Shown: positions 1-64,000 of the stretch, piece by piece
Position numbering within the stretch: the first letter of the stretch is position 1
How the letters are laid out: each line of letters starts with the position of its first letter
Assembly (NCBI GenBank): GCA_026129305.1
Contig: JAHCII010000006.1
Location: 1,056 to 65,055 of the forward strand
From: Anaerolineales bacterium
Lineage (GTDB): Bacteria; Chloroflexota; Anaerolineae; Anaerolineales; UBA11579
Direction of reading: 5' to 3'
Length of the DNA stretch: 64,000 bases
Notes under the pieces: generated by a model
What the model was told of the DNA's origin: nothing
The model's input: only the letters and a program-made list of their open reading frames with translations
Database searches by the model: none
Position numbers and translations under genes: made by a program

Positions 1-1255
1 CGAGTTGGTAGAGGGCTTTCTGGCCGCGGCGGCCGCCATCGGCACGGCGGACATGACCGCTGAGCACCAGTTGGTGCAAGACGTTGCGGACGGTGCCGGG
101 GGCGATGTCGGCCAGGCCGGCGGTGAGCTGGGGAAAGGTGAGCGGCGTGTCCGAAAGCAGCTGGATGAGATTTTGGGCGGTGGTGGATAAGGGCCGGGGG
201 GATTGAACGCCGGGTGGGGCCGGGGAGAGATGAAAGGTTGGCTGGTTATCTGGTGACTGGCCGAAGTTGGCTTTGGCGGTGAGGGATACAGGGGCAATGT
301 CGCGGGCTTTGAGGGTGGCAAGGCGAATGAGGTCTTCTTCCGGTTGCGACTCGACGAGGAGCATGTGGTCAACACCGGAAGCGATAAGGCTGGAGCCGCG
401 GAAGACGCCGCGCTTGTTGGTGTGATGGATGAGCAGCACGGCGGCATTGGTTTCGCGGGCGAGGCGGGAGAGATTGGCGATGACTGGCTGCATGGAGAGG
501 ACGTTGTTTTCGTCCACGCCGGGCATGACATTTGCGAGAGCGTCAATGATGATGAGGCCGACGTTCAGGGAGCGGGCGCGAGCAGAAATGGCGTCGACTT
601 CGGCGCGGTCTGCGAAGTTGTAGCCAGCAGGTGGAACAAAGAAGACAGACGTTTCCGACGCGGCTTGGTGGCCACGGAGAGTACGACCGAGGCGATCCCA
701 AGTGCGCTGGAGGCCGCCTTCCTGGTCGAGGATGAGCACCGGGGTTGGCGATTGTACGGGCGCACGGCCGTGCGCCCCAACAGCAGAGGAGGCAGTCGAA
801 TGCCCCAGCCAGTCTTGGCCGCAGGCGACGCTGACGGCGAGGTCGAGAGCCAGCCAAGTTTTCTTGGCGCCCGGCGCACCAACGAGCAGGTTGAGGCTGG
901 GACGGGTGAAGACATCCTGCACGCACCAATCCTGCGCTGGCAGCGGTTCGAGGGTTTCCCAAGCGGAGTAGATGCGCAGTTGATCTTCGGGCCGGGTCTC
1001 AATTTCGTCGAGGGCATCTTCGACTTCCATTTCCATATGGACGCGATCGGGGAGGCCGGCGATGGCTTCCTGGAAAGCTTGCTGGCGCTCGTAGAGGCCG
1101 CCGCCGGTTTGGGCACGGACGGCCTGGTAGCCAGCGGCCCAGGAAGCCGGCAGCGAATCCGGCGGCACGGTCGCGAGGCCGAAGTGGATGAGTTGGGCCA
1201 ACGCGGCCGCGGCGCGCTGGTTGAGCGCGTCTTCGTTGAGATTAATTGTGGACAT
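1..1255 (-). CDS. AAA_25/RepA-like RecA-fold ATPase with C-terminal winged-helix-like tail; the 3' end runs off the window
   Basis: My own minus-strand translation from the ATG at 1255 (GGGGGA RBS about 8 nt upstream) reads MSTINLNEDALNQRAAAALAQL... Motifs: Walker A LLVGAPGAKKTWLALDL, Walker B-like GLIIIDALANV, and AVLLIHHTNK. The C-terminus reads ...TVRNVLHQLVLSGHVRRADGGRRGQKALYQL. There is no stop before position 1, so it is absent from the ORF track. Confidence 0.75.
   Translation of the reverse strand, partial: MSTINLNEDALNQRAAAALAQLIHFGLATVPPDSLPASWAAGYQAVRAQTGGGLYERQQAFQEAIAGLPDRVHMEMEVEDALDEIETRPEDQLRIYSAWETLEPLPAQDWCVQDVFTRPSLNLLVGAPGAKKTWLALDLAVSVACGQDWLGHSTASSAVGAHGRAPVQSPTPVLILDQEGGLQRTWDRLGRTLRGHQAASETSVFFVPPAGYNFADRAEVDAISARARSLNVGLIIIDALANVMPGVDENNVLSMQPVIANLSRLARETNAAVLLIHHTNKRGVFRGSSLIASGVDHMLLVESQPEEDLIRLATLKARDIAPVSLTAKANFGQSPDNQPTFHLSPAPPGVQSPRPLSTTAQNLIQLLSDTPLTFPQLTAGLADIAPGTVRNVLHQLVLSGHVRRADGGRRGQKALYQL
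758..777. repeat. 20-bp perfect palindrome GGGCGCACGGCCGTGCGCCC (REP-like), copy 1, inside the AAA_25 CDS
   Basis: The sequence is self-complementary and its left flank is TGTAC. In the CDS frame it reads ...SSAVGAHGRAPVQSP... Confidence 0.9.
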
Positions 1256-1400
1256 GCGGGTCCCCCTGGTAAGCGATTAGCTGCCCTTATATAGGTTGAT
1301 TCTTGAGTGATAGCCAAGTTAGCATAAGTTGTTGAAATTGAGCGGAACATATGCCTGATGTTAAGGGAGCTAGCTAGAGAACGTTTGCTTTAGCAGGTTT

Positions 1401-3407
1401 CTATGCTTTGAAAAGAGTATTAATGCCTGTCAGGACCTTGTTGAAATTTCCCTCAGCTTGTATTGAATAAGATTTTGATTTTGTTCTTGATAGTTTTAAG
1501 TAAACCATTTGGGCAATACCAATCTTGTCTAATGTTATATCTTCAGGAGGATTTCCGATTTTTGGATTGACTGCCTGTAAGAGTGTCTGGATGTGTTTAG
1601 CTATACTTCCTTTGGCTTTTATTTTGTTTAACTCATTGTCGTCAGGTATCACTACATTGGGCCAAAATTGGCTATAGTATGACTTGAATTCGTTTATGTA
1701 TTCGTCTGCCTCGAAAAGATCCTCGATATCAAAATCTCCTGTGTCCCCCTGTTGAGATAGTTCTTTTACACTCTTAACCTTTTTAGACCAGGTGCTTAAG
1801 CCTGAGCCTGATAACTTCTTTTTCAGGTCACTATATTTTTGTCCAGAATCAACAATCGCTACCCAGTTCACTTGGTTCTTGGATTCTTTTCCTAGAAATA
1901 GCAAATATAGTGGCACTTTATCAATCCCCGCCACAGGAATAAAGCTCCGAGTTAGCTCCGAAAAATCCGTTGACCATTTTTTAGCAATTGAGTTGTTTTG
2001 AAAATACTTCAACCAAGCTTGCAGATAGAAATAATCAGAAACCCCCTCAACAACAACGTGCTCTTTTCCTGTAAGCAGTTCCTCCCCAACAAACAAGGCC
2101 AAAGCTTCTCGCAATGGAGAGGATAATTCTTCGTCTTTCCAAAATCTTTTATGGACTACTGTGCCGTTTTCTTTATTTGGGCCATCTTGCACATTTTCTA
2201 CAACATATATTCTTTCTAGCCTTTGCCAGGGCATCATCATTGGTTGATGTGTAGTGTAAATTATTTGTGAATCTCGAGAAATATCTTCAAAGAACGACTT
2301 TAAATCCATCTGCGATCTTGCATGTAAATCCCGTCCCGGTTCATCAAAAAGCCAGAGTACGTTTTGTTTGTTTTTGCCTGCAATGGCTAATCGGGTATAG
2401 AATCGCAAAAACCATTTTTCACCTTCGCTTAAGTCCTCAAGGCGGATTGCTCGCCCTTGAGGGTTTCTGACATTAAATGTTAATAAGTCTCCGCGATCGA
2501 TATAAACTATGAACTCCAGCCTATGTGTTTTCCACACATTCCCGATTTTTGTAGATAAAGTTTCACTCGCCGAATCCTGAACTGCAACTAGCCTTGTATG
2601 AGTCGCGGTTTCGAAGCTGTCGGCAGTCTGGCCTGATAGTTCTAACAGGTCATACAGAAATGGATGGCCTTCTCTCTCTTTAAGAGAGGCTACTGGCGCT
2701 TGACTTTCAATACCATAGTCCGCTATATCCAAAAGCTCAATGCTTAAATTATCGAATGCATTTCCAAGTATCTGCTCTGTGTTGATTTTTAATTTTTTCT
2801 CAACATTGCTAATTTGTTGTGGGAGTTCAGCAATGATTTCACTGAGTGAATCTCCAGGTCCCTTTAATTCTTCAATTAATTTCTCGATTTCTTGGAAATC
2901 CTTTTCATCGAGTTTGGCAACTAGCTGTAAGATCTTCTCCTTTTCTGGTCCCTTGTCAGGGAAAGAACCTAAGTCTGTCTTGTCAACTAAATTCCTTATT
3001 TCTGTTATTCGGCCGCGGATAAGTTCAAGGTCGACCGATGCGGGTTCACCAGATCCAATTGAGGAAATCTCGATTTTTGCTTTTTGTCCTCGAGCTTTTG
3101 AGCAAAACACCTCAAAGCCTTCAGTGGCATTGGGAACTAAACCGAGGTTTTCTAGTATAGGTGCGTCCGCCTCAGTGAACAAAAATCGAGCTTTGATTAC
3201 TAAGTCTTTATCTTGCAGAGGGTCTGCATAGAAATCATCGTCACTGATTGAGGCAGGCTTTTTCAAACTTGCAAGAGCGCGCAAGATGTTTGATTTTCCG
3301 GTGCCATTTCCACCGATAAAAGTGGTAATGTTTGTGTCAAAGGTTGTAAAACCTTCAAGTTCTTGGACCGATCGATAATTCTTTATTGTGAAGCTAACTA
3401 ATCTCAT
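1401..3407 (-). CDS. ABC/SMC-type ATPase fused to a TOPRIM-like nuclease domain (OLD-family / fused PARIS AriA-AriB-like); candidate defence protein
   Basis: 668-aa ORF with a GGGAGGA RBS. The N-terminus MRLVSFTIKNYRSV is typical of AAA_15/21 ATPases. Motifs: Walker A GGNGTGKSN, signature-like LSEGEKWF, Walker B LWLFDEPGRDLH, and H-loop TTHQP. The TOPRIM-like segment reads HVVVEGVSDYFYL ... VAIVDSG. The gene is strongly AT-rich compared with its neighbours. Confidence 0.8.
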   Translation of the reverse strand: MRLVSFTIKNYRSVQELEGFTTFDTNITTFIGGNGTGKSNILRALASLKKPASISDDDFYADPLQDKDLVIKARFLFTEADAPILENLGLVPNATEGFEVFCSKARGQKAKIEISSIGSGEPASVDLELIRGRITEIRNLVDKTDLGSFPDKGPEKEKILQLVAKLDEKDFQEIEKLIEELKGPGDSLSEIIAELPQQISNVEKKLKINTEQILGNAFDNLSIELLDIADYGIESQAPVASLKEREGHPFLYDLLELSGQTADSFETATHTRLVAVQDSASETLSTKIGNVWKTHRLEFIVYIDRGDLLTFNVRNPQGRAIRLEDLSEGEKWFLRFYTRLAIAGKNKQNVLWLFDEPGRDLHARSQMDLKSFFEDISRDSQIIYTTHQPMMMPWQRLERIYVVENVQDGPNKENGTVVHKRFWKDEELSSPLREALALFVGEELLTGKEHVVVEGVSDYFYLQAWLKYFQNNSIAKKWSTDFSELTRSFIPVAGIDKVPLYLLFLGKESKNQVNWVAIVDSGQKYSDLKKKLSGSGLSTWSKKVKSVKELSQQGDTGDFDIEDLFEADEYINEFKSYYSQFWPNVVIPDDNELNKIKAKGSIAKHIQTLLQAVNPKIGNPPEDITLDKIGIAQMVYLKLSRTKSKSYSIQAEGNFNKVLTGINTLFKA

Positions 3408-3556
3408 ATTCCTCCCGCAGGATTTTATTATACATAATCAATAATGCAAAGTTGGTTTTGTAATACAGTTCACATATCTGAGTCGCTAGCCCAAGTTTGC
3501 CGATTGAGCTGGGCTTGCCTGGGATGGGTAGCACAGCTTGACTAAGGAGGCGCGTG

Positions 3557-3964
3557 ATGACACTAAATAAGTACCGCCCCTGGTTCTACGCTGCGGCGTT
3601 GTACAACCTGCTCTGGGGCGCGCTGAATATCCTGTTCCCCGCGGCGCTGTTCGGTTGGATCGGCATGCCGCCGGCCGACACGGCGATCTGGCAGGTAGTC
3701 GGCATGTTCGTGCTGGTCTACACGCCGGCCTACTGGTGGGCGGCCCGCGACCCGGAGCGGCACCGCCATCTCATCGTCATAGGCCTGCTGGGCAAGCTGC
3801 TCGGCCCGCTGGGCTTCGCCTGGGCGCTGGCGGCCGGGCGGCTGCCGCTGGCCTTCAGCTGGGTGATCCTGTTCAACGACCTGATTTGGTGGCCGGCCTT
3901 CTTCGGCTTCCTGCGCGAGATGGCGCGAGGTCACGGCTGGAAGGCGCTGATCACAGGACAATAG
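3557..3964 (+). CDS. small integral membrane protein (4 predicted TM segments), function unknown
   Basis: AAGGAGG RBS at 3544-3550, 6 nt before the ATG at 3557. The sequence is hydrophobic, Trp-rich and helical. The antisense ORFs here look like GC shadows. Confidence 0.65.
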   Translation: MTLNKYRPWFYAAALYNLLWGALNILFPAALFGWIGMPPADTAIWQVVGMFVLVYTPAYWWAARDPERHRHLIVIGLLGKLLGPLGFAWALAAGRLPLAFSWVILFNDLIWWPAFFGFLREMARGHGWKALITGQ

Positions 3965-4034
3965 ACCCATCCCAGGCGGCGGCCGCCGCTCTACAATGAG
4001 GGCAATAAACGGCCTCTATTGATAAGGAACAGCC

Positions 4035-4838
4035 ATGAAAGTACAAGACAAAGTGATTGTGGTCACCGGCGCCGGCAGCGGTATCGGCCGGGCGCTGGTG
4101 CTGGCCTTGCTCGACCAAGGCGCCCGCGTGGCGGCGGTGGATGTGAGCCAGAGCGGCTTGCAGGAGACGCTGGCCCAGGCCGGCGCCGCCAAAGAGCGCG
4201 TCTCCACGCATGTGCTCGACCTGAGCGACAAGGCCAAGGTCGAAGCGCTGCCCGCCCAGGTCATCGCCGCCCACGGCGCTGCCGACGGCATCATCAACAA
4301 CGCCGGCATCATCCAACCCTTCGTGCCCTTCAATGACCTGGATTACAAAGACATCGAACGCGTGCTGCAGGTAAACCTCTACAGCCAGATCTATATGGTC
4401 AAAAGCTTCCTGCCGGAGCTGCTCAAGCGGCCCGAGGCGCACATCGTCAACGTCTCCAGCATGGGCGGCTTCTTCCCCTTCCCCGGGCAGACGCTATACG
4501 GCGCCACCAAGGCGGCGGTCAAGCTGCTCACCGAAGGACTGTACGCCGAATTGCTGGAGACCCAGGTGGGCGTGACGGTGATCTTCCCCGGCGCCATCGC
4601 CACCGACATCGCCAAGAACTCCGGCGTGCGCATGGCCGGGGCGGACAGCGCCGAATCCTCGGGCATGTCGATGACCAGCGCCGCTTCCGCCGCGCAGCAG
4701 ATCATCGCTGCCATGGAGAAGAACAAGTTCCAGGCCTTCGTGGGCAATGACTCGAAAATGATGAACCTGTTCTACCGGCTGAACCCCGGAGCCGCAACGC
4801 GCTTCATCCAGAAGCAAATGAAGAAGTTGCTGCAATAA
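4035..4838 (+). CDS. SDR-family short-chain dehydrogenase/reductase
   Basis: Cofactor motif TGAGSGIGRA, NNAG motif, and catalytic YGATKAA. Confidence 0.9.
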   Translation: MKVQDKVIVVTGAGSGIGRALVLALLDQGARVAAVDVSQSGLQETLAQAGAAKERVSTHVLDLSDKAKVEALPAQVIAAHGAADGIINNAGIIQPFVPFNDLDYKDIERVLQVNLYSQIYMVKSFLPELLKRPEAHIVNVSSMGGFFPFPGQTLYGATKAAVKLLTEGLYAELLETQVGVTVIFPGAIATDIAKNSGVRMAGADSAESSGMSMTSAASAAQQIIAAMEKNKFQAFVGNDSKMMNLFYRLNPGAATRFIQKQMKKLLQ

Positions 4839-4860
4839 GCGACCGGGCAGTCCGACATCC

Positions 4861-4890
4861 AGAGCGCAGGCGATTTGCCTGCGCTCTTTG
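4861..4890 (+). terminator. intrinsic terminator after the SDR gene
   Basis: 11-bp stem AGAGCGCAGGC/GCCTGCGCTCT with loop GATTT, followed by a T-rich tail. Confidence 0.6.
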
Positions 4891-4900
4891 ATATTTGCTA

Positions 4901-4937
4901 TTGACAACACTGTGTGTAATACAGTAATATTCACCAC
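4901..4937 (+). promoter_or_regulatory. promoter and candidate PadR operator; implies a leaderless padR mRNA
   Basis: TTGACA (4901-4906), 18 nt, TAATAT (4925-4930), then 7 nt to the ATG at 4938 with no Shine-Dalgarno sequence. The inverted repeat ACTGT-N7-ACAGT (4909-4925) lies in the spacer. Confidence 0.55.
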
Positions 4938-5294
4938 ATGGTAACACAAGAGGAGTACCCCGCTTTGCTGGAGAACCTCAGCCTGGAGCTGCGCCGCGGC
5001 GCGCTGGTGCTGGCCGTGCTCAGTCAATTGAGCGAAAAGCAATATGGCTATTCGCTCAAGCAGCAGCTGGCCAGCCAGGCTTTGGAGATCCCCGAGGGCA
5101 CCTTGTACCCGCTGCTGCGCCGCCTGGAGGCGCAGGGTCTGCTGGAAAGCGAGTGGGAGCTGGCCGACGAAGCCCGCCCGCGGCGCTACTACCGCATCAG
5201 TCCGCAAGGGCGTGAAGCGCTGGCAGACCTGACAAAAGAATGGGGGGCGCTCAGCCGTGCGCTGGGCGGGCTGTTGAAGGAAGAGAAGAAATGA
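4938..5294 (+). CDS. PadR-family transcriptional regulator
   Basis: YGYSLKQQL...EGTLYPLLRRLEAQGLLESEW...RRYYRISPQGREAL is the canonical PadR winged helix. Confidence 0.9.
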   Translation: MVTQEEYPALLENLSLELRRGALVLAVLSQLSEKQYGYSLKQQLASQALEIPEGTLYPLLRRLEAQGLLESEWELADEARPRRYYRISPQGREALADLTKEWGALSRALGGLLKEEKK

Positions 5295-6265
5295 ACGATC
5301 AGAATTTGCTTGAACGCTACATCCACGAAGTGGGCGCCCACCTGCCGCGCCGCAGCCGGCCGGATGTGCAGCTGGAGCTGCGCAGCTTGCTGCTGGACGA
5401 GCTGGCCGCCCGCGGCCTGGAGGCGGACAACCCGGCCGACGCCGCCGGCGTGGCCGAGCTGCTGAAGGAATACGGCCACCCCGAGGAACTGGCCGCCCGC
5501 TACCATACCGAGCAGTTCCTGATCAGCCCGCTGGCCTTCCCCGCCTTCCGGCTCAGTTACGGGATCGCGGCGGCGGTGGTGACTGTCGTCTTTCTGGTAG
5601 GGCTGGGCCTGCGCCTCAACCAGGGCGGCCTGGACCTCACCGAGCTGGCTGGGTTCCTTGGCTCCTATATCGAGACCATGCTGCTCAACTTCGGCGTGGT
5701 GGCTTTCGTGTTTTACCTGCTCGAGGGCCTGGGCTGGATCAAGCCGGCCAAAACCGGGGCCGGCTGGGACCCGCACAAGCTGCCGGCGGTGAAGGATCCC
5801 GACCGCATCAACCGCACGGAACTGCTGGTGGGCATCTTCTTCACCATCGCGGCGCTGCTGGTCTTCAACTTCGTGCCGCACTGGATCGGTATCGTCAGTT
5901 GGCACGATGACGGGATTGGTGTAGTGCCCATACTCAGCGACCAGTTCCTGACTTATGTGCCCTGGCTCAGCGCGCTGTGGGTAAGCGAAGTGGCGCTGAA
6001 GGCGCTGGTCTACCGGGCCGGGCGCTGGACGCGCCGCCTGCGCCTGGCCGAATTCGCACTTTCGCTGGCTTCCATCTATGTGCTCTACACCATCGTGCAG
6101 AATGCGGTCATCGCCAAGCTCGCCATCGTGGATGGCATTGCCAAATTCGCTTTGTGGATCCTATTGGGCATTGCTTTGTTGGAGTCAGGCTGGCAGCTCT
6201 ATCGCCTGTTGAGCGGCAAAGCCAATCATCCGCTCGGGGTTCCAAGTATTAGGGAGAACCAATGA
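5291..6265 (+). CDS. PadR-associated membrane protein (DUF1700/HAAS-like N-terminal domain plus polytopic membrane region), paralog 1
   Basis: ATGA overlap with the padR stop codon. The N-terminus reads LLERYIHEVGAHLPRRSRPDVQLELRSLLLDELAARG, followed by several TM helices. Confidence 0.75.
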   Translation: MNDQNLLERYIHEVGAHLPRRSRPDVQLELRSLLLDELAARGLEADNPADAAGVAELLKEYGHPEELAARYHTEQFLISPLAFPAFRLSYGIAAAVVTVVFLVGLGLRLNQGGLDLTELAGFLGSYIETMLLNFGVVAFVFYLLEGLGWIKPAKTGAGWDPHKLPAVKDPDRINRTELLVGIFFTIAALLVFNFVPHWIGIVSWHDDGIGVVPILSDQFLTYVPWLSALWVSEVALKALVYRAGRWTRRLRLAEFALSLASIYVLYTIVQNAVIAKLAIVDGIAKFALWILLGIALLESGWQLYRLLSGKANHPLGVPSIRENQ

Positions 6266-7248
6266 AACCATCCAAGTTGATCGACCGCTATTTAGCGGCG
6301 GTGGGGTTGCACCTGCCAAGCAAAACCCGCGCCGATGTGCAGCTGGAGCTGCGCAGCGCCATCCAGGACGCCCTGGAGGCGCGCGGGCTGGACGCGGACT
6401 GGAAAACAGACCAAGACGGCGTGGTCGAACTGCTGCGCGAGTTCGGCCGCCCGGAGGTGATCGCCCTGAGTTACGGCAGCCACAGCTATCTGATCGGCCC
6501 GCAAAGCATGCCCTACTACACCATGGTGCTGCGCGTCGCGGGCACGATCATCGCCGCCCTGCACCTGATCGGCCTGGCCGCGGCGCTGGTGACCAGCGGG
6601 CAAACGCCTTTCAGTGCGGGGAACGTGCTGAGCAATTTCTTCAGCACGCTCTTGACCGCCTTCGGCATCATCACCCTGATCTTTGCGCTGATCGAGCGGC
6701 GGGTGCTCAACATCAACCTGGCCGAAGACGACTGGGACCCGCAAAGCCTGCCGGAGGTGCAGCCAGACCCCCAGCGCGTCAATCTCTTCGAAAAAGGCTT
6801 CGAGCTGCTCTTCCTGGCCGGGCTTATCGCCGTGGTCAACTTCTTCCCGGATTGGTCGCCTGCTGCGCTGGACTTCGCCCAGGTGCCGGCGGACTTCGAC
6901 ATCATCCCGGCGATTGTGGGCCAGCTGGGCGCATACAAAGCCTGGTTCACCCTTGTGTGGTGCGGGGAACTGGTCGTGGGCCTGATCGCTTTGGTGCGCC
7001 GGCGCTGGAACAAGGCTTTGCGCAGCGCAGACGTGGTCTTTGCTTTCGGCTCTGTGGCGCTGGTGGGCCGCATCACGGCCAACCTTAGCGGCCGGGCCGG
7101 CGCGGGAGTGCTGGAGCAGACGGTGATGATCAGCTTCGTGATCACTTTCCTGATCCTGCTGGTGGATGCCTCGCTGCGGCTGTACAAACTGCTGCGAAGC
7201 GATCGGAGCCAGGAAGCTTTGGGCGCGGCAGACAGCCAAGCCAACTGA
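6262..7248 (+). CDS. PadR-associated membrane protein (DUF1700/HAAS-like), paralog 2
   Basis: ATGA overlap with the upstream gene. The N-terminus LIDRYLAAVGLHLPSKTRADVQLELRSAIQDALEARG is clearly paralogous to 5291..6265. Confidence 0.75.
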   Translation: MKPSKLIDRYLAAVGLHLPSKTRADVQLELRSAIQDALEARGLDADWKTDQDGVVELLREFGRPEVIALSYGSHSYLIGPQSMPYYTMVLRVAGTIIAALHLIGLAAALVTSGQTPFSAGNVLSNFFSTLLTAFGIITLIFALIERRVLNINLAEDDWDPQSLPEVQPDPQRVNLFEKGFELLFLAGLIAVVNFFPDWSPAALDFAQVPADFDIIPAIVGQLGAYKAWFTLVWCGELVVGLIALVRRRWNKALRSADVVFAFGSVALVGRITANLSGRAGAGVLEQTVMISFVITFLILLVDASLRLYKLLRSDRSQEALGAADSQAN

Positions 7249-7278
7249 TGACCGTTGCGGTCTAACAGCCGCCCAGCC

Positions 7279-7312
7279 AAGCGGCGTACCGATATTTGGT
7301 GCGCCGCTTTTT
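7279..7312 (+). terminator. intrinsic terminator of the padR operon
   Basis: Stem AAGCGGCGTACC / GGTGCGCCGCTT with loop GATATTT, followed by TTTTT. Confidence 0.65.
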
Positions 7313-7350
7313 CCGTCTTTGCGCGGGGTTTCAATCGCGGTATGCTTGGG

Positions 7351-7374
7351 TTGGGCGCACGGCCGTGCGCCCAA
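7351..7374. repeat. REP-like palindrome, copy 2 (TTGGGCGCACGGCCGTGCGCCCAA)
   Basis: The 20-bp core at 7353-7372 is identical to copy 1. The flanks extend self-complementarity to 24 bp. The site is intergenic. Confidence 0.9.
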
Positions 7375-7397
7375 CGACCCCAAAATGGAGAGTGTGA

Positions 7398-9083
7398 ATG
7401 GATATACGCGGAAAGAATGCCCTCGTACTGGGAGGTTTCGGCTTGGTTGGCAGGGCGGTGTGCCGGGAATTGCTGGCGCACGACCCGGCCCGCCTGCTGG
7501 TGACCTCACTGCGCAAGGAAGAAGCCGAGCAAGCCGTTGCAGAGCTGAAAGCTGAATTTCCCAATAGTCCGACCAAATTCTTTGCCGTATGGGGGGACAT
7601 TTTTGTCCGGGCCGAGTGGCTGACGGACAACCCCTCCCGGGCGGCGATCATGGCCGACCCGGCCAAACGCAAACAGCTGGTGGCGGATATCGTCGGCGAG
7701 CTGACCCCTGAAGTGCTCTCCGCCTCGCTGCTGTACCAGATCATTTTGGGCAAGACGCCCGGTCTGGATGGCGCCCCCAGCCAGATCATTGTGGACTGCA
7801 TCAACACCTCCACCGCGGTGGCCTACCAAAACATTTACGCCGCGGCGGGCAGGCTGAACAAATTGATCGCCGCGCAAGACGCGGCCACCAACTGGCCAGA
7901 CGAGGTGGAGCAGCTGCTCTCCGCTTTGTACATTCCGCAGCTGGTGCGCCATGTGCAGGTCCTGCACGACGCGATGCTGGAAGCCGGCACGCAGGCCTAC
8001 ATCAAAGTGGGCACCAGTGGCACCGGCGGCATGGGACTCAACATTCCCTACACGCACGGCGAGGAGAAACCCTCGCGGGTGCTGATGTCCAAAGCGGCCC
8101 TGGCCGGCGCGCAAACCCTGCTGACCTTCCTGATGGCGCGCACCCCCGGCGGCCCACAAGTGGTCAAAGAGGTCAAACCCTCGGCGCTGATCGCCTGGAA
8201 AGAGATCGGCTACGGCCCCATCCGCCGCGGCGGGCAGGATGTGCTGCTGTATGACTGCCCGCCCGAGCAGGCGGTGAGCCTGGACGACCCGGCCAACCTG
8301 GCTCCCCAGGGCCAGTTTGGCACCCAGACCGGCGGCGTGCTGGAAGAGGTCTACATCAACACCGGCGAGAACGGCCTGTTTGCCGCCGGCGACTTCGCCG
8401 CCATCACCGCCTTTGGCCAGATGGAATTCGTCACGCCGGAAGAGATTGCCCACAATGTGGTGCGTGAGGTCCTGGGCGGCAACACCGGCAAGGACATCGT
8501 CGGCGCGCTGGACAGCGCCGTGATGGGCCCGACCTTCCGGGCGGGCACGCTGCGCGAAGCGGCGCTGGAGCGTTTGCGCCAGCTGAGCGCCGAGCACGGC
8601 GAGTCGGTGGCCTTTGAGATCCTTGGCCCGCCGCGCATGTCCAAGCTGCTCTACGAAGCTTTCCTGCTCAAGCAGGTTTACGGCAGCTTCGGGCCTGCCC
8701 TGGCCGACACGCCGCAGGCGATGGCGGCCAAGCTGGAGACCCTGATCCACCAGGATGCGGCCCTGCGCCAGAAGATCATTTCCATCGGGCTGCCGATCGT
8801 GCTGCCGGACGGCAAACGCATGCTGCGCGGGCCGGTGGTCAAGTCCGAGACCGCTGAGCAGGGCTGGGTGGACCTGACCCCGGCCAATATGGGCCGCTGG
8901 CATACGCGCCTGGAAGGCATCCGCGCCATGGTGCAGGAAGGGCTGGCTGGCGAGAGTTCCTCGCGCTCGGACCGCGGCTATCCGGACCTGCGCCGTTGGC
9001 AGGCCAGCGAAGCCTTTGAGATCGGCGAGATCGTGGCCTGGGTCTCAATATACGAAGATGAGGGCCGCCGCGGCAAGCACTAA
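7398..9083 (+). CDS. 561-aa protein with an N-terminal NAD(P)-binding Rossmann fold; family not recognised
   Basis: The N-terminus is KNALVLGGFGLVGRAVCREL (GxGxxG). The ORF is long with coding-like composition. I could not place the remainder in a known family. Confidence 0.7.
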   Translation: MDIRGKNALVLGGFGLVGRAVCRELLAHDPARLLVTSLRKEEAEQAVAELKAEFPNSPTKFFAVWGDIFVRAEWLTDNPSRAAIMADPAKRKQLVADIVGELTPEVLSASLLYQIILGKTPGLDGAPSQIIVDCINTSTAVAYQNIYAAAGRLNKLIAAQDAATNWPDEVEQLLSALYIPQLVRHVQVLHDAMLEAGTQAYIKVGTSGTGGMGLNIPYTHGEEKPSRVLMSKAALAGAQTLLTFLMARTPGGPQVVKEVKPSALIAWKEIGYGPIRRGGQDVLLYDCPPEQAVSLDDPANLAPQGQFGTQTGGVLEEVYINTGENGLFAAGDFAAITAFGQMEFVTPEEIAHNVVREVLGGNTGKDIVGALDSAVMGPTFRAGTLREAALERLRQLSAEHGESVAFEILGPPRMSKLLYEAFLLKQVYGSFGPALADTPQAMAAKLETLIHQDAALRQKIISIGLPIVLPDGKRMLRGPVVKSETAEQGWVDLTPANMGRWHTRLEGIRAMVQEGLAGESSSRSDRGYPDLRRWQASEAFEIGEIVAWVSIYEDEGRRGKH

Positions 9084-9145
9084 TAACGCCGGTTGGATCT
9101 ACGGCGTTAGCTTAAGTGACCCAACCCAGAGAAGGAGGGCTGACG

Positions 9146-9619
9146 ATGTACAAACGAATTTTGGTGCCCCTGGACGGTTCGAAGCGCGCTGAGCGCATTC
9201 TGCCGCACGTAGAGGACCTGGCTGCGAAAGAAGCTGCCACGGTGATCCTGTTGTATGTAGTGGACCCCGGCCTGGTGCCCTTCACCCCGGGCATGAGTAT
9301 GGGCATGGCTCCCGCGCCGCAGGAATTGGAGCTGTACTGGCAGAGCCTGCAGGAGGCCGAGCAGGATGCAGACAAGTACCTGCAGACCCAGGCGGCCCGC
9401 CTGGCCAAGCACAAGATCAAGACGGAGAATCTGGTGCGCCGCGGCGACCCGGTCAATGCCATTGTTTCGGCTTCCGAAGAAGAGAACGTGGATCTGATCG
9501 CGATGAGCAGCCACGGCCGTACTGGCCTGGAACGCGTCTTTTATGGCTCTGTGACCAGTGGCGTGCTACACAAAGTGGACCGCCCGCTGCTGCTGATCCG
9601 GGCGCAGAAAGAGGAATAG
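9146..9619 (+). CDS. universal stress protein (UspA family)
   Basis: GAAGGAGGG RBS at 9131-9139. The sequence reads MYKRILVPLDGS...DLIAMSSHGRTGLERVFYGSVTSGVLHKVDRPLLLIR. Confidence 0.9.
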   Translation: MYKRILVPLDGSKRAERILPHVEDLAAKEAATVILLYVVDPGLVPFTPGMSMGMAPAPQELELYWQSLQEAEQDADKYLQTQAARLAKHKIKTENLVRRGDPVNAIVSASEEENVDLIAMSSHGRTGLERVFYGSVTSGVLHKVDRPLLLIRAQKEE

Positions 9620-9645
9620 CTTTTTCTTTTTGCTTCGGCAACTGC

Positions 9646-11337
9646 TCAGCGTCCGTAAAGTTTGCGGAAGCGTTTTTCAGCCTCGGGCGAACCTATCAGC
9701 ACCAAATGGTCGTTGTCTTGCAGTGGGCGGAAAGGGTCTGGTGTTGTGTGCAGTCGACCATCCTGTTGCAGGCCGACCACGGTACAACCGGTCTTGCGGC
9801 GAATATCTGTCTCTGCCAAGGTTTTGCCGACCAGTGAATCAGGTGTATCTACTTCAAAGATATCCAGACCCTCCGCGACCATCAAAATATTTTCGCGGCT
9901 GATCAAGTTAATCATCGTGTTGGCGCCTGTGGAAGCATAGGAGAGGACGAAATCGGCGCCCGCGCGGTGTAATGTGGCGTCGTTGCGTTCCAGATTGGCG
10001 CGGGAGACAATTTGAACATCCGGGCGCAACCGGCGGCAATAGATTGTCAAGTAAATGTTCATGTCGTCATCGTGGGTGGTGATGATCACCGCGGGGGTTT
10101 GATGAATGCCAGCTTCGACCAGCAATTCGATTTCAGCCGCGTCTCCTAAAATGTACTTCTGCGAGTTGCGAATACGCGCCGGATCCTTCTCAATGATACG
10201 GTAATCCATGTTGCGGGCGGCCAGCGCCTGGGCAGCTGCACGGCCAACCCGGCCGCCGCCAATAATCACGACAGGGCCATCCAGCGGGTTGGTAGTCTGG
10301 AAGAACACCCGGTTGTACTGAGCGATCTGATCCTCAGAGCCCGCGATGACCAGGACGGTATCCTCGGCGATGGCTGTCTCGGGCTGGGTGGGCTGAAAGA
10401 CACCATCCTGCCAGATGCCAAGGACATTGATTCCGGCCAGCTCGCGCAGGCGGCTTTCTTTGAGGGTTTGGCCGACGAGCGAGGTATTGCGCACCATGGC
10501 CTCAGCAATGATTAGCTCGCCAAATTGACCGATTGGGTGGGTGAGGCGCTCGTTGTCGAGCACGCGCCGGGCCAAGGCCTGCCCCATCATTTCGCCCAAC
10601 TCCAAGACATGCGTACTGCCGGCCAACTCCAAAATATCGACTGAGGCGTGGAAGTTGGCCGTTGAAATAACGGGAACGGTCTCTGAGACCTCGCGTACCG
10701 TGGAGACAATGTTTGCATTAACCTGATCGCTGGCTGTGGCCACAACCAGGCGAGCCTGATGAGCTTGCGCAAAATCGTAGGTCTTGGGATTGTCCAGATA
10801 TCCCCTCATAATCTTATACCCTTGGTTATGCAGATCCAGCGCCTCCTGGAGGCTGGCGACCAGCAAGACATAGGGGAAGCCATATTGCTCCAACCTGCGG
10901 ATGAACGACTTGGTCACAGGGTCGAAGTGGGTGAGGATAATATGTCCGGAAGTTTTGGCTGGCAGGCTAGTAGGAGCACGGGCGGCCTGCTGAGCGCGCA
11001 TCCAGGGCTCGTAGAAGAGCTCAATGAACGTGAAAGGCAACAAAATTAGCAGGAAGACGATCCCACTCAGCAGAACAACGACAGAAAAGATCTTGCCCAA
11101 ATCAGATTGGAAAATGATGTCGCCAAAACCGAGAGTGGACATCACCGTCAGTGTCCAATAAAAGCCGGTCACCCAGGTCTGCGACCTGCCTTCATATTCC
11201 ATGATGAAATGGAAGATGACGCTGTAGGCGGTGATCATGATCACCAACACAAGAAAAAATCGCAGCAAGCCCACTGCATTCACACGGTTTGACCTTTCAG
11301 TCAGCAGGTGCGGAATTTGGGCAAAAAGGAATTTCAT
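9646..11337 (-). CDS. potassium channel with two RCK/TrkA domains
   Basis: Selectivity filter TLGFGD after two TM helices. Rossmann GGGRVGRA and two TrkA-N/TrkA-C-like repeats follow. Confidence 0.9.
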   Translation of the reverse strand: MKFLFAQIPHLLTERSNRVNAVGLLRFFLVLVIMITAYSVIFHFIMEYEGRSQTWVTGFYWTLTVMSTLGFGDIIFQSDLGKIFSVVVLLSGIVFLLILLPFTFIELFYEPWMRAQQAARAPTSLPAKTSGHIILTHFDPVTKSFIRRLEQYGFPYVLLVASLQEALDLHNQGYKIMRGYLDNPKTYDFAQAHQARLVVATASDQVNANIVSTVREVSETVPVISTANFHASVDILELAGSTHVLELGEMMGQALARRVLDNERLTHPIGQFGELIIAEAMVRNTSLVGQTLKESRLRELAGINVLGIWQDGVFQPTQPETAIAEDTVLVIAGSEDQIAQYNRVFFQTTNPLDGPVVIIGGGRVGRAAAQALAARNMDYRIIEKDPARIRNSQKYILGDAAEIELLVEAGIHQTPAVIITTHDDDMNIYLTIYCRRLRPDVQIVSRANLERNDATLHRAGADFVLSYASTGANTMINLISRENILMVAEGLDIFEVDTPDSLVGKTLAETDIRRKTGCTVVGLQQDGRLHTTPDPFRPLQDNDHLVLIGSPEAEKRFRKLYGR

Positions 11338-11405
11338 GACGATGGATGGCGGAGGCTATGCTTACGTGGGCTTCTCTTCCATTTGGGCCGCCGTAGACGC
11401 CTTAA

Positions 11406-13319
11406 CTATAGCGGCGCTTCAGCGTGATAGGGCACATCGATTATAACGATATCCCTTTGAGCCACTAATCGGGCTTTTAAGCGATCCGCTGTTCCACTGT
11501 GAAGGAAACGCACCAACCAGTTCTCAGTTACGAATTCTGGGATCACTACTGTTGTAAGCTTCTCGGGAAATTCTTCATTATTGACCTTGGTTATGTATTT
11601 TTCCAATGGTTCAAAGATGTCACGGTAATCATAGTTGATTAAAACTAATTCGACATCTTTGGTGATTGCGGAAAAGCGCTTCCATCGCTCTCTAATATGC
11701 TCTTCGACCTGCGAATTGGTGATTATGGAAACAACGCGGACATCGCGAGAAAGGCGCTTTGCATACTGTATCGCCAACAAGCTACCGTGGTGGATATCTG
11801 CCACGGGCACGATAACCACGTTAGCCACTTTGGGAAGTTGCCGTATAGAAAGACCTTGAGTGCTTAGGTGTTGGGCGAGATGCTTGTAGTGTCTGTCTAC
11901 CAAATAGAACAAGAGCATAATGAGTGGAATCATTAGCATCACGATCCACGCGCCTTCTACGAACTTTGTTGCCACCAGAATCAGAAACACAACAAACGTG
12001 ACAACGGCCCCAAAGGCGTTTAACGCTTGTTTCCAGGTGGCGTTGGCTTCATAGTGGATCTCTGTGACTAAAGTTTGTAGCTTTTGCCCCGGTTTCAAAT
12101 GGCGAATACGCCCCATTAGCCGAAACATGCCTATTTGCGAGACACTAAAGCTAAACATTACGCCCAGCGCGTAGAGGGGCAGCATCGCGATCTCATCTGC
12201 CTGAAAGGCAATAACAATTATTGATGAAAAAATAGCAAGGACATAAATACCAGAGTTAAACACCAAGCGATCCCCGCGGTTTTGTAGCCAGCGGGGCAAG
12301 AAGCCGTCACGAGCCAAGAAGGAACCAAGCCGAGGAAAGTCCTGATATCCAGTATTGGCAGCTAAAAGCAAAATAAGCGCGGTGAAGGCTTGCACCCAGT
12401 AATAAAGAATGCCATTGCCTGTGACTTGGCGAGTCAACTGCGAGAGAATACTTTCCCCTTCGTGGGGAACTAACTCAAGATGTGTGGCAAGAAAAGTAAT
12501 TCCCAAGAAGAGCGACATCGCCATAATACCCATAGCTACCATGGTTAGCGCCGCATTTTTTGATTCCGGCGATTTAAAAGCCTGCACACCATTACTAATC
12601 GCCTCAATTCCGGTCAAGGCTGTACACCCACCGGCAAAGGCGCGCAAAATGAGCCAAATATAAGCAAACCCTTCTACGGAAGCGGTGGCTGCAACCTGCT
12701 CATGGAATGGGGAGATGGGCGCTGCCCCAAACAGGCCAAGATAGCGCACCAACCCAATAGCAATAACCACCCAAACTCCACCCACAAACGCATACGTAGG
12801 CACAGCAAAAACGGTCCCGCTTTCACGCACTCCTCGCAGATTTATCCAAGTAATAAACAGGATTGCCCCAATAGCAAACAAGACCCGGTATTCAAACAAC
12901 TCTGGAAAAGCAGAGGTAACCGCTCGAACTCCCGCAGAAACGGACACAGAAACCGTGAGAATGTAGTCCGTAAGCAGAGCGGCGCCAGCCGCTAAAGAAG
13001 GATACTTTCCCAGATTATCTTTCGCAACTGTGTAAGCTCCACCCCCATCAGGGTAGTGCAAAATGGTTTGTATGTAGCTGAAAATGACAAGTAAAACCAG
13101 CCCGGCAACACTTATCCCTATGGGTAGGGTCATATGCAGAGCGCCACTTCCTAGGACAATTAATACGCTCATGATTGCCTCAGTCGCGTAAGCATTGGAG
13201 CTAATAGGGTCAGAAGCGAATACGGCTAAACCTCTAACCTTGTCTAAACGCTCATGTGCTTCTCGGCTATTCGGAAATGGCTTGCCGAAGAAGATGCGCT
13301 TCAATCCTTGGATATTCAT
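11406..13319 (-). CDS. APC-superfamily amino acid/polyamine permease with a C-terminal soluble domain
   Basis: The N-terminus MNIQGLKRIFFGKPF...LAVFASDPISSNAYATE is followed by about 12 TM helices. The ORF track start at 13343 is an alternative. Confidence 0.8.
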   Translation of the reverse strand: MNIQGLKRIFFGKPFPNSREAHERLDKVRGLAVFASDPISSNAYATEAIMSVLIVLGSGALHMTLPIGISVAGLVLLVIFSYIQTILHYPDGGGAYTVAKDNLGKYPSLAAGAALLTDYILTVSVSVSAGVRAVTSAFPELFEYRVLFAIGAILFITWINLRGVRESGTVFAVPTYAFVGGVWVVIAIGLVRYLGLFGAAPISPFHEQVAATASVEGFAYIWLILRAFAGGCTALTGIEAISNGVQAFKSPESKNAALTMVAMGIMAMSLFLGITFLATHLELVPHEGESILSQLTRQVTGNGILYYWVQAFTALILLLAANTGYQDFPRLGSFLARDGFLPRWLQNRGDRLVFNSGIYVLAIFSSIIVIAFQADEIAMLPLYALGVMFSFSVSQIGMFRLMGRIRHLKPGQKLQTLVTEIHYEANATWKQALNAFGAVVTFVVFLILVATKFVEGAWIVMLMIPLIMLLFYLVDRHYKHLAQHLSTQGLSIRQLPKVANVVIVPVADIHHGSLLAIQYAKRLSRDVRVVSIITNSQVEEHIRERWKRFSAITKDVELVLINYDYRDIFEPLEKYITKVNNEEFPEKLTTVVIPEFVTENWLVRFLHSGTADRLKARLVAQRDIVIIDVPYHAEAPL

Positions 13320-13424
13320 GCAATTCGATCTGCTTTCCGGCAAGCATATGCCTGCACAAGCCGGATATTATATAATACCGAAGGACAATTTTCACCCCTT
13401 TTACGGAAAATTGGCGAGCAAGTC

Positions 13425-14279
13425 ATGATCATAGTAGATTCGCTTACGTACAGCTACAAGACTGTCAAGGCTCCAGCCATCCAAGGCTTATCTTTCGAGG
13501 TGAGACCTGGAGAGGTGTTTGGCTTCCTTGGCCCCAGCGGCGCTGGAAAATCGACAACCCAAAAGGTTCTCACGGGCCTGTTACGTGATTTTTCTGGCCA
13601 TGTATCCGTTTTCGGACGCGATCTGACCACATGGGGGTCCGATATGTATGAACGCATTGGCGTGTCATTTGAGATCCCCAACCTTTATTTAAAACTTAGC
13701 GGGCATGAAAACTTACGCTACTTTGGCGCGCTCTATGAGGGCAAGAAGCTTGATCCACAGGAACTGCTCTCTCTGGTAAATCTGAACGACGACGGCAAGA
13801 TGCTGGTTTCGCAATACTCCAAGGGCATGCGCCATCGACTTAATGTTGCGCGTGCGCTTATTCACAATCCCGAATTGCTTTTTATGGATGAACCCACTGC
13901 CGGTCTGGACCCGGTAAATGCCCGCCGAATAAAGGAAATTGTGATGGCGCAGCGTGATGCCGGCAAGACGGTGTTCCTCACAACACACGATATGAGCGTG
14001 GCAGATGAACTCTGCGACCGCGTGGCGTTTATTGTTGATGGCCGAATTGCGCTCATCGATTCGCCGCGGGCACTTAAGCTCAAATACGGCACAGCCAATG
14101 TACGCGTTGAGTATGAGGAGAATGGAGCCCTTGCAAGTAAAGAATTCAGCATGAGCGACCTGGGGACCAATCAGCAATTCTTGGATGTGCTGCGCAACCA
14201 CAGCGTGCAAACCATGCACTCCACCGAAGCCACCCTGGAAAGTATCTTCATCGAAGTAACCGGCAGAGATCTGTCGTGA
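13425..14279 (+). CDS. ABC transporter ATP-binding protein (ABC-2 exporter type)
   Basis: Walker A GPSGAGKST, signature YSKGMRHRL, and Walker B LLFMDEPTAGLD. I prefer the start at MIIVDSLTYSY over the track start at 13254. Confidence 0.9.
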   Translation: MIIVDSLTYSYKTVKAPAIQGLSFEVRPGEVFGFLGPSGAGKSTTQKVLTGLLRDFSGHVSVFGRDLTTWGSDMYERIGVSFEIPNLYLKLSGHENLRYFGALYEGKKLDPQELLSLVNLNDDGKMLVSQYSKGMRHRLNVARALIHNPELLFMDEPTAGLDPVNARRIKEIVMAQRDAGKTVFLTTHDMSVADELCDRVAFIVDGRIALIDSPRALKLKYGTANVRVEYEENGALASKEFSMSDLGTNQQFLDVLRNHSVQTMHSTEATLESIFIEVTGRDLS

Positions 14280-14980
14280 ACCGCTTGTTTGCCACAATGC
14301 AGACGGATCTACATCTGCAGATCCGCAATGGCTTTTATTATGCGGTGGTCTTTGTTGCCGTTGTGCTTGTGGTTGCGCTTACACGCCTCAGCATCCCGGA
14401 CTACCGGCATGTATGGCCGATCCTGATCATTGGGAACCTGCTGATCACCACTTTCTATTTCATGGCTGGACTTGTCCTTCTTGAAAAGGCAGAGGGCACG
14501 ATGGAAGCGCAAATCATCACCCCGCTGCACCCTGCGGAGTACCTGATTTCAAAAGTACTCACGCTCGGGCTCCTCTCGCTATTGGAAACCGCTATCATCG
14601 TGGTACTGCTCTCGGGTTTGGCGTTTAACTGGCTGCTGTTTGTTCTGGGTGTGCTGATAACGGCCGCAATCTACAGCTTGTCTGGTTTCATTGCTGTAGC
14701 CGCCTATGACTCACTGAATGAATTTATCTTTCCTTCAGTGCTCTGGGTGCTGGCCTCTTTGCCCCCAATTCTCTATGCTGCCGGAGTCTCTGACCATTGG
14801 TTGTTCTGGCTGCACCCGTTACAAGCTCCACTTATTGTTTTGCGCGGCGCGTTCAGTGAGATTCCGGCATGGCAGTTGATCTTTGGTATTGGATATGGCG
14901 CGGCCTGGTCGGCTTTATTGCTCTATGCCGCGTTGCGTGTTTTTAGGCGCTTTGTCATCCGCCGGGAAGGAGTGAAGTAA
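14276..14980 (+). CDS. ABC-2 type exporter permease
   Basis: GTGA overlap with the ATPase stop codon. Six hydrophobic helices. Confidence 0.75.
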   Translation: MNRLFATMQTDLHLQIRNGFYYAVVFVAVVLVVALTRLSIPDYRHVWPILIIGNLLITTFYFMAGLVLLEKAEGTMEAQIITPLHPAEYLISKVLTLGLLSLLETAIIVVLLSGLAFNWLLFVLGVLITAAIYSLSGFIAVAAYDSLNEFIFPSVLWVLASLPPILYAAGVSDHWLFWLHPLQAPLIVLRGAFSEIPAWQLIFGIGYGAAWSALLLYAALRVFRRFVIRREGVK

Positions 14981-15017
14981 AACGAACGCCTTCAAAGCCC
15001 TCCGCTCTCTCGGACCT

Positions 15018-15728
15018 GTGGACTTACGCGGGATTCGTCGTGACAGCATGCTGTCATACATTGCTGTCATGCCCGTGGTTTTTGCCTTGCTTTTCCGCTT
15101 TGTAATACCGTGGATTCGTGCACAATTTTTAGAAAGAGCAGGATTCGACATCGAGCCTTTTTACTTCTTGGCGATGAGCTACTTTTTCGTGATGCTCTCC
15201 AGTGCCTTTGTTGGCCTGGCGCTTGGATTTTTGGTGCTGGATGAGCGCGACAGCCAAACTCTGCAGGCACTTTTGGTTTCGCCGCTCTCGATCAGCAGCT
15301 ATATCGCCTACCGCATCAGCTTACCGGTGGTTCTCTCGATGTTGGTTACTCTGATTGCCTTTCCCATTGCCGGTCTTGGTAATTTAAGCATAGCGCAGCA
15401 GCTGGTTGTAGCACTCGCTGCTGCGCTGCTCGCCCCGCTTTGGATGTTGTTCCTGGGTGGCTTTGCCGCCAACAAAGTTCAGGGTTTTGCCCTGGTCAAG
15501 GCTGCCGGCTTTATCATGCTTATGCTGCCCATGTTCAGTTACTTTGTTAGTTCTAACTGGCACTGGGCTTTCGGAGTGCTGCCTCCATTTTGGCCACTCA
15601 AGATTTACTGGTTACTCGAATCGGGTGAAGCGAATGTCTGGGCATATCTTGCGATAGCACTAGCCTATCAGGCATTGCTACTCTGGCTTCTTCTTCGTCG
15701 ATTCCTGAAAGTAGTCTATTCTCAATAG
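15018..15728 (+). CDS. ABC-2 type exporter permease (second subunit)
   Basis: Polytopic hydrophobic ORF immediately downstream in the same operon. Confidence 0.75.
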   Translation: MDLRGIRRDSMLSYIAVMPVVFALLFRFVIPWIRAQFLERAGFDIEPFYFLAMSYFFVMLSSAFVGLALGFLVLDERDSQTLQALLVSPLSISSYIAYRISLPVVLSMLVTLIAFPIAGLGNLSIAQQLVVALAAALLAPLWMLFLGGFAANKVQGFALVKAAGFIMLMLPMFSYFVSSNWHWAFGVLPPFWPLKIYWLLESGEANVWAYLAIALAYQALLLWLLLRRFLKVVYSQ

Positions 15729-15750
15729 CTACTACACTGCACAAGCGCTT

Positions 15751-15779
15751 AAAAAGAACGGCCGAAAGGCCGTTCTTTT
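15751..15779. terminator. bidirectional intrinsic terminator between convergent genes
   Basis: AAGAACGGCC-GAAA-GGCCGTTCTT, a 10-bp stem with a GNRA loop. It is flanked by an A-run on one side and a T-run on the other. Confidence 0.8.
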
Positions 15780-15780
15780 G

Positions 15781-16344
15781 CTATTTCTTGCGCTTGAACT
15801 TGCCCGCCGGCTTCTTCTCCTCCGCGGGGGCAGGGGGCGGTTCTGCGGGCGGCGGTTCCGGCGCAGCCGGTTCGGCTGGCGCCTCCGCCTGGGGCGCCTC
15901 GCCATTCGCCGGGGTTGGCGAGGCTTCCTCGGCAGGCGCCGCGTCTGCTGCGGGCGGGGGCTGAAGCTGCAGCTCGACTTTCTCTTCCATCTGGATCTGG
16001 CCGCGCAGGAAGGCGCCTTCTTCGGTGGCCATGGAGGCGGTGGTGACGTTGCCCCACACGCGACCGTTGGCGCGGATCTCGACCCGCTCGGCGAGGATGT
16101 CGCCGCGCATCGCCCCGGCGATGATCACATGCCGGGCGCGCAGCTGCGGGCAGGTCACCCGCCCGGTGGGGCCGATGACGAACAAGCCGTCCAGCTCGAT
16201 CTCGCCGTCAAAGGCGCCTTCAATGCGCACGCCGCCGGCGCCGTGCAGGCGGCCGCTCAGGCTGACGCCGTCCGCCACCACGGAGGTGATGCGCGGCAGC
16301 GGCGCGGCTTCTTTTTCCGGCGAGGCGTTCTTGCGGCGGAACAT
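15781..16344 (-). CDS. bactofilin (polymer-forming cytoskeletal protein) with a Pro/Ala/Glu-rich tail
   Basis: Beta-helical repeat core: VSLSGRLHGAGGVRIEGAFDGEIELDGLFVIGPTGRV...RGDILAERVEIRANGRVWGNV. Confidence 0.85.
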   Translation of the reverse strand: MFRRKNASPEKEAAPLPRITSVVADGVSLSGRLHGAGGVRIEGAFDGEIELDGLFVIGPTGRVTCPQLRARHVIIAGAMRGDILAERVEIRANGRVWGNVTTASMATEEGAFLRGQIQMEEKVELQLQPPPAADAAPAEEASPTPANGEAPQAEAPAEPAAPEPPPAEPPPAPAEEKKPAGKFKRKK

Positions 16345-17138
16345 CAGGCGCTTTTGGCCTCGTCGTCGCCAATGGCGATGATGTTGAAGCCCGAGTCGAC
16401 GTAGACGATGTCGCCGGTAGTGCGGGCGGAAAGGTCGGAGGCCAGGAATAAGGCGGCGTTGCCCACGTCTTCGATCGTCACGCCTTCGCGCAGCGGGGCC
16501 ACTTCGGCGAAGCGGGTGTGCAGGTTCTTGAAGCCGGCCACGCCGGAGGCGGCCAGGGTACGGATGGGGCCGGCCGAGATGGCGTTAACGCGGATCTTCT
16601 GCGGGCCGAAGTCGCGGGCCAGGTAGCGCACCGAAGCCTCCAGAGCGGCCTTGGCCACGCCCATCACGTTGTAGCTGGGCACGGCCTTCTGCGAGCCGTA
16701 GTAGGTCATGGTCATCAGCGAGCCGCCGGGGCGGATGATGGGCTGGAAGGCCGCCGCCAGGGCCGTGAACGAGTAAACCGAAATGTCCATGGCGGTGTGG
16801 AAGCCGGCCCGCGAGGTGTTGTAGTAGTAGCCGCCCAGTTCCTCACGGTTGGCGAAGGCGATGGCGTGCACCAGGATGTCGATCTGGCCGAAGGCTTTTT
16901 TGGCTTTCTCGGCCACGCTGGCAATGTCTTCATCCTTGGTCACGTCGCACTCTTCGACAAAGGTGCAGCCGATCGATTCGGCCAGCGGTTCGGCGCGCTT
17001 CTTGAGTACCTCGCCCGCGTAGCTGATGCCGATCTCAGCGCCGTGCTCGTGCAGGGCCTTGACCACGCCCCAGGCGATGGAGCGGTCGTTGGCTACGCCA
17101 AAGACCAGGGCTTTCTTGCCTTCCAGTAATTTGGTCAT
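16344..17138 (-). CDS. fabI: enoyl-[acyl-carrier-protein] reductase (NADH) FabI
   Basis: [24 protein letters not shown]..., with a catalytic Y...K context and GAGGAG RBS 6 nt upstream of the ATG at 17138. The stop codon overlaps the bactofilin ATG by 1 nt. Confidence 0.9.
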
Positions 17139-17148
17139 ATTCATCTCC

Positions 17149-17742
17149 TCAGAATGTCGTAATCTCAGCCAGGAAGCGCCAGGGAATGCTCTTCCAGGGC
17201 TCCGGCACCGAATACAGGCCGATGCGGGCACTGCGGGCCACTTGGGCTTCCGGCACGGTTGCCCCAGCTTCGATAAATATTATAGCTTTGCTGGCGGTCA
17301 GGTCTGTCCGGTTGTGGCGGCCGTCGATCCCCAGCGCTTTGGTCAGTTTGCCCGGCCCGTCGGTCCAGCGTTTTTCGGGTTGGCCGAAACGACGTTGGGC
17401 TACCACTTCTAACCCTTCCAGCGGCTGAATGGCGCGCACCAAAACCGCTTCGGGCTGCCCTTCCGGTCGCGTGACGCAGTTGAACAGCCAGTGGTTGCCG
17501 TAGGTGAAGTAAACGTAGGCGTGCCCCGGCGGCCCGTAGAGTGGATCGGTGCGCCGGGTGCGCCCGGCCTTGGCGTGGCAGCCCAGGTCGCCCTCGCCGC
17601 AGTAAGCCTCGGTCTCGGTGATCCGGCCGGAGAGACGCCGGCCGCTGTCTGCGTCCTGGTGCACCAGGACGCAGCCCAGCAGCCACCGGGCTACATCCAG
17701 CGTGGGCTGTGCGAAGAAGTCGCGGTCAAGACGGGTGGCCAT
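17149..17742 (-). CDS. mpg: DNA-3-methyladenine glycosylase (Mpg/AAG family)
   Basis: [15 protein letters not shown]...[19 protein letters not shown]...[18 protein letters not shown]. Confidence 0.9.
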
Positions 17743-17744
17743 GC

Positions 17745-18503
17745 TTAGCGGGCGGGCTGGCGCTGCAAGAGCGGCACGAGTTCGTTGAGGTAGTCGATCA
17801 GCGCATATTCGGCGCTGGGCTCATACAGCCCTTTGGTGTTGACCAGCACGGCGGGGATGCCAGCAGCGTGCGGGCCGAGCACATCGGCATAGTAGTTGTC
17901 CCCCACGTAGAGAACTTCTTCCGGCCGGCGCCCAATGAACTCAAGCATATTCAGGAAAGCCTGCTTCTCGGGTTTGTAAGCGCCCAGCTGCCCGGCGGTC
18001 AGAAAAGCGTCCATGAACAGGTCCAAGCCCAAGGTGTGCATCTCATGATAAACCGTGCGGCTGCGGTTGGTCAGTACGCCGAGAGTCAAGCCGCTGGCGC
18101 GCAGCTGCGCCAGGGTCTCGAGGGTGTGCGGGCGCAACAGGTTGCGCGGGCGGTAGTTGGCCTGCATATAGCTGCGCAGCTTGGGGCCGAGGCTCTCGGC
18201 CTGCGCTTCGCCCAGGCCCAGGGCCAGCAGGTGCAGTCTGCTGTAATGGCTCCAGAAAGCCGGAGTGTCGTCGCCCAGGCGGGCCTCGTCGGCCAGCAGT
18301 TCCGGCGAGTTGGCCCAGTACTGGTGCTCCCACAATTGGGCTGCCCGCCGGCGTGGCCAATCCAGCTCCAGTCCCTGGCTGCGCAGGAACAGAGCCACCA
18401 TTTCGTTGGCGCGCGGTTCGGATTCGCGCAGCGTATCGTCCAGGTCAAAGATCACGGTAGTGATCCGTTCGGGGTCGAGGACAGGGATGGACTTAGCCGC
18501 CAA
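17745..18503 (-). CDS. HAD-superfamily hydrolase
   Basis: Motif [10 protein letters not shown], motif [17 protein letters not shown]. Confidence 0.85.
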
Positions 18504-19503
18504 TATAAGACATCTCCACTTTTACAGGATTCTTGCTTTGCCTTGAGCGCAGCTCGGAATAACGGTCCGTCCGGCGGCTCCACACCCCGGCGATGGCAGT
18601 GCGCAACTCTTCATCGCTGGCGCCCTCACGCAGCAGCTGGCGCAGGTCGGCGCCCTGCACAGCGAACAGGCAGGTGAACAGCTTGCCATCGGCGGAGAGA
18701 CGCGCCCGGGTGCAGTCGCCGCAGAAGGGCTGCGAGACGGAGGCGATGATGCCGACTTCGCCGGCGCCATCGGCGTAGCGATAGCGCTCGGCTACCTCAC
18801 CGCGGTAGTTGGGCTGCAAAGGTTCCAGGGGCAGCTTGGCGTGGATGGTTTGGAAGATCTGCTTGGCGCTGACGACGTCATCCATGCGCCAGCCGTTGGT
18901 GCTGCCCACATCCATGAATTCGATCAGGCGCAGAATATGGCCGTGCTGGCGCATGTAGCGCGCCATGGGCAGGATCTCCTGGTCGTTGACGCCGCGCTTG
19001 ACCACCATATTGACCTTGACTGGCCCCAGCCCGGCCGCGGCACTGGCCGCGATCCAGTCCAGCACCGCCGCCACGGGGAAGTCCACGTCGTTCATGGCCT
19101 TGAAGACCGCCTCGTCCAGCGCATCCAGGCTGACGGTCATGCGCTTGAGACCGGCTTCTTTGAGCCGGGCGATATTCTCTACGGGGAAGGAGCCGTTGGT
19201 GGTCAGGGCCAGGTCCTCTACCCCGGGCGTTACGCCCAGCTTGCGCACCAGTTCGGGCAGGTCACGGCGCATCAGCGGTTCGCCGCCGGTCAGGCGCACC
19301 TTACGCACGCCCAGGCTGGTGAAAATGCCGGTAAGGCGCGTGATCTCCTCGAAACTCAGCAGTTGTTCACGCGGCAGGAACTGGTAGTCACGCCCAAAGA
19401 CTTCTTTAGGCATGCAGTAGGTGCAGCGGAAATTGCAGCGGTCCGTGACGGAAATGCGCAGGTCGTGCAGTGGGCGGCCCAGGGTGTCGATCGGAAGGTT
19501 CAT
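18493..19503 (-). CDS. moaA: GTP 3',8-cyclase MoaA (radical SAM)
   Basis: [18 protein letters not shown] is the CxxxCxxC cluster. The C-terminal CGDC..R motif is present. Confidence 0.92.
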
Positions 19504-19524
19504 GGCAACGGCGGGGTTTGAAAA

Positions 19525-19549
19525 CTGGCGCAGCTATTCACTGCGCCAG
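19525..19549 (-). terminator. hairpin terminator downstream of the VOC gene and upstream of moaA
   Basis: On the minus strand: CTGGCGCAG-TGAATAG-CTGCGCCAG followed by TTTTC. Confidence 0.5.
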
Positions 19550-19603
19550 TCCAGCTACTTGAATGATTATATCGCGCCGGAATTTGGACGGCCGAACGCG
19601 GCG

Positions 19604-20305
19604 CTATTGATGAACCAATTCGTTGATGTGGGCGAATTCTTCGGCCAGGGCTGCCCGCTCGGCCTTGCTGAGCGACAGCAGCTCAGCGGCGGCCAGGGAA
19701 CTGCGCGCCAGTTCGCTGTTGTCGGTGCGCACGGCCAGCTCAGCTCTGTACAAGTAGGCCCGTGCCAGGTCGGGCGCGGCGGCGTCCTTATAACGCGCCA
19801 AACCTGTCTCCAGGGTTTTCAGCGCTTGGGCCTCGTCTCCGTGGGCATCCCCCAAACGGGCGGCAACCTCAAGGATCTGGGCTAGAGCGGTTGCTTCCCG
19901 GCTTGGTTGTGACTCTTCGTCGCCCAGTTTGGAAACCCGCAGCCAGTTGCCGCCCGGGTCCACCAGGCTGAAGCCGCGCACGGTACCGTATTTCTTGCGC
20001 GGTCGCAGCAGGCGCGGGATACCCTTCACGGGCAGCTTGCCGTAGTGCTGGCGCAGCCCGGCGGCGAAAGCCTGGTACAGCGCGTCCGGGTCCGGCACAA
20101 CGACGATGACGGTGCCGTAGGAATCCGCCGGGTTGAAGCCTTCCATGCCGAAAAGATGGATGTGGAGGTCTTCGCGGGCTACAACCGCATAGGGGTTCGG
20201 GCGCAGTTGCCGGTAGGTTCTTTTGAAACCCAGGCTCTCATAGAAAGCTACGGATACATCAATATCTGCGCAGGGCAGGCAAGGATAGGTGCGTTCGTCA
20301 GCCAC
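19604..20305 (-). CDS. VOC/glyoxalase-bleomycin-resistance family domain protein with a helical C-terminal extension
   Basis: CADIDVSVAFYESLGF...HIHLF...GFSLVDPGGNWLRV. Confidence 0.75.
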   Translation of the reverse strand: MADERTYPCLPCADIDVSVAFYESLGFKRTYRQLRPNPYAVVAREDLHIHLFGMEGFNPADSYGTVIVVVPDPDALYQAFAAGLRQHYGKLPVKGIPRLLRPRKKYGTVRGFSLVDPGGNWLRVSKLGDEESQPSREATALAQILEVAARLGDAHGDEAQALKTLETGLARYKDAAAPDLARAYLYRAELAVRTDNSELARSSLAAAELLSLSKAERAALAEEFAHINELVHQ

Positions 20306-20314
20306 GGCTGAGGG

Positions 20315-20827
20315 CTAGTCCCAGTTAAGCCGGCCGCCCAGCAGCAACCAAAAGCCGCCGATGATGAGCAGCACCGGCCAGAACTGGCCCAAAATGCGCG
20401 GCCCGCCCATAAAACTGCCGAAGACGGCAAAGATCAGCAGGCTGAAGAGCACCGCACTGAGGCCCTCACGCAAGCCCGCGCCAAAGCGTCCCTGCAAGAA
20501 GTTCATCAGCATGCTGCCCACCCCGGCGAAGCCCGGGATCAGCGCCCAGGCGTAGGCCCAGCTGGCCCAATCGCCCGTGTTGTTCTGGTAGAGCAGTATG
20601 CCGCCAATGCCGGCAATAATGCTGGCCGGTACAGCCAGCGCCGGGGTGCGTCCCAGCACGCTAAAAAGCAGAAAAGCCGCTCCGGCGCCAATGATCCACC
20701 ACGGCCAGCTGAACTGCACATTGATCAGCTGAGCCACTTCAGGGAAGAACTGACTGGCCAGGAACCAACCCCCGACCAAAATTAGCAAAACGCCGATGAA
20801 CAAATTGCCTCTACGTTCTTGGTCCAT
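20315..20827 (-). CDS. integral membrane protein (LiaF/DUF5668-like TM repeats)
   Basis: 170-aa ORF that is almost entirely hydrophobic helices. Confidence 0.6.
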   Translation of the reverse strand: MDQERRGNLFIGVLLILVGGWFLASQFFPEVAQLINVQFSWPWWIIGAGAAFLLFSVLGRTPALAVPASIIAGIGGILLYQNNTGDWASWAYAWALIPGFAGVGSMLMNFLQGRFGAGLREGLSAVLFSLLIFAVFGSFMGGPRILGQFWPVLLIIGGFWLLLGGRLNWD

Positions 20828-20862
20828 TTACACTCCTTGTCTCACCAGTTAATACGTATATT

Positions 20863-21804
20863 CTACGCTTTGGTTGCGTTTTGTTGGCGCTTGCGCCGCT
20901 CCTGAAAGACGCCGGCCACACCGATCAGCACGAACAGGCTGCCGAAGATGATCCAGGGCGTGATCTTCTCGTTCAGCACCAGGCTGCCCAGCAGCACGGC
21001 CAGCACCGGGTTGACGTACGCATAGGTCATCACGATCTGGGTCGGCAGCCGCCGCAAGGCGGTCACATAAGCCGTAAAGGTGAAGATGGAGCCGACCACC
21101 ACCAGGTAGCCGAAGGCCCACCAGGCCTGCGGGGTGGGCGTGGGCCGCGGTTCGCCCATCAGCAGGGCCACCAGGGCGAAGCCCAGCGCGCCGAAAACCA
21201 TTTGGTAGGCGGAGCTGGCGCCGGGGCTGAGCGAGACCGGCCGGCGGGCCTGGAACACCGACCCGCCCGCCCAGGCGATGGCGGCGAAGACCAGCGCCAG
21301 GCTGGCTACGGTGTCGGCGGCCACGCCGCTCATCAGCTCCGGCACCACCAGCAGGCCGGTGCCGATGAAGCCGGCCAGCAAGGCCAGCACCAGACTGCGC
21401 GAGGGCCATTTGCGGTCCACAATGGCTTCAATGATGGCGGCCCAAATCGGCGAGGCGGCCACCAGCAAGGCGGCCAGGCCGGACTCAGTGCGCTGTTCGG
21501 CAAAGGTCACCAACCCATTGCCGCCCAGCCAGAGCAGCAGGCCGGAGACGATCAGGGTGACCGTCTCGCTGCGGGTCGGCTTGAGCTGCTCCCGGCGCAG
21601 CTTGGCCCAGGCCAGCAGCACGACGGCGGCCAGGGCGGCGCGCATCAGCCCCATGGTGAAGGGCGGGAAGCCGGCGCCTTCCTGCACGGCCAGGCGAATG
21701 GCCAGGTAGGTGCTGCTCCATACGATGTAAACGACGAACAGGTTGCTCAGACCCACCGGGTCGAGCTTGCCGCCGCTGCCGGCGGTCTGTGGGGATGTGG
21801 ACAT
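20863..21804 (-). CDS. EamA/DMT-family transporter
   Basis: 10-TM profile. GGAGACG RBS before the ATG at 21804. Motif WSSTYLAIRLAV. Confidence 0.8.
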   Translation of the reverse strand: MSTSPQTAGSGGKLDPVGLSNLFVVYIVWSSTYLAIRLAVQEGAGFPPFTMGLMRAALAAVVLLAWAKLRREQLKPTRSETVTLIVSGLLLWLGGNGLVTFAEQRTESGLAALLVAASPIWAAIIEAIVDRKWPSRSLVLALLAGFIGTGLLVVPELMSGVAADTVASLALVFAAIAWAGGSVFQARRPVSLSPGASSAYQMVFGALGFALVALLMGEPRPTPTPQAWWAFGYLVVVGSIFTFTAYVTALRRLPTQIVMTYAYVNPVLAVLLGSLVLNEKITPWIIFGSLFVLIGVAGVFQERRKRQQNATKA

Positions 21805-21814
21805 ACGTCTCCTT

Positions 21815-22720
21815 CTAGGCAGGCTGGGCCGCAGGGGCAGCCAGGCGACTGCGATACACGACAATGATGCCGAGCAGCACCGCCGCGCCGCCCAGCCACT
21901 GCTGGGCTGAGAACTGCTCGCCCAGCAGCGGGCCGGCCAGGAAGGCGGTCAGCACCGGCTGGATCAGCAAGGTGGGCGCCACCACCGAGGCAGGCAGATA
22001 GCCCTGGGTGAACGTAATCAGCAGCCAGCCCACGCCCTGCACCACCACACCCAGGCCCACGAAAGCCCAAATGCTGCTGGCCGGGTAACCGGTCAGCGGG
22101 TCGCCCAGCAGGAAGACCAGTACCAGCAGACAGATGGCCGAGCCCAGGGCGCTAAGCCAAAAGAAGCTCAGCGCGTTGAGGTGGTCACGACCTTTTTGGG
22201 TGGTGAGCAAGTAGGCGCCGTAGAACACGGCTGAGACCAGGCCCCAGCCCGCCCCGGGCGTGGCCTGCAAGCCGTTCTCGAAACTGAGGTTGAGCACCAC
22301 CAGCACCCCGGCCAGCGCAATCGCCAGGCCGCTCCAAAACTTCCAGTTGAGCTGCTCTTTGAAGATCAGCCAGGCGCCCAAAGCCACCCAAATGGGGGCC
22401 AGGTTGCCCAGCAGCGTGGGGATCGTGGCGCCGCCGGCGCGGATAGCAGTCGCCCAAGCGGCCAGATCCAGGCCGAAGAAGAGGCCGGCCAGCAGCGCCA
22501 GCCACACCCCGCGGCCGGAGAGGCGCAGGCGGTCTTTGCGGAAGCTGGCCAGGAAGGGCAGCAACAGCACCAGATTGCCGATCAGCACCCGGTAAAAGCT
22601 GACCACAGACCCTGGGGCCTGGGCCATGGCAGTCAGGATGGCGGACAGGCTTAAAATAAGAACGCCCACAAACAGGGCGGCATAAGCCTTCCACGATGCG
22701 TTCGTGGGCATGGCGGCCAT
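21815..22720 (-). CDS. EamA/DMT-family transporter (tandem second copy)
   Basis: 10-TM profile. The start at M16 of the track ORF is preferred. Confidence 0.75.
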   Translation of the reverse strand: MAAMPTNASWKAYAALFVGVLILSLSAILTAMAQAPGSVVSFYRVLIGNLVLLLPFLASFRKDRLRLSGRGVWLALLAGLFFGLDLAAWATAIRAGGATIPTLLGNLAPIWVALGAWLIFKEQLNWKFWSGLAIALAGVLVVLNLSFENGLQATPGAGWGLVSAVFYGAYLLTTQKGRDHLNALSFFWLSALGSAICLLVLVFLLGDPLTGYPASSIWAFVGLGVVVQGVGWLLITFTQGYLPASVVAPTLLIQPVLTAFLAGPLLGEQFSAQQWLGGAAVLLGIIVVYRSRLAAPAAQPA

Positions 22721-22783
22721 TGTACCGCCTGGCAAAGGCGGCAGGTATAATTTCCCGCACGGCATACGTTATTAACAATAACT

Positions 22784-23161
22784 ATGGAAGGAAATCTTAT
22801 GCCCGACCCCAAACGACGCAATGTTTCAAAATTTGATGGCGATTTCTTCGCCCGTTTTGGTATTCAAATCCGCCTGATCGCTCGCTTGCTGGCTGACGGC
22901 CGGGTGAGCCTGCTGGCCAAAGCCTTGCCGGTCTTTTCGATCTTGTATCTGGTCTCCCCGCTGGATATGGCCATCCCGCTGGTGGACGATGCTCTGGTGA
23001 TCTGGATCGCCAACACTCTGTTCCTGGACCTGTGCCCGCCGGACGTAGTGGCCGAACACCGCAGCGAATTGGAGAACGAAGCCAGTCCCAAGAGCGGCGC
23101 GGCGCGCCCCAAGCCCGATCCGGAAGTGATTGACGCGGATTACCATGACAAGGACGCCTAG
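22784..23161 (+). CDS. DUF1232 (YkvA-like) membrane protein
   Basis: LLADGRVSLLAKALPVFSILYLVSPLDMAIPLVDDALVIWIA resembles the DUF1232 core. Confidence 0.6.
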   Translation: MEGNLMPDPKRRNVSKFDGDFFARFGIQIRLIARLLADGRVSLLAKALPVFSILYLVSPLDMAIPLVDDALVIWIANTLFLDLCPPDVVAEHRSELENEASPKSGAARPKPDPEVIDADYHDKDA

Positions 23162-24392
23162 TCCTTCTCTCCTCTTGGTTCTGGGCTTGCTACTGGCTGC
23201 CTGCGGCAGCCGGCCCACCCCGACCGTGGTGACCAGCCAGCCGGCGGCGCCGGCCGCGGGGCCCGAAACCGAAGCGGTGGCGGACTCGCCTGCGCAGACC
23301 GTTCAGTCGACCAGCGACGGAGGTCTGACCCAGGCCGGCCAGCTGCCCGACCCCAACGGGTTCAGATGGGTGCAGGTGGCCACCGGTTTTGACAGCCCGG
23401 TGTTCATGGCTGAGACGGCAGACCAGAGCGGGCGCCTGTTCGTGGTGGAGCAGCCCGGCCAAATTTGGGCGCTTTCTGAGCAGGGTGAAACCAGCCTGTT
23501 CCTGGACATCCGTGACCGGGTGGGCAGCCGGGCCAACGAGCAGGGCTTGCTGGGACTGGCTTTTCATCCCGATTATGTGCAGAACGGCTACTTGTACGTA
23601 AATTACACTGACCGCTCCGGGGACACGGTCATCTCGCGCTTCAGCAGCGACGCCAACCAGGCTGATGCTGGCAGCGAGAAGATCTTGCTGCAGGTGGACC
23701 AGCCCTACGACAATCACAACGGCGGCCACTTGGAGTTTGGCTTGGATGGCTACTTGTATATTGGCCTGGGCGACGGCGGCTCGGGCGGCGACCCACTAGG
23801 CGCCGGCCAGGCGTTGGACACGCTGCTGGGCAAGCTGCTACGCATTGATGTGGACAACGGCGACCCCTATGCCATTCCGGCTGATAATGCCGGCGGCGGC
23901 CAGGCGGAGATCTGGGCTTATGGCCTGCGCAACCCTTGGCGCTTCAGCTTTGATATGGCGACTGGCGACCTGTATATTGGCGATGTAGGCCAAGGCGCCT
24001 GGGAGGAGATCAACTTCTTGCCTGGCGGTTCCGCAGGCGGCGCCAATTTTGGCTGGAATTACTATGAAGGCACGCACGGATACCAAGGCAATCCCCCGGC
24101 GGGCGGCGACTTTGTTTTCCCGGTGGCGGAATACGACCACAGCTCGGGCTGCTCGGTGACTGGCGGCTATGTTTATCGCGGCCATCAACTGGAAGAATGG
24201 CGCGGCGTGTATGTCTATGGGGATTTTTGCAGCGGCGAGATCTATGGTTTGCTGCGCAATGCCGACGGCAGCTGGCAAAATGCCCGCTTGTACGACACCA
24301 ATTTTCTGATATCCTCATTTGGTCGTGATAAACACGGCGAGATATATCTCGTGGATCGCGCCGGGGGTATTTACCAGCTCCAGCGCCAATAA
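23145..24392 (+). CDS. PQQ-dependent sugar (glucose/sorbosone) dehydrogenase, lipoprotein
   Basis: Lipobox LLLAACGS. Motifs GLLGLAFHPDY, HNGGHLEFGLDGYLYIGLGDGGSGGDP and GLRNPWRFSFD. Confidence 0.88.
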   Translation: MTRTPSPSLLLVLGLLLAACGSRPTPTVVTSQPAAPAAGPETEAVADSPAQTVQSTSDGGLTQAGQLPDPNGFRWVQVATGFDSPVFMAETADQSGRLFVVEQPGQIWALSEQGETSLFLDIRDRVGSRANEQGLLGLAFHPDYVQNGYLYVNYTDRSGDTVISRFSSDANQADAGSEKILLQVDQPYDNHNGGHLEFGLDGYLYIGLGDGGSGGDPLGAGQALDTLLGKLLRIDVDNGDPYAIPADNAGGGQAEIWAYGLRNPWRFSFDMATGDLYIGDVGQGAWEEINFLPGGSAGGANFGWNYYEGTHGYQGNPPAGGDFVFPVAEYDHSSGCSVTGGYVYRGHQLEEWRGVYVYGDFCSGEIYGLLRNADGSWQNARLYDTNFLISSFGRDKHGEIYLVDRAGGIYQLQRQ

Positions 24393-24397
24393 CACCC

Positions 24398-25300
24398 TTG
24401 CCAAGCCCAACGCCCCCGACTTCTGATGTGCTGGTTGTCCACAACCCGGGCGCCAGCGCCGCCGATGCGGGGGCGTTGTCGCGCCTAATGGCGGTGCACT
24501 TTGCCGGTCGCCAGGTGGACTATGTGGAGTGCCACCGCCAGCAGTTGGCAGAGCGCCTGGCGCCTTGGCTGGAGCGCGGTGTGCGCCTGATCATCGCGGC
24601 GGGCGGCGACGGAACGCTTTCCGACATTGCCACGGCGCTGCCCTCCGGCGGCCCGACAGTGGGCGTGCTGCCGATGGGTACCGGCAACGTGATGGCGCGC
24701 GAGCTGGACCTGCCGCTGGACCTGGACGAGGCAGCTGCCATGCTGGCAGGCGACTTCGCCGTGCGCCGGCTAGACCTGCTGCAGGTGGATGGCCGCGCCT
24801 ATCTGCTCTCCGTCAGCGCCGGGATGAGCGCCCGCGCCATGCGCGAGACCGGCCCCTGGCGCAAACGCGTCTTTGGCAAAAGCTCCTACCTGGTCAGCTT
24901 GCTGCTCAATTTCTTTGCCATGCACCCTGCAGAATTCGTGGTGCGTGCCGATGGCCGCCAGGTGCGCCTGCGCGCCAGCGACCTGATGGCGCTCAACTCC
25001 GCCAGCCTGGGGTATAAGGCCCTGCGCTGGTGGCCCGAGGTGCGCCCGGATGACGGCCATATGGATCTGTGCCACCTGGAAGCGGAAAACGGGGTTCGCT
25101 ATCTCTGGGTGGTCTACAATTTTTTGCGCGGCAACTATTTCCGCCACCCCTGGCTGGACCATGCTCCGGTGAAACGCACTCTGGTGATCGAGGAGCCGCG
25201 CGGCCTGGCGGTGCAGGGCGACGGCGACTGGATCGGTGAAACCCCTGTGGAAATCACCCTGCTTCCGGCGGCGCTGAATGTCGCTGTCCCTGCTCGATAA
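24398..25300 (+). CDS. diacylglycerol/lipid kinase family protein (YegS/BmrU-like)
   Basis: IIAAGGDGTLSDI and LPMGTGNVMAREL. Confidence 0.85.
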   Translation: MPSPTPPTSDVLVVHNPGASAADAGALSRLMAVHFAGRQVDYVECHRQQLAERLAPWLERGVRLIIAAGGDGTLSDIATALPSGGPTVGVLPMGTGNVMARELDLPLDLDEAAAMLAGDFAVRRLDLLQVDGRAYLLSVSAGMSARAMRETGPWRKRVFGKSSYLVSLLLNFFAMHPAEFVVRADGRQVRLRASDLMALNSASLGYKALRWWPEVRPDDGHMDLCHLEAENGVRYLWVVYNFLRGNYFRHPWLDHAPVKRTLVIEEPRGLAVQGDGDWIGETPVEITLLPAALNVAVPAR

Positions 25301-25307
25301 ACTCTAG

Positions 25308-25327
25308 GGGCGCACAGCCGTGCGCCC
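25308..25327. repeat. REP-like palindrome, copy 3 (one central mismatch)
   Basis: GGGCGCACAGCCGTGCGCCC lies between convergent gene ends, with flanks CTAG/CTAC. Confidence 0.85.
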
Positions 25328-25331
25328 TACG

Positions 25332-26114
25332 CTACGCGATGCGCCTTTGGCGCACCACTTCAAACAAAACAATGCTGCCGGCAATAGCGACATTCAGCGA
25401 TTCACTGCCGCCGGGCATGGGGATGTGCAGGCTCTGGCCGGCCAGGTTACGCGCCCCGGCGCTGGCCCCGTGGGCCTCGCCGCCCAGGATGAGCGCAACC
25501 GGTTGGCGCAGGTCAGCGGCGTAATAAGCGGGGCCTTCGCCTGCAGCGGTCAGCACAGCCTGCAGCTTGTGCTGCGCCAGCACAGCGCCGATCTCGCCCC
25601 AGCTTTGCGGGAGCACTGGTAGGCGGAAGTGCGCGCCCATGCCGCCGCGCAGCGCCTTGGGGCCGTAAGCGTCGGCGCAGCCCGGGCCAAGCAGCACCGC
25701 CCCGCAGCCGGCTGCGGCCGCGCTGCGCAGCAGCGTGCCCAGGTTGCCGGGGTCAGCCAGGCCGTCCAGCACTAAGGCAAAGTCCAGCTGGGCGGGCAGC
25801 GCAGGCGGCTGCCAGGCCAGCTGCAGCAAGATGCCTTGCGGCGTCTGCGTATCGGCTGCGGCGGCCATGACCGCGTCGGAAACCAGCTCCAGGCTGGCGC
25901 CTTTGGAGCGCAGCTGGCGCAGCAAGCCCGGCTCGGCGGCGGCCAGCGCCTCGGTGTACAGCGCCAGGCGCAGCGGCCAACCGGACAGCAGCGCTTCATT
26001 GGCCAGGCGCACGCCCTCCAACACGAAGGCGCCGGCCTGTTTGCGGCGCTTGGTTTGGCGCAACAAGGCGCGCGTCTCCTGCACTTTGGGGTTTTGGGCG
26101 GAATTGATCACCAA
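25332..26114 (-). CDS. TrmH/SpoU-family RNA 2'-O-methyltransferase
   Basis: LDGLADPGNLGTLLRSA, LILGGEAHG and IPMPGGSESLNVAIAGSIVLFE. Confidence 0.88.
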   Translation of the reverse strand: MVINSAQNPKVQETRALLRQTKRRKQAGAFVLEGVRLANEALLSGWPLRLALYTEALAAAEPGLLRQLRSKGASLELVSDAVMAAAADTQTPQGILLQLAWQPPALPAQLDFALVLDGLADPGNLGTLLRSAAAAGCGAVLLGPGCADAYGPKALRGGMGAHFRLPVLPQSWGEIGAVLAQHKLQAVLTAAGEGPAYYAADLRQPVALILGGEAHGASAGARNLAGQSLHIPMPGGSESLNVAIAGSIVLFEVVRQRRIA

Positions 26115-26175
26115 GTCATTCTAATTCAGCCAGTGTTAGAATGCCGAAAACTCTAGCAATACCCGAGGTGCTCTG

Positions 26176-27279
26176 ATGGCGGATGCGCGCGTGCAAAAAC
26201 TGGCCCAAACCCTGGTGGAATACTCTGTAGGGGTCAAACCCGGCGATTGGGTGGTCATTTTTGGCCATCCAGTGGCCGAGGCGCTGACCAGCGAGGTCCT
26301 GCGGTACACCCTGCGGGCGGGCGGCAACCCCAGCGTGCTCTACGGCTTGGGCAGCACCAGCCAGATCTTTCTTGAGGAGGCCAACGGGGAGCAACTCAAG
26401 TTCCTTTCCCCCTTCGAGCGCATGCCGTTCGAACAGGCCGACGTGTTTGTCAGCATCGACGCCACTGAGAACACCCGTACCCTGAGCACGGCGGACAGCG
26501 AGAAGCAAAAGATCCGCTCGGTGGCGCGCAAAGAAGTGATGGAGGCTTACATGCGGCGCAGCGCCAGCGGCGAGCTGCGCTGGACGCTGACCCAGTTCCC
26601 CTGCAACGCCTTCGCCCAGGAGGCTGATATGCACCTGAGCGCTTATGAGGACTTTGTCTACAGCGCCTGCAAGGCTGACCAGCCCGACCCGGTCAAGATC
26701 TGGAACGAGATCGAGGCTGACCAGGCACGCCTGGTGAAATGGCTGGAAGGCAAGAAGATGCTGGAAATGCACAGCCCGACGATCGACATGCGCATGTCGA
26801 TCGAGGGCCGCACCTTCATCAACTCCACCGCCAAGCACAACATGCCCGGCTCAGAGATATTTACCGGTCCGGTGGAGGATTCAGTGAACGGCTGGGTGCA
26901 ATATACCTTCCCCGCCATTCGGCTGGGGCGTGAGGTGGACGGCATCCGCCTGGAATTCAAGGACGGTAAAGTGGTCAAAGTTTCTGCTGAAAAGAATGAG
27001 GAGTATCTGATCAAGATGCTGGACCAGGACCCCGGCGCCCGCTTCCTGGGGGAGCTGGGGATTGGCACCAACTACAGCATTGACCGCTTTACCAAAAGCA
27101 TTTTGTACGATGAGAAGATGGGCGGCACGATTCACATGGCGGTGGGTGCCAGCTACCCCGAGACGGGCGGCAAGAACCAATCCGCCCTGCACTGGGACAT
27201 GATCTGCGACATGCGCCAGGACAGCGAGATCCGCGTGGATGGCGAGCTGTTTTATAAGGATGGGCAGTTTCAGGTGTAA
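26176..27279 (+). CDS. aminopeptidase, peptidase family M29 (AmpS/PepS-like)
   Basis: 367 aa. Motifs NMPGSEIFTGP and GELGIGTNY...HMAVG. Confidence 0.8.
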   Translation: MADARVQKLAQTLVEYSVGVKPGDWVVIFGHPVAEALTSEVLRYTLRAGGNPSVLYGLGSTSQIFLEEANGEQLKFLSPFERMPFEQADVFVSIDATENTRTLSTADSEKQKIRSVARKEVMEAYMRRSASGELRWTLTQFPCNAFAQEADMHLSAYEDFVYSACKADQPDPVKIWNEIEADQARLVKWLEGKKMLEMHSPTIDMRMSIEGRTFINSTAKHNMPGSEIFTGPVEDSVNGWVQYTFPAIRLGREVDGIRLEFKDGKVVKVSAEKNEEYLIKMLDQDPGARFLGELGIGTNYSIDRFTKSILYDEKMGGTIHMAVGASYPETGGKNQSALHWDMICDMRQDSEIRVDGELFYKDGQFQV

Positions 27280-27303
27280 GTCTAAGCGTGTCTATCCGAA
27301 CAG

Positions 27304-27365
27304 GTCATTCCGAGCGTGTACTTCGCACTACACCAGGACGCTGGGCTGACCAGCGAGGAATCCAC
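27304..27365 (+). repeat. hairpin repeat unit GTCATTCCGAGCG...AGCGAGGAATCC (expanded copy)
   Basis: It shares the GTCAT(T/C)C(C/T)GAGCG ... AGGA(A)TCC ends with the inverted compact copy at 27449-27472. Confidence 0.6.
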
Positions 27366-27448
27366 CAATCCTGATCTTCGGTATAACTCAAAAACCCGAG
27401 GCAGGCGGAATTTTGGACCGGATAACATCTTGACTTGCAAAGACTATA

Positions 27449-27472
27449 GGGATCCTTCGCTCAGGATGACAC
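27449..27472 (-). repeat. hairpin repeat unit GTCATCCTGAGCGAAGGATCC (compact copy, inverted)
   Basis: The minus strand reads GTGTCATCCTGAGCGAAGGATCCC, with stem ATCCT/AGGAT. Confidence 0.6.
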
Positions 27473-27477
27473 AGAGT

Positions 27478-27530
27478 TGGTGTGCAGTACTCGAACCTGC
27501 GACCTTCGGGTTATGAGCCCAACGAGCTGC
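27478..27530 (-). pseudogene. truncated initiator tRNA-fMet-like fragment (D-stem 3' strand to T-arm)
   Basis: The minus strand reads GCAGCTCGTTGGGCTCATAACCCGAAGGTCGCAGGTTCGAGTACTGCACACCA. This matches the E. coli tRNA-fMet core AGCTCGTCGGGCTCATAACCCGAAGGTCG almost exactly. Both acceptor-stem strands are missing and the last T-stem pair is broken. Confidence 0.7.
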
Positions 27531-27550
27531 GTTTCTCTCTTTAAACAACA

Positions 27551-27580
27551 AGGCCCGCTATGTAGCGGGCCTTTTGTTTT
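27551..27580. terminator. bidirectional terminator (end of the rplT operon)
   Basis: AGGCCCGCT-ATGT-AGCGGGCCT followed by TTTTGTTTT. The minus-strand tail is TTGTTGTTT. Confidence 0.75.
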
Positions 27581-27592
27581 GAGGGTGACAGC

Positions 27593-27937
27593 CTAGTTGC
27601 TTTGCTGCACCAGGGCGCTGAAGGCCTTGGGGTCGTGCACGGCGATCTCGGCCAGCATCTTGCGGTTGACGCCGATGTTGGTCTTCTTGAAAGCGCTCAT
27701 CAGGCGGCTGTAAGTGGTGCCGTTGATGCGGGCGGCCGCATTGATGCGCGTGATCCACAAACCGCGCAGGTCGCGTTTGCGGTTGCGGCGGTCGCGGTAG
27801 GCGTACCACAGGCTCTTCAACAGCGCTTCGTTAGCGCGCTTGAACAGCTTGGAGCGCGAGCCGAACTGGCCCTTGGTGGCCTTCAGAACTCTTTGGTGCC
27901 GCTTGCGGCGGGTGATACCGGTCTTTACTCTTGCCAT
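27593..27937 (-). CDS. rplT: 50S ribosomal protein L20
   Basis: [38 protein letters not shown]... Confidence 0.97.
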
Positions 27938-27946
27938 GATTGCCTC

Positions 27947-28198
27947 TTACTTCGCCGTGTGGGTGCTGGGGTTGGCGCGGTACTTATGCATGTAGGGCGC
28001 CAAGCGACGGATGCGCTTGATGAACCCCTTGCCCTTGACGGGGATCATTTCACTGAACAGGGCCGCGGTGCGGGAGGAAGTGCGCCGGCGCAAGTGGCTC
28101 TTGCCGCCCTTGGTGCGCACCAATTTGCCCGAACCGGTCAAGCGGAAGCGCTTGGCGGTGGCCTTGTGGGTCTTCATTCGGAACTTTTTAACTGCCAC
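27947..28198 (-). CDS. rpmI: 50S ribosomal protein L35
   Basis: KMKTHKATAKRFRLTGSGKLVRTKGGKSHL. GTG start at 28198 with a GGAG RBS 6 nt upstream. Confidence 0.9.
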   Translation of the reverse strand: MAVKKFRMKTHKATAKRFRLTGSGKLVRTKGGKSHLRRRTSSRTAALFSEMIPVKGKGFIKRIRRLAPYMHKYRANPSTHTAK

Positions 28199-28207
28199 GC
28201 TAAACTC

Positions 28208-28810
28208 CTACTCTGCCGCTTCTTCAAGTTCTTCGGCAGGTTGTGCTTGATTTGTGTCTTCGGCCTCAGGTTTTTCCACCTGGGCGGCTTTGGCAGCCCC
28301 TTCGTTAGGGGCCAGCACCATCAGCAGTGTGCGGCCTTCAAAGGCCGGGGCCTGCTCGATGAATGAGACATCCTGCAATTCTGCGGCGATCTCCTTGAGG
28401 TCTTGCAAAGCGATCTCAGGATAATCACGTTCACGGCCGCGGAAACGGATGCGCACGCGCACCTTTTTGCCTTCCAGCAACCAACCGCGGGCCGCCTTGG
28501 TCTTGAAACCGCGGTGGTGTTCGGTGGTCTTGGGGCGCAGACGGATCTCTTTGATCTCGATCTTCTTCTGCGCCTTGCGGGCCTCGCGCTCCTTCTTGGT
28601 GCGCTCGTAGGTGAACTTGCCGTAATTGACTACCCGGCAAACCGGAGGTTTCGAATTGGCGGCAACCTCCACCAAGTCCAGACCTGCGGCTTCGGCGATG
28701 CGCAGGGCTTCCTCAATGGAAACCACACCGCGGTTCTCGCCGTCACCGTCGATCAGACGGACTTCTTTTGCCCGGATGGCTCTATTTACCCGGTAATCGG
28801 ATGTACTAAT
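28208..28810 (-). CDS. infC: translation initiation factor IF-3, ATT start codon
   Basis: The reading frame extends upstream of the track start: (ATT)STSDYRVNRAIRAKEVRLIDGDGENRGVVSIEEAL... AAGGAGA RBS at 28819-28825, 8 nt before the ATT at 28810-28808. Confidence 0.9.
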   Translation of the reverse strand: MSTSDYRVNRAIRAKEVRLIDGDGENRGVVSIEEALRIAEAAGLDLVEVAANSKPPVCRVVNYGKFTYERTKKEREARKAQKKIEIKEIRLRPKTTEHHRGFKTKAARGWLLEGKKVRVRIRFRGRERDYPEIALQDLKEIAAELQDVSFIEQAPAFEGRTLLMVLAPNEGAAKAAQVEKPEAEDTNQAQPAEELEEAAE

Positions 28811-28964
28811 CTGTATATTCTCCTTGCCACTTGGTGCTTATATGGGCGGGCCGCATCATACCATACCCCTTTGAAAGGAGTCAACCGACTCTGTCACGCG
28901 CACCTTTTGCGGGTTTTGTGTGTTTATACCGTTATCTGCGCCGTTCGCACTCAGGAGAAGCAAG

Positions 28965-29339
28965 ATGGCCAGCCCGTACGCCCTGGTCGTCGAAGACGAC
29001 CCGCAAGTCGCCGGATTGTTCAGGATCGCCCTGCAAGACGCCGGCTATCAAACCGAAGTTCTGGATAATGGTCATAAGGCTCAAGTCAGCCTGATGTTCA
29101 CCGCGCCCGATCTGATCTTGCTGGACCTGCACCTGCCCGCCCTGGATGGCGGCGTGCTCCTGCGCCAGATCCGCAGCCAGTCCCGCCTGGCGCACACCCG
29201 CGTAATGTTGGTCACCGGCGACGAGGCCGGCGCCCAGCGCTTTGCAGGCCAGGTGGACAGCACGCTCTACAAGCCGGTGGGCTACGACCAGGTCCACCAA
29301 GTGGCCCGCCAGCTTATGCCACTCTTTGCCAGTTCCTGA
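28965..29339 (+). CDS. stand-alone response regulator receiver (CheY-like)
   Basis: AGGAGA RBS. Motifs ALVVEDD, LILLDLHLP (phospho-acceptor Asp) and YKPV. Confidence 0.88.
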   Translation: MASPYALVVEDDPQVAGLFRIALQDAGYQTEVLDNGHKAQVSLMFTAPDLILLDLHLPALDGGVLLRQIRSQSRLAHTRVMLVTGDEAGAQRFAGQVDSTLYKPVGYDQVHQVARQLMPLFASS

Positions 29340-29346
29340 ATGAATT

Positions 29347-30993
29347 TTATAGATCGACCGTGGCCGAATGAATGCCGGTGGCCCCGCTGGGGATCGTGTC
29401 GCGCGGCGTCAGGTCTTGCAATTGGCCGCTACCGTCGTAGGCGCGCACGCTGATGGTGTGCCGGCCGCGCTCGTAAGGCCAGCCATACTTCCATAACGTC
29501 CAATTTAACGGGCTCAATTCCGGCTGGATCAGTTCGGCGGCCTGCCAGCCCTGGCTGTCCACTTGCACTTCCACCTTGCTGATGCCGCGCGCCCCCGCCC
29601 AGGCAATGCCGCCGGTATAGACCATGCCCTCGGCGCCTTCGCCTGGTTCGACCATCACCGTGTCCACCACCGAGACGGTGTGCGGGATGGCCTCTCGGTC
29701 CCAACCGCGGCGCACCCAGTACCCGTCTACGCGCTCGGACACGAATTCGATGCTGGTGATCCACTTGGGTTGCTTCATGCCGTAGCGGTTGGGGATGTAG
29801 ATGCGCAGCGGGTAGCCATGCTCAGAAGGTAGCGGCTCATCGTTCATGGCGTAGACCAGCATGCAGCGCTCGTCCTGCAGATCCTCCAGGGTCACGAATT
29901 CATCAAAGCCGTCTGCGGCGGTGATGTGGGCGCCCACCACGCCGGCCTGCGGGCCGACCTCGGCCAGCAGGTAGGGCAGCGGCACGCCGGTCCAGCGGCT
30001 GGAAGAGGTCAGGTCGCCGCCAATCGGGTTGGAAATGCACTGCATGGTCAGGATCTGGGTTTGGGCTGGCAGGCTGCGGATATCGCTGAGGCTGAGCAGC
30101 CGCGGATGGTTGACCAGGCCGTGCACCTGCACGCGCCAGCTGCTTTCGGCCACCTGCGGCGCCAGGGTGTTAATGTCGATGCGGTAGAAATCCGCGGTGG
30201 AGGTCAGCTCTGGCCGCGTGCCCGGCACGGGCGCCGGGCGCCCGGCCAGCGTTTCGGCCGAGGGCGAGGCGGCCGGCCCGGAGGTGAACTGGCTGCCAAA
30301 GGGGTCATTGGGGTCCAGCGCCTGGGCGGCCCCTGCGCTGCGCCCTGGCAGCCGTTTGGGGCTGCTAAAGAGCTGCGCCAGCCCCCAGCTGCCCAGGGCC
30401 GCGGCGGCCAGCCCGGCGCCGCTGACGCGCAGGAACTGGCGGCGCGAGAGCGGGTTGCTGTGTGCGGCCCGGCCGCGCTGCAGCAGCGCCGCCAAGCCCC
30501 AGCCCCAACCCACCAGCAGCACTGCCAGCCAGACCATGGCAAAGCCGCGCAGGGCCTTGCCCAGAGTGATCTCGATCAGCAGTACCCCGGCCAACAGCGC
30601 CAGCCCGGCCAGTTGGCCGTAAAAGCTCAGTTGGCCCGGGTTGCGCCGGGCTTGCCAACCCAGCAGGGCGCCCAGGCCGCCGCCGGCAGCCACCAGCAGG
30701 CCCAAGGCCATGCCCTGTTCGGTCAGCTTGGCAGTGTCCGAGATGTTGCCAATCGGCAGGATGTTCTGCAGGGCGCGGATGACCGCCACCATGCCCGAGA
30801 TGACTGAGCCGATCAGCCAGCCGGGCAGTACGCGCGCCAGCCAGTCGAACAGGTCAAAGGGCACAAAGGGCAGGGCCCACAGTCGGCTGCCCATCCACAG
30901 CAGGGCCAGCACGGCCAGGCTGCTCAGCAAGCCCAGCCACAGGCCCAAGGCGATCAGGGAGCCCTCTTGTTTAGGGGTTTTGGGATCAGCCAT
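29347..30993 (-). CDS. molybdopterin-dependent oxidoreductase (sulfite-oxidase/YedY fold) with an N-terminal polytopic membrane domain
   Basis: About 6 TM helices, then the internal twin-arginine-like RRQFLRVSGAGLAAAALG. This is followed by the Moco domain (MQCISNPIGG, EHGYPLRIYIPNRYGMKQPKWI) and an Ig-like C-terminus. Confidence 0.85.
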   Translation of the reverse strand: MADPKTPKQEGSLIALGLWLGLLSSLAVLALLWMGSRLWALPFVPFDLFDWLARVLPGWLIGSVISGMVAVIRALQNILPIGNISDTAKLTEQGMALGLLVAAGGGLGALLGWQARRNPGQLSFYGQLAGLALLAGVLLIEITLGKALRGFAMVWLAVLLVGWGWGLAALLQRGRAAHSNPLSRRQFLRVSGAGLAAAALGSWGLAQLFSSPKRLPGRSAGAAQALDPNDPFGSQFTSGPAASPSAETLAGRPAPVPGTRPELTSTADFYRIDINTLAPQVAESSWRVQVHGLVNHPRLLSLSDIRSLPAQTQILTMQCISNPIGGDLTSSSRWTGVPLPYLLAEVGPQAGVVGAHITAADGFDEFVTLEDLQDERCMLVYAMNDEPLPSEHGYPLRIYIPNRYGMKQPKWITSIEFVSERVDGYWVRRGWDREAIPHTVSVVDTVMVEPGEGAEGMVYTGGIAWAGARGISKVEVQVDSQGWQAAELIQPELSPLNWTLWKYGWPYERGRHTISVRAYDGSGQLQDLTPRDTIPSGATGIHSATVDL

Positions 30994-31057
30994 GGTTTAA
31001 CGTTCCGTAATCATTATAGGAGCGTTCGCCTGCCGGCAGGTTGGCGCGGGATAAGAA

Positions 31058-31375
31058 TCAACCCTTGGCTGGCGGTTCTTTGGTTTGCTGGCGGCGCACC
31101 AGCCAAACAATGAAGACGATCACCAGGTAGGCTGCCAGCATCATCAGGCCCAGCGGGATGGAGGCGATGGCCAGCCAGCCCATCATACCCATGCCGTACA
31201 GCGTCTCGCCATAGTCACGGCCGCCGATGATGCAGGGGTTGACAAAGCCTTCATGTAGGGTGCAGCCGTTGGCCTCGGCCACCCAGCCGGCGCCCAGCGC
31301 CAGGCTGAGCGGGCCGCAGGTGATGGCGGCGATAAGCAGCAGCGCGGTGATATGCACCCACCAGATCTTTTTCAT
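31058..31375 (-). CDS. small membrane protein
   Basis: 105 aa with 3 hydrophobic segments. Overlaps the upstream gene stop codon by 4 nt. Confidence 0.55.
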   Translation of the reverse strand: MKKIWWVHITALLLIAAITCGPLSLALGAGWVAEANGCTLHEGFVNPCIIGGRDYGETLYGMGMMGWLAIASIPLGLMMLAAYLVIVFIVWLVRRQQTKEPPAKG

Positions 31376-31758
31376 GGTTTGAGCACCTCTCCAAAGGCGA
31401 TGTCGTGTCCGTCCGGGTCTTGCACGCCAAATTCACGCGTGCCCCAAGGCGTAGTGTACAACGTAAAGTCGATCGGCGCGCCGCGCTGCTTTGCCTCGGC
31501 GTACAGCGCGTCCACATCCGCCACCCAAATGTAGATATTGTTGGTCTTGGGCGCCACGCGCCAGTGGGGTAAGTGTGCGGCGCCTGCCGGCTTCTGGGCC
31601 AGCATGATGTGGACCTGGTCGCGGCCGATGATGGCGAAGTCGGCTGGATGGTTGTACAGGTCAATCTGGGGGAAGCCGAGTTGGTCACGAAAAAAGCTGC
31701 TGGAAACGACCACATCGGCTACCAACAGTACCGGGGCCGCTTCCAGCAGCTTTGTCAT
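31372..31758 (-). CDS. VOC/glyoxalase-bleomycin-resistance family protein
   Basis: PVLLVADVVVSSSFFRDQLGF...REFGVQDPDGHDIAFGE. Confidence 0.8.
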   Translation of the reverse strand: MTKLLEAAPVLLVADVVVSSSFFRDQLGFPQIDLYNHPADFAIIGRDQVHIMLAQKPAGAAHLPHWRVAPKTNNIYIWVADVDALYAEAKQRGAPIDFTLYTTPWGTREFGVQDPDGHDIAFGEVLKP

Positions 31759-31773
31759 CTCGGAGAGTTCCTG

Positions 31774-32805
31774 CTAGCCGGCGCTGGGCTGGTTGCGGAA
31801 GCGCCGGGCGTATTCACGCCAGCTGATCAGCTTGTGGGTTTGCTCGTCCCACAGGTGCAGGAAGATGCTCTGCAGGCTGCTCAGCAAGGTGATGGTCTTG
31901 ACCTGTTGGAAGCTGGGGTTCTCGTAGTGAGCCTGCTCCAGGTTGTAGTTGGGGATCTTGGGGCTGAGGTGGTGCAGGTGATGGAAGCCAATGTTACCGC
32001 TGAACCACTGCAGCACCTTAGGCAGCTTGAAGAAGGAGGAACCGCGCAAAGCCGCCTCGGCATAATCCCACTCTTCGTGCCAGCGCCAGTAAGTGTCTTC
32101 GAACTGGTGCTGCACGTAGAACAGGTACACGCCGACGGTGGCTACGAAGATCATCATCGGCAGCCACATCTTGACCAAATTCATGTAGCCGATCTGCGAA
32201 CCGACGCCAAAGAAGATCAGCGCCAACATCAGGTTGGTGAACAGCACGCTGTTGCGGTCCTGAGCATTCTTGAGGTGTTGGCCTTTGGGGATGCGATGCA
32301 GGACGATGAACAAGATGCTGGGGCCGATCACGAACAACACCAGCGGGTGACGGTAGAAGCGATAGCGCAGCTTGCCCCAGACAGAGAGAGCCTGGTATTC
32401 GTTGACCGTGATGGTATCCACATCGCCAATGCCGCGGAAGTCCAGGTCGCCGGAGTTGGCATGGTGGCGGGCATGCGAGCTGCGCCAGGCGTAGTAGGGC
32501 GTTAGGGTCAGTACGCCCAAAAGCGTGCCGACGCGGTTGTTCCACTTGGTGGATTTAAAGAAGGAGTTGTGGCCGCAGTCGTGCTGAATGATGAAGATGC
32601 GCATCAGGAACAGGCCGTTAAGGAAGGCCAGCGCCAGAGTGAGCAGATAGTTGACTTGCAGGCTGTAGTACATCAGCACCCAAATAGCGAAGAAGGGCAC
32701 CAGGCTGTTGACCAGCTGCCAAATGCTCTTGCGGTGATCGGGCACGGTATATTTTTTGACGATCTCTACCCAGGCGGGTTTGGTGCGCACAGCGGTTTCT
32801 TGCAT
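31774..32805 (-). CDS. membrane fatty-acid desaturase
   Basis: Three His boxes: HDCGH, HARHH and HHLHH. Confidence 0.9.
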   Translation of the reverse strand: MQETAVRTKPAWVEIVKKYTVPDHRKSIWQLVNSLVPFFAIWVLMYYSLQVNYLLTLALAFLNGLFLMRIFIIQHDCGHNSFFKSTKWNNRVGTLLGVLTLTPYYAWRSSHARHHANSGDLDFRGIGDVDTITVNEYQALSVWGKLRYRFYRHPLVLFVIGPSILFIVLHRIPKGQHLKNAQDRNSVLFTNLMLALIFFGVGSQIGYMNLVKMWLPMMIFVATVGVYLFYVQHQFEDTYWRWHEEWDYAEAALRGSSFFKLPKVLQWFSGNIGFHHLHHLSPKIPNYNLEQAHYENPSFQQVKTITLLSSLQSIFLHLWDEQTHKLISWREYARRFRNQPSAG

Positions 32806-32907
32806 TGCGAATACTCCAGTACAAAGATGGCTGATTGTAGCAGGCTTTGCCGGGTGAAGGCGCGTTCAAAGACGCCGGACGGCGTTTTTGATTAGAAAAA
32901 ACCTGCG

Positions 32908-33654
32908 TTATTGTCGAATATCTACGAAATTCTCTACCAGGACGCGGTCAAAAAGACGCAGCCAGAGCACATTGAGCAGGCGCATGACCGTTTCGGTGAA
33001 AGCGCGCCACAGCGAGGCATAGCGTCGTCCCGAGGCATCCACCGTGATGTCTGGCAGTAGTGTGACCTTGCCGTGCTTGGAGAGCTGCAGGCCAAGATAG
33101 GTGTCGGCCTGAGTGTTGATCTGCGGGTCATGGCCGCCCACGGCCAGATAGGCTTCCTTCTTGAAGGACATATTCATGCCGACCATGGTGGCGATGGTGA
33201 AACGGAAGGAAATGCGATTGAGTACGCGCACCAGCCAGCGGATCAGCTCGTGGCCGTCGTAAAACTCGAAGCCGCCGCCAACCCCCACCAGTTCGGGGTC
33301 ACGCTGGTAAGCGGCGTGGAGCTTGTTGAGCCAACTGGGAGGTACGCGGGTATCGCTGTCGGTCATGGCGATGATCTCGCCCCGGGCGGCATGGATGCCG
33401 ACGATGGCGGCATGCACGTAGCCTTTTTCGGTGGAGCGCACGACGCTGGCGCCCAAACTCTGCGCGATTTCGGCTGTGCGGTCGGTGGAGTTGTTGTCGC
33501 TGACGATGATTTCGCAGGGGACGCCGGCGCGATCCACGGCCTGATTGACGTGCTGCAGGCAGATGGCCAGCACGCGTTCTTCGTTATATGCCGGAATCAC
33601 TACGGAAATAACCGGTTTGGGTGGCACAGGCTGAGTATACAAGAGACCCCGCAA
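32908..33654 (-). CDS. glycosyltransferase family 2
   Basis: SVVIPAYNEE...DNNSTDRT...MTDSDT (DxD). Confidence 0.88.
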   Translation of the reverse strand: MRGLLYTQPVPPKPVISVVIPAYNEERVLAICLQHVNQAVDRAGVPCEIIVSDNNSTDRTAEIAQSLGASVVRSTEKGYVHAAIVGIHAARGEIIAMTDSDTRVPPSWLNKLHAAYQRDPELVGVGGGFEFYDGHELIRWLVRVLNRISFRFTIATMVGMNMSFKKEAYLAVGGHDPQINTQADTYLGLQLSKHGKVTLLPDITVDASGRRYASLWRAFTETVMRLLNVLWLRLFDRVLVENFVDIRQ

Positions 33655-33761
33655 AGGAAAATTAAAGGTGGCTGAGCGCTATACGCTTCTGTATTAGATA
33701 ACACTTGACGGCCAAGTTTCGTTATGTTTGGTGCAATTACATCCAACCTGAGGAGGAAAGT

Positions 33762-33905
33762 ATGCGCAGAAATTTTGGTTTCACCCTTTTGGCAATTTGG
33801 TTGATTTTGACTGGCTTGGCTGAGTTTGTTGCTTTGGGCAGCATTGGCACCCTGTTGAACATTTTGGCGCTGGTGTCTGGTGTGCTTATCCTGATCGGAC
33901 GTTAA
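33762..33905 (+). CDS. 47-aa two-helix membrane peptide
   Basis: GAGGAGGA RBS. Sequence MRRNFGFTLLAIWLILTGLAEFVALGSIGTLLNILALVSGVLILIGR. A strong terminator follows. Confidence 0.6.
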   Translation: MRRNFGFTLLAIWLILTGLAEFVALGSIGTLLNILALVSGVLILIGR

Positions 33906-33970
33906 TTCCCCCCACAGCCCGCCCGGCGAGTAAGTGGCTGGGCAGCCCCGGTTGCCGCTGGGGTCCTCTC

Positions 33971-34010
33971 AAAAAGGCCATCCGCACTCTGTGCGGGTGG
34001 CCCTTTTGTT
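33971..34010 (+). terminator. intrinsic terminator
   Basis: GGCCATCCGCAC-TCT-GTGCGGGTGGCC followed by TTTTGTTGTTG. Confidence 0.75.
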
Positions 34011-34336
34011 GTTGTGTAGCCATGCGGTCGCTGCCATCGATGGTGGCTTTTTATGTCGCTTGTGTAGCTCGTATTGTCCAGTGCGCCGTGGGTGCGGGCT
34101 GGCGGCCCCATGGTGTCCGCCGCCCGCTGTCCCCCTGCGCGGCCTCCTGCCGGCGTCCCGGCAGCCTGGTTGGGCTGAGGCGGCTTGCTGAGCTGTCCCC
34201 CAAGGGCTGGCCGACCCTCGTGAACTCCGCTTGCCAGCGAAAACGCTTCAGTCTTCCCGGGTGGAAGGTTGGCCTATTAATGCCACAAGTTGGATGAGAA
34301 GCAAGTGTTTGGGCGGCCTGTCAACGCCTCGACAAG

Positions 34337-34717
34337 TCAGGCTGTGTTGCGCAGCTGGCGCAGCATGACCACCGCCGCGAGAAAGAGCGCCATCTGGGCC
34401 GGCAGGTAGAAGAGGCCAATGGAGAAGCCCGCTAACAAGGTGAGGAGGAAGGGCGGCAGGCAGGCGGCCAGCGCCCACCCAGGCTTCTCTTGCAAATAGA
34501 ACACCAGCGGCGCACTGTAGAGCAGCAGGAAGATCACCAGGATCAGGGCGCCCCAGCCGCCCTGCGTCTCGAGCCAGGTGGTGCTGGTTGTGCTGCTGTT
34601 GCCCAGCGCGTCCATGGTCACGGCGGTGCCGCTGGGGGTCAGCAAAATGAACAACCCTGCCGCCAGGGCCAGCAGGCTGGCGGCCAACAAGGGGAAGCGC
34701 GGGAAGTAATTGTTCAT
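34337..34717 (-). CDS. membrane protein (4 TM), unknown function
   Basis: MNNYFPRFPLLAASLLALAAGLFILL... The track start at 34759 lies inside the palindromic repeat and was rejected. Confidence 0.6.
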   Translation of the reverse strand: MNNYFPRFPLLAASLLALAAGLFILLTPSGTAVTMDALGNSSTTSTTWLETQGGWGALILVIFLLLYSAPLVFYLQEKPGWALAACLPPFLLTLLAGFSIGLFYLPAQMALFLAAVVMLRQLRNTA

Positions 34718-34748
34718 TTGCCTATTGTAGCGGGTGCAAACAATGTAC

Positions 34749-34768
34749 GGGCGAGGCATGCCTCGCCC
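34749..34768. repeat. REP-like palindrome, variant copy GGGCGAGGCATGCCTCGCCC
   Basis: Perfect 20-bp palindrome. It shares the TGTAC GGGCG...CGCCC architecture with copy 1. It lies between the radA stop codon and the start of the next gene. Confidence 0.85.
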
Positions 34769-36208
34769 CTACGCGGGCTGTGAGGCCATCTCCAAAGCTT
34801 CGCGCAGCGTACGCGCCTCTTTTATGGTGATGCCCTTGGGCAGCTCTTCGCCGGCGCGCAAGCGCTTGGGCAGCACGGCGGTCTGGAAGCCCAAGGCGGC
34901 GGCTTCTTTGAGCCGCGCCGCCAACTGCGGCGCGGCGCGCAGCTCGCCGCTCAAGCCGACCTCGCCGATCAGCACCGTGTCGGCGCGCAGCGGTAGGTCC
35001 TTGCTCGAAGAATAGATGGCGGCCGCCAGCGCCAGGTCGGCGGCCGGCTCGCCGATGCGCAGCCCGCCGACCACATTGACGAAGACATCCTGGTCGCCCA
35101 GGCGCAGCCCCAGCCGGCGGGTCAGCACGGCTGTGATCAGCAGCAGGCGGTTTAGGTCCACGCCGTTGCCGGAGCGGCGCGGGTTGCCAAAGGCGCTGGG
35201 GCTGGTCAGCCCCTGCACTTCGACCAGCAGCGGGCGGGTGCCCTCCATCGTCACGGCGATGGCCGAGCCGGGCGCATTGACCACCCGTTCCGCCAGGAAG
35301 GCTTCTGAGGGGTTGGGCACTTCCTGCAGGCCCTGGCCGCGCATCTCGAAGACGCCGACCTCGTCGGTGGCGCCAAAGCGGTTCTTGACCGCCCGCAGCA
35401 GGCGGTAGCTGTGGAAGCGATCGCCCTCCAGGTAAAGCACGGTGTCGACCATGTGCTCCAGCAGGCGCGGGCCGGCGATAACGCCCTCTTTGGTCACATG
35501 CCCGATGAGGAAAACCGCCAGGCCACTTCCTTTAGCCAGCTGGCGGAAGCGGTCAGAGCACTCGCGCAGCTGCGTGACCGAACCCGCCGAAGAATCCACC
35601 GCGGGGTCATAGACGGTCTGGATCGAATCGATGATCAGCACGCGCGGCTTGACCGCCGCGACGTGCTGCAGAATGGCCTCGATGTTGGTTTCGGTGACCA
35701 GCAGCAGTTTATCCGGCAAGGGTTGGTCGCCGTTTGCCTGGTTCATGGGTTCGCGTGTGGCGTTGCTGTCGGCAACGCCGGCGGAACGGCGCAGCCGTTC
35801 CGCACGCATCTTGATCTGCCCGGGCGACTCCTCGCCCGAGACGTACAGCACCGTGTCGCTGGCAGCCAGTTCTATGGCGGTTTGCAGCAGTAAGGTGCTT
35901 TTGCCGATGCCGGGGTCGCCGCCCAGCAGCACCAGCGAGCCAGGCACCACGCCGCCGCCCAGCACGCGGCCGAACTCGCCGATGGAGAGCGCCATGCGCT
36001 GGTTCTCGGCGCCGCCCTCGATCTCGGCCAGCGGGCGCGGCTGGCTGCCCCCGCCGCGACCCTTGGCGGAGGCGCGACGCGGGCTGCTGCTTTCCAGGAT
36101 CTCTTCGGCGTAGGTGTTCCACTCGCCGCAGCCTGGGCAGCGCCCCAGCGGCTTGGCCGCTGCCCGCCCGCAGCTGGTGCATTTGTATTGGATGATGGTC
36201 TTGGCCAT
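34769..36208 (-). CDS. radA: DNA repair protein RadA/Sms
   Basis: Zinc finger CTSCG...CPGCGEWNT, Walker A GDPGIGKST, the KNRFG motif, and a Lon-like C-terminal domain. Confidence 0.95.
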   Translation of the reverse strand: MAKTIIQYKCTSCGRAAAKPLGRCPGCGEWNTYAEEILESSSPRRASAKGRGGGSQPRPLAEIEGGAENQRMALSIGEFGRVLGGGVVPGSLVLLGGDPGIGKSTLLLQTAIELAASDTVLYVSGEESPGQIKMRAERLRRSAGVADSNATREPMNQANGDQPLPDKLLLVTETNIEAILQHVAAVKPRVLIIDSIQTVYDPAVDSSAGSVTQLRECSDRFRQLAKGSGLAVFLIGHVTKEGVIAGPRLLEHMVDTVLYLEGDRFHSYRLLRAVKNRFGATDEVGVFEMRGQGLQEVPNPSEAFLAERVVNAPGSAIAVTMEGTRPLLVEVQGLTSPSAFGNPRRSGNGVDLNRLLLITAVLTRRLGLRLGDQDVFVNVVGGLRIGEPAADLALAAAIYSSSKDLPLRADTVLIGEVGLSGELRAAPQLAARLKEAAALGFQTAVLPKRLRAGEELPKGITIKEARTLREALEMASQPA

Positions 36209-36209
36209 G

Positions 36210-36707
36210 CTAACCTCCCGTGACCTGTTGGCGCATGTCCCAGCCCATCAGGTCGCCTTCCGGCACTTGGCCGGGGTGGCCCACGCGGTGCAGCATGTGC
36301 TGGATCTCGGCGCGGTGGTGCATGTTGTGGGTCACCAGGTGGCCGATGGCGCCGCCCAGCGTCTTTTGCTGCGGTGGGCGGTCCAGTACGTCTGTGAATA
36401 GCTGATCCAGGCGGCCCTCGCGCTCCGCTTGCAGGGCAAAAGCGGCGAAATCGCTGTAAGCCGCCTCTAGCCGGAAGAGCAGGTCCAGGGTGGAATTGGG
36501 CCGCGGGGCGGTACGCAGCGGGCGCTCCTGCATCAGGTCGCTCCACACTTCAATGTTGGCGATCATGTGCTCGAAGGTTAGGCGCAGCGTGCCCCAGCCG
36601 GCGTCGATGCGCCGGTCCAGCTGCTCGTCGCTGAGGGTCAGGCACACTTCCAGTAGCTCCCGGCTGCTCTCCAGGTCGTGGCCCAGGAAACGCTCCAGCA
36701 TATTCAT
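36210..36707 (-). CDS. DinB-family (DinB_2) four-helix-bundle metalloprotein
   Basis: His triad context (FEHMIANIEVW ... HLVTHNMHHRAEIQHML). Confidence 0.75.
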   Translation of the reverse strand: MNMLERFLGHDLESSRELLEVCLTLSDEQLDRRIDAGWGTLRLTFEHMIANIEVWSDLMQERPLRTAPRPNSTLDLLFRLEAAYSDFAAFALQAEREGRLDQLFTDVLDRPPQQKTLGGAIGHLVTHNMHHRAEIQHMLHRVGHPGQVPEGDLMGWDMRQQVTGG

Positions 36708-36754
36708 GCTGTCGATTGTACATCAAAAATAGAACAGATAAGCTAATTATTTAT

Positions 36755-36808
36755 TCAACTGTTTGGTTGACAATTGAGTCGAGAACCAGTATCCTAAACC
36801 ATATGGTT
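36755..36808 (+). promoter_or_regulatory. promoter and candidate ArsR operators; leaderless mRNA
   Basis: TTGACA (36767-72), 17 nt, TATCCT (36790-95), then 7 nt to the ATG at 36803. The inverted repeat TCAAC-N6-GTTGA overlaps the -35. The perfect palindrome AACCATATGGTT (36797-36808) overlaps the start codon. Confidence 0.55.
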
Positions 36809-37132
36809 GATGAAACTCCCCCTGTCTTGGACCGCGTGTTTTACGCCTTGTCCAACAGCACCCGGCGGGCGATGCTGCGCCAGCTGACGGGCGGCCAGCG
36901 CAGCGTGGGCGACTTGGCCGCCCCGCACGCGATGAGCCTGGCCGGCGCGGCCAAGCACGTGCGCGTGCTGGAGGAGGCCGGCCTGGTGGCGCGCCAGGTA
37001 CGCGGCCGGGTGCACCTGGTGCGTCTGCAGCCACAGGCGCTGCAGCAGGCCAATCAATGGCTGGCGTTCTATACGCGCTTTTGGAACCAGCAGCTGGATG
37101 CGCTGGAAAACTTGTTCGCCGAAGAGGATTGA
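36803..37132 (+). CDS. ArsR/SmtB-family transcriptional regulator
   Basis: VFYALSNSTRRAMLRQL...SVGDLAAPHAMSLAGAAKHVRVLEEAGLV. Confidence 0.88.
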   Translation: MVDETPPVLDRVFYALSNSTRRAMLRQLTGGQRSVGDLAAPHAMSLAGAAKHVRVLEEAGLVARQVRGRVHLVRLQPQALQQANQWLAFYTRFWNQQLDALENLFAEED

Positions 37133-37135
37133 CGA

Positions 37136-37540
37136 ATGCAAAAGTACACACCCTTCTTAATGTTTGTGAGAGAGCAGCATGGCAAGGCCGAAGAAGCCAT
37201 GCAGTTTTATGCGGCCGTGTTTGCCAAGGCAGAGATTGCCAACCTGGAACGTTTTGGGGCGGGCGAGATGGAGTCGGAGGGCACCCTGCGCAATGGCGTG
37301 CTGCGGCTGGGCGGGCTGGACTACATTTTCATGGACAGCAGCCTGGACCACCGCTTTACGTTTACACCGGCCTTCTCGATTTTTGTGCAGTGCGAGAGTG
37401 AAACCGAGATTGAGAGCGTGTTTGCCAGGTTGACCGAGGCGGGCCATATTCTGATGCCGCTGGACAGCTATGGCTTTAGCCGCCAGTTTGCCTGGGTGCA
37501 AGACAAATATGACGTCTCCTGGCAAATCAACCTGGCTTGA
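37136..37540 (+). CDS. PhnB-like / 3-demethylubiquinone-9 methyltransferase-domain VOC protein
   Basis: KYTPFLMF...AEEAMQFYAAVF...MPLDSYGFSRQFAWVQDKYDVSWQI. Confidence 0.8.
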   Translation: MQKYTPFLMFVREQHGKAEEAMQFYAAVFAKAEIANLERFGAGEMESEGTLRNGVLRLGGLDYIFMDSSLDHRFTFTPAFSIFVQCESETEIESVFARLTEAGHILMPLDSYGFSRQFAWVQDKYDVSWQINLA

Positions 37541-37546
37541 GGTGGC

Positions 37547-38461
37547 GTGGTGATTCGAATTCGACAAGTGTCTGTGACGGTAGCGGATCAGGACAGGGCT
37601 TTTCGCTTCTATACCGAGGTGCTGGGCTTTGTGAAGAAAACCTTGTATCCCCTGGATGTGGATGGAGTGCGCAAGAAAATTGCCCTGGTTTGCGCGCAGG
37701 ACAAAGATGGCCCTGAACTAGTGTTGGAAGCGCTGAACCCGGCCCTGGCTGTGACCGAGACGGTTTTGCAAAAGGCGCGCTACACGCACAAGGTGGCTGC
37801 TGCGGCCTTTGAGGTGGAGGACATCAAGAAGGAATTCAAGCGCTTGAAGAAGCTGGGCGTACAGTTTGCCCAAGAGCCGATTCGGGCCGGAGCGCCAATT
37901 ACCTGGGCCTTGCTGGACGACACCTGCGGCAACCTGATTCAGATTTTTGAATACTGGGACTATGACGGTGAGACCCGCTCTGTGACGGTGGAGCGGCACA
38001 TCGCCGCCCCGCCGGAACAGGTCTTTGAGGCCTGGGTTAATCCGGAATTGGCTTGCAAGTGGCTGATGGCCTCGGCGCAGAGTGTGCCGGGGGATTACAC
38101 CCTGGACACGCAGGTGGGAGGCGAGTGGACGATCCACCGGCGCACACAGGACAAGATTTACACCGCGGTGGGCGAGTATATGGAGATTGACCCGCCGCGG
38201 CGGCTGGTATTCACCTTCTCGATGCCGCAGTTTGCCGTGGATGTGGGCACGGTCACGGTGGAGATTGAACCGGCCGAAGGCGGCAGCCGGGTGCGCCTGA
38301 CACAGTCTGGCGACCGGCCCGGCTACGAGCGCAGCACAGCGCACGGTTGGGAGGGCATGCTGATTCGGCTGGAGCGGAGCCTGACGGGCAAGACGGGCCA
38401 GACCTTGTCCAGCCGGGCTATGCCCAAGAGCAAGAAAGCTAGCCCGGGAAAGAAAGACTAA
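37547..38461 (+). CDS. VOC (glyoxalase) domain fused to an SRPBCC/AHSA1-like domain
   Basis: The N-terminus reads IRQVSVTVADQDRAFRFYTEVLGF. The C-terminus reads RHIAAPPEQVFEAWVNPE...LVFTF...GWEGMLIRLE. It follows an ArsR gene, which is a common operon arrangement. Confidence 0.8.
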   Translation: MVIRIRQVSVTVADQDRAFRFYTEVLGFVKKTLYPLDVDGVRKKIALVCAQDKDGPELVLEALNPALAVTETVLQKARYTHKVAAAAFEVEDIKKEFKRLKKLGVQFAQEPIRAGAPITWALLDDTCGNLIQIFEYWDYDGETRSVTVERHIAAPPEQVFEAWVNPELACKWLMASAQSVPGDYTLDTQVGGEWTIHRRTQDKIYTAVGEYMEIDPPRRLVFTFSMPQFAVDVGTVTVEIEPAEGGSRVRLTQSGDRPGYERSTAHGWEGMLIRLERSLTGKTGQTLSSRAMPKSKKASPGKKD

Positions 38462-38511
38462 GGGCAGGCTGCGTTGACGGGCGGCCCGGCGGCCTGTATA
38501 GTCGCGGGACG

Positions 38512-38835
38512 ATGCGCCGAGTGAGACTCTGGTTTGATGCGTTGCGCGGCGACTTGCGGCAGGTGAATCTGCAAGCGCGCCAGATGTTTGTGTTCTATAG
38601 CGTTTGCTTCATCGTCTTTTTGGGCTGGCGATGGTGGCGGTGACGGACCTGCTGCTGCGCGGCGAGGATTGGGCAGACGGTCTGGGCCTGCTGTTGCGCG
38701 GCCTGATTGCTGAGGCTGTCTTCTTCCCCCTGCTGGGCTTTGGGTTTTCTCGGCTTCCTGGCCACGCAGCAAGGGCTGCGAATCTGGCATGAGTACCAAG
38801 CCAAACGGGTGCGGCGCACCCCAACCAAGACGTAA
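38512..38835 (+). pseudogene. small 2-TM membrane-protein gene interrupted by two compensating frame shifts (or homopolymer sequencing errors)
   Basis: Frame 1 (38512-38643) reads MRRVRLWFDALRGDLRQVNLQARQMFVFYSVCFIVF. Frame 0 (38604-38792) reads GLAMVAVTDLLLRGEDWADGLGLLLRGLIAEAVFFPLLGFGF. Frame 1 resumes with LGFLATQQGLRIWHEYQAKRVRRTPTKT*, ending at a strong terminator. The shifts map to a T5 run (38617-21) and a C5 or T4 run (38726-48). Confidence 0.4.
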
Positions 38836-38868
38836 AAAAAAGCGCTCCTGTTGAGGAGCGCTTTTTTA
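38834..38868. terminator. bidirectional intrinsic terminator
   Basis: An A8 run, then AGCGCTCC-loop-GGAGCGCT, then a T6 run, between convergent gene ends. Confidence 0.8.
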
Positions 38869-40206
38869 TTCGCCGGCCAGCAGCCGGGCCGCCAGTTGTT
38901 GGGCCTGGGAGCGGATCTCCGGCATGGCGGTCGATTCCCACAAGACGCCTTTGAGCGCGGTGCCGAGCGTGTACAGCCGCGGGCCGAGCTGCCCGTCCGG
39001 CCCGGCTTGCAGACCCAGGCGCAGCGCGTCGGGCTGGATGAGGCCCTTGGCCAGCAAATTGCGTACCAGCGGCTGCTCCAGCCGGGCAAAATCGCTCTCA
39101 GAACCGGTGCAGTTGATCAGCACATCCACCGTCAGGCTGTGTTGATCATCATGGCGCCGGTAGCTGACCTGTAGGCCGTCTGCCGCCGGCTCGATATTGT
39201 TGATGCGCCCGGTCAGCCGCTGCAGCTGGCCGGCGGCTTCCAGCTCGGCCAGCACCGCGGCGCATTCGGCCGGCATGCGGTGGCGTGAAACGTCCCAAAT
39301 GCGGCGCAGGTGGCGCATAAAACGGCGCTTTTCCACCAAGGGCAGCCCTTGCCACAGCGCCTGGGTGTCCGGGCGCAGGGCATCCACCACCGCCCGCCAG
39401 TTGCTGCCGCTTTGCTGTGCCAGGGCCAGGTGGCGGCGCACGATGCGCAGCAGCTCCCGCACGGAAGTCTTGCCGGCCAGCTCAGCGGAAAAGCTAGGGT
39501 AGCTGTGCCCCAGCTCGTGCACGGCAGGCGCCCAGCCGTGGGTGGAGATGGCATGGATCAGCCCGCGGTGCCCGGCCTCGTGCAGACTGAGGATGGTGTC
39601 CACCGCGGTCAGTCCCATGCCGATGATCAGCACGCGTGCCCCGACCGGGATCTTATCCGCCAGCTGCGGGTCCCAGGGGTTGTGCTGGTAGCCGGGGTGG
39701 CTGCGATACTCTTGCGATCCGCCGCGCAGGTACGGTGGCAGGAAATTGCCAAAAGCCAGCACTACCTGGTCTGAGGGCAGCTGTTGGCCGGAGGCCAGCT
39801 GCACGACCAGCCCGCCGGTTGCATGGCTGACGTCCACGGCTTCGTCCTCGTGCAGTTGCAAGGTAACCGCCGCGGCGTTGCCTGCCAGGCTTTCCTCCAG
39901 CAGAGCCGCCAGGTAATCGCCGTACCAGCGCCGCGGCACGAAGGCGTCGGCCTCCAGCGCATGCCCTCGGCTGAGCAGCCAGCGGTGGAAATGTTGCGGC
40001 TCCTGTGGAAAGGCGCTCATTTTGCCGGCCGGCACATTCAGCCGGTGAGTCAGGCTGGCGGCGGAATAGGCCACGCCGCGCCCGGGCTGCGGGCGGCTTT
40101 CCACCAGGTGGATGGTGAGCGGCTGCTGCTGCTGGTTGAGGCGAATAAGTTGGATGGCCAGCAGCGTGCCCGAGGCCCCGCCGCCGATGATGGTGATTGT
40201 GTGCAT
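38866..40206 (-). CDS. FAD/NAD(P)-binding oxidoreductase (NAD_binding_9-like)
   Basis: MHTITIIGGGASGTLLAIQL is a dinucleotide-binding fold. A second Rossmann segment reads RVLIIGMGLTAVD. Confidence 0.75.
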   Translation of the reverse strand: MHTITIIGGGASGTLLAIQLIRLNQQQQPLTIHLVESRPQPGRGVAYSAASLTHRLNVPAGKMSAFPQEPQHFHRWLLSRGHALEADAFVPRRWYGDYLAALLEESLAGNAAAVTLQLHEDEAVDVSHATGGLVVQLASGQQLPSDQVVLAFGNFLPPYLRGGSQEYRSHPGYQHNPWDPQLADKIPVGARVLIIGMGLTAVDTILSLHEAGHRGLIHAISTHGWAPAVHELGHSYPSFSAELAGKTSVRELLRIVRRHLALAQQSGSNWRAVVDALRPDTQALWQGLPLVEKRRFMRHLRRIWDVSRHRMPAECAAVLAELEAAGQLQRLTGRINNIEPAADGLQVSYRRHDDQHSLTVDVLINCTGSESDFARLEQPLVRNLLAKGLIQPDALRLGLQAGPDGQLGPRLYTLGTALKGVLWESTAMPEIRSQAQQLAARLLAGE

Positions 40207-40280
40207 GGCAATTCTTCCCGAAAGACTGAGCGCCCAATCACTTGGGCGCTCAGGTATTTTATCCTACTTTTCTAATCGGA

Positions 40281-42794
<2,514 letters not shown>

Positions 42795-42939
42795 TCCTGC
42801 CACGTACAATCTCCGTTCTTGCTGGAAAAACGCCGCGCTGAGGGTCAGCACGGCATTGCCAACAACGGTTTGATTCTACCAAACTCCAAAATGGATAACT
42901 GTCAACCAAAAGGCGTGTTGGCCCGCGCCCACGCTTGAA

Positions 42940-44445
42940 TTAAGACTTTTCTGGATTGTGGGCGTAGATGGGTTCGGCCAATTTTGCGCCAAAGGCTGCC
43001 AGGGTGTGAACATCGCCGCCCGAAAACCCGCGGCCCTGTCTGCGCTTGCCCAGGCGCAGCACTCCGAGCACCTCGGCGCCTTTGCGGCGGGGCAGGTAGA
43101 TCGGAGTGGTCAACACGAAAGGCGCTTCAGTGTCGTTGAGGATGCCTTTCTTCTGAGTCAATTGCTCCTGTTGGCTCGGACTGGGTTGGTAAAGGCCCAA
43201 TTCGCTCTGGGCCATCCCGCGCGCTGCCGCCGGACGATAATCACCGCGGCCATCCCGCAAATAGATTGCTGAGACTTCGTGACTGTAAATAGCCTCCAAA
43301 TGCTCCAAGGTGGCTTCCAGGGTGCGCGGCAGGCTGACCCAGTTCCACAAATTGGCGTTTAACTCGATCAACCCTTCGGACAGGTCGATCTTCTCCGGGA
43401 ACAAGCGCCTGTTGATGGCATTCTCGACCCGGGTGCGCAAGGGGGTGAACAGACTGGCAACCACGATAGCGGCTACGGCGGCAGCGGCCTGCTGCATCTC
43501 TTCACCGAAAGCCGCCTTGGCCACCTGGGAAAGGGCCGCGGCTGTGCCGGCGAATATGGCGGCCAGCACGGTAGTCAGGGCACCGTATACCAGAGAGCGG
43601 TTAATAACTACATCAATATCCCACAAGCGGTAACGCAAAACAGCGATGCCGATGGAGACCGGGATGGCCAATACCGATAAGATAAACGCGGTTTCGCCGA
43701 ACAGACCTTCCACATAGTCTTCGAGGACAAAGCCGATGGCATAGTTGATCATGAACAGGGTGCAGGCGATGAACAGCCAGCGCATTTGCGCCCGCTCCAC
43801 AGGCTGCGCCCGGCGGTAGCGCACAAATACGGAAACCAGCGAAACAAGCGCCCCGCCCACCAGCAAAACCGCCATCACTCCCACCAGAGTTTCAACCAGA
43901 TCAGCCGGCAGAAAACCGATCGGGTTGGGCAGCACGCGGCCGGTATCGCCGATCTCTGCATCGGGCGCAAATGTAAGCAGGAAAAGGAACAGGATGAATG
44001 CGCCCAGCACCAGCCCTACACCCCAGCGCCAGCGCTTGGAGATTAGCTGACCTGTGGGAAACAAGTAAAAGATCAGCAGGATCGGAGCAATCAGCAGCCA
44101 CCATGACCAGTTGTTGAACCAAACATACAGGAACAGCGGGATGTCCAGTTCGCTTGCCGCTGCCAAGCGCGGCTCCATGAATTGGCTGAGGATGGTGGCG
44201 ATAGTGATCATGATTGGCGTGACCATCAGCAGCCAGCCGATCACATGGCGGCGATCCCGACTGATGATTAATGCACCGACCACCGCAAAAGTCAGCGCTG
44301 CGGTCCTCCACAGAATTTCGGAATAAAAGCGATCCGGGAATAAGTCGCGTTGGGCGTACAGCAGCGCATAGTTCACCACCGCCATCAGGCCAACCACGAC
44401 CCAAACCGCGCGGGGCCAACGAGACTGTTTCTTTTTCTTTTCCAT
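42940..44445 (-). CDS. polytopic membrane protein with a C-terminal GAF domain (sensor-like, no output domain)
   Basis: About 9 TM helices, then a GAF-like segment AIYLRDGRGDYRPAAARGM...VLGVLRLGKRRQGRGFSGGDVHTLAAFG. GGGAGC RBS before the ATG at 44445. Confidence 0.7.
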   Translation of the reverse strand: MEKKKKQSRWPRAVWVVVGLMAVVNYALLYAQRDLFPDRFYSEILWRTAALTFAVVGALIISRDRRHVIGWLLMVTPIMITIATILSQFMEPRLAAASELDIPLFLYVWFNNWSWWLLIAPILLIFYLFPTGQLISKRWRWGVGLVLGAFILFLFLLTFAPDAEIGDTGRVLPNPIGFLPADLVETLVGVMAVLLVGGALVSLVSVFVRYRRAQPVERAQMRWLFIACTLFMINYAIGFVLEDYVEGLFGETAFILSVLAIPVSIGIAVLRYRLWDIDVVINRSLVYGALTTVLAAIFAGTAAALSQVAKAAFGEEMQQAAAAVAAIVVASLFTPLRTRVENAINRRLFPEKIDLSEGLIELNANLWNWVSLPRTLEATLEHLEAIYSHEVSAIYLRDGRGDYRPAAARGMAQSELGLYQPSPSQQEQLTQKKGILNDTEAPFVLTTPIYLPRRKGAEVLGVLRLGKRRQGRGFSGGDVHTLAAFGAKLAEPIYAHNPEKS

Positions 44446-44464
44446 GGTCGCTCCCGATATATAC

Positions 44465-44493
44465 AAAAAGAGCGTGTTCTACACGCTCTTTTA
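44465..44493. terminator. bidirectional terminator (end of rpsA)
   Basis: AGAGCGTG-TTCTA-CACGCTCT flanked by an A-run and a T-run. Confidence 0.8.
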
Positions 44494-44510
44494 TTTCCAG
44501 GTCTGCCTGC

Positions 44511-45890
44511 CTAGCTTCCTTCTTCGTCCTGTGGGGGTTCAGCTTCCTCGCTGATGGGTTCAGCTTCTTGCGCGTCTTCCTCCGCGGGCGCTTCAGCCGC
44601 CGGAGCTTCGTCGGTGGCTGCTTCCACTTCGGCTTCGGCCTCAGGTGCGGCTTCTGCCACCGGGCTGCCTGCGTCGGCATCCAGGCCGGCTTCGGCCAGG
44701 GCGGCTTCATAGTCCTGGTCGCTGAACTGGGCGGAGTTTACCTTGCGCAGCGACAGGCCGATGCGGCGGTTGTCGGTCTCGATGCGAATGACACGCAGGG
44801 TGACCTGGTCGCCTTCTTTGACGACCTCTTTGGGGTGCTCCACGCGGTCTTCGCTCAGTTCGGAGATGTGGATCAGACCTTCCACATATTCATCCAGGCG
44901 GGCAAAGGCGCCAAACTTCACCAGGCGGGTGATGGTGCCCTGCACCAACTGGCCCACCTTGTAGCCGTCCACGTGCTTGTCCCAGGGGTCGGACTGCAGC
45001 TGACGCATGGACAAACCAATGCGCTTGCGCTCCTGGTCAATGTTGATCACTTTGACCTCGACTTCGTCGCCCACCTTGAGCAGCTTGTTGGGGTGGTCCA
45101 CGCGTTCCCACGACAATTCAGAGAGATGCACCAGGCCGTCAGCGCCGTTGATGTTCACAAAGGCGCCGAAATCTGCAATGCTGGTGACGCGCCCCTTGCG
45201 GGTGTCGCCCACCTTGATCTCGGAGAGCAGGCGGTCCTTGAGGGCTTCACGCGTTTCCTGAGCAGCGGCGCGCTCGGAAAGAATCAGGCGGCGGCGCTCG
45301 CGGTCCACTTCGATCACGCGGCCCACCAGCGATTCGCCCACCATGTCACCCCAGCGCTGTTCGGGCGTGTCGCCCTTGTAGCGCATGCGGCGCACTTGGC
45401 TGATCTGCGAGGCAGGCACAAAGCCGCGCAAACGGCCGACGCGCACAATCAGGCCGCCTTTGTTGTGGCCGATCACGTCGCCTTGATAGGTTTCCTTCGA
45501 CTTGAGCAGCTCTTCAGCTTGCACCCAGTCGTCGTCTTCCATTGAACGCGTGTAAGAAAGCTGCATGGCGCCGCGGCTCAGGTCGGCGCTGACCACATAG
45601 ACTTGGATCTCGTCGCCGACTTTCAGCTTTTCGCGCTCTTCCGCACCGAGTTGTTGGACTTCCCGCGAGGGGATTACGCCCTCCGACTTGGCCCCAATGC
45701 TGACCATAATTTCATCGTTATTTACGCTGGCGATCACGCCAGTGACCACATCACCAGACTTGGGCAGGTCCCAGTTCAGGTCCCCCTGCTGCAATAATTG
45801 CTCCATGGTCAGTTCATTTGTTGGGTTTGCCGCCTTGCTGTCATTCGCAATGGCTTCTTCCCCCTCCTGGGGGATCTGATTTTGCTCCAT
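44511..45890 (-). CDS. rpsA: 30S ribosomal protein S1 (four S1 domains, acidic tail)
   Basis: Repeated S1 OB motifs (GDVVTGVI.., GDVIGHNKGGLIV, GRVTSIADFGAFV, GTITRLVKFGAFARL). Confidence 0.93.
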   Translation of the reverse strand: MEQNQIPQEGEEAIANDSKAANPTNELTMEQLLQQGDLNWDLPKSGDVVTGVIASVNNDEIMVSIGAKSEGVIPSREVQQLGAEEREKLKVGDEIQVYVVSADLSRGAMQLSYTRSMEDDDWVQAEELLKSKETYQGDVIGHNKGGLIVRVGRLRGFVPASQISQVRRMRYKGDTPEQRWGDMVGESLVGRVIEVDRERRRLILSERAAAQETREALKDRLLSEIKVGDTRKGRVTSIADFGAFVNINGADGLVHLSELSWERVDHPNKLLKVGDEVEVKVINIDQERKRIGLSMRQLQSDPWDKHVDGYKVGQLVQGTITRLVKFGAFARLDEYVEGLIHISELSEDRVEHPKEVVKEGDQVTLRVIRIETDNRRIGLSLRKVNSAQFSDQDYEAALAEAGLDADAGSPVAEAAPEAEAEVEAATDEAPAAEAPAEEDAQEAEPISEEAEPPQDEEGS

Positions 45891-46003
45891 TAAAGTATTA
45901 ACTCCAGGATCCGAGATGGGCGCTATTATAACCGCTTAAGATTGGCATGCCAGCCTGTGATAACATTAACTCTTGCGTGCATGCTGACGCCCCCAATAGC
46001 CTT

Positions 46004-47113
46004 ATGCGAATGATTTATCCTTTTACTGCGATTGTTGGCCAGGAGCGCCTAAAGCGCTCCTTGATCTTGAATGCCGTGGATCTGCGCATCGGTGGTGTGC
46101 TGATCCGTGGCGAACGCGGCACGGCCAAGTCCACCGCGGCGCGCGCCCTGGCTGCCCTGCTGCCGGAGATCGACGTCTTCGCCGACTCGCCCTTCAACGA
46201 TGACCCGCACAGCCCGGAATCCTGGTCTGACTGGGTCAAAGAGCGCAAGTCCGCCGGGGAGGAACTGCGTGTGGCCAAGCGCAAGATCGGCTTCATCGAC
46301 CTGCCGGTCAGCGCCACCGAAGACCGCGTGGTCGGCACCCTGGACATCGAACGCGCCATCCAAAAAGGCGAGCGCCGCTTTGAACCCGGCGTACTGGCCG
46401 CCGCCAACCGCGGCCTACTTTACATCGACGAGGTCAACCTGCTGGACGACCACGTGGTCGACCTGTTGCTCGACTCGGCGGCGATGGGCGTGAACACAGT
46501 GGAACGCGAGGGCATTTCTTTCGTGCACCCGGCGCGCTTCATCCTGATCGGCACGATGAACCCAGAGGAAGGCGACCTGCGCCCGCAGCTGCTGGACCGC
46601 TTTGCCCTCTCCGTGGAAATGCAGGGCATCCGGGATGCGCGCCAGCGCGTGGAAATCATGCAGCGCAACCTGGCCTTTGAAAGCAAGCCAGAAGCCTTTT
46701 ATAAGCAGTGGGAACCCAAAGAACAACAGCTCGCCGAGCGCATTCTGGCCGCCCGCAACCTGGTGGACAACGTCGATTACAGCTCGCGCGACCTGATCTC
46801 CATCGCCGCTCTGACCTCTTCCCTGCAGGTGGACGGCCACCGCGCCGACCTGGTGATCCTCAAGACCGCCCGCGCCCAGGCCGCCTTCGACAGCCGTAAA
46901 GCCATCAGCGATTTGGATATTGCCATCGCCGCCGAGCTGGCCCTGCCGCACCGCATCAAGCGCGGCCCCTTCTACCAGGCCGAAATGACCGTCACTGAAC
47001 TGCAGGAACGTATTGCGGAAGTGCAGAAGGACGCCGCCAATCAGGCCGAGATGGACGCTGAAGGCGAAGAGTCTGAGACCGAAGAGCAGACCCAGGACCA
47101 AAAAAAAAACTAG
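46004..47113 (+). CDS. ChlI/BchI-like AAA+ ATPase (Mg-chelatase subunit I family)
   Basis: IYPFTAIVGQERLKRSLILNAVDLRIGGVLIRGERGTAKST and Walker B LLYIDEVNLLDDHVVDLLLD. The acidic tail ends QDQKKN* inside an A10 run. Confidence 0.88.
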   Translation: MRMIYPFTAIVGQERLKRSLILNAVDLRIGGVLIRGERGTAKSTAARALAALLPEIDVFADSPFNDDPHSPESWSDWVKERKSAGEELRVAKRKIGFIDLPVSATEDRVVGTLDIERAIQKGERRFEPGVLAAANRGLLYIDEVNLLDDHVVDLLLDSAAMGVNTVEREGISFVHPARFILIGTMNPEEGDLRPQLLDRFALSVEMQGIRDARQRVEIMQRNLAFESKPEAFYKQWEPKEQQLAERILAARNLVDNVDYSSRDLISIAALTSSLQVDGHRADLVILKTARAQAAFDSRKAISDLDIAIAAELALPHRIKRGPFYQAEMTVTELQERIAEVQKDAANQAEMDAEGEESETEEQTQDQKKN

Positions 47114-47175
47114 ACGAGCAACAGGCTAGCGAAGCCGAGCCCACCGACCGCAGCACAGAGCCCGCGCCGCAGGAT

Positions 47176-48060
47176 GTGTTCGGCGGCAATGACGCCCGCT
47201 GGTGGGATGGCGGCCAGCAAGTGCAGGCCAGCCAACCCTTTGCCCCCCGCAAGATCGACAACCCGCTGGACAAGATGACCCGCCGCCAGAGCGGACGTCG
47301 TTCGCGCACCCACACGGAGCGCAAACGCGGCCGCTACATCCAGGCGCGACCGGCCGGCAATGACCTGAGCGATATCGCCTTCGACGCCACCTTCCGCGCC
47401 GCGGCCCCGCACCAGCAGGCCCGCAAGGAGCAGCGCAAGCAGATGGCTTTCGCCATCCAGCGCCAGGACCTGCAGCGCAAAGTGCGCGTCAAACGCGCCG
47501 CCAACTTGGTGGTCTTCGTGGTGGACGCTTCCTGGTCCATGGCGGTGTCTGAGCGTATGGCGGCCACCAAAGGCGCCATCCTCTCACTGCTCACCGACGC
47601 TTACCAGCGCCGTGACCGGGTCGGGCTGATCGTCTTCCAGAAAGACCGCGCCAACCTGATCCTGCCGCCGACCAACTCGGTGCAGCTGGCGCAGCGCGCC
47701 CTGGCGGACATCCCAGTGGGCGGCAAGACGCCGCTGTCGGCCGGCTTGGCACTGGCCTACGAAGTTATCTCGCGCGAAAAGCGCCTGCATCCAGACGTGA
47801 TGCCGCTGATGATCCTGCTGACCGACGGCGCCGGCAATGTCTCGATTGGCCCAGGCGATCCCAAAAAGGAAGCGCAGCACCTGGCGGAACAGATCGCCAA
47901 TGATGAGATCCGCAGCGTGGTGGTCAACATGGAGCATGCCGCTTTTGACCAGGGCCTGGCCGACCAACTGGCCGAGCATCTCAAGGCCCCCTGCTATACC
48001 CTCGGCGAACTGCGCGCCGAGAGCCTGTACCAGACCGTGCGCGAGCAGATGGGGCGCTAA
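47176..48060 (+). CDS. ChlD/BchD C-terminal-like VWA domain protein (start uncertain; frame open back through the A10 run at 47100-47109)
   Basis: MIDAS motif VVDASWSM...GGKTPL...LTDGAGN, and ChlD-like DIAFDATFRAAAP. There is no convincing RBS or ATG. The track start is a GTG. Confidence 0.8.
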   Translation: MFGGNDARWWDGGQQVQASQPFAPRKIDNPLDKMTRRQSGRRSRTHTERKRGRYIQARPAGNDLSDIAFDATFRAAAPHQQARKEQRKQMAFAIQRQDLQRKVRVKRAANLVVFVVDASWSMAVSERMAATKGAILSLLTDAYQRRDRVGLIVFQKDRANLILPPTNSVQLAQRALADIPVGGKTPLSAGLALAYEVISREKRLHPDVMPLMILLTDGAGNVSIGPGDPKKEAQHLAEQIANDEIRSVVVNMEHAAFDQGLADQLAEHLKAPCYTLGELRAESLYQTVREQMGR

Positions 48061-48785
48061 AGCGCATCGAAGTAGCGGGCCAGTTCGGCCTTCAACGCCT
48101 CAACTGAATCAAAGACGAACAGAACTTCATTGAAGGTGTAAATCGCCTTCTCATAGCCGATCACGTTTTCCATGGTAAAAGGCCGTACCGGCGTTTTGCC
48201 TTGCATCACATGCTGGATCTCGCCATACGAGGACAGCAGCCCTGCCCCAAAGACCTTGGTCTGGTCGCCTTGGCGGATCAACCCAAATTCTGTACTGAAC
48301 CAAGCCAGCCGTTTAATGTTCTCGCGTTGCTGCGGGGTGGCTTTCAGGAAGGCAGGGGCGAACAGCTCCTGCAGGGCGGTGTAGCCCGGCAGAACCATGA
48401 AGGGCAGATGGCCGAAGATGTCGTGGAACATGTCCGGCTCAGGCGTGAAGTCCATTTCGTGCCGCTCGCGCATATAGTCGGTGATCAGGAACTGGCGTTT
48501 GGCGAAGTGATGGTACCAGGGCACCGCGTCGGAGTAGCGCACCACCGTGCGCACCGTGCGCCAGCCGGTGCGCGGCGTGATGGCGGTGTTCAACTCAGCC
48601 AGCTGGGGGATACGCTCGGCGGACAACCCCAGCAGTGCAAAGCCTTGCAGATATTCGGCGCAGGCGTATTTTTGGACATTGGGCAGCTGGCGGGCGTACA
48701 GGTCACGCCAGACCGCGTGCTGCGCCTGGCTGAAAGCCAGGTCGCGGCCGCTGAGGGCGACAGTTTCGTTGCGGTGCAGGGTCAT
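48057..48785 (-). CDS. phhA: phenylalanine-4-hydroxylase (biopterin-dependent aromatic amino acid hydroxylase)
   Basis: PEPDMFHDIFGHLPFM contains the Fe-binding His residues, plus FGLIRQGDQTKVFGAGLLSSYGE. AAGGAGAG RBS at 48791-98 before the ATG at 48785. The track start at 49076 was rejected. Confidence 0.9.
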   Translation of the reverse strand: MTLHRNETVALSGRDLAFSQAQHAVWRDLYARQLPNVQKYACAEYLQGFALLGLSAERIPQLAELNTAITPRTGWRTVRTVVRYSDAVPWYHHFAKRQFLITDYMRERHEMDFTPEPDMFHDIFGHLPFMVLPGYTALQELFAPAFLKATPQQRENIKRLAWFSTEFGLIRQGDQTKVFGAGLLSSYGEIQHVMQGKTPVRPFTMENVIGYEKAIYTFNEVLFVFDSVEALKAELARYFDAL

Positions 48786-48810
48786 TTCTTCTCTCCTTGG
48801 CCGCTTAAAC

Positions 48811-48842
48811 AAAAAAACCACAGGCCGTTTGCCTGTGGTTTT
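48811..48842 (-). terminator. intrinsic terminator (segments 3:4 of the attenuator) in the phhA leader
   Basis: The minus strand reads AAAACCACAGGC-AAACG-GCCTGTGGTTTTTTTGTTT. It lies about 26 nt upstream of the phhA ATG. Confidence 0.75.
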
Positions 48843-48865
48843 GCTAAGCGGGGTTCGCGAAGTGG

Positions 48866-48946
48866 TTACTCTGGACAGGACAAAACGGCCAAGTCGGACT
48901 CGGCATAATAGTAGACGTACGCGTGGGAGCCGTTTTGGAATGCCAT
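48866..48946 (-). CDS. candidate 26-codon leader peptide MAFQNGSHAYVYYYAESDLAVLSCPE (Tyr-codon cluster)
   Basis: My own translation. Four Tyr codons fall within codons 10-14. The ORF overlaps attenuator segments 1 and 2. The ATG lies 8 nt after an extended -10, so the mRNA would be leaderless. Confidence 0.5.
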   Translation of the reverse strand: MAFQNGSHAYVYYYAESDLAVLSCPE

Positions 48947-48954
48947 TGGCCGGG

Positions 48955-48963
48955 ATTATAACA
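48955..48963 (-). promoter_or_regulatory. extended -10 promoter element TGTTATAAT for the phhA leader
   Basis: On the minus strand: TGT TATAAT, then CCCGGCCA, then ATG. No good -35 hexamer. Confidence 0.45.
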
Positions 48964-49062
48964 GGCGACGCTATTTTGGCGGCCAGGTTTTGTGAAATCG
49001 TCGATGTGTTGGTTGACCGCCTGAGAGGTCTATTAAGGGGCATCTTGATCCTAAGTTGAAAC

Positions 49063-49090
49063 AAAAAGACCCACAAGCGTGGGTCTTTTT
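49063..49090. terminator. terminator downstream of tRNA-Val
   Basis: AGACCCAC-AAGC-GTGGGTCT flanked by an A-run and a T-run. Confidence 0.8.
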
Positions 49091-49101
49091 GTAAGGTGCT
49101 A

Positions 49102-49178
49102 TGGTGGGCGCGATAGGACTCGAACCTACGACCTTTGCGATGTCAACGCAACGCTCTAACCAGCTGAGCTACGCGCCC
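49102..49178 (-). tRNA. tRNA-Val (anticodon GAC), CCA encoded
   Basis: The minus strand reads GGGCGCGTAGCTCAGCTGGTTAGAGCGTTGCGTTGACATCGCAAAGGTCGTAGGTTCGAGTCCTATCGCGCCCACCA. All four stems pair. Confidence 0.95.
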
Positions 49179-49188
49179 AAGGAGCGGA

Positions 49189-49194
49189 ATTATA
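49189..49194 (-). promoter_or_regulatory. -10 box TATAAT upstream of tRNA-Val
   Basis: A perfect hexamer 10 nt upstream of the mature tRNA 5' end. The -35 is weak. Confidence 0.35.
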
Positions 49195-49364
49195 CCGCTA
49201 TCCACAGAATCATAGGCATAAATGGCTTGCCTGGCGTGTTCTTCGCCCGTTCCTGAGAATGTTGATGATCGCGAATGAACAGACCCATTTGATCTCAGTC
49301 AAAATGCTGAAAATCTGTAGTGCTTCCCCGGCGAGCTCGACCACTCAAACCCCCGTTTATAATG

Positions 49365-49399
49365 TAGTATATATACTATATATGATAGTAGTTATACTA
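49365..49399. promoter_or_regulatory. two operator-like palindromes upstream of the ABC operon
   Basis: TAGTATATATACTA (49365-78, perfect 14-bp palindrome) and TAGTAGTTATACTA (49386-99). Their centres are 21 bp apart, just downstream of TATAAT (49358-63). Confidence 0.55.
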
Positions 49400-49431
49400 C
49401 AGCGTCAAACGCTAATACAAGAAGGAAGAAG

Positions 49432-50343
49432 ATGCCAAATAAAGATACAGCCATAGAGGTTACGGGCCTGCAGATGCGCTATGGCGACCATGTGGTTCTG
49501 GATGGAGTGGATTTTGCGCTGCGCCGCGGTGAGGTGCTGGTGCTGTTGGGCCCAAATGGGGCAGGCAAAACAACCATCATTGAGATTTTGGAAGGCTTTC
49601 GGGCGCGCTCTGGCGGAAGTGTCAGCGTGCTTGGCATTGATCCCGAACAGGCTGACGAGGCCTGGCGCGCCCGGGTGGGGATTGTGTTGCAATCGTGGCG
49701 TGATCATTCGGCCTGGCAAGTGCGAGAGTTACTCAGCCACTTTGGCAAATACTTCGGACCGTATTCAACCGTTGAACGGCCGCGCCCCATTGGAACGGAT
49801 GAATTGCTTCACCTGGTTGGCCTGACGGACCAGGCCCACAAGAAGGTGCGCGATCTCTCGGGTGGACTGCGTCGCCGCCTGGATGTAGCCATCGGGCTGG
49901 TGGGCAATCCTGAGCTTCTCTTTCTGGATGAGCCGACGGTGGGATTCGACCCGAAGGCCAGGCGTGAACTTCATGACGTTATCCACCGGCTGGCTGACAT
50001 GCAAGGGACGACTATTTTGCTGTCCACACATGATCTGGATGAAGCCGAAAAATTGAGCGATCGGATTCTGATCTTAGCCGGGGGCAAAATTGTTGCCGAC
50101 GGAAGCGCGGATCAGCTCACGAAGGAATTTTCCAATCAGACAGAGGTGATTTGGACCCAAGACAATCAACGCCATGTCCATGCGGGCAGTGATGCTACGA
50201 CCTTCGCCCGCAAGCTATTGGCTCAGCATCCTGAAGGCATTAGCAACCTGGAAATTCGACACGCAAGCCTGGAAGATACCTACATGAATATTGTCCAAAC
50301 ACATGAGGCCAACTCCAAAGCGCAAAAAGGAGACACGCAGTGA
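49432..50343 (+). CDS. ABC transporter ATP-binding protein (ABC-2/DrrA-like)
   Basis: Walker A GPNGAGKTT, signature LSGGLRRRL, and Walker B LLFLDEPTVGFD. GAAGGAAG RBS. Confidence 0.92.
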   Translation: MPNKDTAIEVTGLQMRYGDHVVLDGVDFALRRGEVLVLLGPNGAGKTTIIEILEGFRARSGGSVSVLGIDPEQADEAWRARVGIVLQSWRDHSAWQVRELLSHFGKYFGPYSTVERPRPIGTDELLHLVGLTDQAHKKVRDLSGGLRRRLDVAIGLVGNPELLFLDEPTVGFDPKARRELHDVIHRLADMQGTTILLSTHDLDEAEKLSDRILILAGGKIVADGSADQLTKEFSNQTEVIWTQDNQRHVHAGSDATTFARKLLAQHPEGISNLEIRHASLEDTYMNIVQTHEANSKAQKGDTQ

Positions 50344-51173
50344 AATCGCTACGCAATGTGATCGGCCTCGGTCTTGCCCGGGGCTGGACCGAGTTTTGGA
50401 TCCCCATCCTCACCTGGCAGGGGCTGTTGGGGGCGCTGTTTGCACCCGTCTCCCTGGTGGCGATTTTGTGGTTCTTCCGTGAGCGGCAATCTGAAGGGGT
50501 TTCCCTGGCGCTGTTAATGCTACCCGGCTTTCTGAGTTTCCAGTTGGCCCAAGAAGGCCTGGTGGGTGTGGCCCAAAAGCTGGCCCTGGACCGCGAGGAT
50601 GGCACGCTTCTGCGGGCCAAAGCGCTGCCTCAAGGCATGTTGGCCTATTTGATCGCGCGGGTCGTGGTGATCGTACTTTCAGCACTCATGAACCTGATGC
50701 TTGTGCTCATCCCGGTGCTTTTCATTGCGCCCGGTTTGGTTACCATCGATGGCACCGGCTTCATAACCTTGGCCTGGGTCTTTGCGCTGGCCTTTCTGGC
50801 AATCACCCCCATCGGAGCCGTGATTGGGGCCATAATGAAGAGTCCTGCGGCGGCTCTTGGCTTGTCTCTTTTGCCTATGGGCGCCCTGGTTCTTGCTTCA
50901 GGAATTTTTTATCCGCTTGCCGCCCTGCCTGTGATCAGCGAGATTTTTCCGGTGTACTGGCTGGGCCATGGGCTTCGTTCGGCTTTATTGCCCGAAATGC
51001 TCGCCACACTTGAGATTGGTGGTTCTTGGCGACCTCTCGAAACGGCCCTCGTTCTTGCCGCTTGGGCCACTGGGGGCTTGTTACTAGCGCCTGGTATTCT
51101 GCGCCGCATGGCCCGGCGCACCTCCGGGAGTGAAATGGAGGCGGGGAGACGGCGCTATACTCAGAGCGGCTAG
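50340..51173 (+). CDS. ABC-2 type exporter permease
   Basis: GTGA overlap with the ATPase gene. Six TM helices. Confidence 0.8.
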   Translation: MKSLRNVIGLGLARGWTEFWIPILTWQGLLGALFAPVSLVAILWFFRERQSEGVSLALLMLPGFLSFQLAQEGLVGVAQKLALDREDGTLLRAKALPQGMLAYLIARVVVIVLSALMNLMLVLIPVLFIAPGLVTIDGTGFITLAWVFALAFLAITPIGAVIGAIMKSPAAALGLSLLPMGALVLASGIFYPLAALPVISEIFPVYWLGHGLRSALLPEMLATLEIGGSWRPLETALVLAAWATGGLLLAPGILRRMARRTSGSEMEAGRRRYTQSG

Positions 51174-51184
51174 TAGATTGCTTT

Positions 51185-51430
51185 ATGGAAAACGACAGCA
51201 TTCTTTTCAATCGCATCGCCGTGTTGCGGGCGGAGCGCCAAATCTCACGTCGTGAACTGGCGAATGCGCTAAGTATTCACTACCAAACAGTGGGCTATCT
51301 GGAGCGCGGCGAATTCAACCCCAGCCTACAACTTGCCTTACGTATTGCAGATTTTTTTGATGTACCAGTAGAGACTGTGTTTTCCCTAAAACCGTTTGAG
51401 GGGATTGGCAGATCTTCTGCTGACGGTTGA
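51185..51430 (+). CDS. XRE-family HTH regulator (YozG-like short form)
   Basis: NRIAVLRAERQISRRELANALSIHYQTVGYLERGEFNPSLQLALRIADFFDVPVETVF. Confidence 0.88.
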   Translation: MENDSILFNRIAVLRAERQISRRELANALSIHYQTVGYLERGEFNPSLQLALRIADFFDVPVETVFSLKPFEGIGRSSADG

Positions 51431-51450
51431 TAGCCGCACGATCTGAAAAC

Positions 51451-53337
51451 TTACCTGGCGCGCGCCCACAAGGCCAGGCAAGCCAGCGCCCACAGGCGCT
51501 TGCCGTGGTCCTGCTTGCCGGCTCCGTGCTCGGCCAGCAGTTGCAGCATGGTCTCGCGGCGCAGCCAGCCGGCCAACGGGCTGCCAGGATCCAGCAAGGT
51601 TTCGTGCAGCCAACCCTGCAGCGGGCCGCGCAGCCAAGCGCCTACCGGGATGCCGAAGCCCTGTTTGCGCTTGCTGGTGATCTCGGCGGGCAGCAGATGC
51701 CGAAAGGCTTTGCGCAGCAGCTGCTTGCCCTGGCGGCCGCGCAGCTTGTAGCGGGCCGGCAGGCGGGCTGCCCAGGCGACCAGCTCGTGATCCAGCAGGG
51801 GCGAGCGCCCCTCCAGCCCCTGCGCCATGGTCATGCGGTCGGCCTTGACCAACAGGTCACCGGGCAAGTAACTCTTCAGGTCAGCGTACAGTGCGCGGTC
51901 CAGGCGGCTGGCGGCGGGCGCCGCGGCGTACAAGGCTGCCATCTCTTGCTCGGCACGTTTGTGATGCAAGTGGGCCGCCAGCCCCGGCTGCCACAAAGCG
52001 GCCTTATGGCTGGGCGAGAAATACGAGCCCCAGCGCAGCAGCGAGGCGCGCCGGTCGATCTCGGTCAGCTGCGGCAGGCGTTTGATGCCGTTGGCCAGAC
52101 TGCTGCCGATCGGGCCATCCGCCCGGTCAGGCAGGGCGGCGGCCAGGGCTGGGGCCAGCCGGCGGGTCACCAAGCCGGGCAGGCGCAGATATTGGTCGGC
52201 GTAGCCGTCCAGCCAGTGCCGCCAGTAACCGGCAAAGGATTCATCGCCGCCATCACCGTTCAGCGCCACGGTGACGTGTTGGCGCGTCAGCCGCGCCAAG
52301 TGGTACAGCGGCAGCGCTGAGGGGTCGGCGAAAGGTTCGCCGAAGTGGCCCAACAGGGTTTCCAGTGTGACCGGGATGTCGCCAAAGGTCAGCGTGAACT
52401 CGTGGTGGTCGGTGGCATAGCGCTCGGCCACAGCTCGGGCGTAAGGCAGCTCGGAGAAGCTGGTCTCCTCGAAGCCCACCGAGAAGGTCTTGACCGCGCC
52501 ACTGCTGGCCTCCGCCATCAGCGCTACCACGATGCTCGAGTCGATGCCGCCGCTCAGGTGCGCGCCCAGCGGCACTTCGCTGATCAGGCGCATCTGCACC
52601 GCCTCACGCGCCAGCCCGCGCAGCTCTTCGATCAATTCCCCTTCTCTGGCGGTGTGCTTGGGTTGGTAGTCCAACTGCCAGTACGCTTGCATGCTCAGCT
52701 GGCCGTTCTGCCAGACCATGCGGTGGGCGGCGGGCAGCTTGTGTACACCCTGGTAAGCCGTGTAGGGTTCCGGCACGTACTGCAGGCTGAGGTAATCGTC
52801 GATGGCCTGCAGGTCAATATCGGGCTGCTGGGGCAGCACGCTCAGCAAGGCTTGCAGCTCGGAGGCAAAATACAGCTGCCCGCCCTGTACGGTGTAGTGC
52901 AGCGGTTTTTTGCCCAGGCGGTCGCGGGCCAGCAGCAGACGCTGGCGCTTGGCGTCCCACAGCGCGAAGGCGAACATGCCGCGCAGATGCTGCACGCACT
53001 CGTCGCCGTATTCTTCATACAAATGCACGATGCATTCGGTGTCGGTTTGGGTGTAAAAGCGGTGGCCCTGCTTCTCCAACTTCTCACGCAGGACTGGGTA
53101 GTTATAGCACTCGCCGTTGAAGACGATGGCGAGGCTTTTGTCTTCGTTGAAAATGGGCTGGTCGCCGCCCGCCACATCAATAATCGCCAGGCGGCGCATG
53201 GCCAGGCCCACGCCAGGCGCCTCGTAATAGCCTTCGCCGTCCGGCCCGCGGTGGGCGATGGCCGTGTTCAGCCGGCGCAGTTGGGCGCCGTCTGGCCGCC
53301 GCTCGCCGCCCGGGGCAATGCCGCAGATGCCGCACAT
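51451..53337 (-). CDS. asnB: asparagine synthase (glutamine-hydrolysing)
   Basis: N-terminal nucleophile MCGI. Motifs LSGGIDSS and FNGECYNY. The track start at 53460 was rejected. Confidence 0.92.
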   Translation of the reverse strand: MCGICGIAPGGERRPDGAQLRRLNTAIAHRGPDGEGYYEAPGVGLAMRRLAIIDVAGGDQPIFNEDKSLAIVFNGECYNYPVLREKLEKQGHRFYTQTDTECIVHLYEEYGDECVQHLRGMFAFALWDAKRQRLLLARDRLGKKPLHYTVQGGQLYFASELQALLSVLPQQPDIDLQAIDDYLSLQYVPEPYTAYQGVHKLPAAHRMVWQNGQLSMQAYWQLDYQPKHTAREGELIEELRGLAREAVQMRLISEVPLGAHLSGGIDSSIVVALMAEASSGAVKTFSVGFEETSFSELPYARAVAERYATDHHEFTLTFGDIPVTLETLLGHFGEPFADPSALPLYHLARLTRQHVTVALNGDGGDESFAGYWRHWLDGYADQYLRLPGLVTRRLAPALAAALPDRADGPIGSSLANGIKRLPQLTEIDRRASLLRWGSYFSPSHKAALWQPGLAAHLHHKRAEQEMAALYAAAPAASRLDRALYADLKSYLPGDLLVKADRMTMAQGLEGRSPLLDHELVAWAARLPARYKLRGRQGKQLLRKAFRHLLPAEITSKRKQGFGIPVGAWLRGPLQGWLHETLLDPGSPLAGWLRRETMLQLLAEHGAGKQDHGKRLWALACLALWARAR

Positions 53338-53338
53338 C

Positions 53339-54469
53339 TCAGTCAGCCCTCTGGGCGGCTTGCAGCAACTGCAGGTAGGCTTCGGCCACAGCCGGCCAGG
53401 TGTAGTGCTGCTGCACGCGCTGGCGGGCCGCCGCGCCCATGCGCTGGCGCAGGCGGGCATCTGCCAGGGCGTGCAGGGCGTTTTTCAAGGCAAGTGGGTC
53501 TTCGCTGGGTACAAGCATTCCACAGTCTGGGGTGATCAGCTCTTCGTTGCCGGCGATCCGGCTGGCCAGCACTGGCAGGCCGCTGGCCATGGCTTCCAGC
53601 ACGGCATTGGGCATGCCTTCATGGCGGGATGGGTGCACGAACAGGTTGGCGGCTGCCAGCCTTTCGGCCAATTGCTGGCGGTCCAGCCAACCGCAAAATT
53701 CTACCCGTTCGGCCAGGCCCAGTGCGGCGGCTTGCTCTCGCAGGCTTTCCAGCCTTGGCCCGTCCCCGCCGATGGTCAGCCTCCAACCCGGCTCGGCAAA
53801 ATCCGCCAGGGCGTCCAACAGCAGGTCCAACCCTTTCTGGTAGACCACCCGGCCGACGAAGAGCATGCGTAAGGGCTGCCAGACGCGCCTGGCAGCCGGA
53901 AAGGCGGCCAGGTCCACGCCGTTGGGGATAATTTCGATCTGGCGCGCCGGGTCAAAGGCCTGCGCCAACTGGCGCAGACCCCGGCTGTTGGCCACCACCA
54001 CTGCCGCCCGTCGCCAGACCCGGCGCAGCAGCGGCCCCAGCAAGCGGTGCTGGCGGCCGAAGTCGTAGGGCCGGAAGCCGGGCACATCGCCGCCGCGCAG
54101 GCTGACAACGTAGGGCAACCCCAGCAGGTGGTTCCACAGCCAGGCGGCCACGCCGCTGGGCGCGCCGAAGAAGGCCAGGGTTATGTCCGGCTTCAGCCGC
54201 CGCGCCCAGGACAGGCCCCACAAGCAGGCCGAGAGGATAAAGACGGCTTGCTCCAGGGCGGTGGAACGGTCCTGGTGGCGGCGCAAGCCAGGCAGCCGGA
54301 TGATGCGCACGCCTTCCAGCGTTTCGTCGCCAGGCAGGTCACCATAGCGTGCCGTCAGCACGCTGACCCGGTGGCCGCGCCCGGCGAACTGTCGCGCCAA
54401 TTGGGCGCTGGCGTTTCCAGCCCCGGCCCCGATTGGCGGGTATTCGCTGTTGAGGATCAGGATGTGCAT
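53339..54469 (-). CDS. glycosyltransferase family 4 (GT-B, Glycos_transf_1)
   Basis: MHILILNSEYPPIGAGAGNA... and the C-terminal E(x7)E-type motif PSRHEGMPNAVLEAMASGLPVL. Confidence 0.88.
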   Translation of the reverse strand: MHILILNSEYPPIGAGAGNASAQLARQFAGRGHRVSVLTARYGDLPGDETLEGVRIIRLPGLRRHQDRSTALEQAVFILSACLWGLSWARRLKPDITLAFFGAPSGVAAWLWNHLLGLPYVVSLRGGDVPGFRPYDFGRQHRLLGPLLRRVWRRAAVVVANSRGLRQLAQAFDPARQIEIIPNGVDLAAFPAARRVWQPLRMLFVGRVVYQKGLDLLLDALADFAEPGWRLTIGGDGPRLESLREQAAALGLAERVEFCGWLDRQQLAERLAAANLFVHPSRHEGMPNAVLEAMASGLPVLASRIAGNEELITPDCGMLVPSEDPLALKNALHALADARLRQRMGAAARQRVQQHYTWPAVAEAYLQLLQAAQRAD

Positions 54470-56458
54470 TTAGCGATCACCGCATTTTGGGAAATGCGGC
54501 ACCAACAACTGCACTGAAGGATTGCTGGAGGTCGCGATTGGCTGATAGGCGCACAAAATGGTGCGCGTGACGGCCTCCACCCAGGCGTTGTTCTCCGCGG
54601 CCAAGGGGTCCTGGCGTTCGTCCACCAGGCGGTCAAACAGCGGGTCGGTCACGATGAGGCCAAAACGGTGCTCATCCACCAGTTTGGCGAAACGCGCCAA
54701 GTAGTCTTCGTTGTGGGAGATCGCCATTTCCATCAGAAACAGCTTTTCGTAGTCCGGGTAGAGCGGTACGCCTTCCACCAGGCCGAAGGTGACTAAATGG
54801 CGTTGGGAGATGAACAAGACCTGCGAACCGTTGGCCATGGCCTTGTCGGCCTCGGTTTGGATCTGCTGCAGCAGCTGCGCGGTCTCCTGTTCTGGGGCCA
54901 TCTTCAACGGCCCGCCATTGAAAATGGCGAAGCCGATCGGGATGAGCAGCAGAGCGGCCTGCAGCCCAACTGGCACGCGCAGCGCGGCCAGCTTTCCGGC
55001 GGATTGCGGAGAGTATTGGCCCACGGCCAGCGCGCAGGCCAGGGTCAGCAGCAGCACCATATAGGCGTCCATATTGTGCAGGTTGGTGCCTCCGCCGATC
55101 TTGACGCTCACCACCAGGCCGCCGGCGAAGAAGATCAGCAGCAGGGCCGCTACACCCAGCCAGCGCCATTGGCCCAGCCCACTGCCGGGTTGGCGCAGGC
55201 GCAGGGCCAACAGGGCCAACAGCGGCAGTGAGACCAGCACAATCCCGGGCAAAATGCCGGGCGGGAAAGCCGCATTGGGCCACAGGCGCGCCCACAGCAA
55301 TGCGGAGGTGAACGATGAGCCGAAATGCTCTGGCGGGTTGCCCGAGTTGAGGATATAGACCGCGTAGGCGCCCAAGCCGGCCAAGCTGCCGCCCACAGTG
55401 AACAATGCTGGCCGCCAGAGGTAGTCTGGGCTTAGAGCGCGTCGTGCGGGATGCACTTCAATAAAATACAGCAGGGCAGCCAACGCCCCGGGCAGCGGTA
55501 CCCAGTTGATGCGGCTGAGCCCAGCCCAGATCGAAGCCAAGGCCACAAACAGCAGGGTGCGCCCCAAGCGCTTGCTGTCGAAGCCGATTAGCACCAGGAA
55601 CACGCATGGCAGCAGGTGGTAAAACACAGCGCCCTGCATCAGGAACAAGAAGCCCCACAGGACGAACAAAAACCGCGCATAGCCTGCCGGGGTCTGCAAG
55701 CGGCGCGCCAGCAGCCAGGCGGTCAGCAGCGGCATGCCAACCCACAGAAGGGCCTGCCACAGACGATGCAGCCACAAGGCCGAGCCGGGGAGCAGGAAAG
55801 GCAGCGACTGCAGCAGGTAGCGGCTGGGGTGCGTCACCGGCCAGGGCAGATCGATGCCGTATAGCGCCTGGTCGAAGAACATGGAAGCCTGGTAGTAGCG
55901 GCTGATCTCCGACCATTCCAGCGAGAAGGGATAGCTTTGCGCCATGACCAGGAAGGTGCCCCCCAGGTACACGCTGGCGACCACCAGCAGGCTGCCGGCC
56001 AGGTTGGAGAGCCAACTGCTCTTGCGCCAGGCGGCCAGCAATGAGGCGCCCAACGCCGCCAGGGTCCAGAACAGCAGCAAGCGCGTATAGCCGCCGCTCA
56101 CAAAGCGACCGTAAAAGCCGAAGACGATCAGCGGCATGGCGACGGCTACGCCGGCAAACAGCGCCAGGGCCGCGGGGCCTAACGCTTGCAGCCTGCTTTG
56201 CAGGCGCTGCAGCCCGGCCAGCAACCGGGTTCCCAGCGGGCTCAGCGCGGCGCTGGCCAGCAGCGCCAGCACTGCCAGCAGGCCGTAGCCGGCATACAAG
56301 GCAGAACGGAAGCGCGCTGACGTGAAGAACAGCTCTTCGGCGATGATCTGATCGCTAAATTGGCTGAGCGCTGCGGCTGTCAGGACCACGCTGAGCCACA
56401 GCAGCACCCGCAAAGCACTCAGGGGGTTGGGTTTTTCAAAATGAGGCCAGGCTGCCAT
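54470..56458 (-). CDS. large polytopic membrane protein (about 14 TM plus a C-terminal soluble domain); possible GT-C-like glycosyltransferase or polymerase
   Basis: 662-aa hydrophobic ORF tightly packed within the glycan operon. No motif was recognised with confidence. Confidence 0.65.
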   Translation of the reverse strand: MAAWPHFEKPNPLSALRVLLWLSVVLTAAALSQFSDQIIAEELFFTSARFRSALYAGYGLLAVLALLASAALSPLGTRLLAGLQRLQSRLQALGPAALALFAGVAVAMPLIVFGFYGRFVSGGYTRLLLFWTLAALGASLLAAWRKSSWLSNLAGSLLVVASVYLGGTFLVMAQSYPFSLEWSEISRYYQASMFFDQALYGIDLPWPVTHPSRYLLQSLPFLLPGSALWLHRLWQALLWVGMPLLTAWLLARRLQTPAGYARFLFVLWGFLFLMQGAVFYHLLPCVFLVLIGFDSKRLGRTLLFVALASIWAGLSRINWVPLPGALAALLYFIEVHPARRALSPDYLWRPALFTVGGSLAGLGAYAVYILNSGNPPEHFGSSFTSALLWARLWPNAAFPPGILPGIVLVSLPLLALLALRLRQPGSGLGQWRWLGVAALLLIFFAGGLVVSVKIGGGTNLHNMDAYMVLLLTLACALAVGQYSPQSAGKLAALRVPVGLQAALLLIPIGFAIFNGGPLKMAPEQETAQLLQQIQTEADKAMANGSQVLFISQRHLVTFGLVEGVPLYPDYEKLFLMEMAISHNEDYLARFAKLVDEHRFGLIVTDPLFDRLVDERQDPLAAENNAWVEAVTRTILCAYQPIATSSNPSVQLLVPHFPKCGDR

Positions 56459-57418
56459 TTAGCCGTCCAATTTGGTCAAAAGCGGCTGGGCTTTGGCCAT
56501 GCCGGGCAGCACATCGGAGAGCGCCAGGGCGCCGGGCAGGCTGACCAATACGTACAGCGTGCGCAGTAGCAAGGCCAGCACCAGGCTGTTGGCTGGGGCC
56601 ACCCCAGCCAGTGCGCTGAAGGCGTAACTGATCGAAAATTCCTGCAGGCCCCAGCCGCTGATGCTGATCGGGATCAGGGTGACCACATACACCAGGCTTT
56701 GCAAGCCGGCCACGGTCCAGAAATCCAGCGGGTCGTGCATGCCATCCAACAAGATATACAGCGTGAGGAACAGGCAGAGCATATGCACAAACGTAAAGGC
56801 CAGCGCCTCAAGCAAAGCACGCGGCTGGCTCAGCCACAGGCCAATGGTCTTGATCAGCCGCTGCCAGATCTTGCGCACACGCTGGGTCATGCGCCCCAGC
56901 CAGCTTTCCCCGGCGGCCAGACCCGCCAGCGGCAGGATATCCGCGGCGGTCAGGTTGGCCGCCGCCAGGATGCGCAGGCCGATCGGCAGCGTAAAGACGA
57001 ACCCCGCCAGACCCACCAGCCGGTCGGCCACCAGCGAAGCAGCCGATACGGCTGCATCGTAGCCTTGCTGCAGGGCGCCAGCCAGGCGGGCCACATCCCC
57101 GCCGATGGTGCTGGGTAGAAAATTGTTGGCGAACAGGCCGGCAAAGGTAATGCGCAGGCTGGTGCGCCAGCTGATGTCCACGCCGCCGGAGCGAAGCAAA
57201 ATATGCCAGCGGCGCGCCACCGCCAACCGGGAGATGACCGTCAGCGCCACTGCTAGCAGGAAGCGCCACAACTCAATGCGGGCCACCGCTTCGGTGATTT
57301 CTTGCCAGCCTTGCTGGCTGATCAGGTAAACCACAAGGCCCAGGGTGATGATTGACCCTGCGGCTCGTAACAGTGAACCCGCGGAAAGCCAGGCGGGGCG
57401 CTTAACTTTGCGTGTCAC
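56459..57418 (-). CDS. flippase-like domain protein (UPF0104 / LPG-synthase TM region family)
   Basis: RRWHILLRSGGVDISWRTSLRITFAGLFANNFLPSTIGGDVARL. Confidence 0.8.
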   Translation of the reverse strand: MTRKVKRPAWLSAGSLLRAAGSIITLGLVVYLISQQGWQEITEAVARIELWRFLLAVALTVISRLAVARRWHILLRSGGVDISWRTSLRITFAGLFANNFLPSTIGGDVARLAGALQQGYDAAVSAASLVADRLVGLAGFVFTLPIGLRILAAANLTAADILPLAGLAAGESWLGRMTQRVRKIWQRLIKTIGLWLSQPRALLEALAFTFVHMLCLFLTLYILLDGMHDPLDFWTVAGLQSLVYVVTLIPISISGWGLQEFSISYAFSALAGVAPANSLVLALLLRTLYVLVSLPGALALSDVLPGMAKAQPLLTKLDG

Positions 57419-58415
57419 CCTTAACCCCGATGCTGTAACGCACCGTGTAAATCGGCTTGGATTGCGATTCGTGATAGGTGCGCACAGACATCTCAGCCAA
57501 AAGGCCCATCAAGATGGATTGTACGCCGAGCACGCCCAACAGGGCGCTGAGCAGAAAGACAGGCGAATCGACCGTGCCGGTGCCATACAGCATGCGGCGG
57601 ACGAAGAGGAAGATCAGGCCCAAGCCACCCAGGCCCATAAAGGCCATGCCGACCCCGCCAAACAGGTAGATCGGCTTGTTGACGAAGCCGCCCATGAACT
57701 TGACCGTGAACAGATCCAGAATCACCTTGATAGTGCGCTCCAGGCCATATTTGCTGGTGCCGTGCATGCGCGGGTAGTGGTTGACCGGCACTTCGGTGAT
57801 GCTGGCGCCCACTTGGCCGGCATAGGCGGGGATAAAGCGGTGCATCTCGCCGTAGAGACGGAAGCCGGTCAGCACTTCACGCCGATAGGCTTTGAGCGTG
57901 CAGCCGTAATCGTGCAGGTACACGCCGGTCACGCGCGAGATGATCCAGTTGGCGATGCGCGAAGGGAAGGTGCGCGTAATGAAGTTATCTTTGCGAAATT
58001 TGCGCCAGCCGCTGGCCAGGTCGTAGCCCTTGCGGATCTCTTCCAGCAGCAGCGGAATATCGGCTGGGTCATTCTGCAGATCGCCGTCCATCAAAACGAT
58101 GATCTCGCCCACGGAATGGTCAATCCCGGCAGACAACGCCGCGGTCTGGCCGAAGTTGCGCCGCAGCGCGATGACTCGGGCGTGCTTGCGGTCTTTGGCC
58201 GCCACCACCTCCAGCGCTTGCAAGCTGCCGTCGGAGCTGCCGTCGTCCACGAAGACCACTTCCCAGTCGTATTGGCTGCCGTTCATGGCCGCGCTGATCT
58301 GGCGGTGCAGTTCGGGCACGCTGTCCACTTCGTTATATACGGGCACCACAATGGTCACCGTCAGGCGCTTTGTGTTTGTGCGCACCGCTTTGGGTTGGGT
58401 TTTGCTGATTGGCAT
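57402..58415 (-). CDS. GT2 polyprenyl-phosphate glycosyltransferase (GtrB/ArnC/DPM1-like) with two C-terminal TM helices
   Basis: VTIVVPVYNE...DDGSSDGS...MDGDLQNDP, plus a C-terminal membrane hairpin. Confidence 0.88.
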   Translation of the reverse strand: MPISKTQPKAVRTNTKRLTVTIVVPVYNEVDSVPELHRQISAAMNGSQYDWEVVFVDDGSSDGSLQALEVVAAKDRKHARVIALRRNFGQTAALSAGIDHSVGEIIVLMDGDLQNDPADIPLLLEEIRKGYDLASGWRKFRKDNFITRTFPSRIANWIISRVTGVYLHDYGCTLKAYRREVLTGFRLYGEMHRFIPAYAGQVGASITEVPVNHYPRMHGTSKYGLERTIKVILDLFTVKFMGGFVNKPIYLFGGVGMAFMGLGGLGLIFLFVRRMLYGTGTVDSPVFLLSALLGVLGVQSILMGLLAEMSVRTYHESQSKPIYTVRYSIGVKGDTQS

Positions 58416-58417
58416 GG

Positions 58418-60475
58418 TTAGTCTGTGCAGGCCCGCAAGTCTAGCATGCGGCGGTAGTTAATGTGGGCATTATCCCAAACCTCGGCAAAAGTCGTCACAC
58501 AATCGGCCTCAAAACCAGATGCGGCGCGCAGCGCCGGGTCGAGCTTTTCCCAAGAGCGGCTGTCCAAGTAATAGAAGTTATAGCCATATTGCAGCAGGTC
58601 GGCCAGTTGCGGGGCGGGGTAGAGCTGATGCCATTCGTTGCCTGGGTCCGGCTCACCGATTAACGTGCCGGAGAGATGTCCGCTGAGGATTGTGGCGCTG
58701 CCAACGGGGGCCAGCACTTTCGCTTCAACGGGTAGTTTGCCCCACAGTTGGGCGGAGATGGCCGCATCCAGTTCATTGAAGTTCTCACCCAGCCGGGTCG
58801 TGCTGGCAGCGGAGAATTGCGTGCCGGCGATCATCAACCCGCTGAAGCCGGTCAACAGCAGGGCGGCAGCGCCCGCGTGGCGCAGCCAGCCGGGCCAGCG
58901 GAAGGTCCGATCGGCGACGACCAAGGGCAACAACAGGGTCCAGGTCAGCATGGCCTGCCAGGTCAGGCGTGAAATATCCCGGTCGGATTGGTATTGGAAA
59001 AAGATGGGGATGATGAAGCCCAGCCAGGCGGCGCAGGCCAGCACGCCCAGCAGCCAGTCACCGGCCTTGGCGCGGCGCCAGGCCCACTGCGTGATCCAGG
59101 GCGTGAACAAGATCACCGGGCCCAGTTCAAACAAAGCCACGATCAGCTGAATCGGCGAAAAAAGGCTCAACGGCCCCAGGTGCGAAGAAACGATGGCCAG
59201 CGGCCAGCGCAGACTAAAGCCCAGGAAACTGACCGCGTTGGCCGCGCTGGTCACCGGCAACATTCCAGAGACGCCCAGGCCCAGGCTTTGCAATAGCCCA
59301 CCGCCTTCGTACCCGAAGATCAGCTCTCGCACCAGTTCGGTGATCGTGCCGCCCTGCACCAACACCAACAGGCCGGAGATGAGCGCGGCGCCCAACACTG
59401 GCCGCAGTTGAGGCAGATTTAGCTTGCGCTCGCGCAGGAAGGCCAGACCCACGAAGGTGAACAGCCCCAGGATAAAAAGCGCATAGGTGGCTTCCCACAC
59501 CAGCGCCCACATGGCCAGGACGATCGCCAGGCAGGCTGCGCCCCAGCGATCGTTTAAGCGCAGGGTCAGCAGCCAAACCAGCAGAAAGATCAGCACAGAA
59601 AAGGTATTAGGTCCCTGGTGGGCCATCACCAGCGGATCCATAATGCCGTTCAAAAACGCGAAGATATAGGGCATCGGCGGGCCGCCGTCCACCAGCCAGG
59701 GGGAGAAAAGCGCTTCAGAGAAAGGACGGTTGATCAGCGCGCTGGTACCCTGCAGCTGCACGACCTTGTCCATTTGCAACAGCAGGCCTGGCGGCAGCAA
59801 CAACAGCAGGTAGCGCGTGCCCGCCGCCAAGGCCACCAGGCCGGCAGCGGCCCAGCCGCCCCAGGCTCGGCCCACGTAGCCGCGGCCCAGCAGGCCGGCC
59901 AGCAGCAAGGTCACGGCAAACAGGAGCGCCTTGGAGACGTCAAAGGCGCTCCAGGGTAGCAGGCCCCCCAGGCGCATCAGGCTGCCTCCGATGAAGTGAA
60001 ACCCGTAGTGGTAAATCAGCCTAAGCGGGTATCCGGGCAGATATTCTGGTGGGATGTTGCCGTTACCAATGATTGAGATCAGAGAGAGGTTTTTGTGCTC
60101 ATCAAACAGGGTCAAGCCCTTGCTCCACAACATGAAGACGTAGAACAGGGCAAACCCTGCCACCAGCCAGGGCCAAATGTGCAGGTCGGCCGGGTCCAGC
60201 CAGCGGGCACCGCTGCGCCAGGCCACCAAACCGGCCAAGGCCAGCAGCAACACCGCCGGCACGGCAAACCCCAGCCCCGGCTCCAGCCAGCGACCCAGCA
60301 GGTTTACCAGCCAGACGTACAGCGTAAGGCCCAGAGCGAGGCCGGCGATAATTCGTTCGCGAGATTGCAGGCGAAAAGCGTGGCTGGCTAGCAGCCAACC
60401 GGCCAGCCAAACCAGCAACATGGTCGCCAACCAGGGCAGCAGGCTAAGGAAGCTTCCGTCTCGGTACCAATACAT
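58418..60475 (-). CDS. large polytopic membrane protein; possible GT-C fold glycosyltransferase
   Basis: 685-aa ORF that is highly hydrophobic. It lies directly downstream of gmd and upstream of the GtrB-like GT2. Confidence 0.65.
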   Translation of the reverse strand: MYWYRDGSFLSLLPWLATMLLVWLAGWLLASHAFRLQSRERIIAGLALGLTLYVWLVNLLGRWLEPGLGFAVPAVLLLALAGLVAWRSGARWLDPADLHIWPWLVAGFALFYVFMLWSKGLTLFDEHKNLSLISIIGNGNIPPEYLPGYPLRLIYHYGFHFIGGSLMRLGGLLPWSAFDVSKALLFAVTLLLAGLLGRGYVGRAWGGWAAAGLVALAAGTRYLLLLLPPGLLLQMDKVVQLQGTSALINRPFSEALFSPWLVDGGPPMPYIFAFLNGIMDPLVMAHQGPNTFSVLIFLLVWLLTLRLNDRWGAACLAIVLAMWALVWEATYALFILGLFTFVGLAFLRERKLNLPQLRPVLGAALISGLLVLVQGGTITELVRELIFGYEGGGLLQSLGLGVSGMLPVTSAANAVSFLGFSLRWPLAIVSSHLGPLSLFSPIQLIVALFELGPVILFTPWITQWAWRRAKAGDWLLGVLACAAWLGFIIPIFFQYQSDRDISRLTWQAMLTWTLLLPLVVADRTFRWPGWLRHAGAAALLLTGFSGLMIAGTQFSAASTTRLGENFNELDAAISAQLWGKLPVEAKVLAPVGSATILSGHLSGTLIGEPDPGNEWHQLYPAPQLADLLQYGYNFYYLDSRSWEKLDPALRAASGFEADCVTTFAEVWDNAHINYRRMLDLRACTD

Positions 60476-60517
60476 AATTGTTCTCGGCGGCCCTGCGCTT
60501 GGTTACCCGCCGCCAAG

Positions 60518-62654
<2,137 letters not shown>

Positions 62655-62658
<4 letters not shown>

Positions 62659-64000
62659 GCCGGGGCCGTGTTGGGGTGGGCGCGCAGGTCCGAAAGGATG
62701 CGCAGCACCGAAAGCGAGACGGTCAAGACGTAATACCCGGAGAGCAGCGCGGCAAAAGCCACCGCACCGCCCGAGGAGAACAAAAACACGCCGATCACTT
62801 TGAGCACCATCCCGGCCAGGTTGACCAGGGTCGGGTAGATCGGCCGGTTGAAGGCCAGCAAGGCCGCCCGGCTCCAATAGAAGATGTTGGCAAAGCTGTA
62901 ACCGGCTACCAGGATGATCAGCGGCGCATAGGCAGGCAACGATTCGGGGTTGCCTGAATACAGGACGATCAACTCACGCCCAAAGAAGACCAACAAAAGG
63001 GCCACCGGCAGCGAATATAAGGCTGCCAGCGCTGAACCGCGGCCCAGCACTTTGCGCACCGCGGCCCAATTGTTCTGCGCCACAGCTCGCGAGAGCTCAG
63101 GGTAGGTGGTGTAGGGCAGCGGGCTGACCGGGATCTGCAGAAAGCCAATCAGTGTGCGCGCCAGACTGTACAAGCCGCCGGCCAGGTTGCCCAGAAAGGC
63201 GTTGACCCACAGGTCTTCGCTGTCTTTGGCCACCAGGCTGACCGTGGCGCTCAGGTTGGTGCTGAAGGCGAAGGCCAGCAGGCTGCGCCGGTCGCTCTGC
63301 AGAGCGGCGATCGGCGTGCGCCACCAGTCGCGCCCCCATTCTTTGGCGGCGATGCGGAAGGCCAGCACCATCACTGCCAGCGAGCGCAGCAGGCGCCCGC
63401 CCAGCTCGGCCAGGATGATCTCGTACAAGCCGCCGCCGGTGAAGTAAACCACCACGGTCAGCACCAAGCGCAGCACGCTCTGGCACACATCGATCACCGA
63501 CTTGGCGTCGAAGCGGTTGAAGACCTGAAGCATGCCGTCCGAGCTGTCGTAGAACAGATTGATCAGCACCAGGCTGCCGTAGGCAATAAAAATACCTTCC
63601 ACTCCGGATATGTCCGAGAACAGCTGCACCCCCAACGGGGCCAGCAGGGCAATCAGTGCAAAAGCCACCACCGAGCCGCCTGCTTCCAGGATGGCGGCCA
63701 ACTTGTACACCGCCGCGGCCATTTTAGGCTCACCGCGCTCTTGATACAGGCGTACGTACTTGACGACCAGTTCGTCGATCCGAAAGGAGGTGAAACGATT
63801 GATCACGTTGGAGAAAGTCGCCACCGCCCCCAGCAGGCCGATTCCGGCCACCCCCAGACCTACATTCTCCAAAGCGCGGAACTGCAACGCCCCCTGCAGC
63901 ATGCCGATCCCGGCCGAGATGACCGTAGCGCTGACCAGATAGCTGGAGTTGCGGATGATGCGCCGCAGAAATTCCGAGTCGAAGATGCGCAGATAGAGTT
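62655..64000 (-). CDS. Wzx-like polysaccharide flippase (MOP superfamily); the 5' end runs off the window
   Basis: Polytopic. The reading frame stays open upstream of the track start (...LYLRIFDSEFLRRIIRNSSYLVSATVISAGIGMLQGAL...) to position 64000. Confidence 0.8.

Follow-up and report, generated by a model that had tools for sequence, protein, structure and literature searches.

The window, by which we mean the whole 64-kb stretch of DNA analysed, contains near its left end an AT-rich cassette with a single gene, coding on the minus strand for a protein of 668 aa that belongs to the OLD family (Table 1). On one side, the cassette is bordered by an AAA_25 + winged-helix gene, whose full-length product has 432 aa (P0232) and whose 5′ side faces the cassette, and on the other by a gene for a predicted membrane protein that gave no match in Pfam or PADLOC.

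Table 1. Position of the cassette, its gene and the neighbouring features in the window.
Feature	Position	Strand	Basis or remarks
AAA_25 + winged-helix gene, left flank	2..1255	-	Pfam AAA_25, E = 8e-31; truncated at the end of the window (418 of 432 aa)
Segment differing from L094	1367..3648	.	Cassette plus the first ~31 codons of the membrane-protein gene; blastn, breakpoint alignments
OLD-family ATPase-TOPRIM gene	1401..3407	-	668 aa + stop; sole gene of the AT-rich cassette
C-terminal helical bundle, residues 566–668	1404..1712	-	AF2 helices; invariant columns; fold match to 6nk8_B
TOPRIM core, residues 445–565	1713..2075	-	Sub-threshold PF20469, family profiles, AF2 model
ATPase C-lobe, residues 293–420	2148..2531	-	Invariant columns; Pfam AAA_21, SMC_N
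Helical insert in ATPase, residues ~125–292	2532..3035	-	AF2 model
ATPase N-lobe, residues 1–124, with Walker A	3036..3407	-	Motif alignment; AF2 strands and helices
Non-coding region upstream of the OLD-like gene, within the cassette	3408..3553	-	GGGAGG; candidate promoter pair
136-aa predicted membrane protein, right flank	3554..3964	+	GC3 0.89, host-like

Base composition in 300-nt windows falls from 0.61–0.66 GC to 0.36–0.45 across positions ca. 1200–3600 and then returns to 0.60–0.69, with approximately 40 % GC in the interval 1290–3540 versus 61–64 % in the genome. The 2250-nt window starting at 1251 (GC 0.401) is the minimum of the 64 kb, 4.1 SD below the mean (0.606 ± 0.050), and the gene itself has a GC of 0.399 and a GC3 of 0.366, compared to 0.73–0.89 for the GC3 of eight neighbouring genes. 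These values confirm the original prediction, made from the sequence alone, of an abrupt drop to ca. 40 % GC over a stretch with exactly one gene. The other ORFs of the stretch are inside this gene, in other frames or on the opposite strand, and were treated as its by-products. A separate block of lower GC at 10.3–15.7 kb was suspected to be rRNA because of its near-identity in all frames to a related locus, L005; this was rejected by Rfam, and the block encodes transporters.

The start codon of the gene is supported by the alignment of the N-termini of all homologues and by the sequence GGGAGG, which precedes the ATG by 3 nt. Further upstream (3450→3422), the pair TTTGCA-17-TAAAAT resembles a promoter but is considered only a candidate, because shuffled sequence yields such matches no less often; likewise, promoter and terminator scans yielded no more sites than in shuffled sequence. 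At the cassette ends in the window, neither a target-site duplication nor any notable terminal inverted repeats were seen.

ATPase module of the 668-aa protein

All the motifs quoted in the original prediction were located in the protein. Those of the ATPase part are GGNGTGKSN (residues 32–40; the Walker A lysine, K38, corresponds to nt 3294–3296), LSEGEKWF (326–333), which includes the signature-like LSEGE with S327 and G329, LWLFDEPGRDLH (351–362), which spans the Walker B LWLFDE with D355 and E356 as well as the LH of the D-loop region (H362), and the H-loop TTHQP (385–389; H387). The C-terminal part contains VVVEGVSDYFYL (451–462) and AIVDSG (517–522). The key residues of these motifs (G32, N34, G35, G37, K38, S39, N40, S327, G329, D355, E356, H362, H387, E454, D458 and D520) are invariant in 28 homologues. 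The predicted complete ABC/SMC motif set was also borne out by Pfam, with matches to AAA_15 (E = 8.9e-21), AAA_21 and SMC_N, which identify by sequence the N-terminal ABC/SMC-type ATPase expected of an OLD-family protein.

In the AF2 model, the two lobes of the ATPase are separated by an insert containing helices 127–142, 150–166, 171–187, 195–206, 210–220 and 270–291. OLD from Thermus scotoductus (Ts OLD) also has a domain embedded in its ATPase, the dimerisation domain (PMC7049728), and the modelled position of the insert in the 668-aa protein, equivalent to that of this domain, suggests that it probably has a dimerising role.

The ATPase domain has a high-scoring likeness, in sequence and in fold, to the heads of SMC3 and Rad50, as would be expected if the gene coded for a housekeeping SMC/RecF/Rad50-like ATPase for DNA repair of the host. 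This likeness is limited to the ABC head, and the protein has an OLD-type TOPRIM at its C-terminus, without coiled-coil arms or Mre11/kleisin-type partners; additionally, the gene has a foreign composition and the closest relatives lack it at the syntenic site, which together make a housekeeping role extremely improbable.

A divergent OLD-type TOPRIM core

Searches identified around 58 full-length homologues of 649–731 aa, with 33–52 % identity. The family is sparse and patchy: 1.84 billion representatives contained 21 clusters at E ≤ 1e-30, and 664 proteins were retrieved from them with a profile of the C-terminal region. The Pfam OLD-like TOPRIM model, PF20469, matched residues 450–520 of the 668-aa protein with only 16.6–18.3 bits, below its cut-off of 23.2. 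It also matched 14 of 21 C-termini from the family (best E = 8e-5) and all ten of the 664 relatives that were scanned, eight of them above the cut-off, which was also exceeded by the nearest outgroup proteins (635–690 aa). Using hhalign, the family aligned with this nearest outgroup from end to end (634 columns, probability 100 %, E = 1e-63), and the profile of the family C-termini (A2) aligned with that of the wider clade (A4) with E = 2e-40. When compared to PDB sequences, profile A2 produced only a chance match to a prephenate dehydratase, and the link to Ts OLD (6p74, E = 6e-4) and to the C-terminal region of the Xanthomonas campestris Class 2 protein (Xcc OLD; 6njv, E = 0.003) was seen only with the widened profile A4. 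The catalytic motifs were in register in the alignment of A4 with 6p74, VEG..D falling on E377/D381 and LLDnD on D431/D433.

The AF2 model (pLDDT 83.6) shows a TOPRIM core of four beta-strands alternating with helices, followed by a bundle with helices 567–581, 602–613, 628–641 and 649–667. Its top PDB match in Foldseek was Ts OLD (6p74, E = 4e-14, 13 % identity), with GajA in ranks 2–4, whereas a model of the C-terminal region alone had a single confident fold match, the C-terminal region of the Class 2 OLD of Burkholderia pseudomallei (Bp OLD; 6nk8_B, probability 1.0, TM 0.52), and no significant match among the viral structures of BFVD. The region is thus assigned as a divergent OLD-type TOPRIM core plus a helical bundle on the basis of the profile-profile links to relatives that pass the PF20469 cut-off, the sequence link to Ts OLD and the fold matches to Ts and Bp OLD. 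The TOPRIM that had been anticipated is significant only at the level of profiles and structures, the score of the protein itself with the HMM being sub-threshold.

The core contains H450, E454-G-V-S-D458 (nt 2034–2048), D520-S-G (nt 1842–1850) and D560-I-E562-D (nt 1719–1730), and the bundle an invariant D627-K628-x-G630 (nt 1518–1529). Residues E454, D458, D520 and E562 are invariant and in register with E377, D381, D431 and E480 of Ts OLD, and we infer that K628 is the equivalent of Bp K562 and Ts R487. The use of Asp instead of a second Glu in the first acidic motif, originally highlighted as an oddity, is in fact the pattern of Class 1, since Ts OLD has E-x3-D at E377/D381 (PMC7049728). 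As judged from the sequence, what really deviates is the DxD motif, whose second Asp is lost: Ts D433 corresponds to G522, a variable position in the family, leaving only half of the motif (D520-S/T-x). Because D433 is a metal-A ligand in Ts OLD, the nuclease could be altered or weakened.

No PADLOC model spans the whole protein. The best matches were to AriA (E = 4e-23) and AriAB (E = 6e-17, residues 308–464), raising the possibility of a fused PARIS system, in which a phage anti-restriction protein, sensed by the ATPase, would lead to the activation or release of a TOPRIM RNase that cuts host tRNA. Fused AriAB proteins do exist (PMC10568477; PMC12409363), RNases occur among TOPRIM nucleases and, according to an early report, P2 Old may affect tRNA (PMC12409363). 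Nevertheless, these matches do not extend beyond the first strand of the TOPRIM, being confined to the generic ABC ATPase, and DUF4435/AriB was not detected in the protein or in the 21 family C-termini (E ≤ 1 with Pfam and E ≤ 0.1 with PADLOC), nor with Pfam at E ≤ 0.01 in the ten C-terminal relatives, all of which are of the PF20469 type. With C-terminal profiles, the PDB matches at E ≤ 10 likewise did not include any AriB chain, yet they included Ts OLD and Xcc OLD, and the fold search retrieved the C-terminal region of Bp OLD instead of AriB. When the C-termini alone were scanned with PADLOC, there were only marginal matches, to RT-Toprim_I-C (0.0026) and, for one member, to GajA. Of the alternatives first proposed, a Class 1 OLD or a fused PARIS variant, only OLD was thus upheld, by profiles and folds, and membership of PARIS, being already largely refuted by the lack of any DUF4435/AriB signal, is improbable.

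A recurrent cassette slot 5′ of the AAA_25 gene

The flanks of the cassette are 90–96 % identical in nucleotide sequence in a close relative, L094, with blastn matches to positions 7204–3650 (90.4 %) and 1282–1 (85.2 %) of the window; the membrane protein is 88.6 % identical over residues 24–136. Between these flanks, L094 carries genes for a Peptidase_M78 and a DUF4411 protein, with a GC of 0.43–0.45, a pair that is a predicted toxin-antitoxin-type module (PMC5499597). Locus L005 lacks both the OLD-like gene and the gene for the membrane protein, and neither its slot genes nor the AAA_25 gene were matched by PADLOC. Three more distant relatives have other AT-rich content in the slot, and the AT-rich filling 5′ of AAA_25 is different in each of the five related loci compared. 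The OLD-like gene is consequently swappable horizontal cargo and not a core gene, because L094 and the distant relatives hold other content in its place. The foreign composition and the presence of another cassette at the syntenic site of a close relative support the horizontal acquisition claimed in the original prediction, with no low-GC ortholog in synteny in L094 or L005; the view of a lone island has to be corrected, since the slot recurrently holds cassettes and the window carries one of its alleles. Searches of metagenome contigs gave no match to the exact DNA pattern from the start of AAA_25 and, with the AAA_25 protein, a single uninformative match of 1.1 kb.

The AAA_25 gene, overlooked in the original prediction, is on the same strand as the OLD-like gene and its start (1255) lies 145 nt past the stop of the latter (1401), and AAA_25 is a RecA-type ATPase fold, as in some replicative helicases. 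Both genes might then form a two-gene system similar to Gabija, with the RecA/RepA-like AAA_25 protein as the helicase partner, although this was rejected on comparative grounds. The AAA_25 gene has a host-like composition (GC3 0.73 vs 0.37), occurs without any OLD gene in L005, L094, L095 and L096, and is preceded by approximately 110 nt that are semi-conserved with L094 and probably carry its own promoter. Additionally, neither an AAA_25 nor a UvrD-type gene was found next to the OLD-like gene in nine family or outgroup loci, so that a partnership of the two genes appears very improbable.

In these nine loci (seven distinct ones from the family and two from the outgroup), the OLD-like gene is found alone and with different neighbours every time, in agreement with the claim of a stand-alone gene, without helicase partner and distinct from Gabija. 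Comparison of the loci showed no common non-coding flank. The longer clade occurs mostly in Patescibacteria, in some archaea and in AT-rich islets of high-GC bacteria, where GC values for gene versus flanks are 0.47 vs 0.63 and 0.42 vs 0.62, and 0.48 vs 0.69 for an outgroup protein. One homologue is accompanied by genes for SIR2_2, HEPN_AbiU2, an integrase and Fic, and another one is flanked by two serine recombinases. No close relative of the protein was found in phage records; viral contigs from IMG/VR yielded only weak P-loop matches, and plasmid records only genes for an "AAA family ATPase" with less than 30 % identity.

Class assignment and possible role in defence

By gene context, the protein is a Class 1 member of the OLD family, because it has no helicase or reverse-transcriptase partner, and although divergent, it is essentially an ordinary representative of this defence family, which is already known. 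In Class 1, each OLD is encoded by a single gene, and abortive infection is the mode of defence of P2 Old and Vc OLD (PMC10568477; PMC12392090). Like P2 Old, Ts OLD, Vc OLD and E. coli YbjD, the gene described here has no dedicated partner, and in its product an ABC ATPase containing a helical insert forms the N-terminal part and is followed, at the C-terminus, by a TOPRIM whose first acidic motif is E-x3-D. It is longer than the 500–600 aa given for Class 1 (PMC12392090), with 668 aa and a range of 649–731 aa in the family. It also departs from Ts OLD in the C-terminal helical bundle of around 100 residues predicted by AF2, which is absent in Ts OLD (PMC7049728), in that its candidate catalytic base would be a lysine of this bundle, K628, instead of the loop arginine R487, and in that, from the canonical set of Ts OLD (E377, D381, D431, D433, S478 and E480), the counterpart of D433 is not conserved.

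The arrangement of a TOPRIM followed by a helical domain is shared with Class 2 OLD/GajA proteins (B. cereus GajA, Bp 6nk8 and Xcc 6njv), and several GajA profiles of PADLOC align through residues 345–578. However, there is no UvrD/PcrA/Rep-like gajB beside the gene, either here or in the nine related loci, the first motif is E-x3-D and not E-x3-E as in the Xcc protein (VEGDAE), and the DxD is degenerate. PARIS systems (AriA + AriB or fused AriAB; also called Class 4 OLD) similarly have an AAA_15-type ABC ATPase and a TOPRIM, which in the 668-aa protein is OLD-like (PF20469) and not DUF4435/AriB. The ABC ATPase is also homologous to those of Class 3 OLD (retron Eco8-type), Septu PtuA, AbiL and MADS mad3. 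Unlike Class 3 OLD and PtuA systems, the cassette has no reverse transcriptase, ncRNA, HNH protein (PtuB) or other partner, with no RT ORF in the cassette and no Rfam match in the region, and PtuA, AbiLi and mad3 do not carry a TOPRIM on the same chain.

The reading that we favour, with a probability of roughly 0.7, is that the gene codes for a stand-alone OLD-family ATPase-nuclease, acquired horizontally into a recurrent slot, and that it acts most likely as a lone anti-phage effector. We infer its dimerisation, nuclease chemistry, substrate, trigger and defence phenotype as follows. The gene would have entered a high-GC Anaerolineales chromosome by horizontal transfer, just 5′ of the resident AAA_25 gene, bringing a putative metal-dependent TOPRIM nuclease joined to an ABC-type ATPase, whose helical insert would probably serve for dimerisation. 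The ATPase module would act as sensor or gate and, on detection of infection, nucleic acid would be nicked or degraded at a site predicted to comprise E454, D458, D520 and E562, to which the C-terminal bundle would contribute K628. The protein may work alone, as do P2 Old, Vibrio cholerae OLD and YbjD, and would probably be an abortive-infection effector. Anti-phage phenotypes are described for YbjD (PMC13261556), whose TOPRIM domain is reportedly dispensable; the nuclease need not be the effector. Evidence for a defence role is indirect, coming from the hotspot context, with the exchange for a TA-type cassette in L094, and from the neighbours of one homologue in a defence island. The original prediction of a defence cassette with an ABC-ATPase/TOPRIM protein of the OLD kind is maintained for the candidate, its anti-phage activity being presumed.

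Expression in the present host is uncertain, because the codon composition of the gene is far from that of the host. This extreme mismatch (GC3 0.37 vs about 0.85), the turnover of the slot between close relatives and the sparse, patchy distribution of the family would also suit an inert or selfish cargo, either silent or kept only through toxicity or addiction, that gives the host no protection against phages. Such a cargo seems unlikely, however, in view of an intact, full-length ORF that keeps all the catalytic residues invariant in the family, a strong Shine-Dalgarno sequence and a degree of conservation, among hosts very distant from each other, that is typical of purifying selection.

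It is conceivable, though rather doubtful, that the subfamily of ca. 58 proteins, inside the wider clade of about 660 representatives, constitutes a distinct, undescribed class of single-gene OLDs and, separately, that the 5′ side of the AAA_25 gene is a dedicated exchange hotspot. Such a class may combine a first acidic motif like that of Class 1 with a helical domain like that of Class 2, providing the catalytic Lys, and with the change of DxD to D-S/T; if so, the lost metal-A ligand could mean another metal stoichiometry, an RNA or tRNA substrate, or only nicking. The region 5′ of the AAA_25 + winged-helix gene may, for its part, be a cassette-exchange hotspot in Anaerolineales without a visible recombinase.

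The present findings do not overturn current ideas on these systems. Among the branches of this widespread defence family, the single-gene OLD nucleases are the one least understood, with phenotypes only for P2 Old, V. cholerae OLD and YbjD. Surveys use the window of 500–600 aa for Class 1 (PMC12392090) and therefore skip proteins such as the 668-aa OLD, whose TOPRIM is below the Pfam cut-off, so that automated annotation calls it only an "AAA family ATPase". The longer clade, with its helical tail and half-lost DxD, thus broadens the known repertoire of OLD proteins, and the D-S/T form offers a natural variant with which to probe which TOPRIM ligands are essential. Likewise, the cassette swap between two near-identical backgrounds in Anaerolineales is a clean and datable case of the turnover of defence genes, in a phylum whose phages have hardly been studied by experiment.

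Architecture of the OLD-like gene and its product

In 300-nt windows, GC content was 0.36–0.45 between ca. 1200 and 3600, versus 0.61–0.66 before and 0.60–0.69 after this stretch, and the 2250-nt window from 1251 (GC 0.401) was the minimum of the 64 kb, 4.1 SD under the mean. The abrupt AT-rich break noted in the original prediction is thus real and sharp, and the stretch does contain exactly one gene. GC3 of this gene is 0.366 versus 0.73–0.89 in eight neighbouring genes, with AT-rich codons versus a host of 62 % GC. At its start codon the N-termini of the homologues coincide, with GGGAGG 3 nt upstream.

The six motifs originally read in the protein were all found in place (6/6), and its ATPase half carries a complete ABC/SMC-type motif set, as proposed. 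It matches Pfam AAA_15 (residues 1–391, E = 8.9e-21), AAA_21 and SMC_N, and 28 aligned homologues show no variation at the Walker A residues G32, N34, G35, G37, K38 and S39, at S327/G329 of the signature-like motif, at D355/E356 of Walker B, at H362 or at H387 of the H-loop. The full-length AF2 model made from this alignment (mean pLDDT 83.6) has a helical insert at ca. 125–292 within the ATPase, the position occupied by the dimerisation domain in the Class 1 enzyme of Thermus scotoductus, Ts OLD (PMC7049728).

The anticipated C-terminal TOPRIM was placed by family profiles and fold matches: the protein alone scores 16.6–18.3 bits against PF20469 (OLD-like_TOPRIM), under the cut-off of 23.2, and the family C-terminal profile matched no solved structure by sequence. 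PF20469 was matched by 14 of 21 family C-termini (best E = 8e-5), and the nearest outgroup proteins (635–690 aa), whose alignment to the family spans 634 columns (probability 100 %, E = 1e-63), exceed its cut-off. The C-terminal profile, run against 1.84 billion representative proteins, yielded 664 relatives, of which 143 had E ≤ 1e-10 and 21 had E ≤ 1e-30; PF20469 was present in all ten scanned, mostly fused to AAA_15, and above the cut-off in eight. The wider-clade profile matches the subfamily alignment (E = 2e-40), Ts OLD (6p74, E = 6e-4) and the C-terminal region of a Xanthomonas Class 2 protein (6njv, E = 0.003). The best PDB matches of the full-length model are Ts OLD (E = 4e-14), then GajA, and the model of residues 396–668 (pLDDT 82) has one confident match, the C-terminal region of Burkholderia pseudomallei (Bp) OLD (6nk8_B, probability 1.0, TM 0.52). 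In the AF2 model, four parallel strands (449–453, 487–491, 514–519 and 544–546) alternate with helices and precede a helical bundle extending to residue 668. Because of these profile and fold matches, we identify the C-terminal region as an OLD-type TOPRIM.

Residue equivalences to Ts OLD (see table) were obtained by chaining the alignments of the wider-clade profile to Ts OLD and to the subfamily profile. The Asp replacing a second Glu, earlier taken for an oddity, is no such thing, since E454 and D458 map to E377 and D381 of Ts OLD and E-x3-D is the ordinary Class 1 pattern. Judging from the alignments, the actual deviation appears to be a half-lost DxD, the family motif being D-[S/T]-x with a third-position Asp in few members only. 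By motif position, D560-I-E562 probably corresponds to Ts S478-x-E480 (metal B). The invariant D627-K628-x-G630 lies at a helix start in the C-terminal bundle, K628 being a putative counterpart in role of Bp K562/Ts R487 (described in PMC7049728).

Features of the window and their counterparts
Feature	Position	Strand	Description
OLD-like gene, sole gene of the AT-rich stretch	1401..3407	minus	ORF, 668 aa
AAA_25 + winged-helix gene	2–1255	minus	145 nt downstream of OLD-like gene, same strand
561-aa protein	7398–9083		ORF; 98.9 % aa identity in L094
Flanking proteins in L094			aa identity: SDR 97.8 %; membrane protein 88.6 %; AAA_25 86 %
Putative metal A ligand	E454		Ts E377, chained profile alignments
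Putative metal B ligand	D458		Ts D381, chained profile alignments
Putative metal A ligand	D520		Ts D431, chained profile alignments
Lost Asp	G522		Ts D433 position, chained profile alignments

A recurrent cassette slot 5′ of the AAA_25 gene

By its flanking genes, the window belongs to Anaerolineales (Chloroflexota). The closest species-level representative (contig L005) is collinear with 4007–16421 of the window (83–92 % nt identity) but has no OLD-like gene and no counterpart of the 136-aa membrane gene to the right of it, and its AAA_25 homologue is inverted. A much closer relative, L094 (Logan SRR30854923 contig), located via the AAA_25 protein, is identical to the window in gene order and orientation, with flanks of 90–96 % nt identity. 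In the interval from the start of AAA_25 to the membrane gene, however, positions 6154–7861 of L094, syntenic with 1367–3648 of the window, contain genes for an ImmA/IrrE-like Peptidase_M78 (398 aa) and a PIN-like DUF4411 protein (166 aa), with GC 0.43–0.45, a pair for which a module of the toxin-antitoxin type has been predicted (PMC5499597). A core gene is therefore not indicated by the syntenic loci of these relatives. The left breakpoint is at ca. 1367–1400, ca. 110 nt upstream of AAA_25 being semi-conserved in L094, and the right one at ca. 3648, within the first ca. 31 codons of the membrane gene. The two membrane proteins (136 and 115 aa) have different N-termini and are homologous from residue 24 on.

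Since the slot 5′ of AAA_25 is AT-rich (0.41–0.48 vs 0.59–0.64) and differently filled in five of five related loci, the horizontally acquired single-gene island originally proposed is one allele of a cassette slot that recurs; the gene is indeed foreign and AT-rich, but it is not a lone insertion. The comparison is clean, though the biology is of an expected kind. The cassettes are probably exchanged by recombination within the flanks, which are conserved; the cassette itself showed neither an integrase nor a target-site duplication nor terminal repeats, and no recombinase was visible near the slot in the window, L005, L094, L095 or L096. Compared with L005, L095 and L096, the unit of slot plus AAA_25 has the opposite orientation in the window and in L094. 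The AT-rich patch by AAA_25 in L005 (6434–8242) contains the gene of a 272-aa protein, without match in Pfam or PADLOC, as well as a 113-aa ORF that weakly matches a PIN domain.

The AAA_25 gene was considered as a helicase-like partner and rejected: its composition is host-like, four related genomes (L005, L094, L095 and L096) have it but no OLD gene, and it was beside no OLD-like homologue in the other loci examined.

Elsewhere, homologues form AT-rich islets in high-GC flanks (0.47 vs 0.63 and 0.42 vs 0.62; 0.48 vs 0.69 for an outgroup protein), whereas in low-GC contigs their GC is nearer to that of the flanks, a pattern consistent with recurrent transfer out of low-GC donors. The few source-named homologues are from Patescibacteria, Saccharibacteria and one Hodarchaeota archaeon; the best is 52 % identical, and the donor is therefore unsampled. 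Around one homologue (P0034; L093 1–14112) are SIR2_2, HEPN_AbiU2, a tyrosine integrase, an HTH protein and Fic, a neighbourhood similar to that of a defence island within an integrated element.

OLD class and proposed function

Gene context is what distinguishes the four classes of OLD (PMC10568477; PMC12392090). The cassette contains no UvrD-like helicase, which agrees with the predicted stand-alone gene distinct from Gabija, no reverse transcriptase and no separate AriB, and no ncRNA was found in the region with Rfam. Single OLD-like genes with unrelated neighbours also occur in nine other loci, seven distinct ones of the family and two of outgroup proteins, and the gene is thus Class 1 by context. 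Nevertheless, its product (668 aa) exceeds the 500–600 aa of Class 1 surveys (PMC12392090) and has a helical C-terminal domain, a Class 2 trait reportedly missing from Ts OLD (PMC7049728). The subfamily, uncharacterised and mostly annotated as 'AAA family ATPase', lies beyond the Class 1 length window; its traits are partly those of Class 1 and partly those of Class 2, and its DxD is degenerate. The alternative of a fused PARIS, to which PADLOC matches to AriA and AriAB would point, fails on the defining TOPRIM type: these matches span the generic ATPase only, and DUF4435, the AriB-type TOPRIM, matched none of the 21 family C-termini. The gene is of a known kind, the OLD family; its architecture will not surprise specialists and opens no long-standing question.

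Two C-terminal-profile relatives, P0115 (844 aa) and P0163 (938 aa), have a PF00432 domain (prenyltransferase/squalene-cyclase-like alpha-alpha toroid; E = 1e-41 and 2e-32) inside the ABC ATPase, at the usual position of the helical dimerisation insert, and retain the OLD-like TOPRIM at the C-terminus. We know of no description of an OLD-family ATPase with such an inserted toroid.

Beyond the architecture, conservation and genomic behaviour of the gene, which we observed, we infer the activity, substrate, trigger and phenotype of its product. By analogy, and with a probability of roughly 0.7, the protein would act as a homodimer in which the ATPase module serves as sensor or gate and the TOPRIM site nicks or degrades nucleic acid upon infection, resulting in abortive infection. 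This proposal is based on P2 Old and V. cholerae OLD, for which abortive infection was shown (PMC10568477; PMC12392090), and on the anti-phage phenotypes reported for YbjD, whose TOPRIM domain is reportedly dispensable (PMC13261556). The loss of one metal ligand, at the Ts D433 position, is a caveat to a nuclease mechanism, and RNA may be an alternative target; the AT-rich codons are a further caveat, to expression in the 62 % GC host.

Other features of the window

A lower-GC block at ca. 10300–15750 (GC 0.47–0.55), ruled out as rRNA with Rfam, contains genes for a TrkA-type channel and for an ABC exporter and is 87–92 % nt identical to L005, except for 1.7 kb (11811–13534), with most of an amino-acid permease ORF (11406–13343, minus strand), missing there. 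The sole tRNA/Rfam match in the window is tRNA-Val(GAC) (49102–49178, minus strand), in mildly lower GC (0.53–0.55). Positions 4938–7248 encode a PadR regulator and then, in tandem, two paralogous membrane proteins whose N-termini carry HAAS domains; the first of the two overlaps padR at its end, and in L094 these paralogues number three.

Follow-up and report, generated by a model that had tools for sequence, protein, structure and literature searches.

Is the phhA gene of this Anaerolineales bacterium controlled by the translation of a short, tyrosine-rich open reading frame (ORF) that lies upstream of it, together with an intrinsic terminator? A preliminary description of the DNA had answered that the leader is a classical four-segment attenuator through which limitation of Tyr-tRNA would induce phhA. 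The known cases of attenuation by leader peptides concern Trp, Phe, His, Leu, Thr and Ile/Val; Cys is represented by a translational form. We examined the question in the 64-kb stretch of DNA analysed here (the window) and in a set of 108 loci, which were assembled by phhA protein scans of genome and metagenome collections.

All of the elements of the leader lie on the minus strand of the window. A gene for tRNA-Val(GAC) (49178-49102) stands upstream and is followed by its own terminator, from which a spacer of about 95 nt leads to an extended -10 element, TGTTATAAT (48963-48955). The ATG of the leader ORF (48946) comes 8 nt later. This ORF (48946-48866; 26 codons and a stop codon) encodes MAFQNGSHAYVYYYAESDLAVLSCPE and has no Shine-Dalgarno (SD) sequence; its regulatory codons, TAC GTC TAC TAT TAT (48919-48905), place Tyr at codons 10 and 12-14, that is, four Tyr codons within five positions. 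A scan of the leader for the full sigma-70 consensus found no promoter, because a -35 element is not recognisable and the extended -10 is present alone; the argument for a promoter therefore rests on the extended -10 and on the conserved spacing considered below. As the ORF lacks an SD sequence and starts 8 nt past the -10, its mRNA in the window is probably leaderless.

Three segments that can pair with one another are arranged around and beyond the Tyr codons. Segment 1, CAAAACGGC (48937-48929), is a partner of segment 2 and would act as an anti-antiterminator. Segment 2, GGCCGTTTTGTCCTGT (48890-48875), provides the antiterminator with its 5' strand. Counted from the first base of the last Tyr codon it begins 17 nt downstream, and 6 nt separate its end from the stop codon of the leader ORF. 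The 5' end of segment 2 is overlapped by a small hairpin that lies within the ORF, GCCGAGTCCGACTTGGC with CGTTTTG after it (48904-48888), which looks terminator-like in a scan, is present in the minimum free energy (MFE) structure and is mostly kept in L109, a locus whose PhhA is 96% identical to that of the window; one might speculate that it serves as a pause hairpin. The terminator hairpin begins 27 nt after the end of the ORF and reads CCACAGGC-AAACG-GCCTGTGG (48838-48818), with a GC-rich stem of 8 bp, an energy of -14.2 kcal/mol and a run of seven T (48817-48811). Segment 3, ACAGGCAAACGGCC (48836-48823), consists of the 5' arm of this terminator, its loop and the first 3 nt of its 3' arm, and can pair with either segment 2 or segment 4. 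The SD sequence of phhA, AAGGAG (48798-48793), lies 7 nt 5' of the ATG and is left unpaired in folds of the leader. The coordinates that the preliminary description had given for the extended -10 and the ATG 8 nt on, for the 26-codon ORF with its Tyr codons, and for segments 1, 2 and 3 and the terminator with its T-run are all correct on this reading of the minus strand. Its distance of about 26 nt between the T-run and phhA has to be changed: the T-run is where it was placed, but the phhA ATG is at 48785 and the distance is therefore 25 nt.

The gene itself (48785-48057, minus strand) codes for a 242-aa biopterin-dependent aromatic amino acid hydroxylase (PF00351), and is monocistronic in the window, since the next gene is convergent. 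Relatives of the protein at 75-96% identity are found in metagenome-assembled genomes (MAGs) of Anaerolineales and bear the JGI name phenylalanine-4-hydroxylase, and the closest solved structures are bacterial phenylalanine hydroxylases (PAHs; E = 1e-38). The best NCBIfam matches are phenylalanine 4-monooxygenase equivalogs with scores below their cut-offs (212 versus 247 bits, and 188 versus 265), so that the label 'phhA' is a family-level call.

We found that the window leader folds better than shuffled sequences (z = -3.0 and -3.5), and that its unconstrained MFE structure has the 3:4 terminator as well as the 1:2 helix and the small ORF-internal hairpin. The 2:3 duplex, for which about 14 bp had been proposed, was computed at 14 bp and -20.0 kcal/mol, against -10.7 kcal/mol for dinucleotide shuffles (z = -3.8, P = 0.007). 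The 1:2 pairing is a perfect 9-bp helix at -17.5 kcal/mol, against -11.2 kcal/mol for shuffles (z = -2.2, P = 0.037). In the window, 1:2 plus 3:4 is thus more stable than 2:3, which in turn is more stable than 3:4 alone, the order that the classical model requires. We then took out the stretch of RNA that a ribosome would cover or hold apart, and calculated the pairing probability of the terminator stem. The probability was 1.0 with no ribosome; placing the A site on the first Tyr codon gave 0.92 and on the last 0.05, and a ribosome at the stop codon gave 1.0 again. These values agree with both halves of the geometry put forward at the outset, namely that a ribosome stalled at the Tyr codons would leave segment 2, beginning 17 nt downstream, free to pair, and that a ribosome at the stop codon would let the terminator form.

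The same arrangement recurs across relatives. We defined an upstream ORF (uORF) as Tyr-rich if it is short and has at least 3 Tyr in 6 codons; the members of the family show 3-5. Among the genome loci, 27 of the 43 usable ones have such a uORF 5' of phhA, and metagenomes add about 30 loci; the order of uORF, terminator with T-run and phhA is seen in 47-48 distinct phhA leaders, so that the proposal to look for a Tyr-rich ORF upstream of orthologues was borne out. Most carriers are Anaerolineales; the others are further Chloroflexota, one MAG of Gemmatimonadota (L039) and one of Acidimicrobiia (L031). We also looked for the element upstream of other genes, both in the 64-kb window and in the flanking DNA of the loci, and found no copy.

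Essentially every locus with a Tyr-rich uORF also has a terminator, at a median of 28 nt from the stop codon (47 distinct leaders). In an alignment of 21 sequences the terminator is nearly invariant, with 98.8% of its cells paired. Its stem pattern, CCACRGG...CCYGTGG, occurs once in the 64-kb window (0.03 expected) and in 46 of the 108 loci, where it appears once per locus and always just 5' of phhA. Conservation of sequence, as seen in the CCACRGG stem, is unusual for a terminator. The automatic terminator finder misses interrupted T-runs, and the hairpins of the eight loci with such runs (L016, L018, L022, L065, L067, L068, L076 and L103) were recovered by manual reading.

The loop of the terminator is diverse (AAACG, AGACAACG, CACCAG, GCGATCCA and GAGTTCCAAC are among its forms), and the complement of each loop is found in the 3' part of its own uORF. 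We assessed this match by permutation, pairing each loop region both with the tail of its own uORF and with those taken from 40 other loci. The mean energy is -17.5 kcal/mol for cognate duplexes and -13.9 kcal/mol over all pairings (P about 2e-4). The cognate mean was not attained in any of 5,000 permutations, and in 14 of 41 cases the cognate ranks among the top three. In the alignment of 21 sequences, 83% of the cells at the 2:3 pairs of the window are paired, compared with 29-48% when the pairing is slid as a control. In 17 cells both partners have changed, a number reached in 0 of 500 shuffles; one such covarying pair is CG in nine sequences and UA in eight. Measured against dinucleotide shuffles, 2:3 has a mean z of -1.86 over the family and is significant at P < 0.05 in 12 of 23 loci. 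It is not individually significant in the other 11, and in the group L003-L009 (z about -0.3) it is no better than shuffles. The positions of the segments are also kept among the 47 distinct leaders: segment 2 starts at least 13 nt past the last Tyr codon in 44 and ends at most 15 nt before the stop codon in 37, and 41 have a 2:3 pairing that exceeds 3:4 in stability. The preliminary description had proposed a search of relatives for covariation of all three pairings. Pairing 2:3 does covary, as well as being of the proposed length and lower in energy than shuffles, and 3:4 is close to invariant; 1:2 is not found family-wide.

This last result bears on how much of the four-segment design is general. 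Over the family, 1:2 has a mean z of -0.3, and we rejected the helix as a family-wide feature. The conserved core consequently has three segments, and consists of the uORF with the pairings 2:3 and 3:4. Ribosome-free folds of L003, L004, L006, L015 and L036 already favour the antiterminator, with terminator probabilities of 0.0-0.04. One might accordingly suppose that the element is a three-segment attenuator that depends on coupling, in which Tyr-tRNA is sensed through the uORF, 1:2 plays no part in the mechanism, the outcome turns solely on whether the ribosome sits at the Tyr codons with segment 2 free or at the stop codon with segment 2 covered, and an untranslated leader is read through by default. 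We consider this unlikely. The helix in the window is perfect over 9 bp (z = -2.2), and is unchanged in L109; in L110 and L048 one further G:C pair extends it, and in L111 an A:U pair has been replaced by G:C through a compensatory change. The alignment of 21 sequences has 64% of 1:2 paired, where slid controls reach 32-51%, and the ribosome-free fold of the window has a terminator probability of 1.0. The four-segment design first proposed thus applies to the window together with its nearest relatives (L109, L110, L048 and L111) and does not extend to the family. As modelled by these folds, the four-segment form would be an elaboration of a subfamily, providing termination as the default when the leader is untranslated.

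The masking folds should likewise be read with their scope in mind. They give the expected switch for the window and for about 15 of 23 loci; in L001, L010, L014 and L020 the equilibrium folds predict no loss of the terminator on stalling, and as a universal predictor such folds give mixed results.

The composition of the uORFs indicates what has been under selection. At least 4 Tyr in 6 codons were found in 21 of the 210 ORFs upstream of phhA and in none of 4,634 background short ORFs, taken from elsewhere in the window and from 44 loci. Across subfamilies the Tyr run alone is conserved, and the N-terminal part, the C-terminal part and the length of the uORF vary freely; the two Tyr codons are used about equally over the family (TAT 92, TAC 89). 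This indicates selection on decoding rather than on nucleotides. Signals for the start of the uORF are also conserved. A -10 hexamer of the form TAnnnT lies 6-12 nt 5' of the uORF start in 32 of the 48 distinct leaders, with the TG extension in 24, and an SD sequence precedes the uORF in 6 others of the 48. The short distance from -10 to ATG, on which the leaderless reading was originally based, is therefore a property of the family. Judged from these sequences, the start signals support a leaderless mRNA in most members and probably genuine translation of the uORF in all.

A conserved ORF with translation signals that always adjoins phhA could also be expected of a functional Tyr-rich micropeptide, either the precursor of a modified peptide or a partner of the hydroxylase, with the hairpin as the terminator of its own gene. 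We regard this as very improbable. A peptide with a function of its own is hard to reconcile with termini and length that vary around the Tyr run, or with a C-terminal coding part that covaries, as RNA, with the terminator loop. A constitutive terminator 25 nt before a promoterless, SD-led phhA would moreover silence phhA, and in some relatives a T-box stands in place of the ORF.

These relatives are L012 and L013, both from Anaerolineae, and L058, which resembles L013. None has the uORF, and each has a T-box 5' of phhA instead. The T-box model (RF00230) scores 51 bits in L012 and 48 bits in L013 (E = 3.5e-10 and 1.9e-9), against an Rfam gathering score of 93, and the T-box motifs AGAGA, GGUGNUG and GGUGGUACCGCG are all present upstream of phhA in these loci. 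The specifier in L012 and L013 is UAC (Tyr) in the register of the Rfam consensus; the +1 register would read ACC (Thr). PAH is under T-box control in the Bacillus cereus group (PMC2494555), and exchange between a T-box and a leader peptide on the same gene is a known pattern (PMC2965389). By analogy, the T-box on orthologous phhA genes may be taken as independent support for a regulatory logic based on Tyr-tRNA. Taken together with membership of the PAH family, it also suggests that the regulated gene serves the supply of the amino acid that is sensed.

T-boxes on the same gene in relatives, and the unusually conserved sequence of the CCACRGG stem, might also point to a leader that binds a ligand, a protein or a tRNA directly, as a riboswitch or a degenerate T-box would, with the ORF irrelevant. 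Comparison of positions 48000-50000 of the window with Rfam at E up to 10 returned the neighbouring tRNA and chance matches only. No match was obtained to Trp_leader, Phe_leader, His_leader, Leu_leader, Thr_leader or other leader families over the same positions, nor to the T-box model RF00230 in the window leader, all at E up to 10; a scan of 20 loci at Rfam gathering thresholds likewise gave no matches. No conserved structured aptamer was seen 5' of the terminator, and what is conserved is a reading frame, the identity of Tyr with free synonymous change, and the start signals. We give this explanation very little weight. The comparative data effectively refute the remaining explanation, a chance ORF with a coincidental Tyr run next to a terminator that insulates phhA against read-through from the tRNA-Val gene 150 nt upstream, as that gene has a terminator of its own, most orthologous loci have no upstream tRNA yet keep the uORF and terminator, and 0 of 4,634 background ORFs have at least 4 Tyr in 6 codons.

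We therefore conclude, with a probability of roughly 0.8, that the leader is a ribosome-mediated transcription attenuator of the leader-peptide type that senses charged tRNA-Tyr and controls phhA. The anatomy, energy ordering, conservation and covariation of this attenuator have been established computationally, and the control of phhA first proposed is in this sense supported by the masking folds, the conserved uORF and terminator, and the covarying 2:3 pairing.

Transcription would start a few bases past the extended -10, so that the mRNA would begin at or beside the AUG of the uORF. When Tyr-tRNA is plentiful, a ribosome translating the uORF would pass the four Tyr codons, reach the stop codon and cover the 3' part of segment 2; after its release, segments 1 and 2 would pair again. 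Segment 3, being free, would then pair with segment 4, and the hairpin of CCACAGGC and GCCTGTGG with its U7 tract would terminate transcription in vivo 25 nt before phhA. When Tyr-tRNA is scarce, the ribosome is predicted to stall on codons 12-14, holding segment 1 away and leaving segment 2 exposed 17 nt downstream. The 2:3 antiterminator (14 bp, -20 kcal/mol) would out-compete the terminator (-14 kcal/mol) and allow read-through into phhA, whose product, with its presumed Phe-to-Tyr activity, would then make Tyr from Phe. Expression of phhA would in this way respond to Tyr.

On balance, the family would probably be the first described leader-peptide attenuator specific for Tyr. It would comprise mostly leaderless uORFs with a Tyr run and a covarying antiterminator and terminator on phhA, in Anaerolineales and other Chloroflexota, with copies in Gemmatimonadota, in Acidimicrobiia and possibly in a DPANN archaeon, and would be exchangeable with a Tyr T-box within the class. 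PAH in these organisms would probably be an anabolic route to tyrosine, induced by Tyr starvation, and not a catabolic enzyme. If so, the element marks the short PAH clade as serving tyrosine supply, which would help metabolic reconstruction of uncultured Anaerolineae, for instance in the prediction of Tyr auxotrophy. That some orthologues in a single class have a leader peptide and others a T-box would represent a natural swap of sensors around a conserved terminator. The attenuation mechanism would also be extended to Chloroflexota, a phylum for which, to our knowledge, almost no experimental data on gene regulation exist.

A new specificity of this kind would fill a gap in the literature that we searched. 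There, tyrosine control is credited either to protein regulators (TyrR and PhhR, for example) or to T-boxes, and a survey of Actinobacteria, which counts tyrosine among the cases under T-box control, reports no RNA element for it (PMC1262725). Within the searched literature phhA is never combined with a leader peptide, the term 'tyrosine codons' is not tied to a leader peptide or attenuator, and the Corynebacterium glutamicum aroR leader is the sole leader-peptide attenuator with a Tyr codon. The earlier statement that such control of phhA had not been described holds for this literature, as does the lack of any earlier Tyr-specific leader peptide; the 2010 survey by Lopatovskaya, Seliverstov and Lyubetsky (Mol Biol 44:128) lies outside it.

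Compared with the enterobacterial attenuators, the window element shares with trpL, pheL, hisL, leuL, thrL and ilvL a short leader ORF with clustered cognate codons. It also shares the mutually exclusive pairings 1:2, 2:3 and 3:4, a terminator just before the structural gene, the ordering of energies and the geometry of the ribosome. It differs from them in sensing Tyr, in having phhA as its target rather than a shikimate or terminal-pathway operon, in its Chloroflexota host and in a uORF that is apparently leaderless and not SD-led; moreover, 1:2 is dispensable in much of the phhA-leader family. The proposed mechanism is the textbook one, and the element has no homology in sequence or structure to the Rfam leader families.

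Closer parallels exist for single features. In mycobacteria, leaderless short ORFs with polycysteine runs sense Cys by ribosome stalling and control biosynthetic genes (Canestrari et al., bioRxiv 10.1101/834739). Common to both systems is a short, leaderless ORF whose codon run is for a single amino acid, the leaderless state being a prediction in our case. The mycobacterial read-out is translational, in that the ribosome, by stalling, prevents a structure in which the downstream ribosome-binding site is sequestered (10.1101/834739), whereas in the window an intrinsic terminator provides the read-out and the SD sequence of phhA is free; the amino acid and the phylum differ as well. The window element would accordingly add a case of transcription termination to the sensory ORFs on leaderless mRNAs. 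The aroR leader of C. glutamicum, which precedes aroF, is likewise a ribosome-mediated attenuator in aromatic amino acid metabolism with a Tyr codon in its leader. According to the account of Neshat et al. (2014) given in PMC11802643, it contains Phe-Tyr-Phe, answers to Phe and is unaffected by Tyr; in contrast to the leader as described there, the family to which the window belongs has a run of 3-5 Tyr codons and no Phe run.

A counterpart in function is the T-box with a Tyr specifier on PAH in the B. cereus group (PMC2494555), which has the same target and the same logic, with uncharged tRNA-Tyr leading to antitermination. The T-box reads the tRNA by direct contact between RNAs, whereas in the window element it would be the ribosome that reads the charging of tRNA-Tyr, by way of the codons.

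The stem of the intrinsic terminator that lies between the Tyr-rich leader ORF and phhA, CCACRGG...CCYGTGG, is kept in sequence across phyla (window 48818-48838 and 46 loci), while loops, leader peptides and flanks differ. Intrinsic terminators seldom show such conservation of sequence; the probable cause is a double constraint, in which the stem has to pair with segment 2, in the tail of the leader ORF, as well as with segment 4; an extra binding partner may be a further reason for it. Within the leader ORF itself, a scan returned a second terminator-like hairpin, GCCGAGTCCGACTTGGC, followed by CGTTTTG (48888-48904, minus strand), which could make RNA polymerase pause and so keep it in step with the ribosome.

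At five phhA loci (L061, L064, L073, L077 and L088) the CCACRGG terminator is retained upstream of the gene. The maximum number of Tyr codons in any six-codon window of the leader ORF is two in L061, L077 and L088 and zero in L064 and L073, or no boundaries could be set for the ORF; L064 includes just ~60 nt of upstream sequence. These loci may represent degenerate or differently tuned forms of the element.

In Archaeon GW2011_AR15 (L023; CP010425.1, chromosome), a 16-codon ORF, MHKPAAQSKYSYYYYC (2885-2935), precedes a phhA homologue with 59% identity by ~95 nt, and the CCACRGG terminator is absent. Gene and leader may have been horizontally transferred together, or the archaeal leader may have another read-out.

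Directly upstream of the leader promoter, the window carries a tRNA-Val(GAC) gene with its own strong terminator (49062-49178, minus strand), and this tRNA-phhA synteny was found again at three loci (L001, L006 and L040). In two close relatives, phhA is followed on the same strand by a small gene (L110, 1381-1722; L111, 1386-1703), assigned by weak or faint Pfam matches to the ABM-domain (antibiotic biosynthesis monooxygenase-like) family, which may be co-transcribed with phhA under the attenuator; the gene after phhA in the window, unlike these, is convergent. Elsewhere in the window, G+C falls to 0.47-0.54 at 2001-4000 and 10001-16000, against ~0.62 in the remainder, and these stretches may be acquired islands.

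At phhA orthologues of other Anaerolineae, a T-box leader replaces the Tyr-rich ORF (L012, 2621-2937; L013, 2538-2762; also L058). The T-box scores of L012 and L013, 51 and 48 bits, are both below the Rfam gathering score of 93, and UAC occupies the specifier register.
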